Origin: Gemmatimonadota bacterium
Lineage (GTDB): Bacteria > Gemmatimonadota > Gemmatimonadetes > Longimicrobiales > Gaopeijiaceae
NCBI GenBank assembly: GCA_039589315.1
Contig: JBDHHQ010000016.1
Coordinates: forward strand, 1-64,000
Direction of reading: 5' to 3'
DNA length: 64,000 nt
The notes beneath the pieces are model-generated. The model had not been told where the DNA came from, did not search any database, and was given only the letters and a program-made list of their open reading frames with translations. Within the stretch, counting starts at the first letter, position 1. Every line of letters begins with the position of its first letter. A program made the translations under genes and the position numbers. This document shows positions 1-64,000 of the stretch, one piece after another.

Positions 1-577
1 CTCCGGCGGGAGTTCTCGACAGCAAGGTCGCCCATGGTGATCAGCGGCTGCGTGGGCCCCAGAGGCGATGGCTACAGCATCCAAACGAAGATGACGGCGG
101 ACGAGGCGGAGGCGTACCACGCCCATCAGATCGGCATCTTCGCGGACACCGAAGCGGACATGGTGACGGCTGTGACCATGACGTACACGGACGAGGCCAT
201 AGGCGTCAGCCGGGCGGCCCGCACCGCCGGCCTCCCCGTGGTGATCTCGTTCACCACGGAGACCGACGGGCGGCTGCCCTCCGGCGAGGCCCTGGGCGCC
301 GCCATCGAGTCCGTGGACGACGCCACCGACGGGGCGCGAGCGGATCCGAGCACTCCGGGCCAACGCGTCGACGCTCAGCCATGCCGAGCTGGACGAGGCC
401 GAAGAGCTGGACGACGGCGATCCAGTGGACTTCGGCCTACGGCACGGGAGGCTCGTGGACGCCCTTCCCCACCTGAACGTGATCGGAGGGTGCTGCGGCA
501 CGGACCACCGGCACGTGCGTGAGGTGGCCCGGGCCTGCGGACCGGTCGTCAGCCCTTCAGCACCCCAAGGGGCCTGA
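1..577 (+). pseudogene. Homocysteine S-methyltransferase family protein, 5' end outside window, internal deletion plus frameshift near 337
   Basis: Frame 1 reads ISGCVGPRGDGY...VVISFTTETDGRLPSG...VDDATDGA. The family C-terminus continues in frame 2 from 338 (ERIRALRANASTLSHAELDEAEELDDGDP...NVIGGCCGTDHRHV) to TGA at 575-577. The intervening INCAHP-type segment is absent. Confidence 0.75.
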
Positions 578-1901
578 GCCGCGCCACCTTTCGGCCGATC
601 CCGGCTCGGTCGACGACGCCCACCACGTCGGCCACGTCCTTGTAGGCCTCCGGGACCTCCTCGGCGACGGTGGCGCCCGAGGAGGCCCGGACCTCGATGC
701 CCTGCTCCCTGAACTCCTGCTTCAGGTTGCGGCCCCGGGTTTCGCGCTTGGCCTGGCGCCGGCTCATGCGGCGTCCGGCCCCGTGGCAGGTGGAGCCGAA
801 CGTCTCGTCGTAGGCGCCCTGGGTCCCCAGGAGCACGAAGGAGTACCGCCCCATGTCACCCGGGATCAGGACGGGCTGCCCCAGGTCCTTGAAACGCTCC
901 CCCGACACGTCGTAGACGAGCTCCATCCCCAGCTCCGATTCCGAGCGCCCGAAGATCATCTCGAAGGCCGTGCGCACCCGGTGTCCCATCATCTGACGAT
1001 TGGCGAACGCGAAGTTGGCGGCGGCGCGCATGGCGCCCAGGTAGCGCTTGGCTTCGGGCGACTCCAGCGGTGCGCAGACGAGCTGGCGATCGGGAAGGTC
1101 GATCCCGTAACGCTGGGCCGCCTTCATCATCACGCCCAGGTAGTCGTCGCAGACCTGGTAGCCCAGCCCACGGGAGCCGGAGTGGATGAAGATGGTGACC
1201 GTCCCTGGATCCAAACCCAGCACGTGGGCCGCGGAGTCGTCGTAGGTCTCGTCGACGTAGCCCACCTCGATGAAGTGGTTACCGCTCCCCACGGTCCCCA
1301 CCTGATCCCGTCCCCGTTGGATGGCGCGCTGGCTCACCTGGCCCGGGTCGGCGCCCTCCAACACCCCACCGCTCTCGATCCGCTCGAGATCCTCCTTGCG
1401 GCCGAAGCCCTCGTCGATGGCCCACCCGGCTCCCCGCGTCAGGATCTTCCGGATATCGTCCGGCTTGAGCACGAACTTCTTGTAGCCCCGGCCGACTCCT
1501 GCGGGAATGCTCCGCATCAGCTCGTCCATCAGGGCCGGGACCCGGGCCCGCACATCCTTCACGACCAGGTCGGAGCGGAGGAGGCGGACGCCGCAGTTGA
1601 TGTCGTATCCCACGCCGCCCGGAGAGATCACCCCACCTTCGTCCGGGTCGAAGGCCGCCACGCCCCCGATGGCGAACCCGTACCCCCAGTGGATGTCGGG
1701 CATCCCGATGGAGCGGCCCACGATCCCAGGCAGCATGGCGACGTTGGCGACCTGCTGGACCGCCTCGTCGCCCCTGATGTCCCGCATCAGGTGGTCGTCC
1801 GCGAAGATCAGGCCCTCGACCCGCATCTTGCCCTGCCGGGGGATGAGCCAGCGGTATTCGTCCAGTCGGCGGACTTCGAGTCGGGGGGACTCCTTGCTCA
1901 T
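549..1901 (-). CDS. rtcB: RtcB family RNA ligase (archaeal/eukaryote-like type) with an apparent in-frame internal deletion
   Basis: Motifs MPDIHWGYGFAIGG, GVGYDINCG, GSGNHF, IHSGSRG, PGDMG, STCHGAGR, EEVPEAYK and terminal KG. The expected YDVxHN...HRKGAT segment is missing. Confidence 0.92.
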   Translation of the reverse strand: MSKESPRLEVRRLDEYRWLIPRQGKMRVEGLIFADDHLMRDIRGDEAVQQVANVAMLPGIVGRSIGMPDIHWGYGFAIGGVAAFDPDEGGVISPGGVGYDINCGVRLLRSDLVVKDVRARVPALMDELMRSIPAGVGRGYKKFVLKPDDIRKILTRGAGWAIDEGFGRKEDLERIESGGVLEGADPGQVSQRAIQRGRDQVGTVGSGNHFIEVGYVDETYDDSAAHVLGLDPGTVTIFIHSGSRGLGYQVCDDYLGVMMKAAQRYGIDLPDRQLVCAPLESPEAKRYLGAMRAAANFAFANRQMMGHRVRTAFEMIFGRSESELGMELVYDVSGERFKDLGQPVLIPGDMGRYSFVLLGTQGAYDETFGSTCHGAGRRMSRRQAKRETRGRNLKQEFREQGIEVRASSGATVAEEVPEAYKDVADVVGVVDRAGIGRKVARLRPLGVLKG

Positions 1902-2039
1902 GAGATCGGCGCTCCTTCCTTCATGACCGACGCCGCTGCACCGCCCCGGACGGGGCGCTCCTTCCTCGTCAGTGGCGCCCGATGACGCTCCTCGCCGGGC
2001 ACCGAGGGGTCCTGGGTCTCGGCGCTGATGCCCGCCCCT

Positions 2040-2621
2040 TCACACATCGAAGATCACCCGTCCCACCCATCGGTCTCCTCGCGGCTCCGCCAGGAGACCG
2101 TGTAACGTCACGCCCTTGATCTCGCGGATGGGCTCCTCCGGGTCGGCCACCACCGTGACCTCGGCCCTCAAACCGGTCTCGTACAGCTCTTCGAACCGAG
2201 CGCCCTCGAACGCGAGTCCTTCGACCTCGTACCAGAAGAGCAACTCCCGCAGCCACTCCCGGAGGAGGGCCGGCAGGTCGTCGGCGGTGGCCGACAGTGC
2301 GCGTGTCTCCACCGGAGCGACGGAGGCCCCCTCTTGCGACAGGACCCGCTCGGCACCCTCCCGTCCGGCTTCGCCGGCTTCCCGCTCGACGACTGCGTGC
2401 TCAGCGCTCGGATCGGCCGACCCGTCTCCGCCTGGGGGCTCTGCTCCATCACCATGCGCACCACGGACCTCGGCGGGTCCATCTTCACCCCGTAGAAGCC
2501 ACATCATGCCAGCAGCCGCCCGGAGGAAGAGCTCTTCCAGGGTCGGCGCCTCGAGCTCGATGCCGACGTCGGCGGTGTGATCGAGAGCGGTGACGCCCGG
2601 AAGCCCGGTCTCGGAACCCAT
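2040..2621 (-). CDS. Archease (RtcB activator) with a low-complexity internal insertion
   Basis: DHTADVGIE, WLRELLF, EIKGVTLH and C-terminal IFDV. Lies directly upstream of rtcB on the same strand. Confidence 0.9.
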   Translation of the reverse strand: MGSETGLPGVTALDHTADVGIELEAPTLEELFLRAAAGMMWLLRGEDGPAEVRGAHGDGAEPPGGDGSADPSAEHAVVEREAGEAGREGAERVLSQEGASVAPVETRALSATADDLPALLREWLRELLFWYEVEGLAFEGARFEELYETGLRAEVTVVADPEEPIREIKGVTLHGLLAEPRGDRWVGRVIFDV

Positions 2622-2680
2622 AACCGAACGTTGTCCCGGAGGACCGGCGGTGGCAATCGGGAAACCTCCCCGACCAATGG

Positions 2681-2710
2681 AGAGAAGCCCTCGCCCAGAC
2701 GGGCGAGGGC
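2681..2710 (-). terminator. Probable intrinsic terminator hairpin downstream of the 2835-3863 gene
   Basis: Perfect 10-bp inverted repeat GCCCTCGCCC-AGAC-GGGCGAGGGC (2687-2710), followed on the minus strand by TTCTCT (weak U tract). Confidence 0.6.
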
Positions 2711-2834
2711 CTCGGTGCGAGGTGGGTCAGTATGACTCAGGAGAAGGGCAGCGTGTAGCGAGCCACTCCAGTTCGCCGAGCACGATCTGCGTCCGGCGGC
2801 GTTGCTCCCCGCATGCCGGCCCGAAAGGTGCTGC

Positions 2835-3863
2835 TTAGAAGGTCCCCTCCCTGACCACGCCCGCCTTGCCCAGCTTGACCACGTTCGCGGGATCGACGGA
2901 GTCGTTCTCGGGCAAGGGGACGTCGCCCTTCTTCTTCCCCATCTGGAGCACCGAGAGGAGACCCTTCAGCGGGCCGGCTCCGCCGAGCGCCTTCTGATCC
3001 CCGCCGTAGTACTCGAACCAGGGAAGACCCGCCCGCGTGTACTCCTCGGCGGTCGGAGGTGTCGTGGGCGGATCCTCGCCCGTGATCGCCCGCCACACCA
3101 GGGCGTTGGCCAGGTGCACAAAACACCGGCTGCCGTGGCGGAGATCCCAGTCGGACAGCTCGTATGGGTCGTCGTAGATCTCCTGCCGCATGCGGCCTCC
3201 GGGGGCGAGGCCCATGTCCGGTGCGGCGGCTGGCCTCGCCATCATTACCTGCTCGTCCGCGAGAGAGTAGCGGATCCCCCTTTCCACGCTCCGGAACCGT
3301 CGCTCGTACGCTTTCCGCTTCATGGGGTACGCCACCACCTGGATCCCCCCGAACTCCGCCTCCCCCGTGAGCTGCTCCTCGACGCTGTACCCGGCGCCCA
3401 GTGGCATGGCCACGAACTGCCGGATCAGACCCTTCTCGACGCAGTAGCCATCCAGCCAGGGCTGGTTGGGCACGACCATGTAGTCCTGCGGGTCTCGGTT
3501 GAGCCCGTCGGCCCACGCCTCGCCGTTCACCGCGTTGATCCTCCCCGTAGCCACCTTCACGGCGAAGGGATAGCCTCCAGAACCGTAAAACACGCCACCA
3601 CCACCACCACCGAAGTGCAGCCACAGCGCCTCGGCCTGGTACATGGGAAGCATGACGCCGCCGTGTCGTCGCCACGCCTCAGGCACGCGTTCCGCGAAGT
3701 CGTCCACGTGACGAATCGGGAATCGACCCAGACCGGGTGGGAGCGCGTAGCTCTTGCCGTCGTCGGGGATGCGCAGCGTTCGCTGGAAGTCGATGGAGAA
3801 GCGGGCGTTCTCGTGGACCTCGTCGAACGAGAAGACGAGGCCGTCGTTGTTCAGCTCGATCAT
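2835..3863 (-). CDS. Conserved hypothetical protein (FQRTLRIPDDG...PWLDG...GLPWF family, function unknown)
   Basis: 342-aa ORF with a strong RBS (AAGGAGGA) and conserved-looking blocks FQRTLRIPDDG, LPPGLGRFP, LPMYQAEALW, QPWLDG, RQFVAMPLG, MGLAPGG, AGLPWF. Confidence 0.8.
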   Translation of the reverse strand: MIELNNDGLVFSFDEVHENARFSIDFQRTLRIPDDGKSYALPPGLGRFPIRHVDDFAERVPEAWRRHGGVMLPMYQAEALWLHFGGGGGGVFYGSGGYPFAVKVATGRINAVNGEAWADGLNRDPQDYMVVPNQPWLDGYCVEKGLIRQFVAMPLGAGYSVEEQLTGEAEFGGIQVVAYPMKRKAYERRFRSVERGIRYSLADEQVMMARPAAAPDMGLAPGGRMRQEIYDDPYELSDWDLRHGSRCFVHLANALVWRAITGEDPPTTPPTAEEYTRAGLPWFEYYGGDQKALGGAGPLKGLLSVLQMGKKKGDVPLPENDSVDPANVVKLGKAGVVREGTF

Positions 3864-3883
3864 GGGAATCCTCCTTCTATTGC

Positions 3884-3927
3884 CGATCCTGCAGTCGCGA
3901 TCCTGATGTCGCCGATCCTGTTATCGC
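3884..3927. repeat. Three imperfect tandem 14-15 bp repeats with core CGATCCTG
   Basis: CGATCCTG at 3884-3891, 3898-3905 and 3913-3920, each followed by NNNTCGC; just upstream of the RBS of the 2835-3863 gene. Confidence 0.6.
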
Positions 3928-3998
3928 CGGTGCCTCGATCGCGGCGCCCCTAGCAACCGCCGCCCCTCTTGTCGCGGCCCCGTTCTATGGTCAGCGTC

Positions 3999-4352
3999 CT
4001 ACCAATCTCCGTCCCGAACCTCCCGCACGAGGCGGAGCACCGCGTGGTCGGGCATGTCCTTCAGCTGCCGGATCAGCTCTCCGAAGAGCTCGGGCCGTCG
4101 GCGGATCGCCTCCTGGAGATCGCTTGAGACCTTCCCGGCCAGAGCCAGGAGAACGTCGGCGTCCACATCCAGCTCCCGAGCCAGCCCGACGATGGTCCCT
4201 TCCGAGGGTGGCGCCACCTCGCCCCGCTCGACCTTGCTCAAGTACGAGGGCTGGATGCCCAGGCGCCGGGCGACCCCTCGCACCGAAAACGTGGTATCGG
4301 CCCGTCGCAGCTCCTCGCGACGACTCCGGACGTATTCACCGAACTGCGTCAT
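3999..4352 (-). CDS. XRE-family helix-turn-helix transcriptional regulator
   Basis: FGEYVRSRR...SVRGVARRLGIQPSYLSKVERGEVAPPSE HTH_3 pattern. Confidence 0.9.
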   Translation of the reverse strand: MTQFGEYVRSRREELRRADTTFSVRGVARRLGIQPSYLSKVERGEVAPPSEGTIVGLARELDVDADVLLALAGKVSSDLQEAIRRRPELFGELIRQLKDMPDHAVLRLVREVRDGDW

Positions 4353-4402
4353 GTGTGTACTGTATACTAACTAGTACACGCTGTCAAGCCAGATGCTGTC
4401 AA
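4353..4402 (-). promoter_or_regulatory. Sigma70-type promoter (probably leaderless) with an overlapping palindromic operator
   Basis: Minus strand TTGACA (4382-4387)-N17-TACAGT (4359-4364)-6 nt-ATG. Inverted repeat GTGTACT-N11-AGTACAC (4355-4379). Second TTGACAGC copy at 4395-4402. Confidence 0.75.
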
Positions 4403-4499
4403 AGATGTCAGAGACTGGGTGCCCGCTCGAGGACTGCGGGGCCTCCGGCGCCGGGGGCGAAAGCGCCGGACGCTCGCATCCCCATCTTCAGCCAGGAGC

Positions 4500-6419
4500 C
4501 TACGCGGGTTCGGCGCCGGAAGCCGCCGAATCTCCAGGATCCTGCTCTTCCGCAGGCGGGGTTCCGACTCCACCGCCTTCCTCCTCCGCCTCCGCCGGAA
4601 TCACCTTCTTGGAGTCCGCCAGCGCGTGGATCTCCCGGAGCCAGCGCGCGTGCTCGGCCGAGTCGTCGGGGCTGTAGTTGAGGTTCTTGTAGAGGCTCGT
4701 GAGGCGCGTGAAGAAGTCCCTGACCGCGTCCCGGGTGTCGAAGGCGTATGCCTCCGTGATCAGCTCCTTCACCAACTCGAAGCTGCGCTTCTGTCGCTCC
4801 CTGGGCATGGAAGCGTCCACGTCGTCGAAGGCGTCCTGCTGGAGGAAGACCATGTCCAGCAGCACCGACTTCTGCCAGGTGACGTAGTCCTCCATGGTTA
4901 TGCCCTCCTCGCCGGTCACCTGCATCATCTGGTAGATGCCGTCACCCCGGTGAAGCAGCTCGTGGGCGGCCTTCACGTCCTCGACCCACGCCTCTGACAT
5001 GTTGTCCTTGAACCATCCGGCCATCTGGTCCAGGTAGCGGGACCACGAGATCAGTGGGTCGATCGCGGGATAGAAGCGTTTGTAGGCTCGGTCGGCGGAG
5101 AGGCCCAGGAAGGTCTTCACCGTGGCCAGCGTGGCCTGTGTCACGGGCTCCTCGAAGTTGCCGCCGGCCGGGGAGACCGTGCCGATCAACGTCACGCTGC
5201 CCGTGGCGTCGTCGGGAGTCCGAATCATACCGGCACGCTCGTACAGGTTCTTGATGGACGAGTCCAGGTAGGCGGGGAACGCCTCTTCGCCGGGGATCTC
5301 CTCCATCCGGCCGGAGGTCTCGCGCATGGCCTGGGCCCACCGAGACGTCGAGTCGGCGATGCACAGCACGTTGTAGCCCATCTGCCGGTAGTACTCGCCC
5401 ATGGTCACGCCGGTGTAGATGGACGACTCGCGGGCAGCCACGGGCATGGACGACGTGTTGCACACGATGATGGTCCGGTCCATGAGCGATCCGCCGGTGC
5501 GGGGATCGATGGTCTCCGGGTACTCGGTGATGGTCTCCACCACCTCACCCGCGCGCTCGCCGCACGCGATGATGATCACGATGTCCACGGACGCGTGACG
5601 GGCCACCAGGCTCTGCAGCACGGTCTTCCCCGCCCCGAACGGACCCGGGATGCACGCCGTCCCTCCCCGGGCGACAGGGAAGAACGTGTCGATGATCCGC
5701 TGGGTGGTGGTGAGGGGCTCGGTGGGGTAGATCCGCTCGACGATCCGGCGGCGGAGCATGGCCTCGGGTACCGGGCGGCGCACCGGCCACCGCTGCGCCA
5801 TGGTGACCGTCCGCTCCTCACCGTTCGGGCGCTTGAGTCGCGCCACCGGATCGACGACGGTCAAGTTGCCCCGGGCCGCCCAGGTGACCTCCAGCGGCTC
5901 CGGCTCGTTGAACGGCACCATGATCCGGTGCTCGTAGTGACTCTCGGGCACCGATCCCAGGACCTGGCCCGCGACCACCGTCGTGCCCGGCGTCACCGAC
6001 GGCGCGAAGTCCCACCGTTTCTCCGTGTCCACGGCTTGCACTTCGAACCCGCGGGGCAGCAAGAACCCGTGCTGATCGGCCAGGATGCCAAGCGGATTCT
6101 GGAGGCCGTCGTAGACCGTGCCGAGAAGCCCCGGCGCCAGCGTGACCGAGAGCATCTCGCCGGACAGCTCCACCAGGTCACCCACGGTCACGCCCGACGT
6201 GTCCTCGAACACCTGAAGATCGGCGGTGCGGTTCTGGATCCGCAGCACCTCGGCCTTGAGGCGCTGATCTCCCAGGAGTATGTGCCCCACCTCGTTCTTC
6301 ATGACGCGGGTGTCACTCACGTCGATGGTGACCAGGCTCTCCTTCACGCCGATGATCGGGGCCGTACGGGCCCCGGTTTCCAGCGTGGCCGCCTCAGGCG
6401 AAGAGCTGCTGGTGGTCAC
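4500..6419 (-). CDS. ntpA: V/A-type ATPase catalytic subunit A
   Basis: Walker A GPFGAGKT, ACGERAGE, NTSSMPVAARE, ADSTSRWAQA, PGEEAFPAYL, SPAGGNFEEPVT. Confidence 0.97.
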   Translation of the reverse strand: MTTSSSSPEAATLETGARTAPIIGVKESLVTIDVSDTRVMKNEVGHILLGDQRLKAEVLRIQNRTADLQVFEDTSGVTVGDLVELSGEMLSVTLAPGLLGTVYDGLQNPLGILADQHGFLLPRGFEVQAVDTEKRWDFAPSVTPGTTVVAGQVLGSVPESHYEHRIMVPFNEPEPLEVTWAARGNLTVVDPVARLKRPNGEERTVTMAQRWPVRRPVPEAMLRRRIVERIYPTEPLTTTQRIIDTFFPVARGGTACIPGPFGAGKTVLQSLVARHASVDIVIIIACGERAGEVVETITEYPETIDPRTGGSLMDRTIIVCNTSSMPVAARESSIYTGVTMGEYYRQMGYNVLCIADSTSRWAQAMRETSGRMEEIPGEEAFPAYLDSSIKNLYERAGMIRTPDDATGSVTLIGTVSPAGGNFEEPVTQATLATVKTFLGLSADRAYKRFYPAIDPLISWSRYLDQMAGWFKDNMSEAWVEDVKAAHELLHRGDGIYQMMQVTGEEGITMEDYVTWQKSVLLDMVFLQQDAFDDVDASMPRERQKRSFELVKELITEAYAFDTRDAVRDFFTRLTSLYKNLNYSPDDSAEHARWLREIHALADSKKVIPAEAEEEGGGVGTPPAEEQDPGDSAASGAEPA

Positions 6420-7065
6420 GCGTCACCTCCAGAATCAGTGTCTCGAAGCGCTTCGTCGCCTCCTCGGCGTCGTACGAGAGCCAGCGCCTCAGGATGTCCC
6501 ACTTGAACACGAACCCGAACACCTGCTCGAACCCGAACGGGTTCTGGTCCGAAAGGTCGCCCAGCAGCCGCCAGGACTGGTCCATGAGCAGGCCCTCCAG
6601 CTCCATGGCGTGGCCCTGCTCCAGGTGCGTCCTGGCCTCGTCGATCCAGGGGAAGACCGCACCGAGCCCGTAGTCGGTCTCCCCCCAACGAGCTTCGATG
6701 GTGCGGACATAGGGCCCCACTCCCCACCGCTCGTCTGGCGGCGTCCTGCCGTGAAGGCGCAGTCGGAGAGCCACGAGGACGGTGCGCATGTCCATCCGGA
6801 ACCGGAGCACCCGGCTCAGCGTGTCGCTCCCGAGGTGCCTCAGGGCGTCCTCGTAGAGCCGGGCAATCTGCTCCGTCGTGCGGGTGACGGGCTGGCGACC
6901 CCACGCCACGAGCTCGGCGGCCTGGTTCAAGTCCGCCGCGTCGTCGGGGTGCAGGAGCCCGAGCCGCTGCTCCAGGCGAAGCTGGCTCAGCGGGAGCCGG
7001 CCGGCGTGCCGAAAGTACGGAAGCGCGGGCAACCCCGAGACGAGCTGGTAGTAGCGGCGGGTCAC
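6394..7065 (-). CDS. DUF2764-family protein (subunit C-like position in V/A-ATPase operon)
   Basis: N-terminal YYQLVSGLPAL and C-terminal FGFEQVFGFVFKWDILRRW pattern; lies between subunits E and A. Confidence 0.8.
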   Translation of the reverse strand: MTRRYYQLVSGLPALPYFRHAGRLPLSQLRLEQRLGLLHPDDAADLNQAAELVAWGRQPVTRTTEQIARLYEDALRHLGSDTLSRVLRFRMDMRTVLVALRLRLHGRTPPDERWGVGPYVRTIEARWGETDYGLGAVFPWIDEARTHLEQGHAMELEGLLMDQSWRLLGDLSDQNPFGFEQVFGFVFKWDILRRWLSYDAEEATKRFETLILEVTRDHQQLFA

Positions 7066-7133
7066 GACGATTCAGCCTCGAACCAGGCTTGCGCCGGCAG
7101 GCGCGGGGGTTGCCCGGAGGCGAGCCGACGTCC

Positions 7134-7790
7134 TCACTGCCCGGCCTCCACCAAGATGGCGCGGTACCGCGGTAGAAGCAGCCCCAGCATCATCTCCGAG
7201 AGCGCCTCGTCGCTCAGATCGACCTCCAGGTCCTCTCCCTTCAGCTGCACCCGCGCGCCCCCGTGGAGATCGCTGGCCGGGATCAGCTCGATACCTTCCC
7301 GGAGCACGTTCCCCGAGAGGGCGGCCGCCGAGCGGCGCAGAAACTGCTCCAGCTCCTCGCTCGTCTCCTCGGCCATGGCCTGCGGAATGAGGATCGCGGC
7401 GTCACGATCCTGGATCACGTCGGTGGCCGCCCGGCCGGCCAGGACGAGGACGAGGTCCCGGAGCACGGTTCCGTCGGTGGTCACGTCGGTCACGAGCCGC
7501 CGCACGTGCTCCTCGAAGGCCGAGAAGACGGCCGTTCTGAGCGCCAGTCCCGTATCCCGCGCCGCCATCTTGAGCGCCTCGATGGACGCCGTTCTCTCGG
7601 TCTCGATCTCTTCCCGGGCCGCCTTGCGCATCGCCCCGGCCTCGGCTTTGGCCGCGGCCACGAGGCGGGCGGCCTCCGCCCGGCCCTCGGCCACCAGGCG
7701 ATCCGCCTCATCCCGGGCTGACTGGACGCCCTCGTCCCGGATGCGCTCGATGAGCTCCTGGACGCCTGAAGTCACTACCGATTCAGCCAT
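7134..7790 (-). CDS. ntpE: V/A-type ATPase subunit E
   Basis: GVQELIERIRDEGV, long Ala/Glu-rich coiled coil, C-terminal VDLSDEALSEMMLGLLLPRYRAIL. Confidence 0.88.
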   Translation of the reverse strand: MAESVVTSGVQELIERIRDEGVQSARDEADRLVAEGRAEAARLVAAAKAEAGAMRKAAREEIETERTASIEALKMAARDTGLALRTAVFSAFEEHVRRLVTDVTTDGTVLRDLVLVLAGRAATDVIQDRDAAILIPQAMAEETSEELEQFLRRSAAALSGNVLREGIELIPASDLHGGARVQLKGEDLEVDLSDEALSEMMLGLLLPRYRAILVEAGQ

Positions 7791-7799
7791 TTTTCGACC

Positions 7800-8246
7800 T
7801 CAACTCGGAATCGAAGGCGCCAGCACCAGCGCGAAGACGAACACGAACACCGCGAAGCCCTCGATCACCGCCGCCGGGGCGATGGAGATGCCGAACACCT
7901 CCGCCTTCGACTTGGACGCGTTGATCGCTGCGGCACACGCCGATCCCTGAGCCATGCCGCTCAAGAGCAATGCGACGCCCGTGAGGGAGCCCAACACGAA
8001 CAGGCCCGGGGCGTTCACGACGGTGACGGGCCGATTCAAGGTCAGCATCACGACGATGCCATAGATGGTCTGGGAAGACGGCATGGCGGCCACGCCGACG
8101 AACCGGCCGTAGCCACCTTCCACCTCCAGCATGGCGCCAGCGGCCGCGAGCCCTCCGCGGGCCACGCCCAGCATGCTCCCCATGCCGCCCAGGGCCAGCG
8201 GCGAGAAGATGCCCAACCACCCCAGCGTGATTACGAGTGCATCCAA
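7800..8246 (-). CDS. ntpK: V/A-type ATPase proteolipid subunit K (four-helix c subunit)
   Basis: Probable TTG start at 8246 after GGAGAG. Four hydrophobic segments with PSSQTIYG, AQG and a single carboxylate in AVIEGFAVF. Confidence 0.92.
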   Translation of the reverse strand: MDALVITLGWLGIFSPLALGGMGSMLGVARGGLAAAGAMLEVEGGYGRFVGVAAMPSSQTIYGIVVMLTLNRPVTVVNAPGLFVLGSLTGVALLLSGMAQGSACAAAINASKSKAEVFGISIAPAAVIEGFAVFVFVFALVLAPSIPS

Positions 8247-8250
8247 GGGA

Positions 8251-10014
8251 TCACTCTCCTTTCTTCTTGAACGGACGGAAGAGCGTGCCCTCTTCCGGAA
8301 GTCCCCAGTTGAAGAATTCGATGACGTTGAGCCGAAGGCCGTGGATGAACCCACTCGTCACGGCCAACACGAGATTGAGGGTGTGCCCCACCACCAGGAT
8401 CGTGAGCGCGGCGAGCAGGCCCACACCGGGAATCGCTTCCCGGGCGCCTGCCGCCATGCCGTTGAAGGCCACAGCCAGTGACGCCGACGCCAGTCCCAGG
8501 GCGAAAAGCCGCAGATAGCTCAGCACGTCGCCGAACAGCTGGGAAAGGCGGGTCAGTGCAGCCAGGCCCTTGCCGACCCGCCCCAGTGGGCGGGCCCCAT
8601 GACCCGAGAACGCGACCACCAGGAGGAGCCCCAACGCTGCCGCCACCAGGCCCGGCGTGCGCAGCGCCTCCAGGCCCGATTGCGTCGAGAGGAGCCCAGC
8701 GTACCCGCCCAGCACCACGCCCACCCAACCGATCGGAGCCAGGGCAGCGGGTGTGCGTCCTTTGCGCCCCGCGTCCATGAGGTTGGCGAGGGCCACGTGC
8801 AGCACCCCGATGGTCACCGCCAGGCCCATCATGACGGTGGTGTTGCTCATGTCCAGGACCGCCAGCCGGCCCAGAACGCCGTCGGGGTCGGGCGAGACGC
8901 CGAAGTACGAGCCCACGAGCACCCCGTAGCCCACCGTCGCCACCACCAGGGCCAGTAGCACCCAGCGCCAGCGGCTGCCGGCCGCCGAGGCAGACATGGG
9001 CTTCCAGAATCGCGCCAGGGGAAGCGCCAGCACCAGGCCGTACCCGGCGTCCGACACGATCATGGCAAAGAAGATGGCGAAGGAGTAGAGCACGGCCGCG
9101 GAGGGATCCCAGGACCGGTAGCCCGGCGTCTTGTAGAAGTTCACCAGGTCCTCGCCACCCCGGGCTCGGTCGTCGTTCTCGAGGAGCGTCGGCGGGGTCT
9201 CGTCCGGGTCGGGCGGGCGCGTCTCCAACACGACACCCCGCTCGTTCGCGAACTGCTTCAGCACGTCCAGAGATTCGTCGGGTGCCCACGCCAGGAGCGC
9301 GAAGAGAGGGTCCGACTCGAGGCACTGTTGGCCCGCCAGGTTTCGCCCGGCCAGGTCCTCCAGGTCGTCGAGGCTGCTGGACAGGAGCCCTCGCCAACGG
9401 GTCAGGCGGATGCGCTCCAGATGCGCGTCCTCCAGGGCCAGCTCGACCTCCTCGAGGCGCCGCTCCAGCTCGTGCCGGGAGACCTTGCCGGTCCGGACGC
9501 GAGGCGCCGGCACGCCGGTCGGCTCGCCCTCGGAAACGATCACCACATACGAGCTCCGGCCGTCCCTACCGACCTCTTCCCAGACGAGGTCGGTGGCCGC
9601 CAGGTCGGCGAGGCGGTTCCTGGGCACCACATAGAACCAGAGCCGCTGACCCGCCAGATCCTCCCGGAGGGGAAACGTGAAGTCGCCCCAGGGGCTCAGC
9701 GCTTCGATGCGCTGAATGAGGTGGTCCCGCTCGAGCTCCAGGTCGTGGGTACGCTCCTGGAGCGCCACGACCTCGGCTTCCACCGCCACCGCATCGAAGT
9801 CCGCCGGGTTGGTGGCCGGCCGCTGCTTCTGCGGACAGCGGTTCAGGTAGGCCAACGCTTCGCGGCTTCTCTTGGCCGGATCCCCTTCCACCATCCGGCC
9901 CGACACCAAGGGAATGAGCTCGAGGCAGCCCAGCTCCTGGAGCTCCTCCAGGACGGCGTCCTTCTGCGACTCGTGGCCCGCGATCGTGATCCGGCTCAGG
10001 GGGACGATGGCCAC
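8251..10014 (-). CDS. ntpI: V/A-type ATPase subunit I (a)
   Basis: MAIVPL start, PPTLLEN, FFAMIVSDAGYG, DVLSYLRLFAL (essential Arg), HGLRLNVIEFF. Confidence 0.95.
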   Translation of the reverse strand: MAIVPLSRITIAGHESQKDAVLEELQELGCLELIPLVSGRMVEGDPAKRSREALAYLNRCPQKQRPATNPADFDAVAVEAEVVALQERTHDLELERDHLIQRIEALSPWGDFTFPLREDLAGQRLWFYVVPRNRLADLAATDLVWEEVGRDGRSSYVVIVSEGEPTGVPAPRVRTGKVSRHELERRLEEVELALEDAHLERIRLTRWRGLLSSSLDDLEDLAGRNLAGQQCLESDPLFALLAWAPDESLDVLKQFANERGVVLETRPPDPDETPPTLLENDDRARGGEDLVNFYKTPGYRSWDPSAAVLYSFAIFFAMIVSDAGYGLVLALPLARFWKPMSASAAGSRWRWVLLALVVATVGYGVLVGSYFGVSPDPDGVLGRLAVLDMSNTTVMMGLAVTIGVLHVALANLMDAGRKGRTPAALAPIGWVGVVLGGYAGLLSTQSGLEALRTPGLVAAALGLLLVVAFSGHGARPLGRVGKGLAALTRLSQLFGDVLSYLRLFALGLASASLAVAFNGMAAGAREAIPGVGLLAALTILVVGHTLNLVLAVTSGFIHGLRLNVIEFFNWGLPEEGTLFRPFKKKGE

Positions 10015-10643
10015 GCCGGCTCCTCCTCGTCCTCATCGGTTCCGAACCGAGAGGCGCGTTGCCGCGCCTTCGCGAGCTTGGCCTGCACCACCGCTGCCCG
10101 CTCCAGGTCACCGAGGAAGATCCTGATCCGCTGGATGTTCTTCTTGGCACGGGGTATGAGGATCTTCTCGAAGAGGTTGACCCGCTGCGTGATCCGACGC
10201 TCGGCCCGGGTCAGGATGCGGACGCGCTCCTCGGCCACCTGGATGCGCGTCCTCGCTTCGGCGGCGTCCTTCAGGCGCTCCACGAGCGCGTCCACCCACG
10301 CTGGCTTGGCCAGTAGCGAGTACTCGGCGACCTCGCACTCGACGTTCTCGAGCAGCGGCAGCCGGACGCCCACGACGTTCTCCTCTTCGAGGTCGAAGGC
10401 GGTCATCCGCACCAGACCCAGGAGGTCGACGGCCGTATTGGCCAGCATGGGGAGCTCGACGCCGATGCGTGCTTCCAACCGCTCGACCTCGGCCTGCGTT
10501 GCTTTGTGCTCGTCTCTGGCCTTGTCGAGCTCCAGCTTGAGCTGCCGTCGCTTGAGATCCAGCGAAGGGAGCAGCTTCTCGTACAGCTGCAGGCGCGTTC
10601 GCTCCTGCTGCAGCGAGGCCTTGCTGAGCTTCAAGCGCGCCAT
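9996..10643 (-). CDS. ntpD: V/A-type ATPase subunit D
   Basis: LPSLDLKRRQL, ENVVGVRLP, TQRVNLFEKILIP. Confidence 0.95.
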   Translation of the reverse strand: MARLKLSKASLQQERTRLQLYEKLLPSLDLKRRQLKLELDKARDEHKATQAEVERLEARIGVELPMLANTAVDLLGLVRMTAFDLEEENVVGVRLPLLENVECEVAEYSLLAKPAWVDALVERLKDAAEARTRIQVAEERVRILTRAERRITQRVNLFEKILIPRAKKNIQRIRIFLGDLERAAVVQAKLAKARQRASRFGTDEDEEEPAWPSSP

Positions 10644-10646
10644 GGG

Positions 10647-11993
10647 TCAGGCCTCGACCAGGTCGCTGTCGCCGTCGCCTTGCCCTGGGTAGTAACGGTC
10701 CACCAGGTCCTGCTTCATCAGGAGCTCGTGGGGCTCGAAGCACTCCGCCAATGTCTGCCAGCTCACGTCCAGGGCCTTGCGAAGCGGCATGGACACGTCC
10801 ACGTCCATGAAGCGGCGTCGGAACAGGTCGCCGAACTTGAGCAGCTTCATGTCGAAGTCCGAGAGCTCGAAGGCCATGGCCTGTTTCTGCTGTGCTTCCC
10901 GGGCCCCGGCGTAGAAGCGGACCATCGTGTTCATGATCTGCGGGTGATCTTCCCGGGTCACCTTGCCCACGACGTGCTGCTTGAGGCGCGACAGCGACCC
11001 GAACGGGTCGATCACGCCGTCGTGCAGGTAGAACTGGCCCTCGGTGATGTAGCCGGTGTTGTCCGGGACGGGGTGGGTCACGTCGTTCCCCGGCATGGTG
11101 GTCGCGGTGATGATCGTGACCGAGCCGGCGCCCCTGAAGTCGCACGCCTTTTCATAGCGACGCGCGAGCTGAGTGTAGAGGTCCCCCATGTAGCCGCGGG
11201 TGGCCGGGATCCGGGCCTGCGCCACGCCGATCTCCTTCATGGCATCCGCGTAGGCCGTCATGTCTGTCATGAGGACGAGCACCCGCTTCGAATGCTCCAT
11301 GGCGAAGCGCTCGGCCACGGCAAGTGCCATGTCCGGCACCAGGAGCCGCTCGACGATGGGATCCGAGGCCAGGTTCACGTACATGATGGTGCGGTGGGAG
11401 ACTCCGTTCTCCTCGAATGCTGTCCGGAAGAAGTGGAAGTCGTCGAAGATGAGGCCCAATCCGCCGAAGATGACGATGTCGGCGTCGGCCTGGAACCCGA
11501 TCCGCGCCAGTAGCGCGTTGAACGGCTCCCCCGCCACCGAAAAGATGGGGATCTTCTGACTCTCCACGAGGCTGTTGAAGAGGTCGATCATCGGGACTTC
11601 GGTCTCGATCATCTTCGACGGCATGACCCGCATCATGGGGTTCACCGTGGGGCCGGCCACGCGAATGCTGGGCTCCGCGTCCAGCGCCGGCTTCCCGTCG
11701 ATGGGCTCGCCCGAGCCGCGGAAGATCCGCCCCAGGATGTTGTCCGAGAAGGTGACCTCCTGCGGATGACCCAGGAAACGGACCCGGGCATCCGTCGCGA
11801 TGCCCTTGCCGCCCGCGAAGACCTGGAGGCTGGCGATGTCCCGCTCCAGCTCCACCACGCTGGCTGCCGACGTCTCGCCGTCCGAGCTCTCCACGACGGC
11901 CAGGTCCCCCAGTGCCACGCCTGTGGCGTGGACCCGGATCATGTCGCCTACGATCTCAAGGACGCCGGTGTGGCGGACGAGTGTTTCGAGCAT
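10647..11993 (-). CDS. ntpB: V/A-type ATPase subunit B
   Basis: SQKIPIFS, TDMTAYADA, RGYMGDLYTQLA, THPVPDNTGYITEGQ, PFGSLSRLK. Confidence 0.97.
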   Translation of the reverse strand: MLETLVRHTGVLEIVGDMIRVHATGVALGDLAVVESSDGETSAASVVELERDIASLQVFAGGKGIATDARVRFLGHPQEVTFSDNILGRIFRGSGEPIDGKPALDAEPSIRVAGPTVNPMMRVMPSKMIETEVPMIDLFNSLVESQKIPIFSVAGEPFNALLARIGFQADADIVIFGGLGLIFDDFHFFRTAFEENGVSHRTIMYVNLASDPIVERLLVPDMALAVAERFAMEHSKRVLVLMTDMTAYADAMKEIGVAQARIPATRGYMGDLYTQLARRYEKACDFRGAGSVTIITATTMPGNDVTHPVPDNTGYITEGQFYLHDGVIDPFGSLSRLKQHVVGKVTREDHPQIMNTMVRFYAGAREAQQKQAMAFELSDFDMKLLKFGDLFRRRFMDVDVSMPLRKALDVSWQTLAECFEPHELLMKQDLVDRYYPGQGDGDSDLVEA

Positions 11994-12255
11994 GGTCGTC
12001 GGGTGCTTGATTTCGGGGCGTTCGCGAGGCTACCAGGGCGGCGTCGCGGACTCTGGACTCTCGGTGCCAAGGCTCCGGCAGAGCCCGATCCTGCCTTCCG
12101 AAATCCCCCGGAGCGAGTGGCGTGGCACATGATAGCGTGACATCCGGCCGCGCGGTATCCGTATTGGGCTCTGGTGGCACCGGAGGACGGATGGAGTGCG
12201 GCCTGGCCGACCCCTGACGATGGGCGTGTCCGTTCACCCGCGTTAGCTTTGGACG

Positions 12256-13428
12256 ATGGACATCCGGACCAAGCTGGTGTTCGCCCTTGTGGCCGTCGCC
12301 GTGGGTAGCATGGCGGTGCTGGGCGCGTTCGCCTACCGGACCGCTCGTGATTCCCTCCGCGACAGCTCCCGCCAGAGGCTCGAGGCCGTGGCGGTGAGTC
12401 GGCTCGATGACCTCGAGAACGTCACCCGAGCCTGGCACGACCGCGCCCACCTCATCTCCACGCGCACCCAGCTCAGGCTGAGCCTCCGGGCGTATCGGAG
12501 TGGTCACGACCCGGCCGAGCGACGGCGCATCACCCGCATCATCGGTGACGCGCTCCGTTCGGTGCCCTCCATCAGGCGGATCACCGTCTATGACGCCGAC
12601 GGTCATGTCGTGGCCTCGGCCACCAATCCGCCTCTGAGAGCGGGGGAGGGGTACGTCGACGCCGACCGACCGCTCGCCGACATCGATCCAGACAGCTTTC
12701 CGGACCCGGGTCGGTACGCCCGCGGCGATCTGTTCCTGGTGGAGGACGAGCTGCACATCACCTTCGACATGGGGCTGGAGATCGAGGGCGACCCAGCGGG
12801 ATGGGCGCAGATCGTCATCGGTGCCACCGAGTTGACCGACATCACCGACGACTTCGAGGGGCTGGGAGAGACGGGAGAGATCCTGATCGCCGCCCCGGCT
12901 CCGGACGGGGAGGTGCTCATTCTCAACGCAACCCGCCACAGTCCGAGTGGACCCATGAGCCTGCGCATACCCGACGACGGACAGCTTCGCCCGTCCCAAC
13001 TGGCGGTCGCCGGTGGCCTGACCGCGACGCTGGAGAACGCCGTCGACTACCGCGGGCGTGAAGTGTGGGCCGCCACCCGCCACCTGGAGGACCTGGGCTG
13101 GGGGTTGGTGGCCAAGTTCGACGCAGAGGAGCAGGAGCGGCCGGTGCGGGAGCTGCGGGAATCCATGGTCCGGGTGGGGATCTCCCTCTCCGCCTTAGCG
13201 GTCGTGGTGGGCACGTTGCTGGGTCTGTGGTTCGCGCGGCCCATCCGGCACCTGGCGGCCGTGGCCGACCGGATCCGCAACGGCGAGCTCGACGTCCGCG
13301 CCGAGGTGGAGGGCGCCGACGAGATCGGTCTGCTCGCGGACACCTTCAACCGGATGACGGAGGAGCTGCTTCGCGCCGACCGTCACCTGCGGACCGAGGA
13401 CGAGCAAGACACCCCAACCGACGGCTGA
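12256..13428 (+). CDS. Membrane sensor: TM-Cache-like periplasmic domain-TM-HAMP, no output domain
   Basis: N-terminal TM; GLGETGEILI and DYRGREVWAATRHLEDLGWGLVAKFD (Cache-like); second TM; HAMP (RPIRHL...DEIGLLADTFNRM); stops about 20 aa later. Confidence 0.85.
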   Translation: MDIRTKLVFALVAVAVGSMAVLGAFAYRTARDSLRDSSRQRLEAVAVSRLDDLENVTRAWHDRAHLISTRTQLRLSLRAYRSGHDPAERRRITRIIGDALRSVPSIRRITVYDADGHVVASATNPPLRAGEGYVDADRPLADIDPDSFPDPGRYARGDLFLVEDELHITFDMGLEIEGDPAGWAQIVIGATELTDITDDFEGLGETGEILIAAPAPDGEVLILNATRHSPSGPMSLRIPDDGQLRPSQLAVAGGLTATLENAVDYRGREVWAATRHLEDLGWGLVAKFDAEEQERPVRELRESMVRVGISLSALAVVVGTLLGLWFARPIRHLAAVADRIRNGELDVRAEVEGADEIGLLADTFNRMTEELLRADRHLRTEDEQDTPTDG

Positions 13429-13434
13429 GGGCCG

Positions 13435-14388
13435 GTGTTCGCTCTCGAAGTCTTCGGCGGCATCACCTACCTCTTCCTGGGCGGTGACCTGCTCGTGCGG
13501 GGCGCGGTCGCCCTGTCGCGTCGGATCCGCGTCTCGCCGATGCTCGTGGGGATCACCGTGGTGGCGTTCGGCACGTCGGCGCCCGAGCTGCTCGTGGCCA
13601 TACGAGCCGCCGCCACGGATCACGCGACCCTGGCCATGGGCAACGTTGTCGGCAGCAACATCGCCAACGTGCTCTTCGTCGTGGGCGCTCCCGCGATCAT
13701 CTATCCCATGGCGTGCGCCCATCCGTCAGCCCGGCGGGACGGCGTGCTGATGGTCGTGGCCACGCTGGTGTTCGTGGGGCTGTGCTCCATCGGGCCGTTG
13801 GGACTGGCTCAGGGGAGCCTGCTGTTGCTGGGCATCACCGCCTTTCTCGTGTACGAAGGGGCCTCCGCGGTTTCGGATGACGCGCGCACGCCGGGAGAGT
13901 CGGCCGAGTTGGAGCGCGTCCTGGGGCTCCCCGACACCCGGCGCCTCATCGGCCTGTTCATCGCGCTCGGCAGCCTGGCTCTCGCGGTGGGAGCCGAGCT
14001 CACGGTCCACGGCGCGACGGGACTCGCGCTCCAATTCGGGCTGAGCGAGGCCGTGGTGGGGTTGTCCGTCGTGGCCATCGGCACGTCGCTGCCTGAGCTC
14101 GCGACGACCCTCGTGGCCGCCTTCAAGCGGGAGGCGGAAGTCGCCGTAGGCAACATCCTGGGCAGCAACCTCTTCAATCTGCTGGCCATCGGGGGGGTGA
14201 TCGCCGTGCTCAGCCCGACCCCGGTGGAGGCCAGCACCTCGTTCGTGCCCGACTTCGCGGTCATGGTGGCAGCAGCCCTGGTGTTCTTCTACTTCACCTG
14301 GCGGGGCGCCACGGTCGGGCGGCGCGCGGGGCTCGTCATGGTCGTGCTATACGGTGCCTACCTGGCCGCTCGCGTGCCGCTCGCGTGA
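13435..14388 (+). CDS. Ca2+/Na+ antiporter, CaCA family (YrbG-like)
   Basis: Alpha repeats GTSAPEL...GNVVGSN and GTSLPEL...GNILGSN. Confidence 0.93.
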   Translation: MFALEVFGGITYLFLGGDLLVRGAVALSRRIRVSPMLVGITVVAFGTSAPELLVAIRAAATDHATLAMGNVVGSNIANVLFVVGAPAIIYPMACAHPSARRDGVLMVVATLVFVGLCSIGPLGLAQGSLLLLGITAFLVYEGASAVSDDARTPGESAELERVLGLPDTRRLIGLFIALGSLALAVGAELTVHGATGLALQFGLSEAVVGLSVVAIGTSLPELATTLVAAFKREAEVAVGNILGSNLFNLLAIGGVIAVLSPTPVEASTSFVPDFAVMVAAALVFFYFTWRGATVGRRAGLVMVVLYGAYLAARVPLA

Positions 14389-14395
14389 AGGGCGC

Positions 14396-17104
14396 CTATT
14401 CGGCTCGAAGCACGGTCACCGGATCCAGCCCGGTGGCCTTCCGCGCAGGCAGATACGACGCCAGGGCGGCCGCGCTCAGGAACACGGCAGCGACTACCGT
14501 GAAGGTCAACGGGTCGGTCGAGCTCACCCCGAAGAGGTAGCTCGTCAGAAGCCGGGTCATCAGGAGCGCTGCCACCACCCCCAGGGCCACTCCCGTCACC
14601 GTGAGGCGCATGCCTCGGCCCAGGACCAGTCGGAGGATGCCGGCCCTCTCGGAGCCCAGGGCCATGCGGATGCCGATCTCCCGGAGACGTTGACCGACAG
14701 TGTAGGAGAGCACCCCGTAGAGGCCGACGATGGCCAGGAGGCCGGCGACGGCGGCGAACATGCCGATCAGCGTCAGGGCGAACCGGTTCGTCGCCAACTG
14801 GTCCGCCACCAGGTCGGCCATGGGACGGGGGTCGTCCAGGGGGACGTTGGCGTCCATGGCCAGCAACTCGGCCCGCACCGGCCCGATCAGGGTCGTGGGA
14901 TCGCCGGCGGTGCGCACTGCGAAGTTGACCTCCCAGTCGGTCCACGCCCAACCACGGGAGTCGAAGTACACGGCAGGCTCGGCAGGCTCTCGCAGGTCGA
15001 CATACTGCACGTCGTTCACCACGCCGATCACCTCGAACTCCACCATGCCACCACCCCACGGGTTGGCCCCCACCACCTCGCCAAGGGCGCTCCGCCCCGG
15101 CCAGGCTCGCTCCGCTAGCGCCCGACTGACCAGCACCACCTCCCGCCGGTCGTCCGGCAGGAAGGTGCGCCCGTCCAGGATCCGCGCCCCCACCGTCTCG
15201 AAGTAGGTGGGCGTGGCCAGACGGTAGTCCGCGTAGGATCTGGCCTCCTCCCCGACGTCACCGGCCGTGAACAGTCCCGACCAGCTCCGGCCGGCGAAGG
15301 GCATGGGCCATACGACCCCGGCCGACCGGACGCCCGGCAGTCCCTCCACGCGATCCTCCAGCTCACGGAAGAACCGGTCAGCCTCGTCGGGCCAGCCGTA
15401 CTGGGTGCCCGGCAGCGAGACCGAGAAGGTCAGGAGGTCGTCGGTTTCGAAGCCGGGCTCGACCTGGTGGAGCTGGATCAGGCTCGCCGCCAGCAGCCCA
15501 GCCCCCGTGAGCAGCACGAGTGAGGTGGCGATCTGGACAACCACCAGGGCACCGCCGAGTCGCAGACGGCCGGGCGTGGACGTGCGACCGTCTCGCAGTC
15601 CCCGGCCCGGAGTGGCGCGAGCGGCTACCACCGCCGGCGTCAGCCCGAACAGGATGGTGCAGAGCAGCGACACCGCCAGCGCGAACCCGAGCACCCCCGG
15701 CGCGAGGGTCACGTCGTCGGACCGGGGCAATCCGGCGGGCGCCAGGGCGTCCAGGACCTCGATACCGCCGTAGGCGAGGGCCACGCCGGCGGCGCCGCCC
15801 AGGAGGGCCAGCGCCAGGCTCTCGGCCAGCAGCAGACGCACCACCCTGCTGCGGCCCGAGCCCAGCGCCATGCGGAGAGCGATCTCCCGGCTCCGGGTCC
15901 GGGTTCGAGCCAGCAGCAGGTTCATGACGTTGGCGCAGGCGATGAGCAGGACCAGAGCCACCGCACCGAGCAGCATCAGGAGCGTGGGGCGGACGTCCTG
16001 CACGACGTTGTCCAACAGCCGGGTCGCGGCCAGCGTGAGGCCGGCGCGATCGTGCTCCGGGAAGCGGCGGCGCAGGTCCCCGGCCAACGCCTCCAACTGG
16101 GTTTGGGCTTCGGTCATGTTGGCGCCGGGGGCCAGGCGGCCGATCACCCGGAAGAGTGCGAACTCGGGCCCCTGAGCCCCCCAGGCGTCACCGTTCTGCC
16201 ACCAGTCGTCCGGTACCTTCCACGCCTCGATGTCGTCGGTCAGGCCCGGCAGGTGCAGACGGAACCCTTCGGGCAGGACGCCCACCACCGTGTAGGGGTG
16301 GCCGTCCAGGAGGACGCTGCCGCCGATCACGGCGGGATCCGAGCCGAATGCCGTCGCCCACAACGCGTGACCGAGGACAGCGGTGCCAGGAGGATCGTGA
16401 GGCTCGAATCCCCGGCCGATGGCCGCCTCCACGCCCAGCACGCGGAAGAGGTTGCTGGACGCCCAGCCCACCGCGACGCGGCGGGGCGGCTCCAGCCCGG
16501 TCAGGTTCTGGCGGATGCGTCCGACGGCCGCCACGTCCTTCAGCGCCGGCACCCAATCCTGGATGTCCCGGAAGTCCCCCCCGGAGTGGGAGGCGTGCTC
16601 GATCTGGTCGTTGGAGAGGCTGGCCTGGACGTACACGAGCTCATGGGAATCGTCGTAGTCCAGCGGCTTCAACAGAACGCCGTGAACGACGGAGAAGATG
16701 GCGGTGTTCAGCCCGATGCCGAGGCCCAACGTCGCTACGACCGTGAGCGTCAGGACAGGGGAGCGCCGCAAGGCCCGAAAGGCCTGCTTGGCGTCCCGGG
16801 TCAGAGCCTTCAGGGGTTCCCTTCCGCCGAATCCCGAGCCCCGCCCGACGAGGACTGTCGTGGCCGCCCGAGCCTCGGCCAGCCGGGGGTATGACGCGGG
16901 CGCTGCGGGGCGCAGGCGCAAACGCACGCCCACGGCGGCGAGATCCCACCAGGTCCGCAGCCAGAAGCGGGGCCCCGGACGCTTCCCGAGCTCGGCCCAA
17001 CGCGCGTGCTCGTCCTCGACGAACTCCTGGATCTCGTCGGCATGGACCTCCCTGAACGCCCTTGGATACAAGCGCAGGAGCAGCCCAGTAATCGCCTTCC
17101 CCAT
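14396..17104 (-). CDS. ADOP family duplicated ABC permease (MacB/FtsX x2), copy 1
   Basis: N-terminal LLRLYPRAFRE prefix; LGIGLNTAIFS, LLIACANVMNLLL, REIGIRMALG, DPVTVLRAE. Start placed at ATG 17104 after a GGAGG RBS. Confidence 0.92.
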   Translation of the reverse strand: MGKAITGLLLRLYPRAFREVHADEIQEFVEDEHARWAELGKRPGPRFWLRTWWDLAAVGVRLRLRPAAPASYPRLAEARAATTVLVGRGSGFGGREPLKALTRDAKQAFRALRRSPVLTLTVVATLGLGIGLNTAIFSVVHGVLLKPLDYDDSHELVYVQASLSNDQIEHASHSGGDFRDIQDWVPALKDVAAVGRIRQNLTGLEPPRRVAVGWASSNLFRVLGVEAAIGRGFEPHDPPGTAVLGHALWATAFGSDPAVIGGSVLLDGHPYTVVGVLPEGFRLHLPGLTDDIEAWKVPDDWWQNGDAWGAQGPEFALFRVIGRLAPGANMTEAQTQLEALAGDLRRRFPEHDRAGLTLAATRLLDNVVQDVRPTLLMLLGAVALVLLIACANVMNLLLARTRTRSREIALRMALGSGRSRVVRLLLAESLALALLGGAAGVALAYGGIEVLDALAPAGLPRSDDVTLAPGVLGFALAVSLLCTILFGLTPAVVAARATPGRGLRDGRTSTPGRLRLGGALVVVQIATSLVLLTGAGLLAASLIQLHQVEPGFETDDLLTFSVSLPGTQYGWPDEADRFFRELEDRVEGLPGVRSAGVVWPMPFAGRSWSGLFTAGDVGEEARSYADYRLATPTYFETVGARILDGRTFLPDDRREVVLVSRALAERAWPGRSALGEVVGANPWGGGMVEFEVIGVVNDVQYVDLREPAEPAVYFDSRGWAWTDWEVNFAVRTAGDPTTLIGPVRAELLAMDANVPLDDPRPMADLVADQLATNRFALTLIGMFAAVAGLLAIVGLYGVLSYTVGQRLREIGIRMALGSERAGILRLVLGRGMRLTVTGVALGVVAALLMTRLLTSYLFGVSSTDPLTFTVVAAVFLSAAALASYLPARKATGLDPVTVLRAE

Positions 17105-17127
17105 CCTCCCGTCCTCCCCGCCTCCGG

Positions 17128-17496
17128 TCATCTCGTCCTGCCGGTCTCGGGCATCAGGTCTCGCCTCTGGGCGTACCGCACGATGTCCCTCAGCCGGGAA
17201 AGCTCCGCCTCCATCTGACGGCGCCCCTCGTCGGTGATGCGGTACGACCTGCGGGGCCTTCCCCGGCTGGGGGCGCCGGTACCCTCGGCTTCTTCGATCC
17301 AACCGCTCCCCAGCATGCGGTGGATCGCCTCATACAGCGTCCCCGGACCCAGGCTCAACGAACCGTCCGTACGCTCCTCCACTTCCCGTTTGATGCCATA
17401 CCCGTGGCGCTCGCCCTCGGCGAGAGACATCAGGATGTGAAGAGCCGCGGGCGTAAGCAGGCTCCGGGGTGTGCGGGTGGAGGAAGAGGACGGCAT
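17128..17496 (-). CDS. PadR family transcriptional regulator (acidobacterial type)
   Basis: HILMSL, HGYGI, LGPGTLYEAIHRM, RRSYRITDEGR. Confidence 0.92.
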   Translation of the reverse strand: MPSSSSTRTPRSLLTPAALHILMSLAEGERHGYGIKREVEERTDGSLSLGPGTLYEAIHRMLGSGWIEEAEGTGAPSRGRPRRSYRITDEGRRQMEAELSRLRDIVRYAQRRDLMPETGRTR

Positions 17497-17555
17497 GTCG
17501 CTCGCTCGCATTTCTCTGGGCTGCCGCCTCAGCGGGATCGTGCTTGGGTCCGCAC

Positions 17556-17617
17556 TATATCGGCAACCGAGTATGTCGGTGACCGATAATTATGATGAGA
17601 TCGGGATGGGTTGTAAA
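17556..17617 (-). promoter_or_regulatory. Promoter and tandem palindromic operator for PadR-ADOP module 1
   Basis: Minus strand TTTACA (17612-17617)-N17-CATAAT (17589-17594). Immediately downstream are two TCGG-N3-CCGA palindromes (TATATCGGCAACCGAG, TATGTCGGTGACCGAT; 17556-17587). Confidence 0.75.
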
Positions 17618-17625
17618 GGACTCAC

Positions 17626-17655
17626 GGCGCTCGCCCCCCGAAGGAGACGAGCGCC
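17626..17655 (-). terminator. UUCG-tetraloop hairpin after the stop codon of ADOP copy 2
   Basis: Minus-strand RNA GGCGCUCGUCUCC-UUCG-GGGGGCGAGCGCC gives a 13-bp stem with two G-U pairs. The U tract is weak. Confidence 0.55.
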
Positions 17656-17662
17656 CGGAAGC

Positions 17663-20404
17663 TCACTCGTACCGCAGCGCCTGCATGGGATCGACCCGGG
17701 CGGCCCTCCGAGCCGGCAGCCACGTGGCGGCGGCGGCGACGCCGGCGAAGCCCAAGACCACGATCAGGAACGTGGCCGGGTCCTGGACCTCCACCCCGTA
17801 GAGCAGCGACGAAAGGAAGCGGGTCAGGGCCAGGGACGCGACCACTCCTACCACCACACCCAGTCCAGCCATGGCCATGCCGCGGCGCAACATCATGCCC
17901 ACGACCTGCCCCCGTTCTGCCCCCAGGGCTAGGCGAATCCCTATCTCCTGGGTGCGTTGGCTCACGCCATAGGCGATCACGCCCCAGATCCCCACCACGG
18001 CCAGGAGCACGGCAACGGCCGAGAACAGACCCAGCAGGACGGTAGTGAACCGCGGCTGGGCGACGGAGTCCCGCAGTATGTCGGCCACGGTGCGCACGTT
18101 GGACAGGGGCAGCGTCGGGTCCATCCCCCTCACCTGCTCCTGCACGGGCCGGACGAGAGCCCCTGGATCGCCCGCCGTCTTCACGACGAGCGTCATGGCC
18201 CTCCGCGGCCCTCCGGACGCGACGTGCCATTGCTGGAGCGGGATGTAGAACTTCTGCTTGATCTCGACCGTCATGCCGTTGTGGCGGAGGTCGCCGACCA
18301 CCCCCACGATCGTGACCGGCGGCATATCGCCACTGCCACCCATCTGGAATCGCTGCCCGATCGGGTCCCGGCCTCCGAAGTAGCGACGGACGAAGGCCTC
18401 GTTGACCATGGCCACCGGCAAGGCATCGGCATCGTCCAGCTCGGTGAAGGTCCGGCCGCTGACGAGCTCGATCCCCATGGCCTCGACGTAGCCGGGAGCG
18501 GCGATCTGCCAGTCTCCGGGCGTCGACTCCCCCTCTGCCCGTTCGTAGGCCTCGATCCTCAGCCCCCAGTCCCCGATCTGGGAGGCCAGCGGCAGGATTC
18601 TGGTGGCCGAAGCGATCTCCACGCCGGGTAGCTCACCGATCCGCCGAATCAACTCCGAGAAGAACGCGTTGGTGTCCTCCGCGTCGGGGTAGCTGGCCTG
18701 TGGCAAGCTGATCCCCATGGTGAGGACCCGGTCGCCCCGGAACCCGGGATCCAGGCTGGTGAGCTCGACGAAGGTCCGGACCATCAGGCCAGCACCCATG
18801 ACCAGCACGACCGCCAGCGCCATCTCGGCGGATACCAGGATCCCCTGCCACCCCTGCCTGTGGCCTCGACCGGTGCCGCCGGCGGTACGTTCCGTGAGGC
18901 TCACCCGCAGGTCGCCCCGGGCTGTCCGGAGCGCGGGGAGCGTGCCGAACAGGAAGGCGGTCATCAGCGTGAGCAAGCCGGCGAACAGGAGCACCGTGCC
19001 GTCCAGGGTCACGAGCTCCAGGCGCGGCAGATTCCCCGGCTCCAGCGCCATGAGAGCTTCGGTGCCGGCGTACGCGACGACCAGTCCCAATGCGCCGCCC
19101 AGGGTCGCCAGCACGACGCTTTCGGTCAGGAGCTGACGGACCAGCCGCTTCCGGGCCGCGCCCAGGGCCGTGCGCACAGCGAGCTCCTGCTGGCGACGCC
19201 GGCTGCGGGTCAGAAGCAGGTTGGCCACGTTGGCGCAGGCGATGAGCAGCACGAAGCCCACCGCCGCCAGGAGCACGATCAGGGCCGGACGGACCTGTCC
19301 GAGCACGTCATCGGCGGCCGAGTACACCAAGGCGGCGAACTGCTGCGACTCCGGATAGAGACCCTCGGCCTTCAGGCGGCCGACGATGTTGTCCAGGTCC
19401 CGCTGCGCGTCATCTGCACTGAAGCCGGCGCGCAAGCGTCCCACCACGTGGAAGCCGTGGCTGCCGCCCCGCTGGGGGAAGTCGACCCGAGCCTGCCGGT
19501 CGACCCAATAGGGGAAGTACAGCTCGGTGGGGCTCTGCGCCTCGAAGCCCGTCGGCAGGCGAAAGCCCGGAGGTAGCACGCCAATCAGCGTCCTGGCACG
19601 GCCGTTCACCTGGACGCTGTTACCCACGATCCCGGGATCGCCGGCGAACCGCCGCTGCCAGGTCTCATATGCGATGACGACGACGTCGCTCGGCAGGGTG
19701 TCCGTGGCGAGCGTCTCCTCGACGCTGAACCAACGTCCGACCGCGGGTTGCACCTCGAGCACCGCCAGGAGGTTCTCGGTCACGCCGGCCGCCCGCACCC
19801 GCTCCGGGCTCTGCGGATCGGTGAAGGCGGCGTTGGTCTCGTACCAGAGCGCCATGTCCTCGAACGTCCGGTTCTCCTGAGCGTAGTTCTGGTACTCGGC
19901 CTGCGAGACCCACGTCTTGGGAAAGCCCACCCAACTGCTCCAGACGGTGGCGACCCCATCCGGATCGCCGTAGGGCAGCGGCCGAAGGAGCACACCGTTC
20001 ACGACCCCGAAGATCGCCGCGTTGGCCCCGATGCCGAGAGCCAGCGTCAGCACCGCCACAGTCGCGAAGCCAGGGCTCCGCCGGAGCGTCCGCAACGCGT
20101 ATCCCAGGTCCTGCTTGAATCCGTCCACCATCGCCTCCCTTCCCCACTTCCGTTTCGCGTCCAGACCGATTCTCGCTTCACCGTCGCCGGCATCGGTCCG
20201 CGCCCGGCGGCTCCACTGCCGAACGAGATTGACCGCCAGGTCGGAGCCGATCTCCAACCACAACCGCATGTGGCCCCTGGCGCCCCGGTAGCGAGGCTCC
20301 GCTCGCTGAGACCGGAACGCATCCAGCATCTCGGGGCCGTACGCCTCCCGGAACGTCCTCGGATAGAGCCGCAGCAACGCTCGAAACACACCCTCACCAC
20401 TCAC
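17663..20404 (-). CDS. ADOP family duplicated ABC permease, copy 2
   Basis: LLRLYPRTFREAYG prefix; LALGIGANAAIF, LLIACANVANLLL, EIGIRLALGA, VDPMQALRYE. Confidence 0.93.
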   Translation of the reverse strand: MSGEGVFRALLRLYPRTFREAYGPEMLDAFRSQRAEPRYRGARGHMRLWLEIGSDLAVNLVRQWSRRARTDAGDGEARIGLDAKRKWGREAMVDGFKQDLGYALRTLRRSPGFATVAVLTLALGIGANAAIFGVVNGVLLRPLPYGDPDGVATVWSSWVGFPKTWVSQAEYQNYAQENRTFEDMALWYETNAAFTDPQSPERVRAAGVTENLLAVLEVQPAVGRWFSVEETLATDTLPSDVVVIAYETWQRRFAGDPGIVGNSVQVNGRARTLIGVLPPGFRLPTGFEAQSPTELYFPYWVDRQARVDFPQRGGSHGFHVVGRLRAGFSADDAQRDLDNIVGRLKAEGLYPESQQFAALVYSAADDVLGQVRPALIVLLAAVGFVLLIACANVANLLLTRSRRRQQELAVRTALGAARKRLVRQLLTESVVLATLGGALGLVVAYAGTEALMALEPGNLPRLELVTLDGTVLLFAGLLTLMTAFLFGTLPALRTARGDLRVSLTERTAGGTGRGHRQGWQGILVSAEMALAVVLVMGAGLMVRTFVELTSLDPGFRGDRVLTMGISLPQASYPDAEDTNAFFSELIRRIGELPGVEIASATRILPLASQIGDWGLRIEAYERAEGESTPGDWQIAAPGYVEAMGIELVSGRTFTELDDADALPVAMVNEAFVRRYFGGRDPIGQRFQMGGSGDMPPVTIVGVVGDLRHNGMTVEIKQKFYIPLQQWHVASGGPRRAMTLVVKTAGDPGALVRPVQEQVRGMDPTLPLSNVRTVADILRDSVAQPRFTTVLLGLFSAVAVLLAVVGIWGVIAYGVSQRTQEIGIRLALGAERGQVVGMMLRRGMAMAGLGVVVGVVASLALTRFLSSLLYGVEVQDPATFLIVVLGFAGVAAAATWLPARRAARVDPMQALRYE

Positions 20405-20484
20405 GTCTTCCTCCCCTCCCTGCGTTCGGACCCGGGTGCCGTAGCCCCTCCGTCCGTCCGCTGCTCCGCCGCATCACGTCCCAC

Positions 20485-20853
20485 TCAGCTCCGCGTCGGC
20501 GGCGTGGCTATTACGGCACGGGCAAAATCCACGACCCGGCCCAGGCGCCGGACTTCGGCTTCCAGAGCGGCCCGGCCCAGCGGCGTCAGTGCGTAGTACC
20601 GACGCTGAGAGTGGTCTTCGCCCGGCGGCGGGCGGGAATCCGACTCCTCGATGAGGCCGAGCTCCCGTCCGCGCTGGATCGTGGTGTAGAGAGTCCCGGG
20701 ACCCATGCGAACCACGCCCTGGCTCAGCGCCTCCACCTCCTGCTTGATGGCGTAGCCGTGGCTCGGTCCCTCGTGCAGCGCGAGCAGCAGATGGAAGGCG
20801 CTTCGGGAGAGGGGCAGCAGCTTCTCCAACTGGCCTGATGTGGGATCGGTCAT
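20485..20853 (-). CDS. PadR family transcriptional regulator
   Basis: FHLLLAL, HGYAI, MGPGTLYTTI, RRYYALTPLGR. Confidence 0.92.
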   Translation of the reverse strand: MTDPTSGQLEKLLPLSRSAFHLLLALHEGPSHGYAIKQEVEALSQGVVRMGPGTLYTTIQRGRELGLIEESDSRPPPGEDHSQRRYYALTPLGRAALEAEVRRLGRVVDFARAVIATPPTRS

Positions 20854-20956
20854 CCTGTTCTTCCTCCGCTTCGATGCCTCGGGTCTGGGCCCCGGGCCGG
20901 GGAGCGCGTCCTACGAGCCCGACTCAGGACGCTTCGTGCGAGCCACACAGCTGAAT

Positions 20957-21027
20957 CATATCGAACTTCGACCTATCGAATGTCGATATGTTAGATCGAG
21001 GATACACCATCCCGCTCGACATGTCCA
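20957..21027 (-). promoter_or_regulatory. Promoter and tandem palindromic operator for PadR-ADOP module 2
   Basis: Minus strand TGGACA (21022-21027)-N17-TATCCT (20999-21004). CATATCGAACTTCGACCTATCGAATGTCGATATG (20957-20990) contains two TCGA-N3-TCGA units. Confidence 0.7.
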
Positions 21028-21219
21028 GTGAGACGGTCGGAGAGTGCGGACGGTTGGAAACGACCGGTCCCCGGTCTATCGTTGCGTGGAAGGCCATGGT
21101 TCCAGGAGGCGCTGTGGGCTGAGTCGCGAGCGACGGCCGCCTCGCTCGAGGCGAGCGCCGGCAAGCCTGTCCCGGACCCGCCGCCCGCGACCGGGCCCGG
21201 ACCCCAACCCCATTGACGC

Positions 21220-21699
21220 ATGAACGACGACGGCCGTGCTCTGCTCCGCCACACCGTGGCGACCCTCGCCTACCGTTCCCGCAAGGTCCTCCGCGACGCT
21301 CCCGAAGGATTCGCGGACGTGCGCGCCGCGCCCGGCTCACGGCGAGCGGGTCGCATCCTGGCCCACATGGGTGACCTGTTGGACTGGGGCTGCCACCTGG
21401 CCAACGGCGAGCACATCTGGAACGACTCCCGCCCCCTGCCCTGGTACGAGGAAGTCGGCCGCTACTATGGGGCGCTCGAGACGTTCGACCGTCGGCTGGC
21501 GGGCGATGCGCCACTGCAGTGCACTCCGGAGCGACTGTTTCAGGGACCCGTAGCCGATGCCCTGTGGCACCTGGGTCAGCTGGCCCTCCTCCGCCGCGTC
21601 GGCGACGCGCCCATCCGGGGCGAGAACTACTTCAGGGCGGAGATCACGAGCGGGCGAGTGGGGCCGGATCAGGCGGAGCCCAGACGGGAGTTCGGATGA
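21220..21699 (+). CDS. DinB/YfiT-like four-helix-bundle hypothetical protein
   Basis: ILAHMGDLLDW and ADALWHLGQLALLRR resemble DinB-superfamily His motifs. Confidence 0.65.
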   Translation: MNDDGRALLRHTVATLAYRSRKVLRDAPEGFADVRAAPGSRRAGRILAHMGDLLDWGCHLANGEHIWNDSRPLPWYEEVGRYYGALETFDRRLAGDAPLQCTPERLFQGPVADALWHLGQLALLRRVGDAPIRGENYFRAEITSGRVGPDQAEPRREFG

Positions 21700-21770
21700 T
21701 GGAGGACCACTCCCAACGGGGTGCGTCCGGATCGAGCCAGGCGACACACCGTGAGATACGGGAACGCCGG

Positions 21771-23231
21771 ATGGCGAGGAAGAGGCCCTCCCGATGGACC
21801 GTCCCGGGAGCGATCCTCGCCTCGGCCCTCGCCCTCGTACCGGGCCAGGTCGCCTCACAAGCTCCCGAGCCGGACGACCTGGTCATCCTGGGGGGCACGC
21901 TGTTTCCGGCCACGGACTGGCGCGCCGTTCCCAATCCCGGGATCCTGATCCGCAACGGCTCCATCCTTCGTGTGGGCGTGAGCCTCGCCGAGGCCGCCGC
22001 CTCGGAGAACGTAATCCGACTGCAGCCCGGACACTTCGTGATGCCCGGGATCTTCGACCTCCACGCCCACTACGCCGTCGACCTCTTCGGCCAGGGACGT
22101 GTCGACGAGTACCGGGTGAACCCGGTGACCTTCCTCGCCAACGGCGTCACCGCGACCTTCCCCGCAGGGGAGGTCGACCCCGCTGAGGCCCGGGCCGGCC
22201 GGGAGCGCGTGGCTCGTGGAGAGGTGCCCGGCCCGCGCATCTTCGGCTCGGGTCCATACTACGGTACCGCGCGGCCGGGCTGGTCCGCCGAGGTCATGAC
22301 ACCCGACAGCGTTCGGGCGGAGGTGGATCTCTGGACGGCCCGCGGCGCCCGGGGCTTCAAAGCCAAGGGCATCGACGTGCACCAGCTCCGGGCACTCGTG
22401 GAGCGAGCCCACCTCCACGGGCTGACGGTGACGGCCCACCTGGGCTCGGGCTACCGGAACACCGTCAATCCCCGGGACGCCATCGAGATGGGGATCGACC
22501 GAGTGGAGCACTTCCTCGGAGGCGAGGCGCTCCCGGCCCACCGGCCCGCTTACGCGTCCCTCGAAACCCTGGATCTGACGGACCGGCTCACCCTGGAGCG
22601 GATCGACCGGCAAATCGCCCGCTTCCTCGACCACGGCACGTACTTCGACGCCACCCTGACGGCGTACGGCTACTTCGCCGACCGGGAACCCGCCATCTTC
22701 ACCCGCTGGGAGGACGAGATGGGTTTCTTGACGCCCTTCGCCCGGGAGGCGGTGGAGTCCCGGCTTCCCCGGACCCCTTTGGATCAGTTCCAGCGGATCT
22801 ACTACGTGAAGCGCCAGACGGTGCGGCGATTCTACGAGTCAGGCGGCGGGAACCTGATCACCCTCGGCACGGACCACCCGAGCTGGGGGGAATACCTCTC
22901 GGGCTTCGGCTCTCACCGGGAGCTCCACGCACTCGTGCTCGCGGGGATCCCGGAAGCGGCGGCGCTCCGCATCGCCACCATCAACGGCGCCCGGGCCCTG
23001 GGAGTTGGCGAGCGGCTGGGGACCGTGGAGGCCGGCAAGTATGCCGACCTGATCGTCATCGAGGGCAACCCCCTCGCGAACATCACCGACAGCCGCAACG
23101 TCCGCTGGGTCGTGAAGGCCGGTCAGCTCTACCAGGCGGCCGCGTTGCTGGATTCCGTGCGAGGGACGATGGGTCCCGCCGACGCGTCAGAGGCGGAGTG
23201 GTGGAAGGGGAACCTACGGCTGGGACGGTGA
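21771..23231 (+). CDS. Secreted amidohydrolase family protein (alternative start 21696)
   Basis: Signal peptide; PGIFDLHAH, FKAK, TAHL, VEHF, LGTDH, ATINGARALG...GKYADL. Confidence 0.88.
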   Translation: MARKRPSRWTVPGAILASALALVPGQVASQAPEPDDLVILGGTLFPATDWRAVPNPGILIRNGSILRVGVSLAEAAASENVIRLQPGHFVMPGIFDLHAHYAVDLFGQGRVDEYRVNPVTFLANGVTATFPAGEVDPAEARAGRERVARGEVPGPRIFGSGPYYGTARPGWSAEVMTPDSVRAEVDLWTARGARGFKAKGIDVHQLRALVERAHLHGLTVTAHLGSGYRNTVNPRDAIEMGIDRVEHFLGGEALPAHRPAYASLETLDLTDRLTLERIDRQIARFLDHGTYFDATLTAYGYFADREPAIFTRWEDEMGFLTPFAREAVESRLPRTPLDQFQRIYYVKRQTVRRFYESGGGNLITLGTDHPSWGEYLSGFGSHRELHALVLAGIPEAAALRIATINGARALGVGERLGTVEAGKYADLIVIEGNPLANITDSRNVRWVVKAGQLYQAAALLDSVRGTMGPADASEAEWWKGNLRLGR

Positions 23232-23245
23232 CCCGAGGGACGCCG

Positions 23246-23575
23246 CTACCCCCGCGCACACCCAGCGCAGATGCTCGTCGTAGGCAGGACGTCCAGCCGC
23301 TCGACCTCGATCTCTCCACCGCAAGACGAGCACGACGCGTAGATCCCGTTGTGGATGCGTCGTAGGGCCGTGGCGATCCGCTCGATACGGTCTCGGGCCC
23401 GCCCCTCCAGGGCCTCCAGGACCTCGTCGTTCTCCAGGAACTGGGCCTTGTCGGACCAGTCGGAAGGGACGTCGCGGTCCTGGTTCCGAAGGTGATCGGA
23501 AAGTCTGCCGTGCTTGCGGACCTCTGCCTCGAGCTCGGCCTCGAGCCGGGTGCGCAGCTCATTCAGATCGGACAT
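23246..23575 (-). CDS. TraR/DksA C4-type zinc finger protein
   Basis: Coiled coil with DWSDKA (DxxDxA tip), CSSC...CAGC, ERLDVLP. Confidence 0.9.
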   Translation of the reverse strand: MSDLNELRTRLEAELEAEVRKHGRLSDHLRNQDRDVPSDWSDKAQFLENDEVLEALEGRARDRIERIATALRRIHNGIYASCSSCGGEIEVERLDVLPTTSICAGCARG

Positions 23576-23801
23576 CACTCCTCCACTGAGCGTCGGCAGC
23601 TGGACGACGGGTCGTTGCGATGCTGAAGGGGCTGCGGAACCAGGCAAGTAGCCGGACTGCGGAGCCGGTGGTCTAATAACTTGGGCCTAAGGGGCCCTGT
23701 CTGTCGAGGGAATCCAGGTCCCGTCGGACTCGCGGCCTGGCACCGATCCGCCCCGCCGGGCCGGTGGTGCGGGCAGTCACTCCGGGGGCGCGCTTGCCCC
23801 T

Positions 23802-26135
23802 CTAGCCGCCCAGTCGAGCCATTGCGTCCCGAGCTTCGGCGAGACGGGGGTTATCCGGATCAGCCTGCTCGTAGTTCATCAGCAGCGCGTTCCATTCGGC
23901 CCGAGCCCGCTCCTCGTCGCCCAGCTCCTCGGCCAGGCCCGCCATCCTGTAGTGGGCGTACGACCGCAGGTCCCCATTGAGCAGGAGCTCGTACCAGTGG
24001 AGGGCTTCCTGCCGACGGCCCATGGCCTCATAGGCCTCGGCCAGCCAGAGCCTCACGGCAGCGTCACGCCCCGGAGCCACCTGCCCCTGCACCCGCTCCA
24101 GGATCGTTCGGGCTCCGTTGGCGTCGCCCTGGCGAAGCCGCCCGTAGGCCTCGATCGCCTCGCTGGCCACGCGGGTGCGACGCGCCTGGAGCGTGTCCCC
24201 CGTCTCGGCCAGCGAGTCCGCCCGGAGCGGTAGGAAGTCCACGAAGCTCCGGTGCCGATCCCAGTCCCCTTCTTCGGCTGCGAACGCCGCCGCCGACCAC
24301 GCATCACAGTTCCTGGGATCACAGCTCCGGAGCGCCGCCGCGTCCAGCATCTCGTCCGGTTGGCTTCTGGCGAACCGGTGCAGCAAGTAGGCGTGGCGGG
24401 CCTCGGGGCCGCCCTGAAGCGAGTCTCGCAGCATGGCCTCGGCGGTGACCCACCGGCCCTGGTTCGCCGCGATGCGGAGGAGTGCGTAGTTCCAGCCGGG
24501 TTGGCCCGTGCGTTCACGGAAGGTCTCGGCGATGAGACGCGTGGCTTCGAGGTTTTCGGACCGATAGGCGTATTGCCCCCACAGGATGCTCAGGTCGCGC
24601 TCATCGAGCTCCATGGCGGCAGCCGCCCCGGCCGCCCTCTCGGTCGCATCGCCCAGGAACAGGTCGAAGGCGACGTATTGCTCGGGGTTGGCCTGCTTGC
24701 TGCCCGAGAGCTGCTCGTACGCGCCCATGGCTGTCCGCGCGGCCTCCCGGTCGCCCCGAAGGATGGCCACGTCCGCGGCGTGCACGTGGTACGGAGCGAA
24801 GGATGGATCGAGATCGACGGCCCGGGTGATGGCCTCCTCGGCGTCCGCGTACGTCCCCTGGGTCACCTCCCCCAGATGGAAGTAGGTCTCGCCCAGGAGG
24901 AACCAGATCTCGGGATCGTCCGGGTACTTCCGAACGGCGCTCTCCAGGTCCTCCAGGTACGACAGGTCCCCGGAGTAGAGAGCGTTGCCGGCGGCGACCA
25001 GGATGGCGTTCCTGGGGGTGAGCCGATCCATCACCGCGATCGATCGTTCGCCCAGCTCCACCGCTCGCTCGCTGCCGATATTTTCGAGCCAACCGTACGT
25101 GTCGGACAAGCGGAACAGGGCCAGGGCGAAGTCGGGATCGGCTTCCAGCGCCCGCTCGTAGGCATCGACCGCCTGAGGAAACTCGGCGTGCCGGTAGTGC
25201 CGCTCGCCCTCCAGATAGGCCCGCAGAGCCGGAAGCGATGACGTGGTGAGATCGGCGAGGTTCCTGCTCGTCGCCAACTCCTCGCCCCCGCCGGCCATCA
25301 GCGCCCGCACGGTCTCCACCGAGAGGCGGTCGACGAGCTCCATGACCTCGTCGGGGGAGCCCTCGGCCTGAGCGCTGCCGATCTCCCGCCCATCCGAGAG
25401 GTCGTAAACCTCGGTGACCAGTCGCAGGTTGTCGCCGACGCCCACGGCGCTTCCCACCACGGCGTAGCGGGCTCCGGTCCGGCCGGCGACCCTGAGCGAG
25501 GTCTGCAGGTCGGGCGCCTCGTCGTCCTCGACGACCTCCCGCCAGCGGGCGATCACGGTCCGGCTGTCGATGGCCCGGAAGCCGCCCATGCCGTCCAGGT
25601 TGGTGGATAGCAGGTCGACCATCCCTTCCTGCCATACCTCGAGCTCCGCGCCGCTCACCTTGAAGGGAACGACGGCGATCCCTTCGTCCGCGTCGGTAGC
25701 GCCCACCTCCGTGGGTCCCAGCTCCACGACGGGACGACCGCTGTAGCCCACGTAGATCCCAGCACCACCGAACAGCAGAGCCAGCGCCACGACGCCCCCC
25801 ATGATGGCACGACCCCACGTGAGGTGGGGCAGCCTGCCGGCCTTGAGACTGGCGAGAGCGTCGCCGGGAGCGATCTCCCAGTCCGTGGGGAGCTCGCCGG
25901 CCGCTTCACCGGCGGTGGTCGCGGGCAGCGACTGGATCCACGTGGTGGCCAGGATCACCACCAGCCCCACCAGGAGCAGGATTACCGCCACGGGTGGCAC
26001 CCACTCCGGAAGGGACAGCGCTTCCGTGAGCGTCTCCGCAATCTGGAGGACGACCCAGGAAGCGCCCAGGTAGACCAGCAGCACCTGGACGACGCGCGCG
26101 CGCCGAAGGCGCTCCCACAGTGGCGGGTTGGTCAT
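23802..26135 (-). CDS. Membrane-anchored TolB-N-like/TPR-repeat protein
   Basis: N-terminal TMs (RVVQVLLVYLGASW), IAVVPF, TTSSLPALRAYLEGE, ALEADPDFALA and several TPR-like repeats. Confidence 0.75.
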   Translation of the reverse strand: MTNPPLWERLRRARVVQVLLVYLGASWVVLQIAETLTEALSLPEWVPPVAVILLLVGLVVILATTWIQSLPATTAGEAAGELPTDWEIAPGDALASLKAGRLPHLTWGRAIMGGVVALALLFGGAGIYVGYSGRPVVELGPTEVGATDADEGIAVVPFKVSGAELEVWQEGMVDLLSTNLDGMGGFRAIDSRTVIARWREVVEDDEAPDLQTSLRVAGRTGARYAVVGSAVGVGDNLRLVTEVYDLSDGREIGSAQAEGSPDEVMELVDRLSVETVRALMAGGGEELATSRNLADLTTSSLPALRAYLEGERHYRHAEFPQAVDAYERALEADPDFALALFRLSDTYGWLENIGSERAVELGERSIAVMDRLTPRNAILVAAGNALYSGDLSYLEDLESAVRKYPDDPEIWFLLGETYFHLGEVTQGTYADAEEAITRAVDLDPSFAPYHVHAADVAILRGDREAARTAMGAYEQLSGSKQANPEQYVAFDLFLGDATERAAGAAAAMELDERDLSILWGQYAYRSENLEATRLIAETFRERTGQPGWNYALLRIAANQGRWVTAEAMLRDSLQGGPEARHAYLLHRFARSQPDEMLDAAALRSCDPRNCDAWSAAAFAAEEGDWDRHRSFVDFLPLRADSLAETGDTLQARRTRVASEAIEAYGRLRQGDANGARTILERVQGQVAPGRDAAVRLWLAEAYEAMGRRQEALHWYELLLNGDLRSYAHYRMAGLAEELGDEERARAEWNALLMNYEQADPDNPRLAEARDAMARLGG

Positions 26136-26175
26136 GCCGGCCAAGATACAGTGGGATCCGAATCGGCGGAAAGGA

Positions 26176-28629
26176 TCATGGCTTCCGGCTCCCACCCGCA
26201 TCGGCCCGGGCGCCGGGGTCGTCGCCCAACAGCTCCTGCTCGAACCAGCGCGTCATGCGCCGGTAGCTGTCGCGCCGGCTGGCCTCTTCGCGCCAGCCGT
26301 GGGGCTCCACGGGGTAGACCACCAGATCGAAGTCCTTGTCCTTTTCCATCATGACCTGGGCCAGCCGGAACGAATCCTGGATCTGCACGTTGTTGTCCAC
26401 CAGCCCGTGTTGGATCTGAAGCCCACTCTGATAGCTGTCCACGTAGTAGACCGGGCTGGAGACGGTGTACGCCTCCTCGTCCTCGGTGGGTGACCCGTTC
26501 AGGATGCGACTCGTGTACCCGTGGTTGTAGTGGGCCCAATCGGTGACGGGGTAGCGGGCCACGCCGGCTCGCCACCGGTCCGGATGCCGGAACAGGGCCA
26601 TGACGGTGAAGAAGCCTCCGTAGGACCCCCCATACACCCCGATCCGGTCGCGGGCCACGCCATGATCTCTCTCGAGGATGTCCAGTAGAGCCAGCCCGCT
26701 GTCGATGTCGCTGACGCCCATCTGACGGTAGGCGTAGGTCCGGTTGGCGTGGCCGTACCCCGAGCTGCCCCGGTAGTCCAGGTTGGCGGTGACGAACCCC
26801 CGGTCGTGCATGTACTTGGCGTAGAGCTTCGCACCAGTGCGGCGCCAGCCCTTCGTGACGCCCTGGGCGCATTCGCCGCAGCCGTGCACGTAGACCACCG
26901 CCGCGCTGTTGGGATCGGGGGGCGACTCCCAGATCTCGGCCCACGTCTCGCCCCCGTCGTAGTCCTGGAAGCTGATGATCTCGCTCTCCAGGAGGGGGAG
27001 CCGGTAGAAGTCGTCGGTACCCGACTTGGTGATCCGGGTGGCCTCAGCCCCTGGCTGAGAGTCCAGCAGGTAGAGATCCCGCATCAGGCGTGGCGTTTCG
27101 AAGAGCGTGGCGACCCTCTCGCCGTCAGGCGACACCGCAGCCAGGTGCATGCCTTCCCCCCAGGTGATCCGCTCGAGGTCACCTCCCCGGGCCGGTAGCC
27201 GGTACAGGTGCTCTTCGCCGGGATGCTCCCTGCTCGTGGTCAGGTACCACCAACGCCCGTCCCGGGAAGGCCGGGCGCCCCGGACCTCCCAGGCGCCGTC
27301 GGTGAGCTGTGTCACGGTGCCATCCGTGTCGGCCAGGTACAGCATGGACCAACCGCTGGCCGTAGAGGCAAACGCGAATCCGCTCCCGTCGGGGAGCCAC
27401 TGCATCCATCCCGGCGACCAGCGTCCCTCGACCAGGGGGCCGCCGATCCAAGCGTCCTCATGCTGGTGGTCCACGACGGTCAGACCGCCGGTCTCCACGT
27501 CGATGAAGGCGATCCAGCGGTCCTTGTGATCCATGGAGAGGATCTGCACCACGCCGTGCTCCCCCGTGGGGCTCCAGAAGGGACCGTGCGTGACCACGGC
27601 CTTGTCGGTGGGAGCATCGGCCCACGTCACCTCGATGGAGTCGGGCAGAACAGCGGCGTCCACCGGAACGATGCCGAAACGGAACTCCGGCAGGGGCTCG
27701 CCCACCTTCGGACGCGCCGGCCGTGGCTCGGCGTAGCCGCTCTCGTTCACATACTCCAGGAAATGGGTCTGATGCTCGCCTTTGGGCGTCTTGACCTCCA
27801 GGAAGGTCATGTAGCGGCCGTCCGGAGTGAGGCGGACGCTCGTGGGCACGGCACCATTGGCCGTGGGAATGGCCTGGACGGGATCGACCGAGAGCGAACG
27901 CTGGACGCTGTCGGCGACCTCCTGGTCCCGCTTGCGCTTGCGAACGGTCTCGATCAAGTCGAGCTGTTGGTCCGCGAGCCACTTCGCCGCATCCGTCGAG
28001 TCGTCGGCCGCGAGCTCGTGCGGCGCCGCCAGCTGGCGCACGCGCCCATCCACGAGCTCCGCGACCCACAGGTCCCCCGCGTCCTGAACGAAGCGCATGG
28101 GCTCGGGACGGCCCGGACCTCCGCCCCCGGGCGCGTGGGCGAAGAACGCGTGCATCCCATCGGGGGAGAGCTCCAGATTGCGGAGCTCGCGCTCGCTCCG
28201 GTAGACCGGGCGCGTGCCCTCGGCGCCATCCCACACGAAGAGCACGCCATCCCGGGTCCACGCCGCCCGACTCGCGTCTGCCGACCAGACCACGTCCGAG
28301 GGCACCAGCGCAGCTTCGGCCGCGTCCAGCCGTCGAGCTTCGTCGCCGTCAGGGTCCACGGCGTACCACGGATCCGTGGCCGGCACCTGGCCAGGAGCCG
28401 GGTCTTCGCGCCATTGGAAGTAGATCCACGCGCCATCCGGGGACCACGTCACGTTCCTGGGCGCGAGCCCCATCCAGCGAGCGTCCAGGGACAGGTGCTC
28501 GAGCGTGAGCTCGAAACCGGGGTCCACGTCGTCCAGGGTCAGATCCGACTGCCGTAGGAGCTGCGCATCGGTCGGGGTGGCTTGCGCGGCCAGGACCAAC
28601 GCCAGCGCGCCGACGAGGGTGCGGGTCAT
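26176..28629 (-). CDS. Secreted S9 family (prolyl oligopeptidase/DPP-IV-like) serine peptidase
   Basis: Signal peptide; WSPDG-type propeller repeats; DYRGSSGYG, GGSYGG nucleophile, DNNV, EPHG. Confidence 0.92.
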   Translation of the reverse strand: MTRTLVGALALVLAAQATPTDAQLLRQSDLTLDDVDPGFELTLEHLSLDARWMGLAPRNVTWSPDGAWIYFQWREDPAPGQVPATDPWYAVDPDGDEARRLDAAEAALVPSDVVWSADASRAAWTRDGVLFVWDGAEGTRPVYRSERELRNLELSPDGMHAFFAHAPGGGGPGRPEPMRFVQDAGDLWVAELVDGRVRQLAAPHELAADDSTDAAKWLADQQLDLIETVRKRKRDQEVADSVQRSLSVDPVQAIPTANGAVPTSVRLTPDGRYMTFLEVKTPKGEHQTHFLEYVNESGYAEPRPARPKVGEPLPEFRFGIVPVDAAVLPDSIEVTWADAPTDKAVVTHGPFWSPTGEHGVVQILSMDHKDRWIAFIDVETGGLTVVDHQHEDAWIGGPLVEGRWSPGWMQWLPDGSGFAFASTASGWSMLYLADTDGTVTQLTDGAWEVRGARPSRDGRWWYLTTSREHPGEEHLYRLPARGGDLERITWGEGMHLAAVSPDGERVATLFETPRLMRDLYLLDSQPGAEATRITKSGTDDFYRLPLLESEIISFQDYDGGETWAEIWESPPDPNSAAVVYVHGCGECAQGVTKGWRRTGAKLYAKYMHDRGFVTANLDYRGSSGYGHANRTYAYRQMGVSDIDSGLALLDILERDHGVARDRIGVYGGSYGGFFTVMALFRHPDRWRAGVARYPVTDWAHYNHGYTSRILNGSPTEDEEAYTVSSPVYYVDSYQSGLQIQHGLVDNNVQIQDSFRLAQVMMEKDKDFDLVVYPVEPHGWREEASRRDSYRRMTRWFEQELLGDDPGARADAGGSRKP

Positions 28630-28716
28630 GGTGGTGCTCCGGTCTGTGGGATGGGGCGGATCCCGGTAAGGTGGGGCGGCCGGTGGCGGGGTGTCGAGGG
28701 GGGCCGACCCAGCCGA

Positions 28717-29946
28717 CTACGCGGCCGCTCGCCACCCTCGGGTCGGAGACCCGGGTCCGGCACCCTGACGACGGCGCTCCGCCCGGCGAGCCCTGCGAGC
28801 CAGGAGGCGCAGAGTGCTCGATCGGGCCCAGTAGAAGGGGCGTGCCAGCCGGTGCCCGAGCACCTGCCCCGGCGTCAGTGCGCCCGTCGAGGCGCGGATG
28901 TAGTCCCCGCTGGGGAGCAGCCACCACCACGCCAGCTTGGCCTGGACGGCCGCGGAGCGTCGGCGAGTGCCTCGCGACCAGCGACCGGCCGTCCGCCCCA
29001 TCCTCAGCGCCATGTCTCTCTGGAGGGGCGTGACGTCGACGGCGAGCTGGTCGAGCTCATCGGAGGCCCACTCGGGCACGAGGGCGTCGAGCTCCCGGAC
29101 CAGGTACCCGAGGGCCACGGCCATGGGGACCGCCGACCCGGTGCAATGGGCGACCTCCACGAGCGACCGCCAATCATGCCGACCCATATGTCGGATCAAC
29201 TGCCAGGCATCCACGGCCCAAACCAGCGAGCTGGACGTGGGAGTGGAGGCAGCGTGCACACACACGTGGTGCAGGTGGTCGGCCGCGGACAGCGTCGGAG
29301 TCGGACACCCGGCCACCGTAGTCATACGGCCACGCGAGAAGAGGTCGGACCACGGCACCTGGTAGGAGGCGGACCGGAAGAGCCCAGACTGGACCACGAG
29401 GGGGAGCCCGGTGGGGTGGGAGAAGGCGATCTCGTCGGGGTAGTCCGCCAGCTCCGGAGCCGGGCGGAATCCGGCCGTGGCGAGTGCGTCGGCCGGCAGC
29501 TCCGGAGCCTCGGGCGGGACCAGCAAGTTGACGTCGTGGCTGTGGCGGAGCCGCGGCTCATCGTACGCCGCGTAGCCGAGAGCCGCCCCTTTGAGGAGCA
29601 GATAAGGGGCGCCCGTCCGGCCCAGCGCCTCCAGCAGAGCCGCGAGAACCCGCTCCACCTCACGACAGCGGAGCTCCTCGTGAAACGCCGCCGTCCGGAG
29701 ACGGGTCACGAGCTCGGCCGGTGCCGGCGCCCCGTGCCGAGCGAGCCCAGCCGTGAGCACCGGCGCCAGACGACGCTGCCCCCGTCCGCCGAGGCCCAGA
29801 AACGCGGGGACGTCCTCGACGGAGGCCATGAAGCCGGTCCAGGCGTCCCGTCCAGCAGCCTCGTCGTGTAGGCAAGCCCGTAGCAGGAGCGTGCGGTGCG
29901 CGTCGGGCAGGAATCGCCCCACCGCTGCGCGCAGTGCCGGATGCAT
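28717..29946 (-). CDS. Nucleotidyltransferase family protein (NTP_transf_5-like), degenerate acidic motif
   Basis: LLKGAAL...Y...RHSHDVNLLV (DxN instead of DxD), DHLHHVCVH. Start placed at ATG 29946. Confidence 0.8.
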   Translation of the reverse strand: MHPALRAAVGRFLPDAHRTLLLRACLHDEAAGRDAWTGFMASVEDVPAFLGLGGRGQRRLAPVLTAGLARHGAPAPAELVTRLRTAAFHEELRCREVERVLAALLEALGRTGAPYLLLKGAALGYAAYDEPRLRHSHDVNLLVPPEAPELPADALATAGFRPAPELADYPDEIAFSHPTGLPLVVQSGLFRSASYQVPWSDLFSRGRMTTVAGCPTPTLSAADHLHHVCVHAASTPTSSSLVWAVDAWQLIRHMGRHDWRSLVEVAHCTGSAVPMAVALGYLVRELDALVPEWASDELDQLAVDVTPLQRDMALRMGRTAGRWSRGTRRRSAAVQAKLAWWWLLPSGDYIRASTGALTPGQVLGHRLARPFYWARSSTLRLLARRARRAERRRQGAGPGSPTRGWRAAA

Positions 29947-29959
29947 GGACGTCCGCCGG

Positions 29960-30676
29960 CTAGGCCGCGCCTGCGGCCGGGTTGGTGCCCGCAACCCGCT
30001 TTCGGTCCAGCGCGCCCTTGAGGATGCCGAAGAACTCATCGAGGCTCCGGCTGGCGTGCGTGCGGCTGACGTTGTCCGGATGCAGGCGACGCAGGACCAT
30101 CACGTCGTCCAACAGCTCGCCCCTGACGTCCAGCTCTCTGGCCCGCAGGAACCAGTCCATGGAGTCGCCGTGCCCCAGAGAGGTGTTGAAGGGCCCGACC
30201 CGCCCGAAGGCGGTCTTCCGGGCCAGGAGCGCTTGCGTAACGTATGCGGCGATGGCCTGTCCCCGAGCGTGGCTCTGGAACTGCCGTGCCTCGTGGGCGA
30301 GCTCGTCTTCCCAGAAGTTCTGAGCGTAGCAGACCACGAAGTCGAGGTCTGGACGGGCGTTCAGAACGCCGACCTGCCGCTTCAGCTTCTCGGCCGTCCA
30401 GAGATCGTCCGCATCCAGGAATGCCACGAACTCTCCGTTCGTCAGACCGAGACCGTGGTTTCGGGTCGTGGCGGGTCCTGCGTTGTTCTGACGTACGTAG
30501 CGCACGGCCTCGCCGAACCCCCGGACCACGTCCGGCGTCGCGTCGGTCGAGCCGTCATCGACCACGATGATCTCGATGGGCAGGTAGGTCTGGGCGAGGA
30601 TGCTGTCCAGCGCCTTGGCCAGGTACCGCTCTCCGTTGTAGACCGGAACGATGCAACTCACCAAATGCGTGATCAT
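29960..30676 (-). CDS. GT2 family glycosyltransferase
   Basis: VSCIVPVYNGE, VVDDGSTD, RNHG, AFLDADDLW. Start overlaps the kinase stop (ATGA). Confidence 0.93.
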   Translation of the reverse strand: MITHLVSCIVPVYNGERYLAKALDSILAQTYLPIEIIVVDDGSTDATPDVVRGFGEAVRYVRQNNAGPATTRNHGLGLTNGEFVAFLDADDLWTAEKLKRQVGVLNARPDLDFVVCYAQNFWEDELAHEARQFQSHARGQAIAAYVTQALLARKTAFGRVGPFNTSLGHGDSMDWFLRARELDVRGELLDDVMVLRRLHPDNVSRTHASRSLDEFFGILKGALDRKRVAGTNPAAGAA

Positions 30677-31791
30677 GAGGTCACCTCCGTCAGGAGTCGT
30701 GCCACGCGGTCCGGGATCCGCTCCATGTCGCGGCCCAGCTCCAGCCAGAATGTGGGGATCGTCTCCACCATCTCGCCGAGACGCGCCAGCCCGTCCGGCC
30801 TCGCGCACGCGTGGGGGAGCTGGAGGAGCGTGCTGGGCGCGAGCCTGAGCAATGCTTCGAGTCGGCTGGCCGGCCGGACGCGGGTCTCTTCCGCATCCAC
30901 GACACGCGGCAACGCCAAAGCACGAATCGAGGTCCGCGCCGACAGGCCGTCGGGCTTCGCGTCGGCCAGTAGTACCAGGGACTTGTCCTCACCCGGCAGG
31001 CTTCCCGGAATCGCGTAGGGCGAGAGCCAGGGAAATCGCTCCAGGTGATGGGGCTCGAGGTGTGTGGAGGAATACATGCTGTGGCCTACGTATCCGTCCG
31101 GGGTTCGCTCGACCCCCACGTAGTCGTCGGCCTGGTACTGGAACCCGGCCTTGAGGCACGCGAGAGCCGTCGTCGACTTGCCCGATCCTCCTTGCCCCCC
31201 GAGCAGAATGCCCTGGCCGTCGAGTGACACGAGCCCCGCGTGGACGGGCTGGACCCTCCGGTCCTGATGCCAGAGAAGCAGCGCAGAATGGAGCGGACGT
31301 CCCTGCTCGTAGAGGGTGAGCTGACGGGCGTCTCCGACCCAGCCCGCGATGCGACGCTGGGCCCGATCGAAGCCTGCCACTGTCTGAGCGCGCTCATGAA
31401 TCAAGACCCGGCCGTCGTCCGAGGCCGTGACCTGTCCGCGCACGGCCAGGTCGGGGGCAGCTTCGATACCGGGGACCGTCACGCCGGTCTCGGCCTCGTC
31501 CCACATGTCGATGAACAGCCCCACGGCGTCGTCGTCGACCGGCTCACGGCGCAGGTGCCGGAACGGCCGATCGAGGGCCTCGGCCAGACGGCTGCCGAGA
31601 ACCCGAACGCGCACGGGACGACCCGCCAGCGTGTAGTACCGGGTCAGCGCCGCTGCAGACCCGTCGCCGCCGAGAGCGAGCTCGAACGCGGCCGCCAGGT
31701 CGTCGAAGGTCCGTCGGGCCTGGGCCGCTCCGCGCCGACCCGCCGCAAGGTGGGGGTCGGGAGGAGCGAGGGTGGCCTGCTCAGGCGTCAT
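30673..31791 (-). CDS. HPr kinase-like (HprK-related) P-loop kinase
   Basis: VHAGLV...GGQGGSGKSTT...ADDYV. Start at 31791 overlaps the end of the RRE gene. Confidence 0.85.
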   Translation of the reverse strand: MTPEQATLAPPDPHLAAGRRGAAQARRTFDDLAAAFELALGGDGSAAALTRYYTLAGRPVRVRVLGSRLAEALDRPFRHLRREPVDDDAVGLFIDMWDEAETGVTVPGIEAAPDLAVRGQVTASDDGRVLIHERAQTVAGFDRAQRRIAGWVGDARQLTLYEQGRPLHSALLLWHQDRRVQPVHAGLVSLDGQGILLGGQGGSGKSTTALACLKAGFQYQADDYVGVERTPDGYVGHSMYSSTHLEPHHLERFPWLSPYAIPGSLPGEDKSLVLLADAKPDGLSARTSIRALALPRVVDAEETRVRPASRLEALLRLAPSTLLQLPHACARPDGLARLGEMVETIPTFWLELGRDMERIPDRVARLLTEVTS

Positions 31792-32260
31792 CGGCTGGGT
31801 CCTGCCACGGGGTCTGGGCCAGGCCGGGCATGGGCGGATCCAGGGCCAGGAGCTCCGCCATGTCGGTAAAGGACTCGAGCTGGGGCGCCTCATAGGCCTC
31901 GGCGGCCCGGTCCCACGCCGTCGCCACCGCTTCCACCGGGACGTTGCCGCGGGTCTGGACCAGCCCCTCGTCCATCAGCCGGGTCGCCAGGCTTTCGACG
32001 TCCGCGAGCGCGGCGGCCTCGCTCACGGCATACCGCCGGGTCAGGGACTCGGCCGTCTCGGCCAGGCTGTGCCCCGCGACCAACCACTCCAGGACGAACG
32101 CCCCCGTGCCCGTCAGGCTGTAGTAGTAGCCGTTCGCCAGGTTCATGATTATGGCCTCGCCATCCATGACCTTCGCGGCCACGTCCGCCTCGTTGAGAGC
32201 GAGACGGTCGGCCTGGCCGAGCCTCACTCCGCTGTTCTGGATCGCTGATATCTCCGCCAT
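31781..32260 (-). CDS. PqqD family / RiPP recognition element (RRE) with C-terminal lasso-leader-like extension, 159 aa
   Basis: AAGGAG RBS; VMDGEAIIMNLANGYYYSLTGTGAFVLEWL...DVESLATRLMDEGLV (PqqD pattern), then YEAPQLESFTDMAELLALDPPMPGLAQTPWQDPADDA. Confidence 0.88.
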   Translation of the reverse strand: MAEISAIQNSGVRLGQADRLALNEADVAAKVMDGEAIIMNLANGYYYSLTGTGAFVLEWLVAGHSLAETAESLTRRYAVSEAAALADVESLATRLMDEGLVQTRGNVPVEAVATAWDRAAEAYEAPQLESFTDMAELLALDPPMPGLAQTPWQDPADDA

Positions 32261-32280
32261 GGGATCTGTCTCCTTGATCA

Positions 32281-33423
32281 TTAGGACGAGAGCCTTCTCC
32301 TGGAGCCCCGTCGGTTCCGTGCCACCCGTTCGTACAAAGCCTCGTACCGCTCCACGTACTGCTCCCAGCCGAAGTCCCGACCGGCCCTGTGGAGAGCGGC
32401 GCGGCCCATCGCTTCGGTCTCCTCCCGCTGCGCGAGGATGGCCTCCATCGCCCGGGCCCAGTCGTCCGGGCTCTCTGGCGGGACCAGCAACCCGGTCTCG
32501 CCGTCTGCCACCACCTCGACCAGCCCCCCGACCCGTGCGGCGATCACCGGCCGACCGAGTTGGGCGGCTTCCAGAGCCACCAGGCCGAAGGCCTCCCGTC
32601 TGGACGGCACGAGCAGGGCCGTGACCCGGTTGATCGAGTCCTGGACACGGGCCGGATCCACCCAGCCCGTCAGCTCGACCCGGTCGACCAGGCCGTGCTC
32701 CTGCACGAGCCGCTTCACGTCCGCGCGAGCCGGCCCATCTCCGGCAAGCACCATCCGTGCCGCCGGGAATCGGGCCGAGACCTGGTGGAAGGCCCGCACG
32801 GCGGTGTCGAAGCCCTTGTCGTGCACCATGCGGCCCAGGCAGAGCAGCACGGGTGGATCCCACGGCAGTGGCGTAGGCTGAACACCGGGCACCTCCAGCG
32901 CGTTGGGGATCACCGAGTGGGGAGTCCGGCTGGGCGATGCCAGCCCCCCGTAGCTCTGGCGCACGGCCTCGCTGCAATACGCGATCCAGTGGGCGTCCCG
33001 CAAAGCCCCTGAGACCAATGCGCTTAGGGCGTCCACGGCTTCCAGGGTCTCCGCCTGCTGCATCGTCACCAGGACGGGGGGTGCCTGGGCCGACGGCGTC
33101 GTGAGCCGCTGGAAGAGCGTACCCGGCCCGACCTGGCCGATGTGCACCACGTCCGGGCCGAAGTCCGCCCGTGCGGCGGACGCCTGGTAGAGGGTCTCCC
33201 GGAACAGTCGCCGATCGCCCTCGCTCAACGCCTGCCAGAAGGGGAATCGCAGGATGCGAACGCCTTCATGTCGGTCGTCGCGAGGGAGATCGCTGCCGTC
33301 GTGTTGTGTGAAGACCACACACTCGTGACCTCGGTCCGTCAGCGATCGGAGCAAGGCCGCCGAGATCCGGGGCACCCCACCGACTGCCGGCCAGTAGCCC
33401 TCCGTCCAGTAGAGGATCTTCAT
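32281..33423 (-). CDS. GT4 family glycosyltransferase (paralog A)
   Basis: MKILYW...GG, LCLGRMVHDKGFD, GDGP, PSRREAFGLVALEAA (EX7E). Confidence 0.93.
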   Translation of the reverse strand: MKILYWTEGYWPAVGGVPRISAALLRSLTDRGHECVVFTQHDGSDLPRDDRHEGVRILRFPFWQALSEGDRRLFRETLYQASAARADFGPDVVHIGQVGPGTLFQRLTTPSAQAPPVLVTMQQAETLEAVDALSALVSGALRDAHWIAYCSEAVRQSYGGLASPSRTPHSVIPNALEVPGVQPTPLPWDPPVLLCLGRMVHDKGFDTAVRAFHQVSARFPAARMVLAGDGPARADVKRLVQEHGLVDRVELTGWVDPARVQDSINRVTALLVPSRREAFGLVALEAAQLGRPVIAARVGGLVEVVADGETGLLVPPESPDDWARAMEAILAQREETEAMGRAALHRAGRDFGWEQYVERYEALYERVARNRRGSRRRLSS

Positions 33424-34196
33424 CAAACGAGCGCCCGCCGTGACGGATTCGCGGTGGATGCGCCCTCTCCACCGGACGACCACGCGGCGGAGGACAACCT
33501 CGTAGCCCTTGACTCCGGGGCAGACGACTCCGTGGCGGACCTCGCGCCGATGGCGTAGCGCAGGTGGAAACCCTCCAGATCGCCCTCGAGGCTGTCCCGG
33601 AGCAGCTCGTTCAGCTCCTCCGGGCGGACGTGAACGCCGAACGGGTCCGCCTTGGGCGTCTGTCGATGGAAGATGCCGATGCGTACCGCGACGAAGGTTC
33701 GCAGCCGGCCCGTATCCACGAACACGTGACCGGCCATCTCCCCGACTCCTTTGGACAACCCGTACGGACACGTGGGACCCAGCAGTTGGGGATCCTCCGG
33801 GAGTCCCGCTTTCCCCCGCTCCTCGAGGAGTTTCGTGACCGACCACAGGGAGCTGGCGAACACCACTCGGGGGATGCGGCGCGCGGCTGCCTCCTCGAGG
33901 ACGTTCCAGGTCACCTTGATGTTCGACTCGAGCACCTCTGACCAAGTCGAAGCGGGACTGACCACCGCTGCCAAGTGGAGAACCGCGTCCGCGCCATCGA
34001 ATGCCCGCTGCCAGCGGGAGCGGCGACGCCCGACCGCGCGCAAGAGGCGGCCCGGGCGGCGGCTGAGGTCGGCGCGGAGAACCGGACCTCGGCGCGGCGC
34101 CCGCACGTCGATGCCGACGACCTCATGTCGCGCAGCGAGGTACGGAATCACCGTGCGTCCGATCCGCCCTCGCGCCCCCGTGACGACGATGCGCAT
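33423..34196 (-). CDS. NAD-dependent epimerase/dehydrogenase (extended SDR, uronate dehydrogenase-like)
   Basis: VVTGARGRIG, HLAA, VFASS, YGLSK, VRIG. Confidence 0.88.
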   Translation of the reverse strand: MRIVVTGARGRIGRTVIPYLAARHEVVGIDVRAPRRGPVLRADLSRRPGRLLRAVGRRRSRWQRAFDGADAVLHLAAVVSPASTWSEVLESNIKVTWNVLEEAAARRIPRVVFASSLWSVTKLLEERGKAGLPEDPQLLGPTCPYGLSKGVGEMAGHVFVDTGRLRTFVAVRIGIFHRQTPKADPFGVHVRPEELNELLRDSLEGDLEGFHLRYAIGARSATESSAPESRATRLSSAAWSSGGEGASTANPSRRALV

Positions 34197-34200
34197 GGGC

Positions 34201-35331
34201 TCAGGCGGCCCGCCGTATCAACCGTCGATACATCGCGTCGTACTCGGCCACGTACCGGTCGAGGGAGAAGCGCTCCGTGGCGCGCATGTGGCCCTGCTCG
34301 CCCAGGGACCGAGCCTGATCCGGGCTCCGTAGAAGCCGTTCCAGGGCGCCGGCCATGGCGGCGGGGTCCTCCTTGGGGACCGTCAGGCCGGACTCCTGAT
34401 GTGCCACGACCTCGACGAGACCGCCGACTCGAGTGGCCACGACGGGTCGCCGCATGAGCGCCGCCTCGACTGCTACCAGACAGAAGGGCTCCTCCCAACG
34501 GGATGGGATGACCACAGCCGAGGACCGGTTCAGCTCCGCGGGCACGTCCTCCGGGCTTACCCAGCCCGTGAACTCCACCGCGTCCTCGATCCCGAGGCTC
34601 CGAGCCAAGCTCTCCAGAGCCGCTCGTTCCGGTCCGTCACCCGCCACGGTGAGCTGGGCCTCCGGGAACGTCTCGCGGAGCAAGGCGAAGGCGTGTACCG
34701 CGGTGTCGAATCCCTTGTCGTGCTTCAGACGGCCCAGGCAGAGCAGCCGCGGGGGATCGAAGGGCAGGGGCGTCGGTTCGAGGACCGGCGTATCCAGACC
34801 GTTGTAGACGACGCTGGACCTGCCCACGATGTCGGGAGCGGCCCGGTGGGCGTCGGCGAGAACGGCGCCGGAATTGGCTGTCACCCAGTCCGCGCCCCGA
34901 AGCAGCCGCGTGATCAGGCTGTCGTCCGAGTACTCCCGGGGGAGCGGTGACCGAATGGCCAGGATCCAGGGTTCGGCCTCACGGGACGCGCTGGCCATGT
35001 GGAAGTAGCCACTGGGCCCCGCGAAGTTCACGTGGGTGATGGTCGGGCGAAACTCCGCCCTCAGCCGTGTGACCGCCTTGCCCATACGAAGCATGCCCAA
35101 GGGGTCCCGCGCCTCCAGGACCTGCCGGAACGGGAAGCGATGGATGGGCACTCCGTCGCGGACCTCGAAATCGGGCAGGTCCATCTCGGCGTGGGCCGTG
35201 ACTACGGCGATCTCGTAGCCCCGCTCCCGTAGCTCCTTCAGGAGCTTGGCGCTCAACACCTCCACGCCGCCGATGTAGGGCCAGAAGAGCTCGGTCCAGT
35301 AGAGCAGTCTCATCCCGTTTTCCCCGGTCAT
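34201..35331 (-). CDS. GT4 family glycosyltransferase (paralog B)
   Basis: LLYWTELFWPYIGG, LCLGRLKHDKGFD, GDGP, PSRWEEPFCLVAVEAA. TAATG coupling to the upstream nucleotidyltransferase. Confidence 0.93.
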   Translation of the reverse strand: MTGENGMRLLYWTELFWPYIGGVEVLSAKLLKELRERGYEIAVVTAHAEMDLPDFEVRDGVPIHRFPFRQVLEARDPLGMLRMGKAVTRLRAEFRPTITHVNFAGPSGYFHMASASREAEPWILAIRSPLPREYSDDSLITRLLRGADWVTANSGAVLADAHRAAPDIVGRSSVVYNGLDTPVLEPTPLPFDPPRLLCLGRLKHDKGFDTAVHAFALLRETFPEAQLTVAGDGPERAALESLARSLGIEDAVEFTGWVSPEDVPAELNRSSAVVIPSRWEEPFCLVAVEAALMRRPVVATRVGGLVEVVAHQESGLTVPKEDPAAMAGALERLLRSPDQARSLGEQGHMRATERFSLDRYVAEYDAMYRRLIRRAA

Positions 35332-36611
35332 TACGTACCCTCCAATCCCAGCATGCCCTGGCGCCAGAAGCGCAGGCTCTCCCGCCCCCGTTGGGAGGCG
35401 GCGAGCCCCATGGCGCGAAGGAACGCCAGGGCGTTGTAGGCCAGGAGCTGGACGATTCTCCAGCTCCCCACGATCGGTCTGAAACTTCCCTTGGCCGCTT
35501 CTTCCGACTTCAACACCGCCATCGGTCGACTCCAGATCATCTCGACCAGGAACGCCACCCGGTCCCTCCAGCGTGTCAGCGTCCACAGCCGCAAGGAGCG
35601 ATACGCCGCGCGACGGACCGCGGCGTGACGTGTGATGGTGGCGTGAACCGGGTCCAGAAGCGCCAGCTGCAGGCGTGTCAGGGGGGGAAGGTCCAGCTCG
35701 GCGATGGCCGTGTCGGGCACCGGGGTGCCCAGGATCGTGCGGGCCAGCTGTAGCGCCAACGCCAGCCGCAGCTCCCCTCCGCAACTCAGGGCGGTCCGGG
35801 CCAGCTCCCGCCAGTCCAACTCCGGGCTGTGGCTTACGATCCGGTGGATGTCGACGACCCGCTTCAGCTGCGTGAAACCGCTTTCCTTGAACTGATGAGC
35901 CAGGTGAAGGACCATGTCTTCGGCACAGGGGACCCGCAGCCTCGACCCGTTGGGACCCGGGCGATCCGTCGCTCGTGCCCAGAAGCCCCGAGCGTCCGGC
36001 ACCACCGGAGAGCCGGGCACGTCCAGTCCCCAGTGGATCTCACAGCAGAATCCGTTGCGGTGCACCATGGGAACGTGGTAGTGACCGGCCATCAGGGTAT
36101 CGAGGTCCTGCTCCGGCCACTCCGGCTCGTAGCCGGCGCGCCGGGCCAGGGCCATGGCGTCGGCGACCCGCTCCGGCTCGACGAGAACGTCCAGGTCGCT
36201 GAGAGATCGCTCCACGGAGTCCTCTATGACCGTCGCCCGAAGCGCCGCCCCCTTGAGGAGGACCATGGACGGCCCGTTCCGGTGGAAGAGCGTGGCGAGA
36301 CGGTCCCGTTCCATGTCCCAGAGCATGGCCTGCCGCTCCAGAAGACGCAGGGGCTCGAGAACCTCCTGCGCCGCCATCTGCCCCACGACCCTCTCCAGGC
36401 GCGCACGCTGGAGGTGGCGCAGTGCCAGGCCCAGCACCCCGTGCTCCTGAGCGAGGCGGTGGAAGGCCTCCCGAACGGGCCGTTCCTTCATGGCCTCCAG
36501 ACCGACCAGGGGTGCGTCGGGATCGCCGGTGCGTCGAACCAGCGCCACCAGCAGGCGCTCGTGAGCGTCCAGACGCTGACGGGGAAGAATGGACCTGATG
36601 CCCGGGCTCAT
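35331..36611 (-). CDS. Nucleotidyltransferase family protein (NTP_transf_5-like), intact motif
   Basis: LLKGAAL...RSLSDLDVLV (DxD), CEIHWGL, EDMVLHLAH. Start placed at ATG 36611. Confidence 0.85.
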   Translation of the reverse strand: MSPGIRSILPRQRLDAHERLLVALVRRTGDPDAPLVGLEAMKERPVREAFHRLAQEHGVLGLALRHLQRARLERVVGQMAAQEVLEPLRLLERQAMLWDMERDRLATLFHRNGPSMVLLKGAALRATVIEDSVERSLSDLDVLVEPERVADAMALARRAGYEPEWPEQDLDTLMAGHYHVPMVHRNGFCCEIHWGLDVPGSPVVPDARGFWARATDRPGPNGSRLRVPCAEDMVLHLAHQFKESGFTQLKRVVDIHRIVSHSPELDWRELARTALSCGGELRLALALQLARTILGTPVPDTAIAELDLPPLTRLQLALLDPVHATITRHAAVRRAAYRSLRLWTLTRWRDRVAFLVEMIWSRPMAVLKSEEAAKGSFRPIVGSWRIVQLLAYNALAFLRAMGLAASQRGRESLRFWRQGMLGLEGT

Positions 36612-36979
36612 GCGGTTGCGGACCCTCGGTGTCGAAGATGATCGGCGGGACGTCTCCCACTGGGACCAGGCGAAGGCAAGCACCGTGCCCCTTCACCGAC
36701 GGCGTTCGACAACGGGTTGAACGGCTTCGGTTTATGGTGTCTGGCTCCTTCACACGTCCCTCGCTCGACCGTGTCGCGCTCCGGGCACCTGGTGGGAACC
36801 GCGGCATGATCCGTGCACTTTCCCGATGCCCGCCCGCTTCGGGGCGGTCGCGGGTGACGCAGCGAGGGCTATGCATGTCCACAGGGACGGTTCCGGCCAG
36901 GCCGACAACGACGTCGGCGCCGAGGCCATCCGCGGCCGGACCGGCTGCCCGGCGCTGACCGATCGCCCGCCACGCGACT

Positions 36980-38857
36980 GTGGCATCCACGCGACAGGTG
37001 CCGATGCAGATTCCGGCTTGGCCGCACATCAAGAGTCTCTTCCGCCGTCAGCGGCGGCTCATGGGCCGTTTCGTGGTCACGTCGCTGGGAGAGTCCGTCC
37101 TGACCATGGCAGGGATCCTACTCGTCAAGGAGTTCCTGTCGGGGGTGCTGGGAGGGGACGGGGGCATGGCCTCGCGGGCAGCCGAGGTGCTGGGGCCCGG
37201 TGTGGCGCTGTGGACCGTCGCGGCCCTGCTCCTGGGTACGTACGTGGGCGCCAGCCTGCTCCGCTACGACAACTCGGTCACGCAGCAACGGATCGTCAAG
37301 GTCCTCGAGCTGGGGGTCATGGAGCGGCTGGTCCGACAGGTGCTGTCCCTGTCCGTCTCCTTCGTCGAGCGCCAGAGTCACGGAGACATCATCCAGGCCG
37401 TGCGTTCCGACGTCGCGTCACTGCGGGAAGTGGTTCTTTCCTACGCCCGCATGTTCCTGGACGGCATGGTGACCGTGGGCCTGCTCTTCGCGGCGATCAT
37501 GCTTTCCCCGGCCCTCACGCTCTTCGCCCTTCTGGCGTTGCCCCTCGGCGTGTTCCCGCTCTTGATGATCGGCCGCGCGACGCGGGAGAAGTCGTTCGAG
37601 GTCCGCGAGACCCGCTATGCCCTCTTCGACGCGGTTCTCCAGATCCTCCGGGGGATCCGGGTCACGAAGGTCTACCACGGTGAGGGGGCGGCGGCCCGGG
37701 AGGCCGTGCGGAAGGGGAGCGCGCACTTCGACGCGCTCATCGAGATGGTCCGCATCCGTGCCATGTCGCGGGTGGTGCTCCAGTCACTCTCCGGACTCAG
37801 CCTGGTGATCGTGGTGGTTGCCGGCGGGTTCCAGGTCATGAGCGGGGCCCTGTCCTGGCCGTCGTTGCTCGCCTTCCTGATGGCCATCCGGGCGCTGCAC
37901 ACGCCGCTGAACTCGGTCAACGCCGCGTACGTCCAGGTCAAGCGGCAGGGCGCGGCGCTGGACCGCATCGAGGACCTCCTCCGCGAGCGTCCCGACGTGG
38001 CCGACCCCCCGGGTGCAGTCCCGCAGGAGCTGGCGTCCGGACAGGTCTCCTTCGACCAGGTCCGCTTCTCCTACGCCGAGCAGGACGTGCTGCGGGGTGT
38101 GTCCTTCGACGTGGCGCCGGGGGAGACGATCGGAATCGCCGGCCCGTCAGGCGCGGGAAAGTCCACGATCCTGAGCCTGGTGGCTCGCTTCTACGATCCC
38201 ACCGACGGGTCCGTCCGCACAGACGGGCGCAACCTGCGGGAGTACCGGTCGGCGGACGTCTACCAGAGCGTGGCCATCGTGACGCAGCAGCCCTTCCTGT
38301 TCTCGGCGTCCGTGCTCGACAACATCGCCTGCGGACGGCCGGGCGCGTCCGTCGACGAGGTCGTCGAAGCCGCCAAGGCGGCCGAGATCCATGACGAGAT
38401 CCTGGCACTGGAGGACGGCTACGATACGCTGCTCGGCCGGGGCGGCCGGGAGATCTCGGTGGGACAGGCTCAACGCGTCAACATCGCTCGGGCCCTGCTC
38501 AAGGAAGCCCCCATCCTCCTCCTGGACGAGGCCACGGCGAGCCTCGATTCCCTCTCGGAGGAGCGGGTGCAGCGTGCCATCGACCACCTGATGCAGGGAC
38601 GAACCACCTTCATCGTGGCCCACAGGTTGTCAACGCTGAGAGGGGCGGACAGGATCCTGGTCCTCGAGGACGGCCGGCTGGTGGCGTCCGGTCCACACGA
38701 GGACCTGCTGCTCGGCTGCCCGCTGTACTTCCGGCTCTGGGAGACCCAGCACCTGGGCTTCACGTCGCCTGACCGCGTGACCGGGGTCGACGAGGGCGAC
38801 CACCGGGCCATCCTGACCTCCGCCTCCGCCTCCGCCTCCGAGCGGACACACCCCTGA
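36980..38857 (+). CDS. ABC exporter, fused permease-ATPase (MsbA/PglK-like, no C39 peptidase domain)
   Basis: N-terminal TM region; GPSGAGKS, ISVGQAQR, LLLDEAT, AHRLST. Confidence 0.92.
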   Translation: MASTRQVPMQIPAWPHIKSLFRRQRRLMGRFVVTSLGESVLTMAGILLVKEFLSGVLGGDGGMASRAAEVLGPGVALWTVAALLLGTYVGASLLRYDNSVTQQRIVKVLELGVMERLVRQVLSLSVSFVERQSHGDIIQAVRSDVASLREVVLSYARMFLDGMVTVGLLFAAIMLSPALTLFALLALPLGVFPLLMIGRATREKSFEVRETRYALFDAVLQILRGIRVTKVYHGEGAAAREAVRKGSAHFDALIEMVRIRAMSRVVLQSLSGLSLVIVVVAGGFQVMSGALSWPSLLAFLMAIRALHTPLNSVNAAYVQVKRQGAALDRIEDLLRERPDVADPPGAVPQELASGQVSFDQVRFSYAEQDVLRGVSFDVAPGETIGIAGPSGAGKSTILSLVARFYDPTDGSVRTDGRNLREYRSADVYQSVAIVTQQPFLFSASVLDNIACGRPGASVDEVVEAAKAAEIHDEILALEDGYDTLLGRGGREISVGQAQRVNIARALLKEAPILLLDEATASLDSLSEERVQRAIDHLMQGRTTFIVAHRLSTLRGADRILVLEDGRLVASGPHEDLLLGCPLYFRLWETQHLGFTSPDRVTGVDEGDHRAILTSASASASERTHP

Positions 38858-38861
38858 GGCC

Positions 38862-39386
38862 CTACCGAATCGCGGCCAGGATTCTGGATCCGGCGGCGGT
38901 GAGGAGGCCCTGGGTCACGCTGAACGAGATCACGGCGGCCGCACCCTCGTTGGCCCCGGTGCCCGCTTCCTCCAGCAGTTTCAGGAGGCCTGCGCCGGCT
39001 ACGGCTCCCACGGCCGCACCCACGGCGGCGCCCAGTAGATCAGGGTCCGTACGGGCAAGCCGCCCCACCAGGAAGTCGCCAGCGGCCGCCCCCACCGCAC
39101 TGGACAGGCCCACCAGGGCCACATCGTTCAGGGTGCACGACAGGTCCTCGCCACAGTCGTCTGGTTGAGCGATGAGGATGCCCAGACCGACACCGACCAG
39201 CGATCCTCCCACTGCTCCCGCCGACTCCAGACCGAACGCGGCCAGCCCCGTCGGTCTCTCGGTCTCCTGAGCGCCCAGCTGGAGGGGTGCGCAGAGGCAT
39301 AGGGCTGGAACCGCGATAGCCGTCAGGCCGGTCAAGCCGGTGGCAGGCGGCCTGCGCCTTCGCGGCCTTCGCCGGCTCCAGGACAT
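38862..39386 (-). CDS. Hypothetical Gly/Ala-rich membrane or exported protein
   Basis: Signal-like N-terminus, glycine-zipper-like helices and a Cys pair (DDCGEDLSC). Confidence 0.6.
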   Translation of the reverse strand: MSWSRRRPRRRRPPATGLTGLTAIAVPALCLCAPLQLGAQETERPTGLAAFGLESAGAVGGSLVGVGLGILIAQPDDCGEDLSCTLNDVALVGLSSAVGAAAGDFLVGRLARTDPDLLGAAVGAAVGAVAGAGLLKLLEEAGTGANEGAAAVISFSVTQGLLTAAGSRILAAIR

Positions 39387-39402
39387 GAACGGCTCCGGTC
39401 GC

Positions 39403-41823
39403 TCAATCCTCCCGTAGCGCCATGACCGGCTCCACGCCACTCGCCTTCGCCGCGGGGAGCAGCACGGACACCAGCGCGGCACCACCCAGCGCCAGGGCCA
39501 CCCAACCCGCCATACCGAACCCGAAGTCGCTCTCGAACAGGTTCAAGGCGTTCTGGACGCCCCGGTACATGAGCCAGGCCAGGGGGAGCCCGACGAGCAT
39601 CCCCGCCCCCGCCAGCGTCAGGCCGGTGCGCGTCACCATGCCCACCACGGACTTTTGCTGGGCTCCCAGGGCCATGCGGATGCCGATCTCGCGGCGCTGC
39701 TGAGCGACGGCGTGGTTCATGACGCCGTAGATGCCCATGGCGGCCAACAGCAGCGCGATCCCTCCGATCACCATGAGGAAGGACGAGATCGCCTCCGGGC
39801 CGGCCAGCGACTCCCGCTGGTGGGCCTCGAACGTGCGCAGCAGGGCGATGGGCTGGTCGGGCTCCACCGACCAGATCGCCTGGCGCACGTCGCCAGCCAG
39901 GGAGGCCGGGTCGTCTGCGTTGGTCCTGAGCGCGAAGCTGGGGTTCCGCACTGGGTACTGGGAGAAAGGCAGGTAGATGGCCTCGCCCTGCCGGCCCGCG
40001 ATGGCGATGCGCTCCTGCATAATGTCCTCGACCACGCCCACGATGACGCGGGACTCGTCGCGAACGGTGAGGGTCTTGCCCAGGGGATCCTCGTCGGGGA
40101 ACTCCCGGTCCGCGAGAGCCTGGCTCACGACCGCCACCTTCTGAGCGTCCTCCCGGTCCGACTCCTGGAGCAGGCGGCCCTGGCGGAGGGCGATCTCCAT
40201 GGTGGAGAAGTATGCCGGGTTCACGATCTGGAAGCTGGCTTCGGGCTGCTCGGTGGGTTCCGGCGTGGGGCGCCCGTCCACGGTGTAGCGGGTCATGGGG
40301 TTCCCCCGGCCTCTGGGCAGGCTGGCCATGACCGCGACGTCCTGGACCCCGGGCACGGTGCCGAGCACCCGGATCAGCTCCGTCTCGTACGCCATGACCT
40401 CCGTGTCCTCGGCGTAGCGATCGTCGAGCACGGACACCTGGAAGGTCAGGAGTCCCTCGGGATTGAAGCCGGGATCAGCGTCGTTCAGCGCGCTGAACAC
40501 GTTCACCAGGAAGCCCGCCCCGGTGAGGAGCGAGAGCGCCACCGCGAACTCGCCGATCACGAAGGCGTTACGGAGGCGCTTGCGCCGCCGTCCCGCCGTC
40601 CCCCCCCGGGCCCCTCCGCCCAGGGACTCTCTGAGATCGGCCCGTGCCGCCGTGAATGCGGGCGCCAGTCCGAAGAGCACGCCGGCCCCCACGGCGACCA
40701 TCAGCGTGACCGCCACCACCTCGGGAGCCAGGTCGGGCATCATGGCCCGGGGCATCTCGGCGGGCATGGCCGACTGTATCCAGCGGACGATCCAGATCGC
40801 AAGCGCGACGCCCACGGCGCCCGCGATCGTGCCCAACGTCACGCTTTCGGTCAGGAGCTGCCGGAGAATCCGGGTGCGGCCAGCACCCAGGGCCGTGCGC
40901 ACCGCCACCTCGCGTTGCCGCAGCTCGGCCCGCCCCAACAACAGGTTGGCCACGTTGGCGCAGGCGATCATCAGGCCGAAGAGGGTCACGGCGGTGAGGA
41001 TCATCATCAGCTTCGTGTCGGTGGGGCCCGGGAAGAACTCCCGGAGTCCCATCATGCGAAGCTCCCAGCCACGGTTGGCATCCGGAAACTCGGTCGCCAG
41101 GCGTGTCGAGACCCCGGCCAGCTCGAGCTGGGACTGCTCGAGGGTGGCGCCGGGCCGCAGCCGCGCGATGGCGATGTAGCCCCGGCCGGCGCGCTGGTCC
41201 ATCCGGTCCATGAAGTCGGTGGGCCGGAAGGCCTGCACATTGGCGGGGATCATGTCGAACTCGGGAGGCGTGACGCCCACGATCGTATACGTCGTCCCGT
41301 CCAGCGTCATGGTCTGCCCGAGGATGTCACGATCCCCGAAGAAGCGCCGTTCCCAGAAGTCGTGCTGCAATACGAGCACGTTGCCGAGTCCTTCTGCTCC
41401 CTCCTCTCGCCTGAATCCCCGCCCGATGGCGGGCGGCACGCCCAACACGTCGAAGAGCTCGGGCGTGGCAACGACGACCTGGAGCCGCTCGGGCACGTCG
41501 GTCCCCGTCAGGTTGGCATTCTCCAGCGTGTAGGCGGTGGCCGCCGCGAAGGTGCTGCTGGCCTCCACGTAGTCGCGGAAGTTGGGGATCGAGGCGCCGG
41601 ACGCCATCTCGATGCTCTCGCCCTGGCGACCTTCCCGCAGGATGAGGAGGCCGTCCTGATCGTGGTAGGGTAGCGGCTCGAAGAACCACGCGTTCAGGAT
41701 CGAGAACATGGATGCGTTCGCAGCGATCCCCAGCGCCAGGGACAGCGCCGCCACGGTTGAGACGACGGGCGCCTTGAGCAGCATCCGCAGCCCGTACTTG
41801 AGATCCTGGACGATCGTGGTCAT
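39403..41823 (-). CDS. ADOP family duplicated ABC permease, copy 3 (no N-terminal prefix)
   Basis: QDLKYGLRML, LALGIAAN, IACANVANLLL, REIGIRMALGA, EPVMALRED. Confidence 0.92.
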   Translation of the reverse strand: MTTIVQDLKYGLRMLLKAPVVSTVAALSLALGIAANASMFSILNAWFFEPLPYHDQDGLLILREGRQGESIEMASGASIPNFRDYVEASSTFAAATAYTLENANLTGTDVPERLQVVVATPELFDVLGVPPAIGRGFRREEGAEGLGNVLVLQHDFWERRFFGDRDILGQTMTLDGTTYTIVGVTPPEFDMIPANVQAFRPTDFMDRMDQRAGRGYIAIARLRPGATLEQSQLELAGVSTRLATEFPDANRGWELRMMGLREFFPGPTDTKLMMILTAVTLFGLMIACANVANLLLGRAELRQREVAVRTALGAGRTRILRQLLTESVTLGTIAGAVGVALAIWIVRWIQSAMPAEMPRAMMPDLAPEVVAVTLMVAVGAGVLFGLAPAFTAARADLRESLGGGARGGTAGRRRKRLRNAFVIGEFAVALSLLTGAGFLVNVFSALNDADPGFNPEGLLTFQVSVLDDRYAEDTEVMAYETELIRVLGTVPGVQDVAVMASLPRGRGNPMTRYTVDGRPTPEPTEQPEASFQIVNPAYFSTMEIALRQGRLLQESDREDAQKVAVVSQALADREFPDEDPLGKTLTVRDESRVIVGVVEDIMQERIAIAGRQGEAIYLPFSQYPVRNPSFALRTNADDPASLAGDVRQAIWSVEPDQPIALLRTFEAHQRESLAGPEAISSFLMVIGGIALLLAAMGIYGVMNHAVAQQRREIGIRMALGAQQKSVVGMVTRTGLTLAGAGMLVGLPLAWLMYRGVQNALNLFESDFGFGMAGWVALALGGAALVSVLLPAAKASGVEPVMALRED

Positions 41824-41897
41824 CCCGCCCTCCCCGGTGGTGTCGTGTGCCCTACCCGTTGCCCACTACGAAACCGGAGAGCGGGTGTTTCGGGGCC

Positions 41898-42134
41898 CTA
41901 GCGTGTCAGGCGGAAGAACGCCATCGCCGCGAGCTTGGCCGCCGCCATGACACCGGCGATGATTGCGAGATCCGTGTGGAAGAAGTCGTGGGCGTAGAGG
42001 TCGTACATGAACCACCCCACGATAAGCAGCATCCCTACGACCAGGGCAATGCGGCTCGAGTAGTACCGGTGGGCGACGAATCGTTCGTCCATTTCCTCCG
42101 CGCCGAACAGGGTGGCGAGAGCGCTGTCGATCAT
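41898..42134 (-). CDS. Small two-TM membrane protein (DUF2178-like)
   Basis: DER motif followed by two hydrophobic helices; directly downstream of the XRE gene. Confidence 0.65.
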   Translation of the reverse strand: MIDSALATLFGAEEMDERFVAHRYYSSRIALVVGMLLIVGWFMYDLYAHDFFHTDLAIIAGVMAAAKLAAMAFFRLTR

Positions 42135-42141
42135 GGCAGTC

Positions 42142-42348
42142 CTATCCTTCCAGCTCGAAGAGCTCCTCCGTCGGGCACTCGAAGACCCTGGCAAACCGCA
42201 GCGCCAGCGCCAGGCTGGGGGTGTATCTGCCCCTCTCGATGGAGTTGATGCTCTGTCGAGAGACCCCCACGGCCCGGGCCAGCGCCTCCTGGGTCAGGCC
42301 GCGGTCGAGACGGTGTTCCTTGATGCGGGTGCGAACGCGCTCGGACAT
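42142..42348 (-). CDS. Small XRE/Cro-type HTH regulator
   Basis: LTQEALARAVGVSRQSINSIERGRYTPSLALA. Confidence 0.93.
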   Translation of the reverse strand: MSERVRTRIKEHRLDRGLTQEALARAVGVSRQSINSIERGRYTPSLALALRFARVFECPTEELFELEG

Positions 42349-42366
42349 GCTCTTCGGTGAATCGAG

Positions 42367-42422
42367 TGACAAGTACACTTTACACTACCAGCTTGGGACC
42401 AGCGTGCCAAGTTTGCTTGACA
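42367..42422 (-). promoter_or_regulatory. Promoter with two imperfect 18-bp palindromic operators
   Basis: Minus strand TTGGCA (42405-42410)-N17-TAGTGT (42382-42387) with extended TGn. Palindromes TGACAAG-TACA-CTTTACA (42367-42384) and TGCCAAG-TTTG-CTTGACA (42405-42422). Confidence 0.7.
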
Positions 42423-42668
42423 CCTCGCCGCCGCGCCTCCCGAGAATCCGGTCGTTGAATCGCGCACCCCGTCACGGCGCGCGCGGGCCAAGCGAACGCG
42501 GGCCGAGCGAAGTCGTGCAGCGCCGCATGGCGCGCCGGCCTGCCAGATCGTCCACCGCGCGGCGTGGAAGGGCTGCGTCACCACACGCATCTCGACCGAT
42601 CCAACCGCTCGGGTGTAGACGTCATGCGACTCCCGGACGCTGGCCCAGAGACCGCCGAACGCTCCACC

Positions 42669-45365
42669 ATGACGGACACGCCCCGGACCTTCTCGGCTTC
42701 ACCCCCCCGGACGTTCACGCGTTTGCTGAGGATCGGGGTGGCCCTCGTCGTGGCGATGGGCCTGGCCTACGGGGCCGCCTCGTTACTCCTCGCCCGCTTC
42801 CTCGACCCGGAGCGCCTGGCAGATTGGATCGAGCCCCGGGCGGCGGCCACGGTGAACCGGGACGTCCAGATCGGCTCCATCCGCGTCGGGCTTCTGCCCG
42901 TGGGCATCCAACTGCGCGACGTCACGGTAGCCGATCCCACTGGGTTGGCGGCGGAGTTGGCGTACGTCGAGGAGGCGCGGCTGCGGGTGAGGCTGCTTCC
43001 GCTCCTCCAACGTCGGGTCGAGGTCGGACAGCTCCGGTTGAGGTCCCCGCGTGTGGCGCTGCGGGCCGCCGCCGACGGCACGTCCAACTACGGCGACCTG
43101 TCCCCACAGAGCCGCGACGCGCCTGACGAGGACGCGGCGCCGGTGCGACTCGACATTCAGGAGATCCTGCTCGAGGACGGCTGGCTCTCGTACAGGTCGG
43201 CAGGCTCCGCGAGTCTCGACCTGACCCGGTTGGACATGGAGGCCTCGGTCCAGGGCGGGCCGGAAGGCTGGCGATTCGAGGGCACGGGTGGCGGCACTCT
43301 GTCGGCGGAGGGCGGCGGCATTCCGCACTTCTCCGGGGTGGAGGCCGCCACGCGCTTCGACGTGACGGCCGACGACGACTTCGGGACCCTGGTGGTCGGC
43401 GAGGCCGCCATCCACCTGGCGGAGGCGGAGCTGGGCCTGTCGGGCCGCATCGAGGGGGTGAAGGACCCGGAGCGCCGGGTGGACCTGGCCGTCCGTGCCG
43501 ATGACCTCCGTCTCGGGCAGTTGCTGGCCGCGCTGCCGGACTCGGTCACCCAGGCGCTACCAGGGCCCGTGGATGCGGGACTGACGGTGAACCTACGCGT
43601 GGTGGGGGCCCTCGGACCCGACGGCCGACCCGACGTTTCTGGCAGCGTGGCGGTGGCCGAGGGCCGGATGGAGGCGTCCGGTGGCGACCCCATCGTCACA
43701 GGGGTGGCGGGAACGTTGGACGTCCGTGGCGACAGCGTGCACGTAGAAGACCTCGCCGGCTTCCTCCTGGACGAGCCGTTCTCGGTGACGGGCGTCATCG
43801 GCCTCGGCGAAGGCCGGCCGTTCGCCCTGAACCTGGTCGGAGGCGTGGATCTGGCCAGGCTCGATGAGCTGTCCGCAGCGGCGGAGCAGTTGGACGCGGC
43901 CGGACGGGCCACGGCCCGCGTGCTCGCCTCCGGCACCGCCGCCGACCCCGACGCGACTCGCCTCGACGGCTCCGTCGACCTCGACGGTGTCCGGGTGGTG
44001 CACCCGGCGCTGGGCGTGCCCGTGGACATCCCGTCCGGCACCGTTCGGCTCGACGGACAGGCGGTACGTCTCCTGGAGCTGCCCGTCGTCCTCGGCCAGG
44101 ACCGGCTGTCGGTCACGGGGGCCGTCCGGGATTGGACCGCCGCCGTGGACACCGCTCGGGTGCCCTACTTCGAGGGCACGGTGGAAGCCGACCATCTCGA
44201 CCTGGCTGCCCTGCGGGCCGAGGAGCCCACGGACACAGCCCTCACCTACGGCCGAGTCGCGTTCGCTCGGGTCGGCGGCCTGTCGGTGGCCGGCCGCTCC
44301 CCCGAGGACGCGGCCCGCGACCTCGAGCTGGCGCGCCCGGATTCGCTTCCCATCGCGGGGCTCGTCCAGGTCCGCATTGGCGTGATCGAGGATCCGCGCT
44401 ACCGGCTGGAGAACGTGCGGGCCCGCGTCGAGCTGGCCCCGGACCTGGTCAGGGTGTCCGAGACCCGGCTGGAGGCGTTCGGCGGTGCCATCGACGCCAC
44501 GGTGGATCTGGCCCTGGGAGTCGAGCAGGACGAGCAGCCCTTCGCGTTCACGCTCTCGGTCCGTGACGTTGCCGCCCCCGGACTCCTGGGTCTGACCACA
44601 CCGTTGGGCCCGTTCGTGGAGGGAACGCTGGGGCTCCAGCTCCAGTTCGCCGGAACACTCGATCGCCTGATGCTGCCCGGGCCCGAGACGCTGGGCGGTC
44701 TCGGCCACATCGCCCTGACGGGCGGCGGCTTCCAGGCGGTTCCGGTATTCCGGGAGCTCGCCCGGTTGTCGGGCTTCCCCGAGTTGACCGCCCCGCGCGT
44801 CCAGGACTGGGACACGCCCTTCGCCTTGCGGAACGGGGCCGTGGTACTCTCCGAGACGACGCTACGGACGGGCTCTACCGAGCTGGTGGTCGGAGGCACG
44901 CTCGGGCTCGGCGGCACGCTGGATCTGAGGGTGGGCATGGACATTCCGGCCGACCGCCTCGATGCCGACGCCCTGGTGAGCGCGGGCTTGGGCCGAGACG
45001 TGCTGGAGCGCCTCCAGGGCAGAGACGAGCCGGTGCGGACCTACTTCGGCATCGGGGGAACCCTTACCGCACCTTCGTTCACGGTCGACGCCACGAGCAC
45101 CGGCCGGGCGGTCACTGAGGCCGTCCAGGAGGAGGCGGAAGCCCAGGTGCAGTCGGAGCTCGAGCGCCAACGCAAGGCCCTCGAGGATCGGGCGCAGGGC
45201 CTCTTCCGCGGACTGCTGGGCGGACGCGACACGGCTCGGGCCGTCCCGCCGGACACGCTCCCGCCGCCCAGCGAGGCCGAGTCGGATTCGGCGCGGCCCG
45301 ACACGGCGAGCGTTCCGGACACGACGACGTCCGACACGACCACGGTGGAGCGGCGTCCTCGTTGA
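42669..45365 (+). CDS. AsmA family protein (bridge-like lipid transfer superfamily)
   Basis: Single N-terminal TM; LRVRLLPLL...PRVAL...DGTSNY (AsmA N-terminus); long beta-rich body; C-terminal IGGTLTAP. Confidence 0.82.
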   Translation: MTDTPRTFSASPPRTFTRLLRIGVALVVAMGLAYGAASLLLARFLDPERLADWIEPRAAATVNRDVQIGSIRVGLLPVGIQLRDVTVADPTGLAAELAYVEEARLRVRLLPLLQRRVEVGQLRLRSPRVALRAAADGTSNYGDLSPQSRDAPDEDAAPVRLDIQEILLEDGWLSYRSAGSASLDLTRLDMEASVQGGPEGWRFEGTGGGTLSAEGGGIPHFSGVEAATRFDVTADDDFGTLVVGEAAIHLAEAELGLSGRIEGVKDPERRVDLAVRADDLRLGQLLAALPDSVTQALPGPVDAGLTVNLRVVGALGPDGRPDVSGSVAVAEGRMEASGGDPIVTGVAGTLDVRGDSVHVEDLAGFLLDEPFSVTGVIGLGEGRPFALNLVGGVDLARLDELSAAAEQLDAAGRATARVLASGTAADPDATRLDGSVDLDGVRVVHPALGVPVDIPSGTVRLDGQAVRLLELPVVLGQDRLSVTGAVRDWTAAVDTARVPYFEGTVEADHLDLAALRAEEPTDTALTYGRVAFARVGGLSVAGRSPEDAARDLELARPDSLPIAGLVQVRIGVIEDPRYRLENVRARVELAPDLVRVSETRLEAFGGAIDATVDLALGVEQDEQPFAFTLSVRDVAAPGLLGLTTPLGPFVEGTLGLQLQFAGTLDRLMLPGPETLGGLGHIALTGGGFQAVPVFRELARLSGFPELTAPRVQDWDTPFALRNGAVVLSETTLRTGSTELVVGGTLGLGGTLDLRVGMDIPADRLDADALVSAGLGRDVLERLQGRDEPVRTYFGIGGTLTAPSFTVDATSTGRAVTEAVQEEAEAQVQSELERQRKALEDRAQGLFRGLLGGRDTARAVPPDTLPPPSEAESDSARPDTASVPDTTTSDTTTVERRPR

Positions 45366-45459
45366 GCGCGGCGAGCTGACGGTCCTACGGACCGGCCGGC
45401 AGCGTGGCAACGAAGATGCTGGGGGAGCCGCTGGACGGGCCCGGGTGACGAGCTCGCCG

Positions 45460-47238
45460 TCAGCAGGACACGCAGTTGTGGTTGTTCTTCGACCCCAGGC
45501 TCTCGAGGAGCGCCACGGTCTCGGGGAAGGGCGAGATCCGCTGGACGGGACCGTTGGCCATGTCGGCGGTGCTCTGCCCGCGCCGGCTCACGGCGGTCAC
45601 GTCGGCACCCTGCTCCACCAGGTAGAGAATCAGCTCGTTGTCGCCGCGGGCCGCCGCGTGGTGGACGGGGTTGTAGCCGTTGTGATCCCGGGCGTTCACG
45701 TCGGCGCCCAGCTCCTCGACCAGGTACTTCACGGCGGGAAGCCAGCCGTGAGGCACGTGCCGGTGGATGTTGGCCGCGAAGCCCTCGCCGTACCCCACGC
45801 CGGAGGCGGCGTGGATGGGCCAGACGCCCGGCCCCCCGACGGGCACGGGAGGAAGACCCGACGGGTCTGCGTCCGGATCGGACTCACCGGTGCTGCCCAG
45901 CCCACCCCGGAAGCGCCGCTCCGGCGTCTTCACGGTCGGGATGTGCGGATCGGCGCCCCGGGCGACCAGGAGCCGCATGGCCTCCATGTCCAGCGCGTAG
46001 GCGGCCCGCCAGAAGGGTGTCGCACCCATGCGGTCCACGCGCAGGTAGTCGTCCCCGAACGTCGTGAACCAGAGCTGCTTCGTGAGCCTGGCGTTGGGGT
46101 CCGCTCCGGCATCGAGCAGGGCCTCCATCAGCTCCAGATACGTCACCTGCTGCTGGGTCGCGTGCGTGGGTTGGGGGTGCCGCGACTTGGGGATCCACTG
46201 CGTGTTCAGGGTGACGTAGAGGGGGGTAGCGCCGGCATCGCTGGTGATCGTGGGATCCGCCCCTCGCTCCAGCAGGAGCTTCGCCAGGTCGAAGTGCCCG
46301 TTGATGGTGGCCATGAGCAGGGGGCTGGTGTGGTCCCCCGCGCCGACACCGTCGAGCTCCGCGCCTCGATCGAGCAGGGCCAGGGCGGTGGCGGTGTGCC
46401 CCTCCCGCACCGCCATGAGCAACGCGGTCAGGCCTCCGTATCCGCCCACCAGCTCGGCGTGGGAGATGGGCTGGGGGACCCGATCCCGCTGCCCCTCGTT
46501 CAGCTCGGCCGTAACGGCCGGGGTGGGCTCCGCGGGTAGCTCGGGGCCGGGCCGGGTACCCTCGCTGGCCACCACGCCGCCCTCCTGCAGCGCCCTCATA
46601 CGCTCTGTCCTGAGCCGCTGGTCCGCCCGGTCCTCCCGGTCCCGGCTGGGAAGGTCCACGACGGTCGCCACGAGGGATGGGTCGGCATCTGCGTCGAGCA
46701 GCGCGTGAACGGCGTCGACCCGGCCCGCCGCGGCGGCGAACATGAGGGGGGTCTGCCCCCAGGCGACCTCGGTGGCGTCTACGGCGGCACCGTGCTCCAA
46801 CAGCGCCTCCACGGCTCCCACGCTCCCGGAGGCCGCGGCGAAGTGGAGGGGCGTGGTGCCGCCGTTGGCGGTCGCGAGGGCAGGGTCCGCCCCGGCCTCC
46901 AGCAGGGCGGTGACGACTGCGGCGTGACCGCCCTTGCTGGCCAGGTGGAGAGGCCGGTAGTCCCCGAGCCGGGTCACCGGCTCCACCTCGGCGCCGGCAT
47001 CGATGAGCAGCGCCGCCAGCTCCGGGTCGCCGTGCTCCGCCGCCCAGTGGAGCGCGGTCATGCCGTCGCCCTGCGCGGCATCCACGTCTTCGCCGGCCTC
47101 GAGCAGGGACCGCACCGCCTGGGCGTCGTCCCGCATGGCGGCATCGGCCACGGGAGCCTCCGGCGGTGCGACGACCCAACCCAGAAGGCCGAGTCCCAGG
47201 GCGCCCAGGACGCCCACACGCAGTCGGGACTTCGTCAT
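45460..47238 (-). CDS. Exported ankyrin repeat protein with terminal CxxC
   Basis: Signal peptide; repeated DGMTALHWAA, GTTPLHFAA, GQTPLMFAA, GYNPVHHAA; ends NNHNCVSC. Confidence 0.9.
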   Translation of the reverse strand: MTKSRLRVGVLGALGLGLLGWVVAPPEAPVADAAMRDDAQAVRSLLEAGEDVDAAQGDGMTALHWAAEHGDPELAALLIDAGAEVEPVTRLGDYRPLHLASKGGHAAVVTALLEAGADPALATANGGTTPLHFAAASGSVGAVEALLEHGAAVDATEVAWGQTPLMFAAAAGRVDAVHALLDADADPSLVATVVDLPSRDREDRADQRLRTERMRALQEGGVVASEGTRPGPELPAEPTPAVTAELNEGQRDRVPQPISHAELVGGYGGLTALLMAVREGHTATALALLDRGAELDGVGAGDHTSPLLMATINGHFDLAKLLLERGADPTITSDAGATPLYVTLNTQWIPKSRHPQPTHATQQQVTYLELMEALLDAGADPNARLTKQLWFTTFGDDYLRVDRMGATPFWRAAYALDMEAMRLLVARGADPHIPTVKTPERRFRGGLGSTGESDPDADPSGLPPVPVGGPGVWPIHAASGVGYGEGFAANIHRHVPHGWLPAVKYLVEELGADVNARDHNGYNPVHHAAARGDNELILYLVEQGADVTAVSRRGQSTADMANGPVQRISPFPETVALLESLGSKNNHNCVSC

Positions 47239-47249
47239 CGCACGCTCTC

Positions 47250-48647
47250 TCAGCCCCTCGACGCTGGCACCGAAAGCGAGAGCTCCCCGGTGCTGTCGCC
47301 GAAGCTCTCCATGTCGTCGAGGCCCAGCTCGTGCATCAGACCGAGCATGACGTTGGCCATGGGCGTCCCGTCGGAGGCCTCGATGTGCACGTTGCCGTGC
47401 AGCTTTCCGTTGGCGCCGCCCAGGACGATGAGCGGACAGCGCCGATGGTTGTGCAGATTGCCGTCGGCCATGGGCGACCCGTACACGATCATGGTCTTGT
47501 CGAGTAGATGGGTGCCGCCCTCGTCGATGCTCTCGAGCTTCTCGAGGAAGTATGGGAGCGTGCTCACGTGGTACTTGTTGAGCTTGTAGAAGTCCAGGAC
47601 CGCCTGCTCTCTCCCGCCGTGGTGAGACGCGGGATGGAACGGGGTGTCGGTGCCACTCTCCGGGTAGACCCTGGACGACGCGTCCCGGCCCAGCTTGAGC
47701 GAGAAGACACGGGTCACGTCCGTGGCGAAGGCGAGAGCCTGCAGGTCGAACATGAGCTTGACGTGCTCGCTGAACGAGTCGGGCACGCCTGCGGGTGCCT
47801 CGGGCAGCTCCCTGGGCTCGCCGCTAGTGTTCCGGGTCTCCACGCTCTGGATGCGCCGCTCGAGCTCGCGAACGTTGTCCAGGTAGCGTTCCAGCCGTTC
47901 GAGGTCGTTGGGACCCAGGGCCATCCTCAGCTCGGCCACGTCCCGGGCGATCCAGTCGAGGATGCTCTTGCTGGTGCGGCGGCGAGCGGCCCGCTCCTCC
48001 GGTGTCCCGCCGGCCCCGAAGAGCTGGTCGAAGGCTACCCGGGGATCCCGGATCATGGGGAGCGGCTCGGTCGGTGAGGCCCAGCTGATCGTGTCCGTGT
48101 AGACGCACGCGTAGCCGTAGGCGCAGCCGCCGGCCTGATCCACGTTCTCGATGCAGAGCTGCATGGAAGGAATGGCGGTGTCCTGGCCGAACCGCTGGGC
48201 ATAGTACTGGTCCATCGAGGTCCCGACCCGAACATCCGAGCTCTCGGTCTGCTTGGGATGGGACTGGGTCAGGAAGACGGCGCTGGAGCGGAAGTGGTCT
48301 CCTCCGATCTCCTTGGGATCCGACGCTTCGGCCATCCGGACGTCCGTGTTGCTCACGATCGTCAGGTAGTCCCGATACGCCTCCAGCGGGCTCAGGGCGC
48401 TGGAGGTGAGGTCGAAGTCACGCCCCACCTGGGCGGGCGCCCACAGGTGCTGGGTGGCGCCCCACTCATTGCTTCCCGCAGCGCCGTGGACCTGCTCGAT
48501 GGCCACGAACCGGGTCCGCTCGAGCTCCTTGCCCGACCAACCGCGCCCCGCAGGGACCATGGCGTCGAGGAACGGCAGCGCGACGGTGGCACCCATGCCC
48601 CGCAGGAAGGTCCGGCGCGGGATGTGTTTTCCCGTTATGAAGTCCAT
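47250..48647 (-). CDS. DUF1552 domain protein with Tat-like N-terminus
   Basis: IPRRTFLRG...LPFLDAM, SMDQ, ISW...P, VRELERRI, HPASHH, YGSPMADGNLH. Confidence 0.88.
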   Translation of the reverse strand: MDFITGKHIPRRTFLRGMGATVALPFLDAMVPAGRGWSGKELERTRFVAIEQVHGAAGSNEWGATQHLWAPAQVGRDFDLTSSALSPLEAYRDYLTIVSNTDVRMAEASDPKEIGGDHFRSSAVFLTQSHPKQTESSDVRVGTSMDQYYAQRFGQDTAIPSMQLCIENVDQAGGCAYGYACVYTDTISWASPTEPLPMIRDPRVAFDQLFGAGGTPEERAARRRTSKSILDWIARDVAELRMALGPNDLERLERYLDNVRELERRIQSVETRNTSGEPRELPEAPAGVPDSFSEHVKLMFDLQALAFATDVTRVFSLKLGRDASSRVYPESGTDTPFHPASHHGGREQAVLDFYKLNKYHVSTLPYFLEKLESIDEGGTHLLDKTMIVYGSPMADGNLHNHRRCPLIVLGGANGKLHGNVHIEASDGTPMANVMLGLMHELGLDDMESFGDSTGELSLSVPASRG

Positions 48648-48778
48648 GGATCTCCGGGTCTCTTCAGGTTCCTGGCTCGATCTCCAGCGGTTTGCCGCAT
48701 CTCGCCGGCTCGGCCTCCGTTCGCCGGCGCCTGGCGTCCGCTCGTCAGTGCATGGCCGTCGTCGTCAGCGTCGAGAGC

Positions 48779-51298
48779 CTACGGTCGCTCGTCCTGATCC
48801 ACGCTCTGGGCAACCATGCCAGCCGTCTGCATCTGGAATGCGTCGCTCTGAACGACGCCGAGGATGAACGACGACATGCGGTATCCGTTCGCTTCGGCGT
48901 CGCGGACGATGGCCCGGAGCTTCGGCTGGTCGTAGTACTCCACTCGACGGCCCAGGGCGTAGGCCATGAGGTTCTCGGCGAACGTCCGGATCAGCGGGAT
49001 CGGGCGCTGGAGCAGCGCCTTCTGAAGGTCCGCCGGGCTCGCCACCGGAGTGCCGTCGTAGAGCTCACCGCGCGTGTCCAGGGGCCTACCGTTCTCGCGA
49101 ATCCGCCACCGGCCCGTAACGTCGAAGTTGTCCAGCGCCAGGCCGATGGGGTCCATGAATCGGTGGCAGGAGCTGCACGTCGGGTTCGCGCGATGCTGCT
49201 CCATCCGCTCCCGGGTGGTCAGGAACCGGCCGTCGGCCGAGCCCTCGGTCTCCTCCAGGTCGGGGACGCCCGGCGGTGGTGGAGGCGGCGGCGTGCCCAG
49301 GAGCACCTCCATGACCCACTTGCCCCGCAGCACGGGCGACGTCCGGCCCGCGTGGGACGTCATGGTCAGGATGCTCCCGTGGCCCAATACGCCGCGGCGG
49401 GTCTCGTCGGGGTACGTCACGCGCCGGAAGTGCTCGCCCGTCACTCCCGGGATGCCGTAGTGCCTGGCGAGTCGCTCGTTCAGGTACGTGTAGTCGGCCT
49501 CGTACAGATCGAGCACGCTTCGGTCGTCGCGCACCAGGCTGTAGAAGAACAGCTCGGTCTCACGGCGCATGGCGTCCGCCAGCTGCTGGTGGAAGTCCGG
49601 CTGGAGCCGCACGTCGGGGTGGATCTTGTCCAGGTCCTGGAGACGGAGCCACTGGGCGGCGAACCGGGTTCCCAACGCCTCGGCCCGGGGGTCTGCCAGC
49701 ATGCGGCGGGTCTGGGCCTCGAGCGCCTCGGGGTCGGACAGCTCTCCCCGGGCCGCCGCCGCCGCCAGCTCGTCGTCGGGTGGGGCCCCCCACAGGAAGA
49801 ACGACAGTCGCACGGCCAGGTCCTCGTCGCCCAGGCGGTAGGTCTCGCCCGCCTCCACCGCGCCGGGCGGCTCCTCGAAGCGGAAGACGAAGTGGGGACT
49901 GGCCAGCATGGCCTCCAGCGCCGTGCGGACGCCCACCTCGAAGCCGCCGTCTGCCGCCCCTTCATCGTAGAACGACATCAGTGCGACGCGGTCGGCGGCG
50001 GTGAGGGGGCGCCGGAACGCCTTGGCCCCCAGCTCCGTGACGATCGCCTGGGCACAGGGCCGCTCCTCGTCCGGTGCCTGGGGTCGGCACGTGAAGATCC
50101 TCTGGCGGCTCGGCGTGTCGGACACTCCGCTCGCCGCGAACGGTCCCCCGACGACCAGATCGCGCAGGTGGGGCAGGGACAGCACACCGTACGTGCCGGC
50201 GATGGCCGTGCTGGCCAACGACCAGTCGTGGGGCGACACCAGGTCCTGCACCGGACCCTCGGACCGTTGGATGAAGGCGGCCGTGACCCTCTGGGGCCCG
50301 GCCCGGACGAGGATCGGCTCCGTGCGCATGTTCACGCCGTCCGGGTCGGACACGTGCATCCACCGGTCCAGGTCCAGGAGGGCCACGCGCTCGCCGTCGA
50401 TGGAGATCTCCACCTGCTCGGGCGTCTCGGCCGTGTGGAGCGCGGATCGGCCGTTCCCTACCACGGTGCCCGTCGTCTCGTGGTGAAACGAGACCCGGAA
50501 GACGTACTCGCCATCGGCGGGGAAGTTGTGGACGACGGACGTCCCGCCTCGCGTGCCGTACGGCGCGCCGTCGACACGCTCCACCTGTGACACCCACCGT
50601 GGAACCCGGTACTGGGTCTCGCTCGGCGTGGCCGCGACGTTGCCCACCGCCAGGCGGCTGATCTCGGCGGCCGCGTTCAAGTAGGCGTCCAGGAGCGTCG
50701 GCGAAACCATCTGGACGTCGGCGATGTTGTCGAAGTTGGCACTCTTCGTGTCCAGCGGCAGGTAGTCACCGGCGTCCACGTCCAGGTCCAGGAGGTCCTT
50801 GATGGAGCGCCGGTATTCGGCCCGGTTGAGTCGTTGGAAGGGCCGTCCACCGGGAATCGGGTTCGCGGCGGCAGCCTCGTCGATCCGGGTCTCCAACAGC
50901 TCCACCAGTGCCTGCAGCGTGTCGCCGCCGGGCCGCGGACTCCTCGGTGGTGGCATCATGGCGGCCCGGAGCTTCCGGATCATCTTCTCCGCGACCGCGG
51001 CGTTCTCGTAGGCCGACGCGGTCTCGAACGCCTCGAGGGACAGGTTCCCGCGGAGACGTCGGTCGTTGTGACACCGCACGCAGTACCGCCGGATCACGGC
51101 GTCCTCCGCCTCGTCAGCCGGCGACTCCGGGTCCTTCCGCCCGGCAGGCGGGAGGCTGGATGCGGATGCGAGAGCGGAAGATCCCGGCAGCGCCGGGTGC
51201 TCGACCACCCCCTGCCAGGCTACATCATGCCTGGAGTCCGGCACCGCCCACACCAGCAGCAGGCAAGCGATGATCAGCGCGGGAGGCAGCGAATTCAT
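48779..51298 (-). CDS. DUF1587/1595/1592/1588/1585 multidomain c-type cytochrome-like protein
   Basis: CVRCH and CSSCH heme motifs; RLNRAEY, AFRRP, LSFFLW, FAAQWL, RTSPVLRGKWV, DPIGLALDNFD. Confidence 0.9.
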   Translation of the reverse strand: MNSLPPALIIACLLLVWAVPDSRHDVAWQGVVEHPALPGSSALASASSLPPAGRKDPESPADEAEDAVIRRYCVRCHNDRRLRGNLSLEAFETASAYENAAVAEKMIRKLRAAMMPPPRSPRPGGDTLQALVELLETRIDEAAAANPIPGGRPFQRLNRAEYRRSIKDLLDLDVDAGDYLPLDTKSANFDNIADVQMVSPTLLDAYLNAAAEISRLAVGNVAATPSETQYRVPRWVSQVERVDGAPYGTRGGTSVVHNFPADGEYVFRVSFHHETTGTVVGNGRSALHTAETPEQVEISIDGERVALLDLDRWMHVSDPDGVNMRTEPILVRAGPQRVTAAFIQRSEGPVQDLVSPHDWSLASTAIAGTYGVLSLPHLRDLVVGGPFAASGVSDTPSRQRIFTCRPQAPDEERPCAQAIVTELGAKAFRRPLTAADRVALMSFYDEGAADGGFEVGVRTALEAMLASPHFVFRFEEPPGAVEAGETYRLGDEDLAVRLSFFLWGAPPDDELAAAAARGELSDPEALEAQTRRMLADPRAEALGTRFAAQWLRLQDLDKIHPDVRLQPDFHQQLADAMRRETELFFYSLVRDDRSVLDLYEADYTYLNERLARHYGIPGVTGEHFRRVTYPDETRRGVLGHGSILTMTSHAGRTSPVLRGKWVMEVLLGTPPPPPPPGVPDLEETEGSADGRFLTTRERMEQHRANPTCSSCHRFMDPIGLALDNFDVTGRWRIRENGRPLDTRGELYDGTPVASPADLQKALLQRPIPLIRTFAENLMAYALGRRVEYYDQPKLRAIVRDAEANGYRMSSFILGVVQSDAFQMQTAGMVAQSVDQDERP

Positions 51299-51591
51299 TT
51301 GTCCCTCTCTTCAGCTCCCCCTGGGCGGTGCGCCCCAACGTTCTGGACGTCGGCGGGTCAGACCGGGCCTGCCGCGGTCCGATCCACCAGACATCCCACA
51401 GAGTACAGCGCTTTCACCTGGACGACCAGAAAAAAGGCCCGGGGTCGGGCAACGCCGGCGTCGCCCCGACGACCTCGAGGGGCGCCCCGCGGAGGGAGGC
51501 GGCGGTCACGTGACGTCCGGGAGCCTGCGGGGGGAGCTCCCCGATCCGAGCGGCTGGAGGGGGTCCGCGCCGTTGGCGCGAGCACACCGCG

Positions 51592-53259
51592 TCAGTTGCC
51601 CCCGCCATCACCTGCCGCCGCCCGCGAGTCCTCGCCCCACCGGAGCACGCGCCCGCTTCGCACGTCCCGGAAGGCCCCATCCTCCACCGCCACCTGCCCG
51701 TTCACGATGACCCACGGGATCCCCTCGGGATACTGGTGAGGATCCTCGAAGGTCGCCTGGTCCAGGACGGTCTCGGGGTCGAAAACGACCACGTCGGCGT
51801 ACCATCCCTCCCTGAGCTCGCCCCGCTCCCTGAGTCCCATCCGCCAGGCGGGCAGCGCCGTCATCTTCCGGACCGCATCCTCCAGGGTGAGGAGGCCCTG
51901 CTCCCGGACGTAGCGAGCCAGGACCCGCGGGAAGGTCCCGTACCAACGCGGATGGGGGTGGCCTTCGCCCGGTTGCGTGAGGCGTCCGTCGGAGCCGATG
52001 GCCGTCCAGGGATGGGCCATGATGCGGGCCACGTCCTGCTCGTCCATGACGTGGTAGATGGCCGAGGCGCCCCCGTTTCGGATCGCCTCGATCACGAGCT
52101 CCGCGCCCGTCTCCGGTGTGGGTGGCAGGCCCTTGTCCATGGCCCAGTCGTGCAGCGTCCGGCCTTCCAGATCCCGCTGCCACTCGACGCGGGCCAGTTG
52201 CACGCGCCGGAGGTCGTTGCCGCCCCGGTCGTTCACGATGTTGAAGACGATTCCGGTCCGGACCGAGTCCCCCAGGACCGGGTCGTCGGCGCGGCGCAGA
52301 AAGGCCGACTCCCCGTCCGCCATGGCCCAGGCAGGCACGAGGATGCCGATTCCCGAGTAGCTGGCAGTATAGGGATATTGATCGATCATGACGTCGGTGC
52401 CGGCGGCCCGCGCCGAGTCCACCATCGCCAGGGTGACGGTGGAAGATCCCCACATTGGCTGGCCCACCACCTTGTGATGGGTGAGGATCACGGGAATGGA
52501 CGCACGCCGGCCGATCTCCAGGGCCTCGGCCACACCCTCCAGCAACCCCAGGCCCTCCTCCCGCAAGTGCGAGGTGTAGATCCCCCCCGCGGCGGCCGCT
52601 GCCTGAGACAGGGCCACCACTTCGTTCACGTCGGAGAAGGCGCCCGGGAGGTATTTGAGACCGGTGGAGATGCCGAAGGCGCCGTCTTCCATGGCCACGG
52701 TCACCATGGACTGCATGCGGGCGAGCTCCTCCGGCGTGGGCGCGCGGTCCTCCAGACCCATGACAGCGCGGCGGATGGTGTTGTGTCCGGTGAGGAACGC
52801 CACGTTCATCCCCACCCCGACCGCTTGGGCCGAATCCAGGTAGGGGCCCATGGGCCAGGCGCCGCCGCCGTCCGGCCCTCCCAGCGCGGTCGTGACGCCC
52901 TGACGCACGTGGCTCTCCGCCGCGGGCAGGCGGAGGAGAGGGTCCAGGTGCGTGTGCAAGTCGACGAACCCGGGGGACACCACCATTCCCGCAGCGTCGA
53001 TCACCCGGTCTGCCTCGTCCGCCGGGATCGGCGTCTCGGAGACTCGCTCGATGCGTTCCCCCCGGAGCAACACGTGGGCTGTCCGGCCGGGAGACCCGGT
53101 ACCGTCCAGGACCAGCCCGCCACGGATCAGGATGGTGGACGGCTGCGAGGTGGTCGCATCGGCCACTGGACCCTCCGAGTCGGCACAGCCGTTGGGGAGC
53201 ACCAGCAGGGCGGCGATCAGCACGGGCGGGAGCAGGCGGGGAGACGGGCGCGGGCGCAT
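51592..53259 (-). CDS. N-acyl-D-amino-acid deacylase (D-aminoacylase) family, probable lipoprotein
   Basis: Lipobox-like PNGC; PGFVDLHTH, SHLRE, THHK, DQYPY, GSDG, HPRWYGTFPR. Confidence 0.88.
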   Translation of the reverse strand: MRPRPSPRLLPPVLIAALLVLPNGCADSEGPVADATTSQPSTILIRGGLVLDGTGSPGRTAHVLLRGERIERVSETPIPADEADRVIDAAGMVVSPGFVDLHTHLDPLLRLPAAESHVRQGVTTALGGPDGGGAWPMGPYLDSAQAVGVGMNVAFLTGHNTIRRAVMGLEDRAPTPEELARMQSMVTVAMEDGAFGISTGLKYLPGAFSDVNEVVALSQAAAAAGGIYTSHLREEGLGLLEGVAEALEIGRRASIPVILTHHKVVGQPMWGSSTVTLAMVDSARAAGTDVMIDQYPYTASYSGIGILVPAWAMADGESAFLRRADDPVLGDSVRTGIVFNIVNDRGGNDLRRVQLARVEWQRDLEGRTLHDWAMDKGLPPTPETGAELVIEAIRNGGASAIYHVMDEQDVARIMAHPWTAIGSDGRLTQPGEGHPHPRWYGTFPRVLARYVREQGLLTLEDAVRKMTALPAWRMGLRERGELREGWYADVVVFDPETVLDQATFEDPHQYPEGIPWVIVNGQVAVEDGAFRDVRSGRVLRWGEDSRAAAGDGGGN

Positions 53260-53502
53260 GCGGCTTCGTCCAGATGAGAGTGGCGGGGCGATTCCGTGGG
53301 CTGAAGCCTACACGAAAGTGGGCAGGGCCGCATCCCGAGGTCCTCGCAGTCGGGATCCGCTTTCCTTGCTCCGAGCCGGGGCCGCGTGGCACAATCATCG
53401 TGCCGGCAGATCACCCTCCCCCACCACCTCGACTCCCTGCGGAGCCGTCGAGCGAAGACGCTCGCCGGCGCCTCGGGGAAAGCGCGCGCCTGGGAGGAAC
53501 TG

Positions 53503-54726
53503 ATGACGGATCGAGCCAAGCGGATCGTGCTCTGCCTGGACGGCACCTGGAACCGCCCGTACCAGGCCAAGGAGCGGGACGACGGGAGCGAGGTGCTGAA
53601 GCCGTCAAACCCCCTGAAGGTCTGCCGGGCCGTCCTTCCCCACGATCCGGCTACTCCTGCGGACCAGATCACCTACTACGACATCGGCGTGGGCGCCCTC
53701 AGCAAGTACCCGGGCACGTCGAACACGCTGTTGCGGCTGTCCGACAATGTGTTGGGCGGCGCTTGGGGTGCGGGCTTCGAAGCCAACATCGAAGACGCGG
53801 CGACGTTCCTGGTGCATAACTACCGGGCCGACGATCAGGTCTACGTCTTCGGCTTCAGCCGCGGCGCCGCCCAGGCTCGGGGGCTGACCCGGTTCCTGGA
53901 CTGGCTCGGCGGGCTTCCTGCCAAGGGCGACGCGTACTTCATGCCGCTGTTCTTCCGCCACTACATCACGACCTCGGGCCAGGGAGAGCCGGGCGACGTC
54001 ACCACGGCGACCGGTCACCGCCCCGACGAGCCACTCGTGCCCGTCGTCATCGAGTTCCTGGGCGTCTGGGACACCGTCATGGCGCTGGGATCCAGATTCC
54101 GGGCTTCGCGGGGGACCTCGGTCGGAGAGCGGTCCTTCCACGTGGGTGAGAAGCCTGCCCAATGCGTCCGTCATGCTCGGCAGGCCCTGGCCATCGACGA
54201 GCAACGGTACGATTTCCGCCCCGAGGTCTGGCTCGGGCACTCTGAGGGCCAGACCCTCGAGCAGCGTTGGTTCCCGGGCGTCCATTCCAACGTCGGCGGC
54301 GGCTACGTGAAGGACGGCCTGGCGAACCTCTCCCTCCGTTGGCTCCTGGACGAGGCGGCGCGAAGCGGACTAGCCACGGAGCGCGAGTTCACCAAGCACT
54401 ACCGTCCCTACCCACAGGCCAAGCTCTATCAATCCAAGACCCGCCTCTACCGCGTCCTCGAGGCGGTGCGGCTGCGCCGAAACCGCGGGATCCGCAGCTT
54501 GGAGGGCTTTCCGAGCGACGCGAACCTGCTCCTGGACAAGTCTGCCGTCCACCGGATGCTGTCGGACCCCGGCGAGCACGAGCAGCTCGACGCGTACGAG
54601 CCCAAGAACGTGGCGGTGTTCTTGAGGGCACGGCCGGACCTGTCAACCTACCTCGCGTCCATCGGGATCGACGTGGACGATCCCGGGATGCCGCCCGGCA
54701 CATTGGAGCGGCTCGGGAGGGGGTAG
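53503..54726 (+). CDS. DUF2235 alpha/beta hydrolase (Tle1-like lipase domain)
   Basis: LCLDGTWN, GVG, FGFSRGA, GVWDTV, ALAIDEQR, WFPGVHSNVGGG. GGAGG RBS before ATG 53503. Confidence 0.9.
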   Translation: MTDRAKRIVLCLDGTWNRPYQAKERDDGSEVLKPSNPLKVCRAVLPHDPATPADQITYYDIGVGALSKYPGTSNTLLRLSDNVLGGAWGAGFEANIEDAATFLVHNYRADDQVYVFGFSRGAAQARGLTRFLDWLGGLPAKGDAYFMPLFFRHYITTSGQGEPGDVTTATGHRPDEPLVPVVIEFLGVWDTVMALGSRFRASRGTSVGERSFHVGEKPAQCVRHARQALAIDEQRYDFRPEVWLGHSEGQTLEQRWFPGVHSNVGGGYVKDGLANLSLRWLLDEAARSGLATEREFTKHYRPYPQAKLYQSKTRLYRVLEAVRLRRNRGIRSLEGFPSDANLLLDKSAVHRMLSDPGEHEQLDAYEPKNVAVFLRARPDLSTYLASIGIDVDDPGMPPGTLERLGRG

Positions 54727-54778
54727 GCACTGCGCCGGGTACGCTGCTTCGGTGGCTACCGGGCGGTTGCGCCCCTCA

Positions 54779-57061
54779 CTAGCGAATGAACGTGTAGGTG
54801 TACTTCAGCATGAGGTTCCGGCCCTGCGAGAAGGGGAGCCGGGGCCGATCCAGCACGTCGCGCTCGGTGTTGACCGCGTCGTTGAATACCAGCCAGAGGT
54901 CGCTGCCCTCGCGGAAGTGGTAACGGAAGCGGACGTTGGCGTTGACCTGATCCACGGTGCTGTTGTACTGGAGCAGAGCCGCGGCCGAGAAGTGGATGTC
55001 CAGTGCCCCCTGGACCTTGAAGCTGACCAGGTGGGCGTTGAGCTCCTCGTCGCGATCGGGGAAGCGGATGGCGTTGAGCTCGTAACCGGCGCCGATCTCG
55101 AAGTGCCGCGACAGGCTCAGCGTGGGGCCCCCACCGAATCCGGCCCGCCACCCGTCGTAAAAGCTGCCGGCGCGCACCGAGAGGCCCCCGCGTAGGAGGG
55201 CGTTACGGCCCAGATCGAGGTTGGCTGTGCCCTGGTGAAACCAGTACTCGCCGGGGACCACGGGGGTGACGCCGGACAGGAAGAACGTCTCGAGCACGCT
55301 CTCGTAGGTGTTCTCCAACCTCAGCGTCAGTGACCGCCCCGTCTTCGTCTCGAACTCCAACGAAGGGGTGATCGCGGCAGACTCCACCGTCCCCAGCGTG
55401 CCCCGGCGAAAGACGAACGCCTCATTGGCCAGCTTGATGGTGCGCAGGATCGACGACGCGCTCTGAAACCACTGATACTGAAGGCCGTTCCGGAAGTTGG
55501 CGAAGTCGTTCCGCAGCACGAACCCCAAGCGCGGGAGGTACTGCTGACCCGAGTGGACATACTCGAGGGAATAACTGAACCCGACCTCGTTGCGCCGTTC
55601 CCACCGGGCCAGGATGCGACTGGCGTCGAGAAGGGTCCGTGCGGGGCTGTCGGCCTCCTCCCTCTCGAAGGTCGAGGCCCACTTCAGGGTCACGTACTCG
55701 TCGCCAAGGACCCGGATGCTGGTATCGAATCCGGCGGTGACACCCCAGTCGCCGTCCATGTCCGCCCGTGTGGTCAGCATGCCGCCAACGGTCGAGAAGG
55801 GGTTGAACACCTGCCGGCGAAGCCGCGCCACGCCGAAGTTCTCGGAAGGGAGCAGATCCTGTGCCGCGGTCTGCATGTTCAGGAACCCGATGTCCGTCGA
55901 CCCCAGCCGGCCCACGAGGCGCACGCCGCCGATGATTCGGACCGGATCACCCAGGGGGTTCAGCCCAATCTGACGGCTGTTGAACAGCCGGCTGATGCCG
56001 CCGGTGTTGAAGGAGAACAGCCCGGACCGCTCCTGGAAGAACTGGCGCTTCTCCGGGAAGAACAGCGAAAACCGGGTCAGGTTGACCTGGAGCGAGTCCG
56101 CCTCGACCTGACCGAAGTCGGGATTCACGGTGACGTCCAACGTGAGGTTGTTGGTCACATTGTATTTGACGTCCAACCCGGCCTCGGTGATGGGATCGTC
56201 GGTTACGTCGTAGCCGGTCTCGGCCACGTTGAGCTCGGCACTCCGCTCCACGCCGCCCAACAAGTACGGAGTGATGTACGCGGGCTTGGAGGCGTAGACC
56301 CCCTCCATGGTCACCCGCTGCCCCTGGGATGGCTTGGCGAACCCCATCCGCCAGGTCGGGGGAATCTCGGGAAAGGTCTGCCGCTCGTTCTTTCGTGCGA
56401 TGAACCGATACGCGATCAGGCCCATTTCCACGTGGCCGCCGTCGTCCTGGAATCCCAGACTCGAAAAGGGGATCCGCATCTCGGCGAACCAGCCCTCCTC
56501 GGTCCAAACGGTGGCCAGGTCCCAGTGGGCGTTCCAGTTGTCGTTCATGGCCGACCCGTTGGTCCACTCGCCGTCGTTGGACACCGAGCGGTCCGAGCGC
56601 ACGCCGGACGGACTCGCCGTGAACCACAGGGCCGACTCATTGTCGTTGAACGTGTCGAGCACGACGGAAAACAGGTCGTCGCCCCGGTACTGGTCCCTGG
56701 ACAGCGTGACGCTGCGCACGCCCCCTGGGTCGGAGTCGTACATCCGTCCCGCCACGTAGAGGTAGGCCTCGTCGTACGCCAACTGGATCTCGGTCTCCTC
56801 GGTGAGGGGTGCGCCGAAGACCGGGGCGTACTGGGTGACGGGCAGCAGCGGCACGCTCTGCCACGCCGCCTCGTCGGGACGGCCGTCGAGCACGATGGAA
56901 CCGGACAGCCGGGTCAGCGGCATGGGCGCTGGCGACCTGGCGCCGAACGACTCCTCACCACCCCCGAGGGACGAGTCCTGGGCGATCGCCCCGGGCGCGG
57001 ACCCCAGGGAGACGCCCACCAACAGCGAAGCGAGACGAGTGGCTCGCGGAGACTTGATCAT
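54779..57061 (-). CDS. CBM9-like + DUF5916 outer membrane protein
   Basis: LDGRPDEAAW, EMRIPFSSL, TVNPDFGQVEAD, FFPEKRQFF; barrel-like C-terminus KYTYTFIR. Confidence 0.85.
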   Translation of the reverse strand: MIKSPRATRLASLLVGVSLGSAPGAIAQDSSLGGGEESFGARSPAPMPLTRLSGSIVLDGRPDEAAWQSVPLLPVTQYAPVFGAPLTEETEIQLAYDEAYLYVAGRMYDSDPGGVRSVTLSRDQYRGDDLFSVVLDTFNDNESALWFTASPSGVRSDRSVSNDGEWTNGSAMNDNWNAHWDLATVWTEEGWFAEMRIPFSSLGFQDDGGHVEMGLIAYRFIARKNERQTFPEIPPTWRMGFAKPSQGQRVTMEGVYASKPAYITPYLLGGVERSAELNVAETGYDVTDDPITEAGLDVKYNVTNNLTLDVTVNPDFGQVEADSLQVNLTRFSLFFPEKRQFFQERSGLFSFNTGGISRLFNSRQIGLNPLGDPVRIIGGVRLVGRLGSTDIGFLNMQTAAQDLLPSENFGVARLRRQVFNPFSTVGGMLTTRADMDGDWGVTAGFDTSIRVLGDEYVTLKWASTFEREEADSPARTLLDASRILARWERRNEVGFSYSLEYVHSGQQYLPRLGFVLRNDFANFRNGLQYQWFQSASSILRTIKLANEAFVFRRGTLGTVESAAITPSLEFETKTGRSLTLRLENTYESVLETFFLSGVTPVVPGEYWFHQGTANLDLGRNALLRGGLSVRAGSFYDGWRAGFGGGPTLSLSRHFEIGAGYELNAIRFPDRDEELNAHLVSFKVQGALDIHFSAAALLQYNSTVDQVNANVRFRYHFREGSDLWLVFNDAVNTERDVLDRPRLPFSQGRNLMLKYTYTFIR

Positions 57062-57169
57062 AGAAGGCGAAGATATGCCAGGCTCGGGAGCGGAGGTAGC
57101 GCGCGTGATCCGTCGGCGGAGTCGAGTCCCTCTCGGAACGCGAGTCCCTCCGTGGACCAGGGCGGTTGT

Positions 57170-58423
57170 CTACGCGCGAATGATCTCCCCCTCGGACTTC
57201 GCCACGACCGCCGCCGCGGTCAGGTCGCCGGTCACGTTGACCCCCGTGCGGAACATGTCGAGGAAGCGGTCGACTCCCGCAACCAAGGCGATGCCCGTCG
57301 CCGCCTGGGGCCCCATGCCGATGGCACCCAGCACGATGAGGGTGGTCACCAGCGAGCTCCCGGGCACGCCGACGCCCGCCAGAGCCGCGAGGGTCGCCGT
57401 CACCACGACGGTCAGGTACTCCGGGACGCCCAGGGGCACGCTGTACACCTGTGCCAGGAAGACGGCGGTCAGGGCCTTGTACAGGGCGCCGCCGTTCATG
57501 TTGAGGGTCGCGCCCACCGGCAGCACGAAGCTCGCCACGCGGTTCGACACACCCAGGTTGCGCTCGGCGACTTCCAGGCTGACGGGCAGCGCCGCATTGG
57601 ACGACGCGGTCGAGAAGGCCACCAGCGGCGCCGCGCCGACATGCCGCCAGAACGCCCGCACCCCGATGCCGGCCGCACGCAGGACGAGCATCAGCACCAC
57701 GACCCCGTGGAACAGCTCCCCGGCGATGATGAGCAGTGAGTAGACGAGCAGGCCTTGTAGGAGCTCGACACCGAACCGCGTGAGCGCTGTCGCGATGAGG
57801 ATGAAGATCGCGTACGGGGCGAGGCGCATGACCCAGTCGATAATCACCGCCGCCGCCTCGTTGACGGCTTCGAAGAAACGGATCAGCGGCTCGCGACGCG
57901 CCCGCGGGAGCGTCGAGGCCGCTGCGCCGAAGCAGAGGGTGGCGAAGATCAGGGGCAGCAGATTCATGTCCGCGGCCGCCTGGACGGGGTTCCTGGGGAT
58001 GATCTCGATGAGGCGTTGCGTGAGCGACAGCGACTCGGCCCGCGTAACCGATGCCTCGGCGCTCTGGCCGTAGTCGGCCGAGATTGCGTCTCGGACTTCC
58101 GGATCCAGGGTCGCACCCGGCTCCGCAGCCAGCGCGATGGCGAGGCCGATGACGGCGGCGACCACGGTCGTGACCAGAAAGTAGGCGAGCGCCTTGCCGC
58201 CGATCCGTCCCAGCAGCCGCATGTCGCCCAGCGTGCCCACGCCCACGAACAGGCTGGCCACCACCAGAGGTACCACGACCATGCTGATGAGCCGAATGAA
58301 CGCGGTGCCCACAGGCTCCAGGGCCAGCACGGCATCCCGGACCGCCCCCCCTACGGCCTGGGCGCCGACGCCGACGAGGATGCCGGCCACGAGACCCAGG
58401 AGGATCTGGGTGGTGAGCCTCAC
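57170..58423 (-). CDS. Dicarboxylate/amino acid:cation symporter (DAACS, GltP-like)
   Basis: FSTASSNAALP, GATLNMNG (NMDG variant), GVGVPG, DRFLDMFRTGVNV. Confidence 0.93.
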   Translation of the reverse strand: MRLTTQILLGLVAGILVGVGAQAVGGAVRDAVLALEPVGTAFIRLISMVVVPLVVASLFVGVGTLGDMRLLGRIGGKALAYFLVTTVVAAVIGLAIALAAEPGATLDPEVRDAISADYGQSAEASVTRAESLSLTQRLIEIIPRNPVQAAADMNLLPLIFATLCFGAAASTLPRARREPLIRFFEAVNEAAAVIIDWVMRLAPYAIFILIATALTRFGVELLQGLLVYSLLIIAGELFHGVVVLMLVLRAAGIGVRAFWRHVGAAPLVAFSTASSNAALPVSLEVAERNLGVSNRVASFVLPVGATLNMNGGALYKALTAVFLAQVYSVPLGVPEYLTVVVTATLAALAGVGVPGSSLVTTLIVLGAIGMGPQAATGIALVAGVDRFLDMFRTGVNVTGDLTAAAVVAKSEGEIIRA

Positions 58424-59067
58424 GGCGCCGCCGGGTCCGCCGACGGCACCGTGCCGAATCCGCCCCGCTCCCGGAGGAAGGGGGCCAGACCCCCAGCGGC
58501 CAGGATGTCCAGGATGAAAGGAGGGAATGGCCGTGCGACCCGGCGCCGATCATCGCCCTGCACGTGTATCCTGACACCGTCCCCCGTGACCTCTACCACC
58601 AGCCAATCTCCCTCGGCGATCCCCGACGTGTCACACTCGATGGGTAGGAGCGCGTTGTTTATGGCGTTCCGGAAGTAGGTCCGGGCGAAGCTGTTGGCGA
58701 GGACTGCAGGAATGCCGGCCGCTTTCACCACGGTGACCGAGACCTCCATGGCGGAGCCGCAACCGAACGCCTCGCCTGCCACCAGAATATCGCCGGGCTC
58801 CACCGAGGCCGCGAAGGCAGGGTCGACGCCTTCCAGAAGCCACTGCTTCAACTCGTGGGGATCGAGGGTCTCCTTCTTCCGCGTCGAGGCGATGATGTAG
58901 TCGGTGTTGACCTGATCCCCGAAGCGACGAGCGCGACCCTCGAGGCGGACGGTGATCTCTGGGCCGCTTCGGACCGGCGCCCCTGGTACCGGGGATCCTC
59001 GATCACGTTCAAGCGGAGCTGCACCGCCCTCGGCAGCCGAGCCCCCTCCAAGCGAGTCCTGGCTCAT
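58420..59067 (-). CDS. LeuD/HacB-like aconitase-family small subunit
   Basis: FGDQVNTDYII, GEAFGCGSAME, SFARTYFRNAINNAL, ILAAGGL. Start overlaps the large-subunit stop. Confidence 0.88.
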   Translation of the reverse strand: MSQDSLGGGSAAEGGAAPLERDRGSPVPGAPVRSGPEITVRLEGRARRFGDQVNTDYIIASTRKKETLDPHELKQWLLEGVDPAFAASVEPGDILVAGEAFGCGSAMEVSVTVVKAAGIPAVLANSFARTYFRNAINNALLPIECDTSGIAEGDWLVVEVTGDGVRIHVQGDDRRRVARPFPPFILDILAAGGLAPFLRERGGFGTVPSADPAAP

Positions 59068-60275
59068 GCCAGCTCCCTGGGATCGACGATCCTGCCCGCA
59101 GTGGCCGCGGCGCCACAGGTCGCAGGCGACGCCAGGACGATCGACGCCGTGGACTCGCCCATCCGCCCCCGGAAGTTCCGGTTCGCCGTGGAGATCACCC
59201 GAGCGCCCGGGTGCGGGACAGGACCGGAGGTGCCACAGCACGGCCCGCATCCCGTTTCGGTGATCACGGCGCCGTGGGACTCCAGACGGGGCAGCGTGCC
59301 GTCGTCCTCCAGGGTCTTGCGCACGGTGGGCGTGGGCGGGGTGACGACCACCGTGACGCCGGCCGCCACTCCACCCCCGGCGTCCAGCATGCGAAGTGCC
59401 TCCCTGAAGTCGTGGGCGCGCCCCCCGGTGCAGGTGCCCAGGAACACCCAGTCGACGGGGGTGCCAAGGGCGTCCGTGACCGCCACGCCGTTGGCGGGAT
59501 CGTGGGGCAACGCCACGGTCGGGACCAGCGCCGAAACGTCGACGACGACCTCCCTGACGACCGGAGCGCCCGGGTCGGAGGCGACCTCGGCCGTGGGGAA
59601 GACCCCGGCCTTGGCGCCCACCTCCGCGGACATGTTGGAGAGCACCACCCGCTCGTCCACCGGGAGAGCGGCCGCGGCCGGACCCGCGAATTCCAGCGTC
59701 GCGTAGGTCGCACCATTCGAGCCCACCGTGCGAACCAGCTCCAGCGCCAGATCCTTCGCGCCGACCCCCGAAGGAAGCGTGCCGTTCAGCACGACCCGCA
59801 CTGTCTCCGGAATCCGGAGCCACACCCGTCCGGTCAGCAGGGCCCCGGCCAGGTCGGCGGAGCCGATGCCCGTGGCGAACGCCCCGACGGCCCCGCACAT
59901 GACCGTGTGCGAGTCGGCGCCGACCACCAGGTCGCCCGGCGCCACTCGCTGCGCCTCCAGGGCCACCTGGAAGCTGATGCCGCCACCCACGGGGAGCAGC
60001 TCCACGCCGTGTCGGCCGGCGAAGTCCTCCATGCGGCGGTGGAAGCCCATGGTCGAAGGCGACGTGGGTGGGGCGTAGTGATCCCGGGCCAGGAGCACCC
60101 GCCTCGGGCTGTGGACCGAACGCCCCCCCATCGCCTCGAAGTAGTCCAGGGCCATGGGCGTGGAGCCATCGGTGCCCAGGACCAGATCCGGCTCGCAGAT
60201 GACGAAGTCGCCTGTCCGGCCACCCTTGCCGGACTTGGCCGACAGGACCTTCTCGGGCAGCGTCCGGGGCGTCAT
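59064..60275 (-). CDS. LeuC/HacA-like aconitase-family large subunit
   Basis: ARDHY, GADSHT, GTCTGGR, CGPCCG (Fe-S Cys), STANRNFRGRMG, LASPA. Confidence 0.9.
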   Translation of the reverse strand: MTPRTLPEKVLSAKSGKGGRTGDFVICEPDLVLGTDGSTPMALDYFEAMGGRSVHSPRRVLLARDHYAPPTSPSTMGFHRRMEDFAGRHGVELLPVGGGISFQVALEAQRVAPGDLVVGADSHTVMCGAVGAFATGIGSADLAGALLTGRVWLRIPETVRVVLNGTLPSGVGAKDLALELVRTVGSNGATYATLEFAGPAAAALPVDERVVLSNMSAEVGAKAGVFPTAEVASDPGAPVVREVVVDVSALVPTVALPHDPANGVAVTDALGTPVDWVFLGTCTGGRAHDFREALRMLDAGGGVAAGVTVVVTPPTPTVRKTLEDDGTLPRLESHGAVITETGCGPCCGTSGPVPHPGARVISTANRNFRGRMGESTASIVLASPATCGAAATAGRIVDPRELA

Positions 60276-60375
60276 TCCTGGGAGCCCTTCGGGCTCTGCA
60301 GCCTACGCGACCCTGTCAAAGCCCTGAGAGACCGGACGGCTCGGTGGCGGGGATCCCGGGAACGACGAGACACCA

Positions 60376-61491
60376 TCAGCACATCCCGTCACGATCGCCC
60401 GCCGCCAGAGTCGCCTCGAGCGCGTCGATGGTTCGCTCGAGGTCGGCCATGCGGATGTCGCCCATGTGGCCTACTCGGACACAGGTGGACCCATAGGGCC
60501 CCAGCCCAACGGCGATCTCGATCCCCTGCTGGCGTACGCCCTGTCGCAACGCGGCAGGATCTACGCCGTCCGGAACTCGTAGGGCCGTCAGCGTGGGCGA
60601 CCGCTCGACGATCCCCGCGCCCAGCAGTCCGAATCCCCGCCCCAGCGCCCACGACCGTAGGCGTTCCGCCATGCGGCGGTGGCGTGTGAACACCACCTCG
60701 TGCCCTTCCTCGTCCAGCATGCGTAGGGCCTCCAGCACCTGCAGCACCAGCATGACGGGCGTGGTCCCCGGGGTCTCGGGCCGGGCTCCCCCCAGCGCCT
60801 GGCGGATGGCCGAGAAGTCCAGATAGGCCCGGGGCATGCTACCCGACTCCGCCGCCTGCCAGGCTCGCTCGCTCATGGCCACGAACGAGATGCCCGCACT
60901 GGCCATCAAGCACTTCTGGGACGACGTGACGGCCACGTCGAGGTCCCACGCGTCGAAGCGAACGGGCTCGCCGCCCAACGAGCTGATGACGTCCACCATG
61001 ACCAGGGCGCCCCCGGCCCGGCCCACCCGGGCGATCTCGGCCACCGGGTTCAGCACGCCCGTGCTGGTGTCGGAGTGCGCCACCGTCACGGCGCGGGCTT
61101 CCGGTCGCTCGTCCAGCGCGTGAGCGACGGCCGCGGCGGCCGCGCTCTGCTCCCAATCGGTGCAAACCCGGACCACGTTCATTCCGTACAGCTCGGCGAA
61201 GCCGGCCCACATCTCACCGAACTTGCCGTTGCAGACCGCGACGATCGTGTCCCCCGGATTGAAGAGGTTGACGATCGCGCCCTCCATGCCGGCTCGGCCG
61301 GTGGCATGGATGGGAAGGACGTCAGCCGATCCGGTACCGAACAGCGGACGCAACCGCTCGATCAGCTCGGCCAGCGCGCTGGAGAACTCGGGCGTCCGAT
61401 GATGCAGCACCGTGGATCCGGCCGCGAGCACCCGCTGGGGGATGCGGGTGGGACCGGGCGTCATGAGAAGGGGCGCAGCCCCCGAGCTCAC
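60376..61491 (-). CDS. Class V PLP aminotransferase (serine-pyruvate/alanine-glyoxylate type)
   Basis: LMTPGPT, HSDTSTG, VDVISS, SSQKC (PLP Lys), RVGHMG. Confidence 0.9.
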   Translation of the reverse strand: MSSGAAPLLMTPGPTRIPQRVLAAGSTVLHHRTPEFSSALAELIERLRPLFGTGSADVLPIHATGRAGMEGAIVNLFNPGDTIVAVCNGKFGEMWAGFAELYGMNVVRVCTDWEQSAAAAAVAHALDERPEARAVTVAHSDTSTGVLNPVAEIARVGRAGGALVMVDVISSLGGEPVRFDAWDLDVAVTSSQKCLMASAGISFVAMSERAWQAAESGSMPRAYLDFSAIRQALGGARPETPGTTPVMLVLQVLEALRMLDEEGHEVVFTRHRRMAERLRSWALGRGFGLLGAGIVERSPTLTALRVPDGVDPAALRQGVRQQGIEIAVGLGPYGSTCVRVGHMGDIRMADLERTIDALEATLAAGDRDGMC

Positions 61492-62177
61492 TCGATGACC
61501 CCCTTGGCCCGGAGCGTCTCGTCGATCTCGGCCTTGAAGAGCTCACCACCCCGGATCGCAGCGATCCGCCGCTTCTCGTTCGCCTCCAGCACGCGGACTC
61601 TGTCCAACACCTGCTTGGCGTCCTCCCGGGGGATCACCACGACGCCGTCCCCGTCTCCCACCACGATGTCACCCGGGATCACGGCCGTGTTGCCGCACGC
61701 GATGGGCACGTTGATCTCGCCGGGGCCGTCCTTGTCGCAAGCGCCGGGGCTGACGGTGCGGCTGAAGGCCGGCAGGCCCAGGGCTCGCAGGCCGTCCACG
61801 TCCCGGATGGCTCCGTCCACGACGATGCCGCCGAGGCCGACGCCCGTGGCCGTGTGCCCCATGAGCTCGCCGAAGACCGCGCTGGTGGTGTTGCCGTTGG
61901 TGGAAACCACCACGACGTCGCCGGGCGAGGCGATCTCCAACGCCTTGTGGATCATGAGGTTGTCGCCGGGCCTGGAGCTCACGGTCACCGCGACGCCGCA
62001 GAGCGGCAGGTCAGTCCGGCTCACGATGCCCGGGTCCATGAAGTGGAAGCGGCCCATGGCGTCGGCCAGGTTGGCGGCGGCCTTGCCCCGTAGCGCGTCC
62101 ACCAGGTCGCCGGGAGGCCGAGGGAGGTCGGTGACGATGCGGAAGCCGGGCCTGCCGGTGATGCTCCTGGCCGTCAT
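61488..62177 (-). CDS. RraA family / HMG-CHA-type class II pyruvate aldolase
   Basis: LADAM, GDNLMIHKAL, AVFGELM, VDGAIRD, PGDIVVGDGDGVVVIP. Confidence 0.9.
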   Translation of the reverse strand: MTARSITGRPGFRIVTDLPRPPGDLVDALRGKAAANLADAMGRFHFMDPGIVSRTDLPLCGVAVTVSSRPGDNLMIHKALEIASPGDVVVVSTNGNTTSAVFGELMGHTATGVGLGGIVVDGAIRDVDGLRALGLPAFSRTVSPGACDKDGPGEINVPIACGNTAVIPGDIVVGDGDGVVVIPREDAKQVLDRVRVLEANEKRRIAAIRGGELFKAEIDETLRAKGVIE

Positions 62178-63079
62178 GTCACCTTCTCCCAGATGGGAGA
62201 CGTGAACGCGCTGAAGGGGTCGCTCATGATCTGATGGACGCTGAACTTGGTGCGTTTGACGATCGTCTGGAACCGGTCGTTGCCGACGGGCTGGCTCACG
62301 TTGCCCTCGATCGACGTGACGGTGTCACCGGACACTCCCACCACGATGAAATGGTGGTTGGTCTTGTTCGGCCGGAAATCGAAGATTCCGAGATCGCCCT
62401 TCTGGACATTCTTCCCGGACGTTACGGCCTGAAACTCGGGATTGGCCGAGAATCCCTTGTGCTTGAGAGGCCACGAGGACAGCCGCAGGCCGGACATCTT
62501 GTACACGTTCAGCGCGAAGATGCCGCACCACGACGGAATGTCCCACTGGTTCCGGCCTGACGCTCCCATCGCGTAGTTGGACTCCGCCGTCGTGCTCAGC
62601 GTCAGACAGGTGGTGGGAGGTGGGGACCCGACGCCCGCGATGCCCCAGATCGTGGACAGCACGGCCCCACCCTGGCGTGCCCGGGTGGTGGGATCGGCAC
62701 ACTTGTTGGCCGCGATCCGGGCGTTGTCACTCCCTACCGTGTCGGTTGCTCGCCACCCATGCGCTTGGAAGAACTGCTCGGCTGTCTGGATGATCCGCTG
62801 CCGTGCGGCCGCCTCACCCGGCGGCGGCCCGACCTTCTCCACGAAGCCCTTGATGGCGTCGATGAACTGCTGGAGCGCTCCCCACGTCTGGGACCCGACG
62901 ACCCCGTCGGCCGCGAGTCTGCTGTTGCGCTGGAACTCGGTGACCCGGGTGTAGGTCTTCGGCCCGAATTGGCCGTCGGTACCGAGCTGCGGAAAGGCGG
63001 ACCTCCCCGCCTGGTTCAACGCCTTCTGCAGGGTGACGACATCCGGGCCCCTCGCGCCCATTCGAAGAAGCGATGGCAT
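62174..63079 (-). CDS. Peptidoglycan-binding domain + CHAP/NlpC-like cell wall hydrolase
   Basis: LRMGARGPDVVTLQKAL...DGQFGPKT...DGVVGSQTW (PG_binding_1); SWCGIF, GDLGIF, HHFIV, SIEGN (CHAP-like). Confidence 0.8.
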   Translation of the reverse strand: MPSLLRMGARGPDVVTLQKALNQAGRSAFPQLGTDGQFGPKTYTRVTEFQRNSRLAADGVVGSQTWGALQQFIDAIKGFVEKVGPPPGEAAARQRIIQTAEQFFQAHGWRATDTVGSDNARIAANKCADPTTRARQGGAVLSTIWGIAGVGSPPPTTCLTLSTTAESNYAMGASGRNQWDIPSWCGIFALNVYKMSGLRLSSWPLKHKGFSANPEFQAVTSGKNVQKGDLGIFDFRPNKTNHHFIVVGVSGDTVTSIEGNVSQPVGNDRFQTIVKRTKFSVHQIMSDPFSAFTSPIWEKVT

Positions 63080-63274
63080 GGTCTCGGCCCTCCGCTGGAG
63101 GTGTGAGGACTAGCTGCAACGGCCGGCTGCGAGCCGAGAGCGACCGGACCGGTCGCGGACGAACCCCGGGCCGTTGCCGCTCACCAAGCCAATGGGTGGA
63201 GCGCGGTGGCGGCGCGCAAGGTTGGAGGGGGGCCTTTGCCCACTCGCCTCGCGACACCTGTGTAGCTGAGGGCC

Positions 63275-64000
63275 TCAGGCAAGGCGGGACCGCTCCCCCG
63301 TCACCGGTCGATCCGCGCCCTGCTGGCACGCTCGGACGAAGGCCACGATGCTCGGGAATCGGTCGCTCGGGTTTCTGGCGAGCGCCCTCAGCAGGGCCTT
63401 ATCGGCACGTTCGGGAACCAGGACCCCGGACTGCCCCACCGAGGGCACCGCCTCGGTGAGCTGTCTCGCACAGATCGCCCGCGGCGACGGGCCGTCGAAG
63501 GGCGGCTTCCCCACCAGCGTTTCGTAGAGCAAACAAGCAAGCGAATACACGTCGGCCCTCTCGTCGACCTGGGCGGCCACCGCCTGCTCGGGGCTCATGT
63601 AGCACGGCGTCCCGGCAAAGGCAGGCCTATCCGAGCCCCCTGGCTCAGGCCTCGGAGCGAAGCGCCTGGCGATGCCGAAATCCGCCAGCACCGCCCGGCC
63701 GTCCTCCAGGAGGACATTGCTGGGCTTGACGTCGAGATGAACGACTCGTTCTGCGTGCACTGCCGAGAGTGCCTCTCCTACCTGGCCTACGATGCGCATC
63801 GCCTCCGTCCACGGGAGGCGACCGCTCTCGCGGATACGCTCCGCCAACGTGCCTCCGGCGATGAACGGCGCCACGTAGAACGGCCGACCGTCGAGCTCAC
63901 CTGAATCGTAAATGGTCAGGACGTTCGGGTGGCGAAGGCGCGCCATGATGTTGGTCTCGCACTCGAAGCGCGCCCGGGCGCCAGGCGTTGCCCGGTTGGT
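63275..64000 (-). CDS. Hanks-type Ser/Thr protein kinase, 5' end outside window
   Basis: LRHPNV, HLDVKPSN, DFG, GTPCYMSPE, DVYSLAC. Confidence 0.92.
   Translation of the reverse strand, partial: TNRATPGARARFECETNIMARLRHPNVLTIYDSGELDGRPFYVAPFIAGGTLAERIRESGRLPWTEAMRIVGQVGEALSAVHAERVVHLDVKPSNVLLEDGRAVLADFGIARRFAPRPEPGGSDRPAFAGTPCYMSPEQAVAAQVDERADVYSLACLLYETLVGKPPFDGPSPRAICARQLTEAVPSVGQSGVLVPERADKALLRALARNPSDRFPSIVAFVRACQQGADRPVTGERSRLA

Follow-up and report, generated by a model that had tools for sequence, protein, structure and literature searches.

A widespread bacterial gene cassette in which an RRE that appears to carry its own leader and core accompanies an HprK-like kinase

Several described peptide systems combine an RRE with an HprK-like kinase and a nucleotidyltransferase. 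The nucleotidyltransferase PsmN, for which a DxD motif is required, adds a hexose to phospho-Ser (PMC6993621), and lasso kinases have also been described as forming phosphoanhydrides (PMC9266682). In the Bsf lasso system, phosphorylation of BsfA is boosted by the RRE, and the register from the leader Tyr to the acceptor (Y-17 to Ser3) is Y+19 (PMC10368454). In LppA the same register (Y-16 to phospho-S3) is Y+18, with a β-bulge that shifts the three-dimensional register; the kinase LppK rejects S3T and S3Y, the pocket residues described for LppB are Y60, D70, F74, M78, and L83, and LppB is insoluble without its leader (PMC13381572). In the portions of these papers compared here, activity of such kinases is reported on Ser and phospho-Ser, and a carboxylate is not among the reported acceptors.

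The window analysed here is a 64,000-nucleotide stretch of contig C16 from a Gemmatimonadota bacterium. Eight tightly coupled minus-strand genes and a divergent ABC exporter, as described in a first-pass annotation of this DNA, were confirmed: the eight genes are all open frames with a GC3 of 0.81-0.90, separated, from the NT1 gene onwards, by -1, +4, -1, +20, -11, -4, and +13 nt (the +20 nt junction becomes -1 if an upstream ATG is used as the RRE start). By Pfam, the minus strand encodes two PF14907 proteins, two GT4 glycosyltransferases, an NAD epimerase/SDR, a PF05402 protein, an Hpr_kinase_C protein, and a GT2, and the plus-strand gene encodes ABC_membrane and ABC_tran domains. No sigma-70-like promoter was found at the locus, and terminator-like matches occurred there at chance level. 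An S9 peptidase gene, located 87 nt downstream, was considered as a dedicated protease and rejected, as it does not recur in the neighbourhoods of related loci. Genome-wide searches with PF13471 and PF00733 gave no match on contig C16, in agreement with the earlier statement that the window contains neither a cyclase nor a B2 protease. None of 132 small ORFs between 26 and 42 kb was precursor-like; a loose [YW]xxPx[LVIFA] string was present in 8 of them, all judged to be shadow frames or to lack leader context. The absence of a standalone precursor ORF was therefore upheld, but not that of a precursor altogether, since a precursor-like element is present as the C-terminal tail of the RRE.

This RRE (P0001; 159 aa; 31,781..32,260, minus strand; alternative start 32,281; PF05402) is composed of a PqqD-type domain (residues ~19-104), a variable linker (104-121), and a conserved tail (123-146). 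The best fold matches of its AF2 model (pLDDT 81.9) were the lasso B1-leader complexes 5v1v, 5v1u, and 6jx3 (Z 11.8-12.3), and its PF05402 domain with a TbiB1- and 6jx3-like fold corresponds to a B1-type discrete RRE, with scores below the NF033530 and NF033536 cut-offs; ESM Atlas matches were PqqD clusters only. The tail exhibits a lasso-type leader motif, Y123-x-x-P-x-L (Y123-E-A-P126-Q-L128-E-S-F131; 31,868..31,894, minus strand), followed by the core D-M-x-D-L-L-x-L-D141-P (here D133-M-A-E-L-L-A-L-D141-P-P-M-P-G146; 31,823..31,864, minus strand; Asp141 codon 31,838-31,840). The consensus across tails is YxxPxLxx[YF]xDMxDLLxLDP, with Asp where the LPP precursor, as reported in the sections consulted, has Ser. 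Judging from the sequence, what looked like a missing precursor seems to form part of the RRE polypeptide.

Among 134 representatives clustered at 50%, the leader Tyr, Pro, and Leu were conserved in 130, 130, and 123 sequences, respectively, and D141 in 132 (and in 120 out of 120); at Y+18, Glu (3 out of 264 tails) and Asn (1 out of 264) were rare. Conservation in these representatives was higher for the core than for the RRE fold (entropy 0.92 versus 2.12 bits), with a similar pattern in A1 (tail 0.91 versus body 1.67). Asp133 was nearly as strongly conserved as Asp141, and in both tail subtypes (DPP and DPIH) the residue after the Asp is Pro. No Ser, Thr, or Tyr is conserved in the tail core, 54 of the 264 tails have no Ser or Thr from +10 onward, and the stretch beyond the core differs between tails in both length and sequence. 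In the model, a strand was predicted at 128-131 (mean pLDDT 93 over 121-130) and an amphipathic helix at 134-139. The positions corresponding to the LppB pocket residues reported, as mapped by spacing only, are Y77, D87, L91, L95, and L100, with D87 kept in 129 of the 134 representatives; on the basis of the model and these residues, the tail is predicted to fold back into the RRE cleft.

Exactly one intact core was present in all 11 multi-RRE proteins examined, among which P0163 and P0241 are RRE-kinase fusions; in three, the core is internal and followed by further domains. An exact-word search with the DPP subtype gave no candidate for stand-alone tail peptides of 30-86 aa, and the tail profile had no other match in the genome at E<1. 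A word search for longer fusions was also negative, a weak result as another search did find fusions.

The adjacent HprK-like kinase (372 aa; 30,673..31,791, minus strand; Hpr_kinase_C 34.5 bits, cut-off 33.3) has an intact catalytic set, His184/Lys205/Asp222/Asp223, which is the same as that given for lasso kinases in the papers compared; in 62 sequences, H184, K205, and D223 were invariant (62/62) and D222 was kept in 57. Its scores were below the cut-offs of the TIGR04352/04353/04355/04249 set (22/200, 22/200, and 30/125 bits). The RRE P0001 had no match to TIGR04353, which the three-RRE fusion P0163 passed by summed score (38 versus 35). By this membership test, the cassette is placed outside the HPr-rel-A, HprK-rel-B, and SynChlorMet systems.

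NT1, a PsmN/LppN-like PF14907 nucleotidyltransferase (426 aa; 35,331..36,611, minus strand; 134 bits), has the canonical motifs K-G...R-x-x-x-D140-x-D142 and E-x-H. K121, G122, R136, D140, D142, and H194 were invariant in 36 sequences (DxD in 36/36), and NT1, found in 30 out of 46 well-covered loci, clusters in the tree with the nucleotidyltransferase of a lasso cluster on contig C64 of the same genome. NT2, a divergent PF14907 protein (409 aa; 28,717..29,946, minus strand; 111 bits), forms a separate clade and exhibits the motif R134-H135-x-H137-[D/A/G]-x-[D/E/N] plus H177 (alignment of 44); its metal-binding acids are partly lost, and the motif is degenerate in both tail subtypes. The AF2 model of NT2 (pLDDT 91.9) has a Pol-beta nucleotidyltransferase fold that matched ANT(2'') (Z 13.5, rmsd 3.6, 166 aligned), while its profile gave no PDB sequence match.

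The short single-domain GT2 (238 aa; 29,960..30,676, minus strand; PF00535), with an intact DxD (D88-A-D90-D91) and conserved residues seen in 128 sequences, was present in all 46 well-covered loci. The two GT4 glycosyltransferases are encoded at 34,201..35,331 (376 aa; minus strand; PF00534/PF13439; TAATG overlap with NT1) and 32,281..33,423 (380 aa; minus strand; PF00534; TGATG overlap with the SDR). The extended SDR (257 aa; 33,423..34,196, minus strand; PF01370), an accessory gene, has intact GxxGxxG and YxxxK motifs (14 sequences); its best NCBIfam match was below cut-off, and it had no PDB sequence match at 1e-8. A close SDR type was present in 12 of 87 loci. Other accessory genes in the 87 were sulfotransferases in 12, AGE-family in 9, lactonase in 7, Wzx in 6, and Wzm in 6, and an SDR accompanied the lactonase in 6 of the 7 loci with the latter. 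The divergent MsbA/HepA/PglK-like exporter is also accessory (625 aa; 36,980..38,857, plus strand; PF00664 and PF00005; all NCBIfam matches below cut-off): an exporter lay within 9 kb in just 11 out of 41 well-covered loci, in three types of which two are glycan flippases, and the MsbA-like type in 7 of the 41 (12 of the 87 overall), so export did not hold up as a core feature. No peptidase recurred among the neighbourhood clusters, nor did any alternative acceptor gene or priming transferase in the loci. A 'lassoC' match in locus L021 is a GATase-bearing Asn-synthase, probably a glycan amidotransferase.

As its relatives indicate, the operon represents a gene cassette that is widespread in bacteria, and the neighbourhood was strongly conserved in related loci. 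In 29 loci found by the kinase profile alone, a selection independent of the tail, an RRE with the core was present in 26, with Asp at Y+18 in 26/26; no tailed RRE was in range in the other 3. The count was 24/25 when two genomes that the RRE had first brought up, with four of the loci, were left out. Within the same 401 genomes, the tailed RRE was found in 11 and the kinase subfamily in 11, with an overlap of 10 (the exceptions are one tail remnant beside the kinase and one locus near a contig end). The kinase is thus a cassette-specific subfamily that co-occurs with the tailed RRE. Crinalium epipsammum PCC 9333, which is in culture, carries the DPIH subtype on plasmid pCRI9333.04; a metagenome scan with the kinase returned one short contig. 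A Tistrella plasmid match (H2) was dropped, as its RREs are tailless and lie next to a cyclase-like gene. Literature searches, with thin coverage of subscription journals, yielded no account of either the tailed RRE or the cassette, and tail-motif strings returned 0 papers. The main text of the RRE-Finder paper (PMC7470986) mentions RRE-glycosyltransferase fusions and has no 'kinase', 'nucleotidyltransferase' or 'HPr'.

We tentatively propose (probability of about 0.42) that Asp141 of the tail is phosphorylated by the kinase and then extended into a phosphate-linked glycan by the PsmN-like transferase and the glycosyltransferases. The self-leadered tail would fold back into its own cleft and present the core; the adjacent kinase would form an aspartyl-phosphate (an acyl-phosphate intermediate) on Asp141, NT1 would cap or glycosylate it, GT2/GT4 would extend the sugar chain, and NT2 may be a His-based off-loading enzyme or a non-catalytic partner. 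Asp141 lies at Y+18, the register of the LppA phospho-Ser and one off the BsfA register as reported; from this and the lack of a conserved Ser, Thr, or Tyr, we infer that it may be the acceptor. The following Pro would block closure of an activated Asp to an aspartimide. Since no conserved protease or priming lipid transferase was found in the loci, the tailed RRE is most likely a reusable carrier or itself the glycosylated product. This reading is supported by gene content, conservation, the single core per polypeptide, kinase-tail co-occurrence, and intact kinase, NT1, and GT motifs. The comparative data favoured the earlier suggestion of a phospho-glycan attached to a carrier or peptide, perhaps the RRE tail itself, but not paeninodin-style Ser phosphorylation, because no Ser or Thr is conserved. 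More specifically, and somewhat unlikely in our estimate, the tailed RRE would be a reusable glycan-assembly carrier, on which NT1 adds the first sugar to the Asp141 acyl phosphate and from which NT2 off-loads the GT2/GT4-extended phospho-glycan to a final acceptor: an undecaprenyl-independent, acyl-carrier-like start of a bacterial glycan, evolved from lasso tailoring and spread over >10 phyla.

The register match could, however, be due to chance or to docking only, and the near-equal conservation of Asp133 means that an acidic docking helix accounts for part of the pattern. Also against the proposal are the reported action of such kinases on Ser and phospho-Ser, the β-bulge of LppA, the rare Glu or Asn at +18, the presence of NT1 in only 30 of the 46 well-covered loci, and the 3 of 29 kinase loci with no tailed RRE in range. 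The chief alternative, quite possible if still doubtful, is that the tail serves for docking or activation and is not modified, with the self-liganded RRE organising the kinase, NT1/NT2, and GTs around a sugar, glycan, lipid, or other protein as acceptor; acidic tail residues may even supply the carboxylates lost by NT2. The lack of a conserved hydroxyl residue, the predicted amphipathic helix, the degenerate NT2 motif in both subtypes, and the glycan-type accessory genes, MsbA-like exporter included, are consistent with this, and the SDR, lactonase, and AGE-family enzymes suggest free-sugar chemistry that could feed the kinase instead of the tail. A modified site is nevertheless a better fit to the single core per multi-RRE protein and the invariant Asp-Pro at the phospho-acceptor register, and the loci offered no recurrent alternative acceptor gene or priming transferase. 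Less probable still is a role of the tail as a genuine RiPP precursor that would be modified, released either by housekeeping proteolysis or through a break at the Asp-Pro bond, and sent out through the ABC transporter as a glyco-phosphopeptide: the leader-core layout and MsbA-like exporter recall LPP clusters as described, and an S9 peptidase lies nearby, but no peptidase recurs, exporters are infrequent and two of their three types are glycan flippases, the post-core residues vary, and the core can be internal.

The first-pass annotation had regarded lasso genes elsewhere in the genome, should they account for these enzymes, as an argument against its reading. A complete lasso cluster (cyclase, B2, and precursor) is indeed present on contig C64, formally such a case, but an RRE, a kinase, and a nucleotidyltransferase of its own accompany it; this self-contained cluster does not account for the enzymes of the operon. 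The only other B2 match was a weak one on C12. That the operon tailors the C64 peptide is very improbable, although 22 of 50 genomes with the cassette had a B2 match above cut-off and lasso-like genes adjoin the cassette in locus L018: 24 of the 50 (MAGs of unstated completeness) had no B2 match at all, neither cyclase nor B2 occurred in the 29 kinase-anchored loci (PF00733 in 1 of the 46 well-covered loci), and the tail of the RRE is itself predicted to occupy the cleft. With no cyclase, B2, or separate YxxPxL-leader precursor with Thr(-2), the operon is not classed as a lasso peptide cluster. It is equally hard to credit an ordinary HPr kinase/phosphorylase whose operon serves generic polysaccharide synthesis and where the PqqD protein is a bystander; the PDB sequence matches of the kinase were HPrK, over ~57 positions only, but it scored 35 bits against a TIGR00679 cut-off of 240, and the subfamily and the tailed RRE tracked each other across three phylum samples.

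The cassette links RiPP machinery to glycan biosynthesis via a chaperone bearing its own leader. If Asp141 is modified as proposed, HprK-like peptide kinases would gain carboxylate phosphorylation as an activity, and glycobiology a primer borne on a protein. The tailed RRE also offers a soluble single-chain substrate for the question of the role of PsmN/LppN/BsfN-type transferases.

Among known systems, as far as the sources describe them, the pearlin scaffold peptides such as TglA (PMC9016710) have only the concept in common, a cargo-bearing regenerated ribosomal peptide; they use PEARL/tRNA enzymes, carry amino-acid cargo at the C-terminus, and are not RRE-fused, and all nine genes here belong to families other than PEARL. 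Pseudomycoidin and paeninodin clusters (PsmK/PsmN; PMC6993621, PMC9266682) share the His-Lys-Asp-Asp kinase and a PF14907-type nucleotidyltransferase with DxD, tied to phospho-residue hexosylation (PMC6993621), whereas the cassette has no cyclase, B2, or C-terminal Ser. The Bsf cluster (BsfK/BsfB1/BsfN; PMC10368454) resembles it in RRE-assisted phosphorylation just beyond the leader and in sensitivity to a hydrophobic residue at -4, here Leu137, four before Asp141, but has a separate precursor, a Ser acceptor, a cyclase, and B2. The LPP clusters of Bacillota (Popov et al. 2026, PMC13381572) share a discrete RRE, HprK-like kinase, uncharacterised NTP transferase, and MsbA-like exporter without a cyclase, as well as glycosyltransferase-rich surroundings, the YxxP leader, and the acceptor position Y+18. 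They have a separate precursor (YxxPxVLxHQxIxFETxxS with Ser3 as acceptor) and a SipW-like peptidase, which was found neither among the nine genes (all with other Pfam), the recurring neighbours, nor 118 of 218 gap ORFs scanned, and the operon is accordingly not assigned to them. In contrast to these clusters, the cassette has a leader and core fused to the RRE, no peptidase, Asp at the acceptor position, a second, degenerate nucleotidyltransferase, and GT2/GT4 as core genes, and it occurs in many other phyla.

On the minus strand of the window, eight genes are found in the order NT1 (a PF14907 nucleotidyltransferase; 36611-35331), GT4a, SDR, GT4b, RRE (protein P0001; 32260-31781), the HprK-like kinase, GT2, and NT2 (the second PF14907 nucleotidyltransferase; 29946-28717), with an MsbA-type ABC exporter encoded divergently on the plus strand (36980-38857). 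Gaps between the eight genes were -1, +4, -1, +20, -11, -4, and +13 nt, and their GC3 ranged from 0.81 to 0.90. Every gene label was backed by Pfam, and the tightly coupled set with its divergent exporter described in the first-pass annotation was confirmed. The RRE of the closest named relative, also a member of the Gemmatimonadota, was 84% identical to P0001. An S9 prolyl-oligopeptidase-family protein, which reads as having a signal peptide, is encoded 87 nt downstream of NT2 (26176-28629, minus strand), but was not recurrent in related loci. A small hydrophobic, Gly/Ala-rich, membrane-protein-like ORF with no Pfam match (38862-39485, minus strand) converges on the ABC gene; a similar unassigned ORF was present at the same place in locus L017.

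P0001 extends about 55 residues past the PqqD domain, and its invariant columns cluster in this tail (Y123, M134, L138-P143, and P145 among 120 homologues, a set collected by shared words and therefore biased towards the tail). Entropy was 2.12 in the body, 3.45 in the linker, 1.91 in the leader part, and 0.92 in the core, as calculated on 134 single-module representatives clustered at 50%, which were drawn from the A1 profile and are thus partly tail-biased too. The leader part, Y123-x-x-P126-x-L128, corresponds to the RRE-binding motif of lasso peptides and linear polyphosphorylated peptides (LPPs) (PMC13381572). AlphaFold2 predicted a strand at 128-131 (pLDDT ~93) and a helix at 134-139, with low confidence after ~141, and the best fold matches of the RRE domain were lasso B1-leader complexes. 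Candidate pocket residues D87 (129/134), Y77, L91, L95, and L100 are spaced like D70, Y60, F74, M78, and L83 of LppB. Model confidence, secondary structure, and pocket residues together suggest that the tail sits in the RRE's own cleft. Counting from Y123, the two tail subtypes (DPP and DPIH, named for the residues from the core Asp on) share only D+10, hydrophobic residues at +11/+14/+15/+17, D+18, and P+19; no Ser, Thr, or Tyr was conserved in the tail across both, and 54 of 264 tails had no Ser/Thr at all from +10 on.

Tailed RREs (E<1e-24, with a match reaching the tail) were identified in 11 of the 401 genomes sampled from the window's phylum, and the kinase subfamily of the cassette likewise in 11 (all E<1e-71, with no hit from there up to 1e-25), with an overlap of 10; these counts include the unpublished genome G155, without which they are 10, 10, and 9. 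The exceptions were G212, in which kinase, GT4, GT2, and NT2 were present with only a tail remnant at the expected RRE site, and G242, in which the RRE lay 2.5 kb from the contig end. At the G212 locus (L150; contig C33, 4685-5182), the RRE domain is lost and the remnant lies upstream of an intact kinase-GT4-GT2-NT2 run. When the kinase profile was run over two further phyla, centred on Cyanobacteria and Acidobacteriota, with 301 genomes sampled for each, matches were obtained in 13 and 12 genomes, respectively. Twenty-nine kinase neighbourhoods were retrieved, four of them from two genomes originally found via the RRE. A core-bearing RRE was present in 26 (24 DPIH and 2 DPP), and +18 was Asp in 26/26 of these tails, under a pattern that required D at +10 and P at +19 and left +18 free. 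The misses comprised one neighbourhood with no RRE in range, one with a weak kinase and a tailless RRE, and one with a strong kinase and tailless RREs. One genome (G424; loci L048, L061, and L205-L207) carried four strong cassette-type kinases, one of which adjoins tailless RREs.

All 11 proteins that combine two or three RRE modules (P0122-P0125, P0129, P0132, P0153, P0163, P0175, P0205, and P0241) had exactly one intact core, while the remaining modules, read by eye, mostly retained a leader-like stretch; P0163 and P0241 are RRE-kinase fusions, with the kinase at the C-terminal end. Based on these features, the leader part looks like a plug needed by each RRE; the core seems to be one functional site per protein, linked to the kinase. 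Some DPP-type tandem RREs finish with an additional conserved element, G-D-[IV]-x-W.

Synteny was assessed on 80 genome loci from more than 10 phyla by title, retrieved with patterns that included the tail. In the 46 loci flanked by 5 kb or more on each side, we found GT2 in 46, the kinase in 43, NT2 in 42, NT1 in 30, GT4 in 26, ABC in 11, and SDR in 6, which bears out the conserved synteny on which the first-pass reading depended; the kinase was the next labelled gene downstream in 40/79. Glycan-type accessories included sulfotransferases, AGE-family epimerases (9 loci), methyltransferases, a phosphodiesterase, and an SMP-30/gluconolactonase that occurred together with an SDR in six of seven lactonase loci (L025, L026, L030, L050, L097, and L138), suggesting aldonic/aldaric acid building blocks. 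Exporters were of three kinds (MsbA-like, Wzm/Wzt, and Wzx) and lay within 9 kb in only 11/41 loci, a set in which L059 and L131 are the same locus entered twice. No recurrent peptidase or undecaprenyl-phosphate priming transferase was detected by clustering of all ORFs or by Pfam on 118 of 218 gap ORFs (E<=1e-12). Locus L097 (5896-17248) is a complete DPIH-subtype cassette on the mobilizable plasmid pCRI9333.04 of the cultured cyanobacterium Crinalium epipsammum. In L057 (3556-3966), several frameshifts, probably due to faulty assembly, disrupt the RRE and neighbouring genes.

The kinase retains H184, K205, D222, and D223, the His-Lys-Asp-Asp set described in lasso kinases, a group in which some members transfer phosphate to an existing phosphate (PMC9266682). 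NT1 groups with the NTase of a lasso cluster on contig C64 of the same genome and has a canonical DxD, the motif that PsmN of pseudomycoidin requires for putting hexose on phospho-Ser (PMC6993621). NT2 forms a separate clade: in the DPP subtype, R-H-x-H and H177 were each present in 43/44, the first Asp was replaced in 18/44, and the third acid was not conserved; in the DPIH subtype, DxD was also missing in 4/6. Since NT2 retains a Pol-beta NTase fold close to ANT(2''), LnuA, and FKRP but has degenerate metal-binding acids, it may have either altered chemistry or a non-catalytic role.

We tentatively favour modification of the tail at Asp141, with a probability of roughly 0.4. Asp141 is at Y+18, the register of the phosphorylated Ser of LPPs (Tyr at -16, Ser at +3; PMC13381572); the Ser3 of the Bsf lasso protein BsfA, whose phosphorylation is boosted by the RRE, is at Y+19 (Tyr at -17; PMC10368454). 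The RRE would present its own core to the kinase, yielding an aspartyl phosphate that NT1, by analogy with PsmN, might cap or glycosylate and that GT2/GT4 would extend into a sugar chain. On chemical grounds, the invariant Pro after Asp would block aspartimide closure of the activated side chain. Precedents include ATP-grasp RiPP ligases, which form acyl phosphates to activate Asp/Glu, and inter-alpha-inhibitor heavy chains, whose Asp-Pro sites are glycan-ester attachment points. Against modification at Asp141, D133 is almost as conserved, the free-sugar accessory enzymes offer the kinase another substrate, LppK is strict for Ser (PMC13381572), and the papers examined show no carboxylate phosphorylation by kinases of this family. 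A tail that serves for docking only is a serious, somewhat less probable alternative, against which stands the invariant Asp at +18. Release of the tail as a glycopeptide would suit the loci with an exporter but is unlikely, given the lack of a recurrent peptidase. Because there is no protease, no priming transferase, and only variable export, the tailed RRE may be a regenerated carrier, comparable to TglA, the regenerated scaffold of pearlin pathways (PMC9016710).

Two further readings are very improbable. That the kinase is an ordinary HPrK fits poorly with its scores, which were far below every named HprK-like family. That the cassette performs lasso tailoring is equally hard to sustain, although the same genome does carry a lasso cluster (L016; contig C64, ~2700-10170). 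As first annotated, cyclase and the leader peptidase B2 are absent from the window; none was found on its contig, C16, or in any of the 29 kinase-anchored neighbourhoods. Lasso genes that might account for the window's enzymes do exist on C64, which carries an NTase, a tailless RRE, a precursor whose leader reads Y-x-x-P-F, cyclase, kinase (opposite in orientation), an ABC transporter, and B2 (85.6 bits against NF033537, for which the cut-off is 33), but this cluster has its own copy of every tailoring gene. Its precursor (8020 to ~8190, minus strand) has two Cys in the core, and neither the leader-core junction nor the ring residue is obvious. Of the 79 genomes from which the related loci come, the 50 with longer loci (MAGs) were searched for PF13471; 24 gave no match at all and 28 none over the cut-off. 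As the C64 cluster is self-supplied and 24 of these 50 MAGs lack a match, the cassette seems to be independent of lasso genes. Near the C64 cluster (L016, 12188-17921) are genes that, from their translations, we take to resemble two cyanophycin synthetase-type proteins and a cyanophycinase.

Literature searches found no published description of the tailed RRE or the cassette. The window contributes a test anchored on the kinase, the register of the Asp, the rule of one core per protein, and the clade of degenerate NT2 proteins. Although it falls outside the lasso, LPP, and TIGRFAM HprK-related systems, the cassette works like the tailoring set of LPPs and pseudomycoidin.

Follow-up and report, generated by a model that had tools for sequence, protein, structure and literature searches.

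In a stretch of 64,000 nucleotides (the window) from the genome of a Gemmatimonadota bacterium we describe an RRE protein that carries its leader in cis. It consists of a lasso-B1-type RRE, a linker and a conserved tail, YxxPxLxx[Y/F]xDMx[D/E]LLxxDP; this composition is confirmed. The RRE-tail family to which it belongs is real, conserved and uncharacterised. The protein likely stays uncut and serves as a carrier in sugar-phosphate assembly; a role as a cleaved lasso peptide is less likely. RiPP mining takes a discrete RRE to bind a separate precursor. The presence of the leader in cis explains a large class of 'orphan' clusters composed of PqqD, HprK-kinase, PF14907 and GT2 genes.

Architecture of the RRE-tail protein

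Translation of the open reading frame at 31781..32260 (minus strand; translated 31784-32260) yields a protein of 159 aa. An AAGGAG is located at 32270-32275 on the same strand, 9 nt 5' of the ATG. The tail as written in the sequence-only reading is identical to the translation of 31784-32260 (-), and its placement of Y123, P126, L128, S130, T132, L138 and T150 was right. All parts named below are encoded on the minus strand. Residues 18-104 (31949..32209) form the RRE/PqqD domain, as judged from conservation, a PF05402 match (residues 35-101, 49 bits, cut-off 23.4) and fold similarity. The AlphaFold2 model, calculated from a 115-sequence alignment, has a mean pLDDT of 83.9, and among its fold matches the best are two lasso B1 proteins, TbiB1 (Z 12.0, rmsd 1.5, 84 residues aligned) and TfuB1 (Z 11.8). 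The scores against the NCBIfam lasso-RRE models stay under their cut-offs (48.7/70 and 42.1/80). Within the domain E35 and Y46 are invariant and S48 is near-invariant, presumably on an exposed face of the sheet, and D87 corresponds to the alpha3 Asp that binds Tyr.

A variable linker (residues 105-122; 31895..31948), delimited by length statistics and low pLDDT, connects the domain to the tail. The tail starts with the cis leader mimic YEAPQL and the strand ESFT (residues 123-132; 31865..31894), for which antiparallel pairing with beta3 is predicted. It continues with the conserved acidic helix-turn motif DMAELLALDPPMP (residues 133-145; 31826..31864), including a predicted helix at 134-138. 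By its conservation Asp141 (codon 31838-31840) is a candidate reactive or docking residue. The C-terminal end (residues 146-159; 31784..31825) is of low confidence in the model and variable in length among homologs. The tail is covered by none of the curated families.

Conservation and distribution of the tail

Conservation of the tail is beyond chance. A full-length homolog search kept 138 proteins of 673 candidates, and a profile search gave 255 representatives at E<=1e-30. Among the 265 proteins that were examined, the anchor pattern was matched by 257 and missed by 8; 11 proteins of more than 210 aa were set aside, leaving 246 single-unit homologs. All 8 pattern misses still have a tail, and in two of them Asn or Glu replaces Asp141. 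[YFW]xxPx[LVIFM] is found at fixed register in 240/246 homologs, D133 in 97%, M134 in 98%, and P143 and P145 in 100%. Counted on motif-anchored sequences from sets that were picked with the tail in the query, D141 is kept in 252/254 single-unit proteins (the 246 anchored ones and 6 of the 8 regex misses); Asn or Glu stands in its place in 2/254, and Glu in L090. An alignment of 115 homologs shows no variation at Y123, M134, L138, A139, L140, D141, P142, P143 and P145, while synonymous codons vary freely at invariant tail sites (78 loci). Because the query for these homologs had included the tail, a search with only the RRE (residues 16-104) was added as an unbiased check. All 12 matches are proteins of 149-171 aa; a tail was seen in 11, and the twelfth represents the cluster of the window itself. 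In the 6.67-Mb genome the strict tail motif is found a single time.

The core of the pattern YxxPxL...D..ELL.LDP...W, put forward in the sequence-only reading, is preserved among homologs, but its final Trp follows DP in only 133/246. The number of residues after DP ranges from 7 to 34. Position 131 is Tyr in 76% of the 246 homologs and Phe in the window protein. A second tail subtype ends with DP[IV]H[DE]V..GW and is present in Cyanobacteriota and Gemmatimonadota-side genomes. D141 is kept in 30/30 of these DPIH-type tails (pattern-anchored), including six divergent members which have lost YxxP and kept D133, D141, P142 and the His. What both subtypes preserve, over about a dozen phyla, is Asp133 and Asp141-Pro142.

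The distribution of the family is patchy. The tail is found in 11/301 genomes of the own phylum, and 301 genomes of the cyanobacterial phylum gave 21 near-full-length matches. All 12 tail matches in the own-phylum genomes lie in frames of at least 147 aa; 9 of the 10 examined are RRE fusions, the tenth being L094. The phage collection contained no RRE-tail match, and matches in the ESM Atlas were unnamed PqqD clusters only.

Predicted docking of the leader mimic on beta3

That the tail is a cis leader mimic which docks on beta3 was borne out as a prediction by the AlphaFold2 model, by covariation and by a lower limit on linker length. Residues 121-130 have a pLDDT of 93 compared to 65 for the linker (111-120), and residues 129-131 form a strand. 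In a covariation set of 320 sequences (effective number about 254), Y45-S130 (z 5.5) and Y45-T132 (z 4.8) rank second and fourth overall and come first and second when the 2720 tail-RRE pairs are taken alone. Both are members of a set of 23 pairs that make up an antiparallel beta3 register, which was derived from our alignment and the accessible text on the PbaB1 structure (PMC13381572) and was defined after the ranking had been seen. Shuffling tails among rows, which also removes phylogeny, gave a maximum z of 2.9 as null; D87-Y123 (z 2.9) is not above it. The spacing from L100 to Y123 is at least 19 residues in 320/320 sequences (median 22). The predicted partner of the tail strand is beta3, in cis or domain-swapped. 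Because YxxPxL is predicted to lie between beta3 and alpha3, the RRE would be permanently loaded, and we regard the protein as very probably self-loaded.

Fused and repeated forms point to different roles for the two halves of the tail. Tandem proteins (P0123-P0126, P0130, P0133, P0153, P0175, P0207) hold two or three RREs; the leader-like strand is kept, and a single unit has an intact Asp-Pro. P0163 and P0237 are fusions of three RREs with a kinase, and the Asp-Pro motif is internal in them. With a strand on every RRE and Asp-Pro on just one, even internally, we infer that the strand belongs structurally to the domain and that Asp-Pro is a separate single site, needed once. The internal position in fusions makes release of a C-terminal core unlikely.

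Gene neighbourhood

The gene belongs to a tightly coupled minus-strand run of nucleotidyltransferase (NTP5), GT4, epimerase, GT4, RRE-tail, kinase, GT2 and NTP5 genes. The run begins with a PF14907 nucleotidyltransferase of the PsmN-like family with intact DxD (35331..36683; domain match). It is followed by a GT4 glycosyltransferase (34201..35328; PF00534), an NAD-dependent epimerase/dehydratase (33423..34196; PF01370) and a further GT4 glycosyltransferase (32281..33423; PF00534). Downstream of the RRE-tail gene, an HprK-like kinase of 372 aa (30673..31791; PF07475) overlaps the RRE-tail stop by 11 nt, and a GT2 glycosyltransferase of 238 aa (29960..30676; PF00535) shares an ATGA overlap with the kinase. 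The second PF14907 nucleotidyltransferase (28717..29946; domain match) has the metal motif DVN, not DxD. A divergent MsbA/HepA-like ABC exporter, recognised by domain match and accessory to the cassette, is encoded on the plus strand (36980..38857). G+C is flat across the cluster.

HMMs built for this analysis detected the following neighbours in 81 loci: GT2 in 74, kinase in 71, NTP5 in 69, GT4 in 42, epimerase in 23 and ABC in 16. The 34 full-flank loci contain GT2 in 34, NTP5 in 32 and kinase in 30; no kinase was detected within 10 kb in 4/34. Thirty further loci, four of which repeat earlier ones, contain GT2 in 27, kinase in 25 and NTP5 in 23. GT2 is a core gene. Other accessory genes encode sugar-tailoring enzymes (cluster representatives and accessory ORFs). 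The coupled kinase had been proposed as partner of the RRE-tail protein, and it is indeed the commonest gene directly downstream (40/80); in other loci GT2 (23) or NTP5 (8) takes this place, so that partners other than the kinase are conceivable.

Kinase and nucleotidyltransferases

The catalytic His-Lys-Asp-Asp set of the kinase is intact (H184 in 64/64, K205 in 63/64, D222 in 57/64, D223 in 63/64). Its model (pLDDT 93) predicts a two-domain PEPCK-type fold: both domains match PEP carboxykinase (Z 17.5, rmsd 5.5, 306 aligned), and the C-terminal domain matches HprK (Z 14.7, rmsd 2.4, 135 residues). The second Lys of the KK motif of PEPCK is matched in the alignment by R165, a position with K/R in 62/64; the lasso kinase of contig C64, one comparator, is without a K/R of this type. 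Plasmids offered no comparator lasso kinases, and the active-site comparison therefore rests on one lasso-cluster kinase. The characterised kinases of the HprK-like kind all phosphorylate Ser hydroxyls, according to the accessible parts of PMC13381572, PMC6993621 and PMC9266682. In the last two, as far as their available text goes, PsmN needs DxD and puts a hexose on the phosphate of the pseudomycoidin phospho-Ser; one of the two window NTP5s has DxD, the other DVN.

Cleavage signals, proteases and free precursors

The RRE-tail protein probably acts uncleaved. The lasso leader Gly and Thr had been read as absent, and they are: Y+9 is Thr and Y+15 is Leu in the window protein, Gly at Y+9 is found in 9/246 homologs and Thr at Y+13..Y+16 in at most 1/246. 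Ser is the last residue in 23/246 homologs. The absence of a B2 protease also held, since none is present in the window genes or in the sampled neighbour genes. Neither PF13471 nor S26 turned up in 11 genes of the window, in 31 cluster representatives, in 48 accessory ORFs or in 131/283 unassigned ORFs, the 131 coming from 15 full-flank loci. No lasso cyclase was found in window genes and sampled neighbours and no Asn_synthase match on C16; among the scanned neighbours, AsnB with an intact glutaminase domain occurs in L005 only. An S9 peptidase encoded at 26176-28629 was rejected as processing enzyme: it has a signal-peptide-like N-terminus, scores 45 versus 400 bits for lasso isopeptidase and recurs in only one other scanned locus.

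No recurring family of free precursors was found near the cassette in 112 loci (at least 4 of them duplicates). The scan returned 97 small ORFs with [YW]xxPx[LVI] in 58/112 loci. Eight cross-locus pairs of precursor-like ORFs are duplicates or fragments of larger genes, and 0 of the 97 candidates is of the FET type. As a control, the scan recovered the lasso precursor on contig C64 of the same genome. This contig holds a separate, complete lasso cluster with a tail-less RRE, a canonical free precursor with Gly and Thr, and the sole B2 of the genome over cut-off, and it serves as internal contrast to the RRE-tail cassette. Stand-alone tail peptides (32 matches, 32-74 aa) look like truncated gene calls: 12 start in the last RRE helix or strand, the others in linker or motif. 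The alternative of an uncleaved carrier or scaffold, already raised in the sequence-only reading, fits the absent cleavage signals and protease and the internal motif in fusions.

Related systems

The closest described system is that of the linear polyphosphorylated peptides (LPP; LppA/K/B/S/D/N), reported by Popov et al. 2026 (PMC13381572); statements on LPP refer to the accessible parts of that article. Common to both are a discrete-type RRE, YxxPx[V/L], an HprK-like kinase, an NTP transferase, an ABC exporter, the lack of a cyclase, and a glycosyltransferase-rich setting; the tail position Y+18 has the spacing of the residue modified in LPP. LPP, which occurs mostly in Bacillota, has a separate precursor, YxxPxVLxHQxIxFETxxS, whose core is variable and whose Y+18 is Ser; a FET motif marks cleavage, and the leader peptidase is of the SpI (S26) type. 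The RRE-tail system, in contrast, has RRE and leader in one chain, LLxLD in place of the FET stretch, Asp at Y+18, a near-invariant motif region, no peptidase that recurs among the scanned neighbours and GT2 among its core genes, and its hosts span about a dozen other phyla. With paeninodin (PadeK) and pseudomycoidin (PsmK/PsmN) it shares a B1-type RRE, YxxPxL and a His-Lys-Asp-Asp kinase, as described in the available text of PMC6993621 and PMC9266682. The DxD nucleotidyltransferase is shared with phospho(glyco)sylated lasso peptides, where those texts tie it to phosphate hexosylation; unlike these, the RRE-tail cassette is without B2, cyclase, leader Gly/Thr, C-terminal Ser and free precursor. 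The cassette works like an LPP or phospho-lasso tailoring module and is a member of neither.

A PqqD-family protein beside an HprK-related kinase is also found in the HPr-rel-A, HPr-rel-B and SynChlorMet cassettes (TIGR04352/04353, TIGR04355, TIGR04249/04248). The window kinase scores 22-30 bits against those models, with cut-offs of 125-200 (HPr-rel-A 22.3 versus 200), and the RRE-tail protein has no match to TIGR04353. Systems with a fused precursor or a carrier peptide, such as borosins, LysW/amino-group carrier proteins and pearlin carrier peptides (PMC9303977), also join a substrate or carrier to a domain for recognition or catalysis on a single polypeptide; they are analogous in logic only, and folds and enzymes differ. 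The related literature on which we draw comprises the accessible parts of PMC13381572, PMC12710340, PMC7470986, PMC6993621 and PMC9266682. No description of the RRE-tail motif or architecture was found in the literature searched, subscription journals lying outside the search; the data sets of PMC12710340 may list these RREs.

Proposed mechanism

Our preferred reading, held tentatively and at less than even confidence, makes the protein a covalent carrier through Asp141: the uncleaved, self-loaded RRE would offer DMxxLLxxDP to kinase, nucleotidyltransferases and glycosyltransferases. The kinase would dock on a composite face of E35, Y46, S48 and F/Y131 and phosphorylate the Asp141 carboxylate. 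A sugar cap would then be added to this phosphate by the DxD nucleotidyltransferase, following the example of PsmN and the phospho-Ser of pseudomycoidin. GT2/GT4 enzymes and variable tailoring enzymes (epimerase, sulfotransferase, FkbM methyltransferase, GT8) would extend or decorate the sugar, and the finished glycan would be handed on or exported. In LysW a carboxylate side chain of the carrier is activated as an acyl phosphate, which is a precedent; the lability of acyl phosphates counts against the proposal. The analogy with LPP speaks for Asp141, which may correspond to phospho-Ser3 of the LPP core, at Y+18 of the leader in the accessible text of PMC13381572. The match may, however, be coincidence, because a beta-bulge in LppA shifts the structural register. 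Moreover, the kinase keeps the full His-Lys-Asp-Asp of Ser kinases, so that nothing in it demands a carboxylate acceptor, and a docking surface explains the invariance of Asp-Pro equally well. The fullest version of the Asp141 proposal is a reusable phospho-glycan carrier in about a dozen phyla, a leader-locked RRE with an aspartyl phosphate on Asp141, a PF14907 sugar cap and a GT2/GT4 glycan, as a soluble counterpart of lipid-phosphate carriers; we consider it rather unlikely.

Docking without covalent attachment is only slightly less probable than the Asp141 carrier: the self-loaded RRE with DMxxLLxxDP would dock on and switch on kinase, nucleotidyltransferase or GT2. The acceptor of these enzymes would be a different molecule (sugar, lipid or other protein), and a pathway from kinase to NDP-sugar to glycosyltransferase would have arisen from RiPP machinery. 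The invariant tail residues are for the most part Pro or hydrophobic (M134, L137, L138, L140, P142, P143, P145), as suits such a scaffold, the neighbours are sugar enzymes, and the kinase has the predicted cleft-type two-domain fold of a small-molecule phosphotransferase. Kinase-RRE fusions occur in both orders, and the kinases of L109-L112 carry a C-terminal degenerate RRE without DP motif. A scaffold is harder to reconcile with the conservation of Asp-Pro, which exceeds that of every other element even in tails without YxxP, and with the lack of any recurring, conserved pathway to a small-molecule acceptor. Among characterised pairs of kinase and PF14907 enzyme, the closest ones likewise act on an RRE-bound peptide (accessible parts of PMC13381572, PMC6993621, PMC9266682).

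A fused LPP-like precursor is improbable. Here Ser/Thr of the tail or Tyr131 would be polyphosphorylated and hexosylated, and the tail freed by a housekeeping protease or retained. The enzyme families are the same as in LPP and pseudomycoidin, 224/246 homologs have some S/T after YxxPxL, and position 132 is S/T in 40% and in 16/30 DPIH tails; the frequent Tyr131 would also suit, but the window protein has Phe there. S130, T132 and T150, proposed earlier as substrates, found no support as such for the family, with S/T in 15%, 40% and 28% of 246 homologs. No S/T position is conserved, 22/246 homologs have none after YxxPxL, and S/T after P145 (392/3226) is not enriched over the linker (588/4423; p=0.15). 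The 'core' after DP shrinks to 7 residues, without hydroxyl or acid in L052, L054, L063 and L070. The internal motif in kinase fusions and the lack of a recurring peptidase among the scanned neighbours likewise speak against a precursor.

It is highly unlikely that Asp141-Pro142 is clipped, autocatalytically or with enzyme help, to an Asp anhydride linking the RRE to a glycan or amine, a clip-and-link chemistry described for RTX modules and GDPH proteins in the accessible parts of PMC7078468 and PMC8267560. Asp-Pro is universal and His follows two residues on in 30/30 of the DPIH subtype, but the tails read LDPP or xDP[IV]H instead of GDPH, the DPP subtype is without His, no self-processing module is present and the kinase would be left unexplained. 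Least likely of all is an RRE-sheet hydroxyl (Ser48 or Tyr46) as acceptor with a tail that merely positions the kinase: Y46 is found in 100% and S48 in 93% (+5% Thr) of 320 sequences, and solved lasso RREs carry Gly or Asn at the Ser position, but S48 is Gly in 6/23 DPIH-type loci, and residues in the middle of a strand differ from the known targets of this kinase family, which are Ser in flexible peptides.

Asp141 is a residue whose mutation would tell these hypotheses apart. The system also offers a way into two questions left open in the accessible text of PMC13381572 and PMC6993621, namely the role of PF14907 (PsmN/LppN-like) proteins and the presence of phospho-RiPP genes in polysaccharide loci. 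LppB is insoluble without its leader (PMC13381572, accessible part); a self-loaded, probably soluble RRE is a possible engineering scaffold. A compact copy of the cassette, without annotated peptidase, resides on the Crinalium plasmid NC_019735 of a cultured cyanobacterium and makes the system testable.

Kinase and nucleotidyltransferases of the cassette

The HprK-like kinase encoded beside the RRE-tail gene (30673-31791, minus strand) is predicted by modelling to adopt the full two-domain PEP-carboxykinase fold, extending beyond the HprK domain alone. Conserved residues in its N-terminal part are H79, W97-D98, D142-R143, E162 and R165.

The second PF14907 nucleotidyltransferase (NTP5) of the window (28717-29946, minus strand) carries DVN where the DxD motif is expected. 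At least two NTP5 ORFs are found in 52 of 86 loci, and such pairs may consist of one active and one degenerate member, the motif pattern having left 41 of 138 unparsed. A single ORF joins NTP5 to an ABC exporter in L020 (5023-8118), and likewise in the loci L014 and L074, which ties the nucleotidyltransferase to export.

Accessory and flanking genes

Among the 81 loci examined around RRE-tail genes, a gene for a DUF6817/HD-domain protein adjoins the cassette in seven (L009, L012, L014, L019, L034, L043, L080) and a phosphodiesterase gene is present in six. Either enzyme might serve to free a product linked through phosphate, or to recycle it. Immediately downstream of the cluster an S9/DPP-IV-like peptidase with a signal-peptide-like N-terminus is encoded (26176-28629, minus strand); it shows no conservation across related loci.

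Variant and related loci

Small genomes of the cyanobacterial phylum (L109-L114) harbour a divergent subtype with a longer tail that lacks YxxP. A degenerate RRE is found at the kinase C-terminus in L109-L112, and phage-integrase genes adjoin L111 and L113. In L115 (NC_019735.1, 5896-17248) the entire cassette resides on a 44-kb mobilizable cyanobacterial plasmid, adjoined by a group II intron, and comprises RRE-tail, two NTP5, kinase, FkbM methyltransferase, two GT-A, oxidoreductase, SMP-30, TPR and ABC genes.

Apart from the cassette, the genome to which the window belongs encodes a complete lasso cluster on another contig (C64, about 2700-9950; L081, L083, L118). It includes a tail-less RRE (8397-8597), a free lasso precursor with canonical leader and two Cys in the core (about 8020-8187), NTP5, cyclase, B2 protease and ABC exporter. 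The HprK-like kinase of this cluster lies on the opposite strand, and in it ED replaces DD.

In one RRE-tail homolog, P0136, a single RRE is followed by two tandem YxxPxL strands, with the DM..DP motif after the second only.
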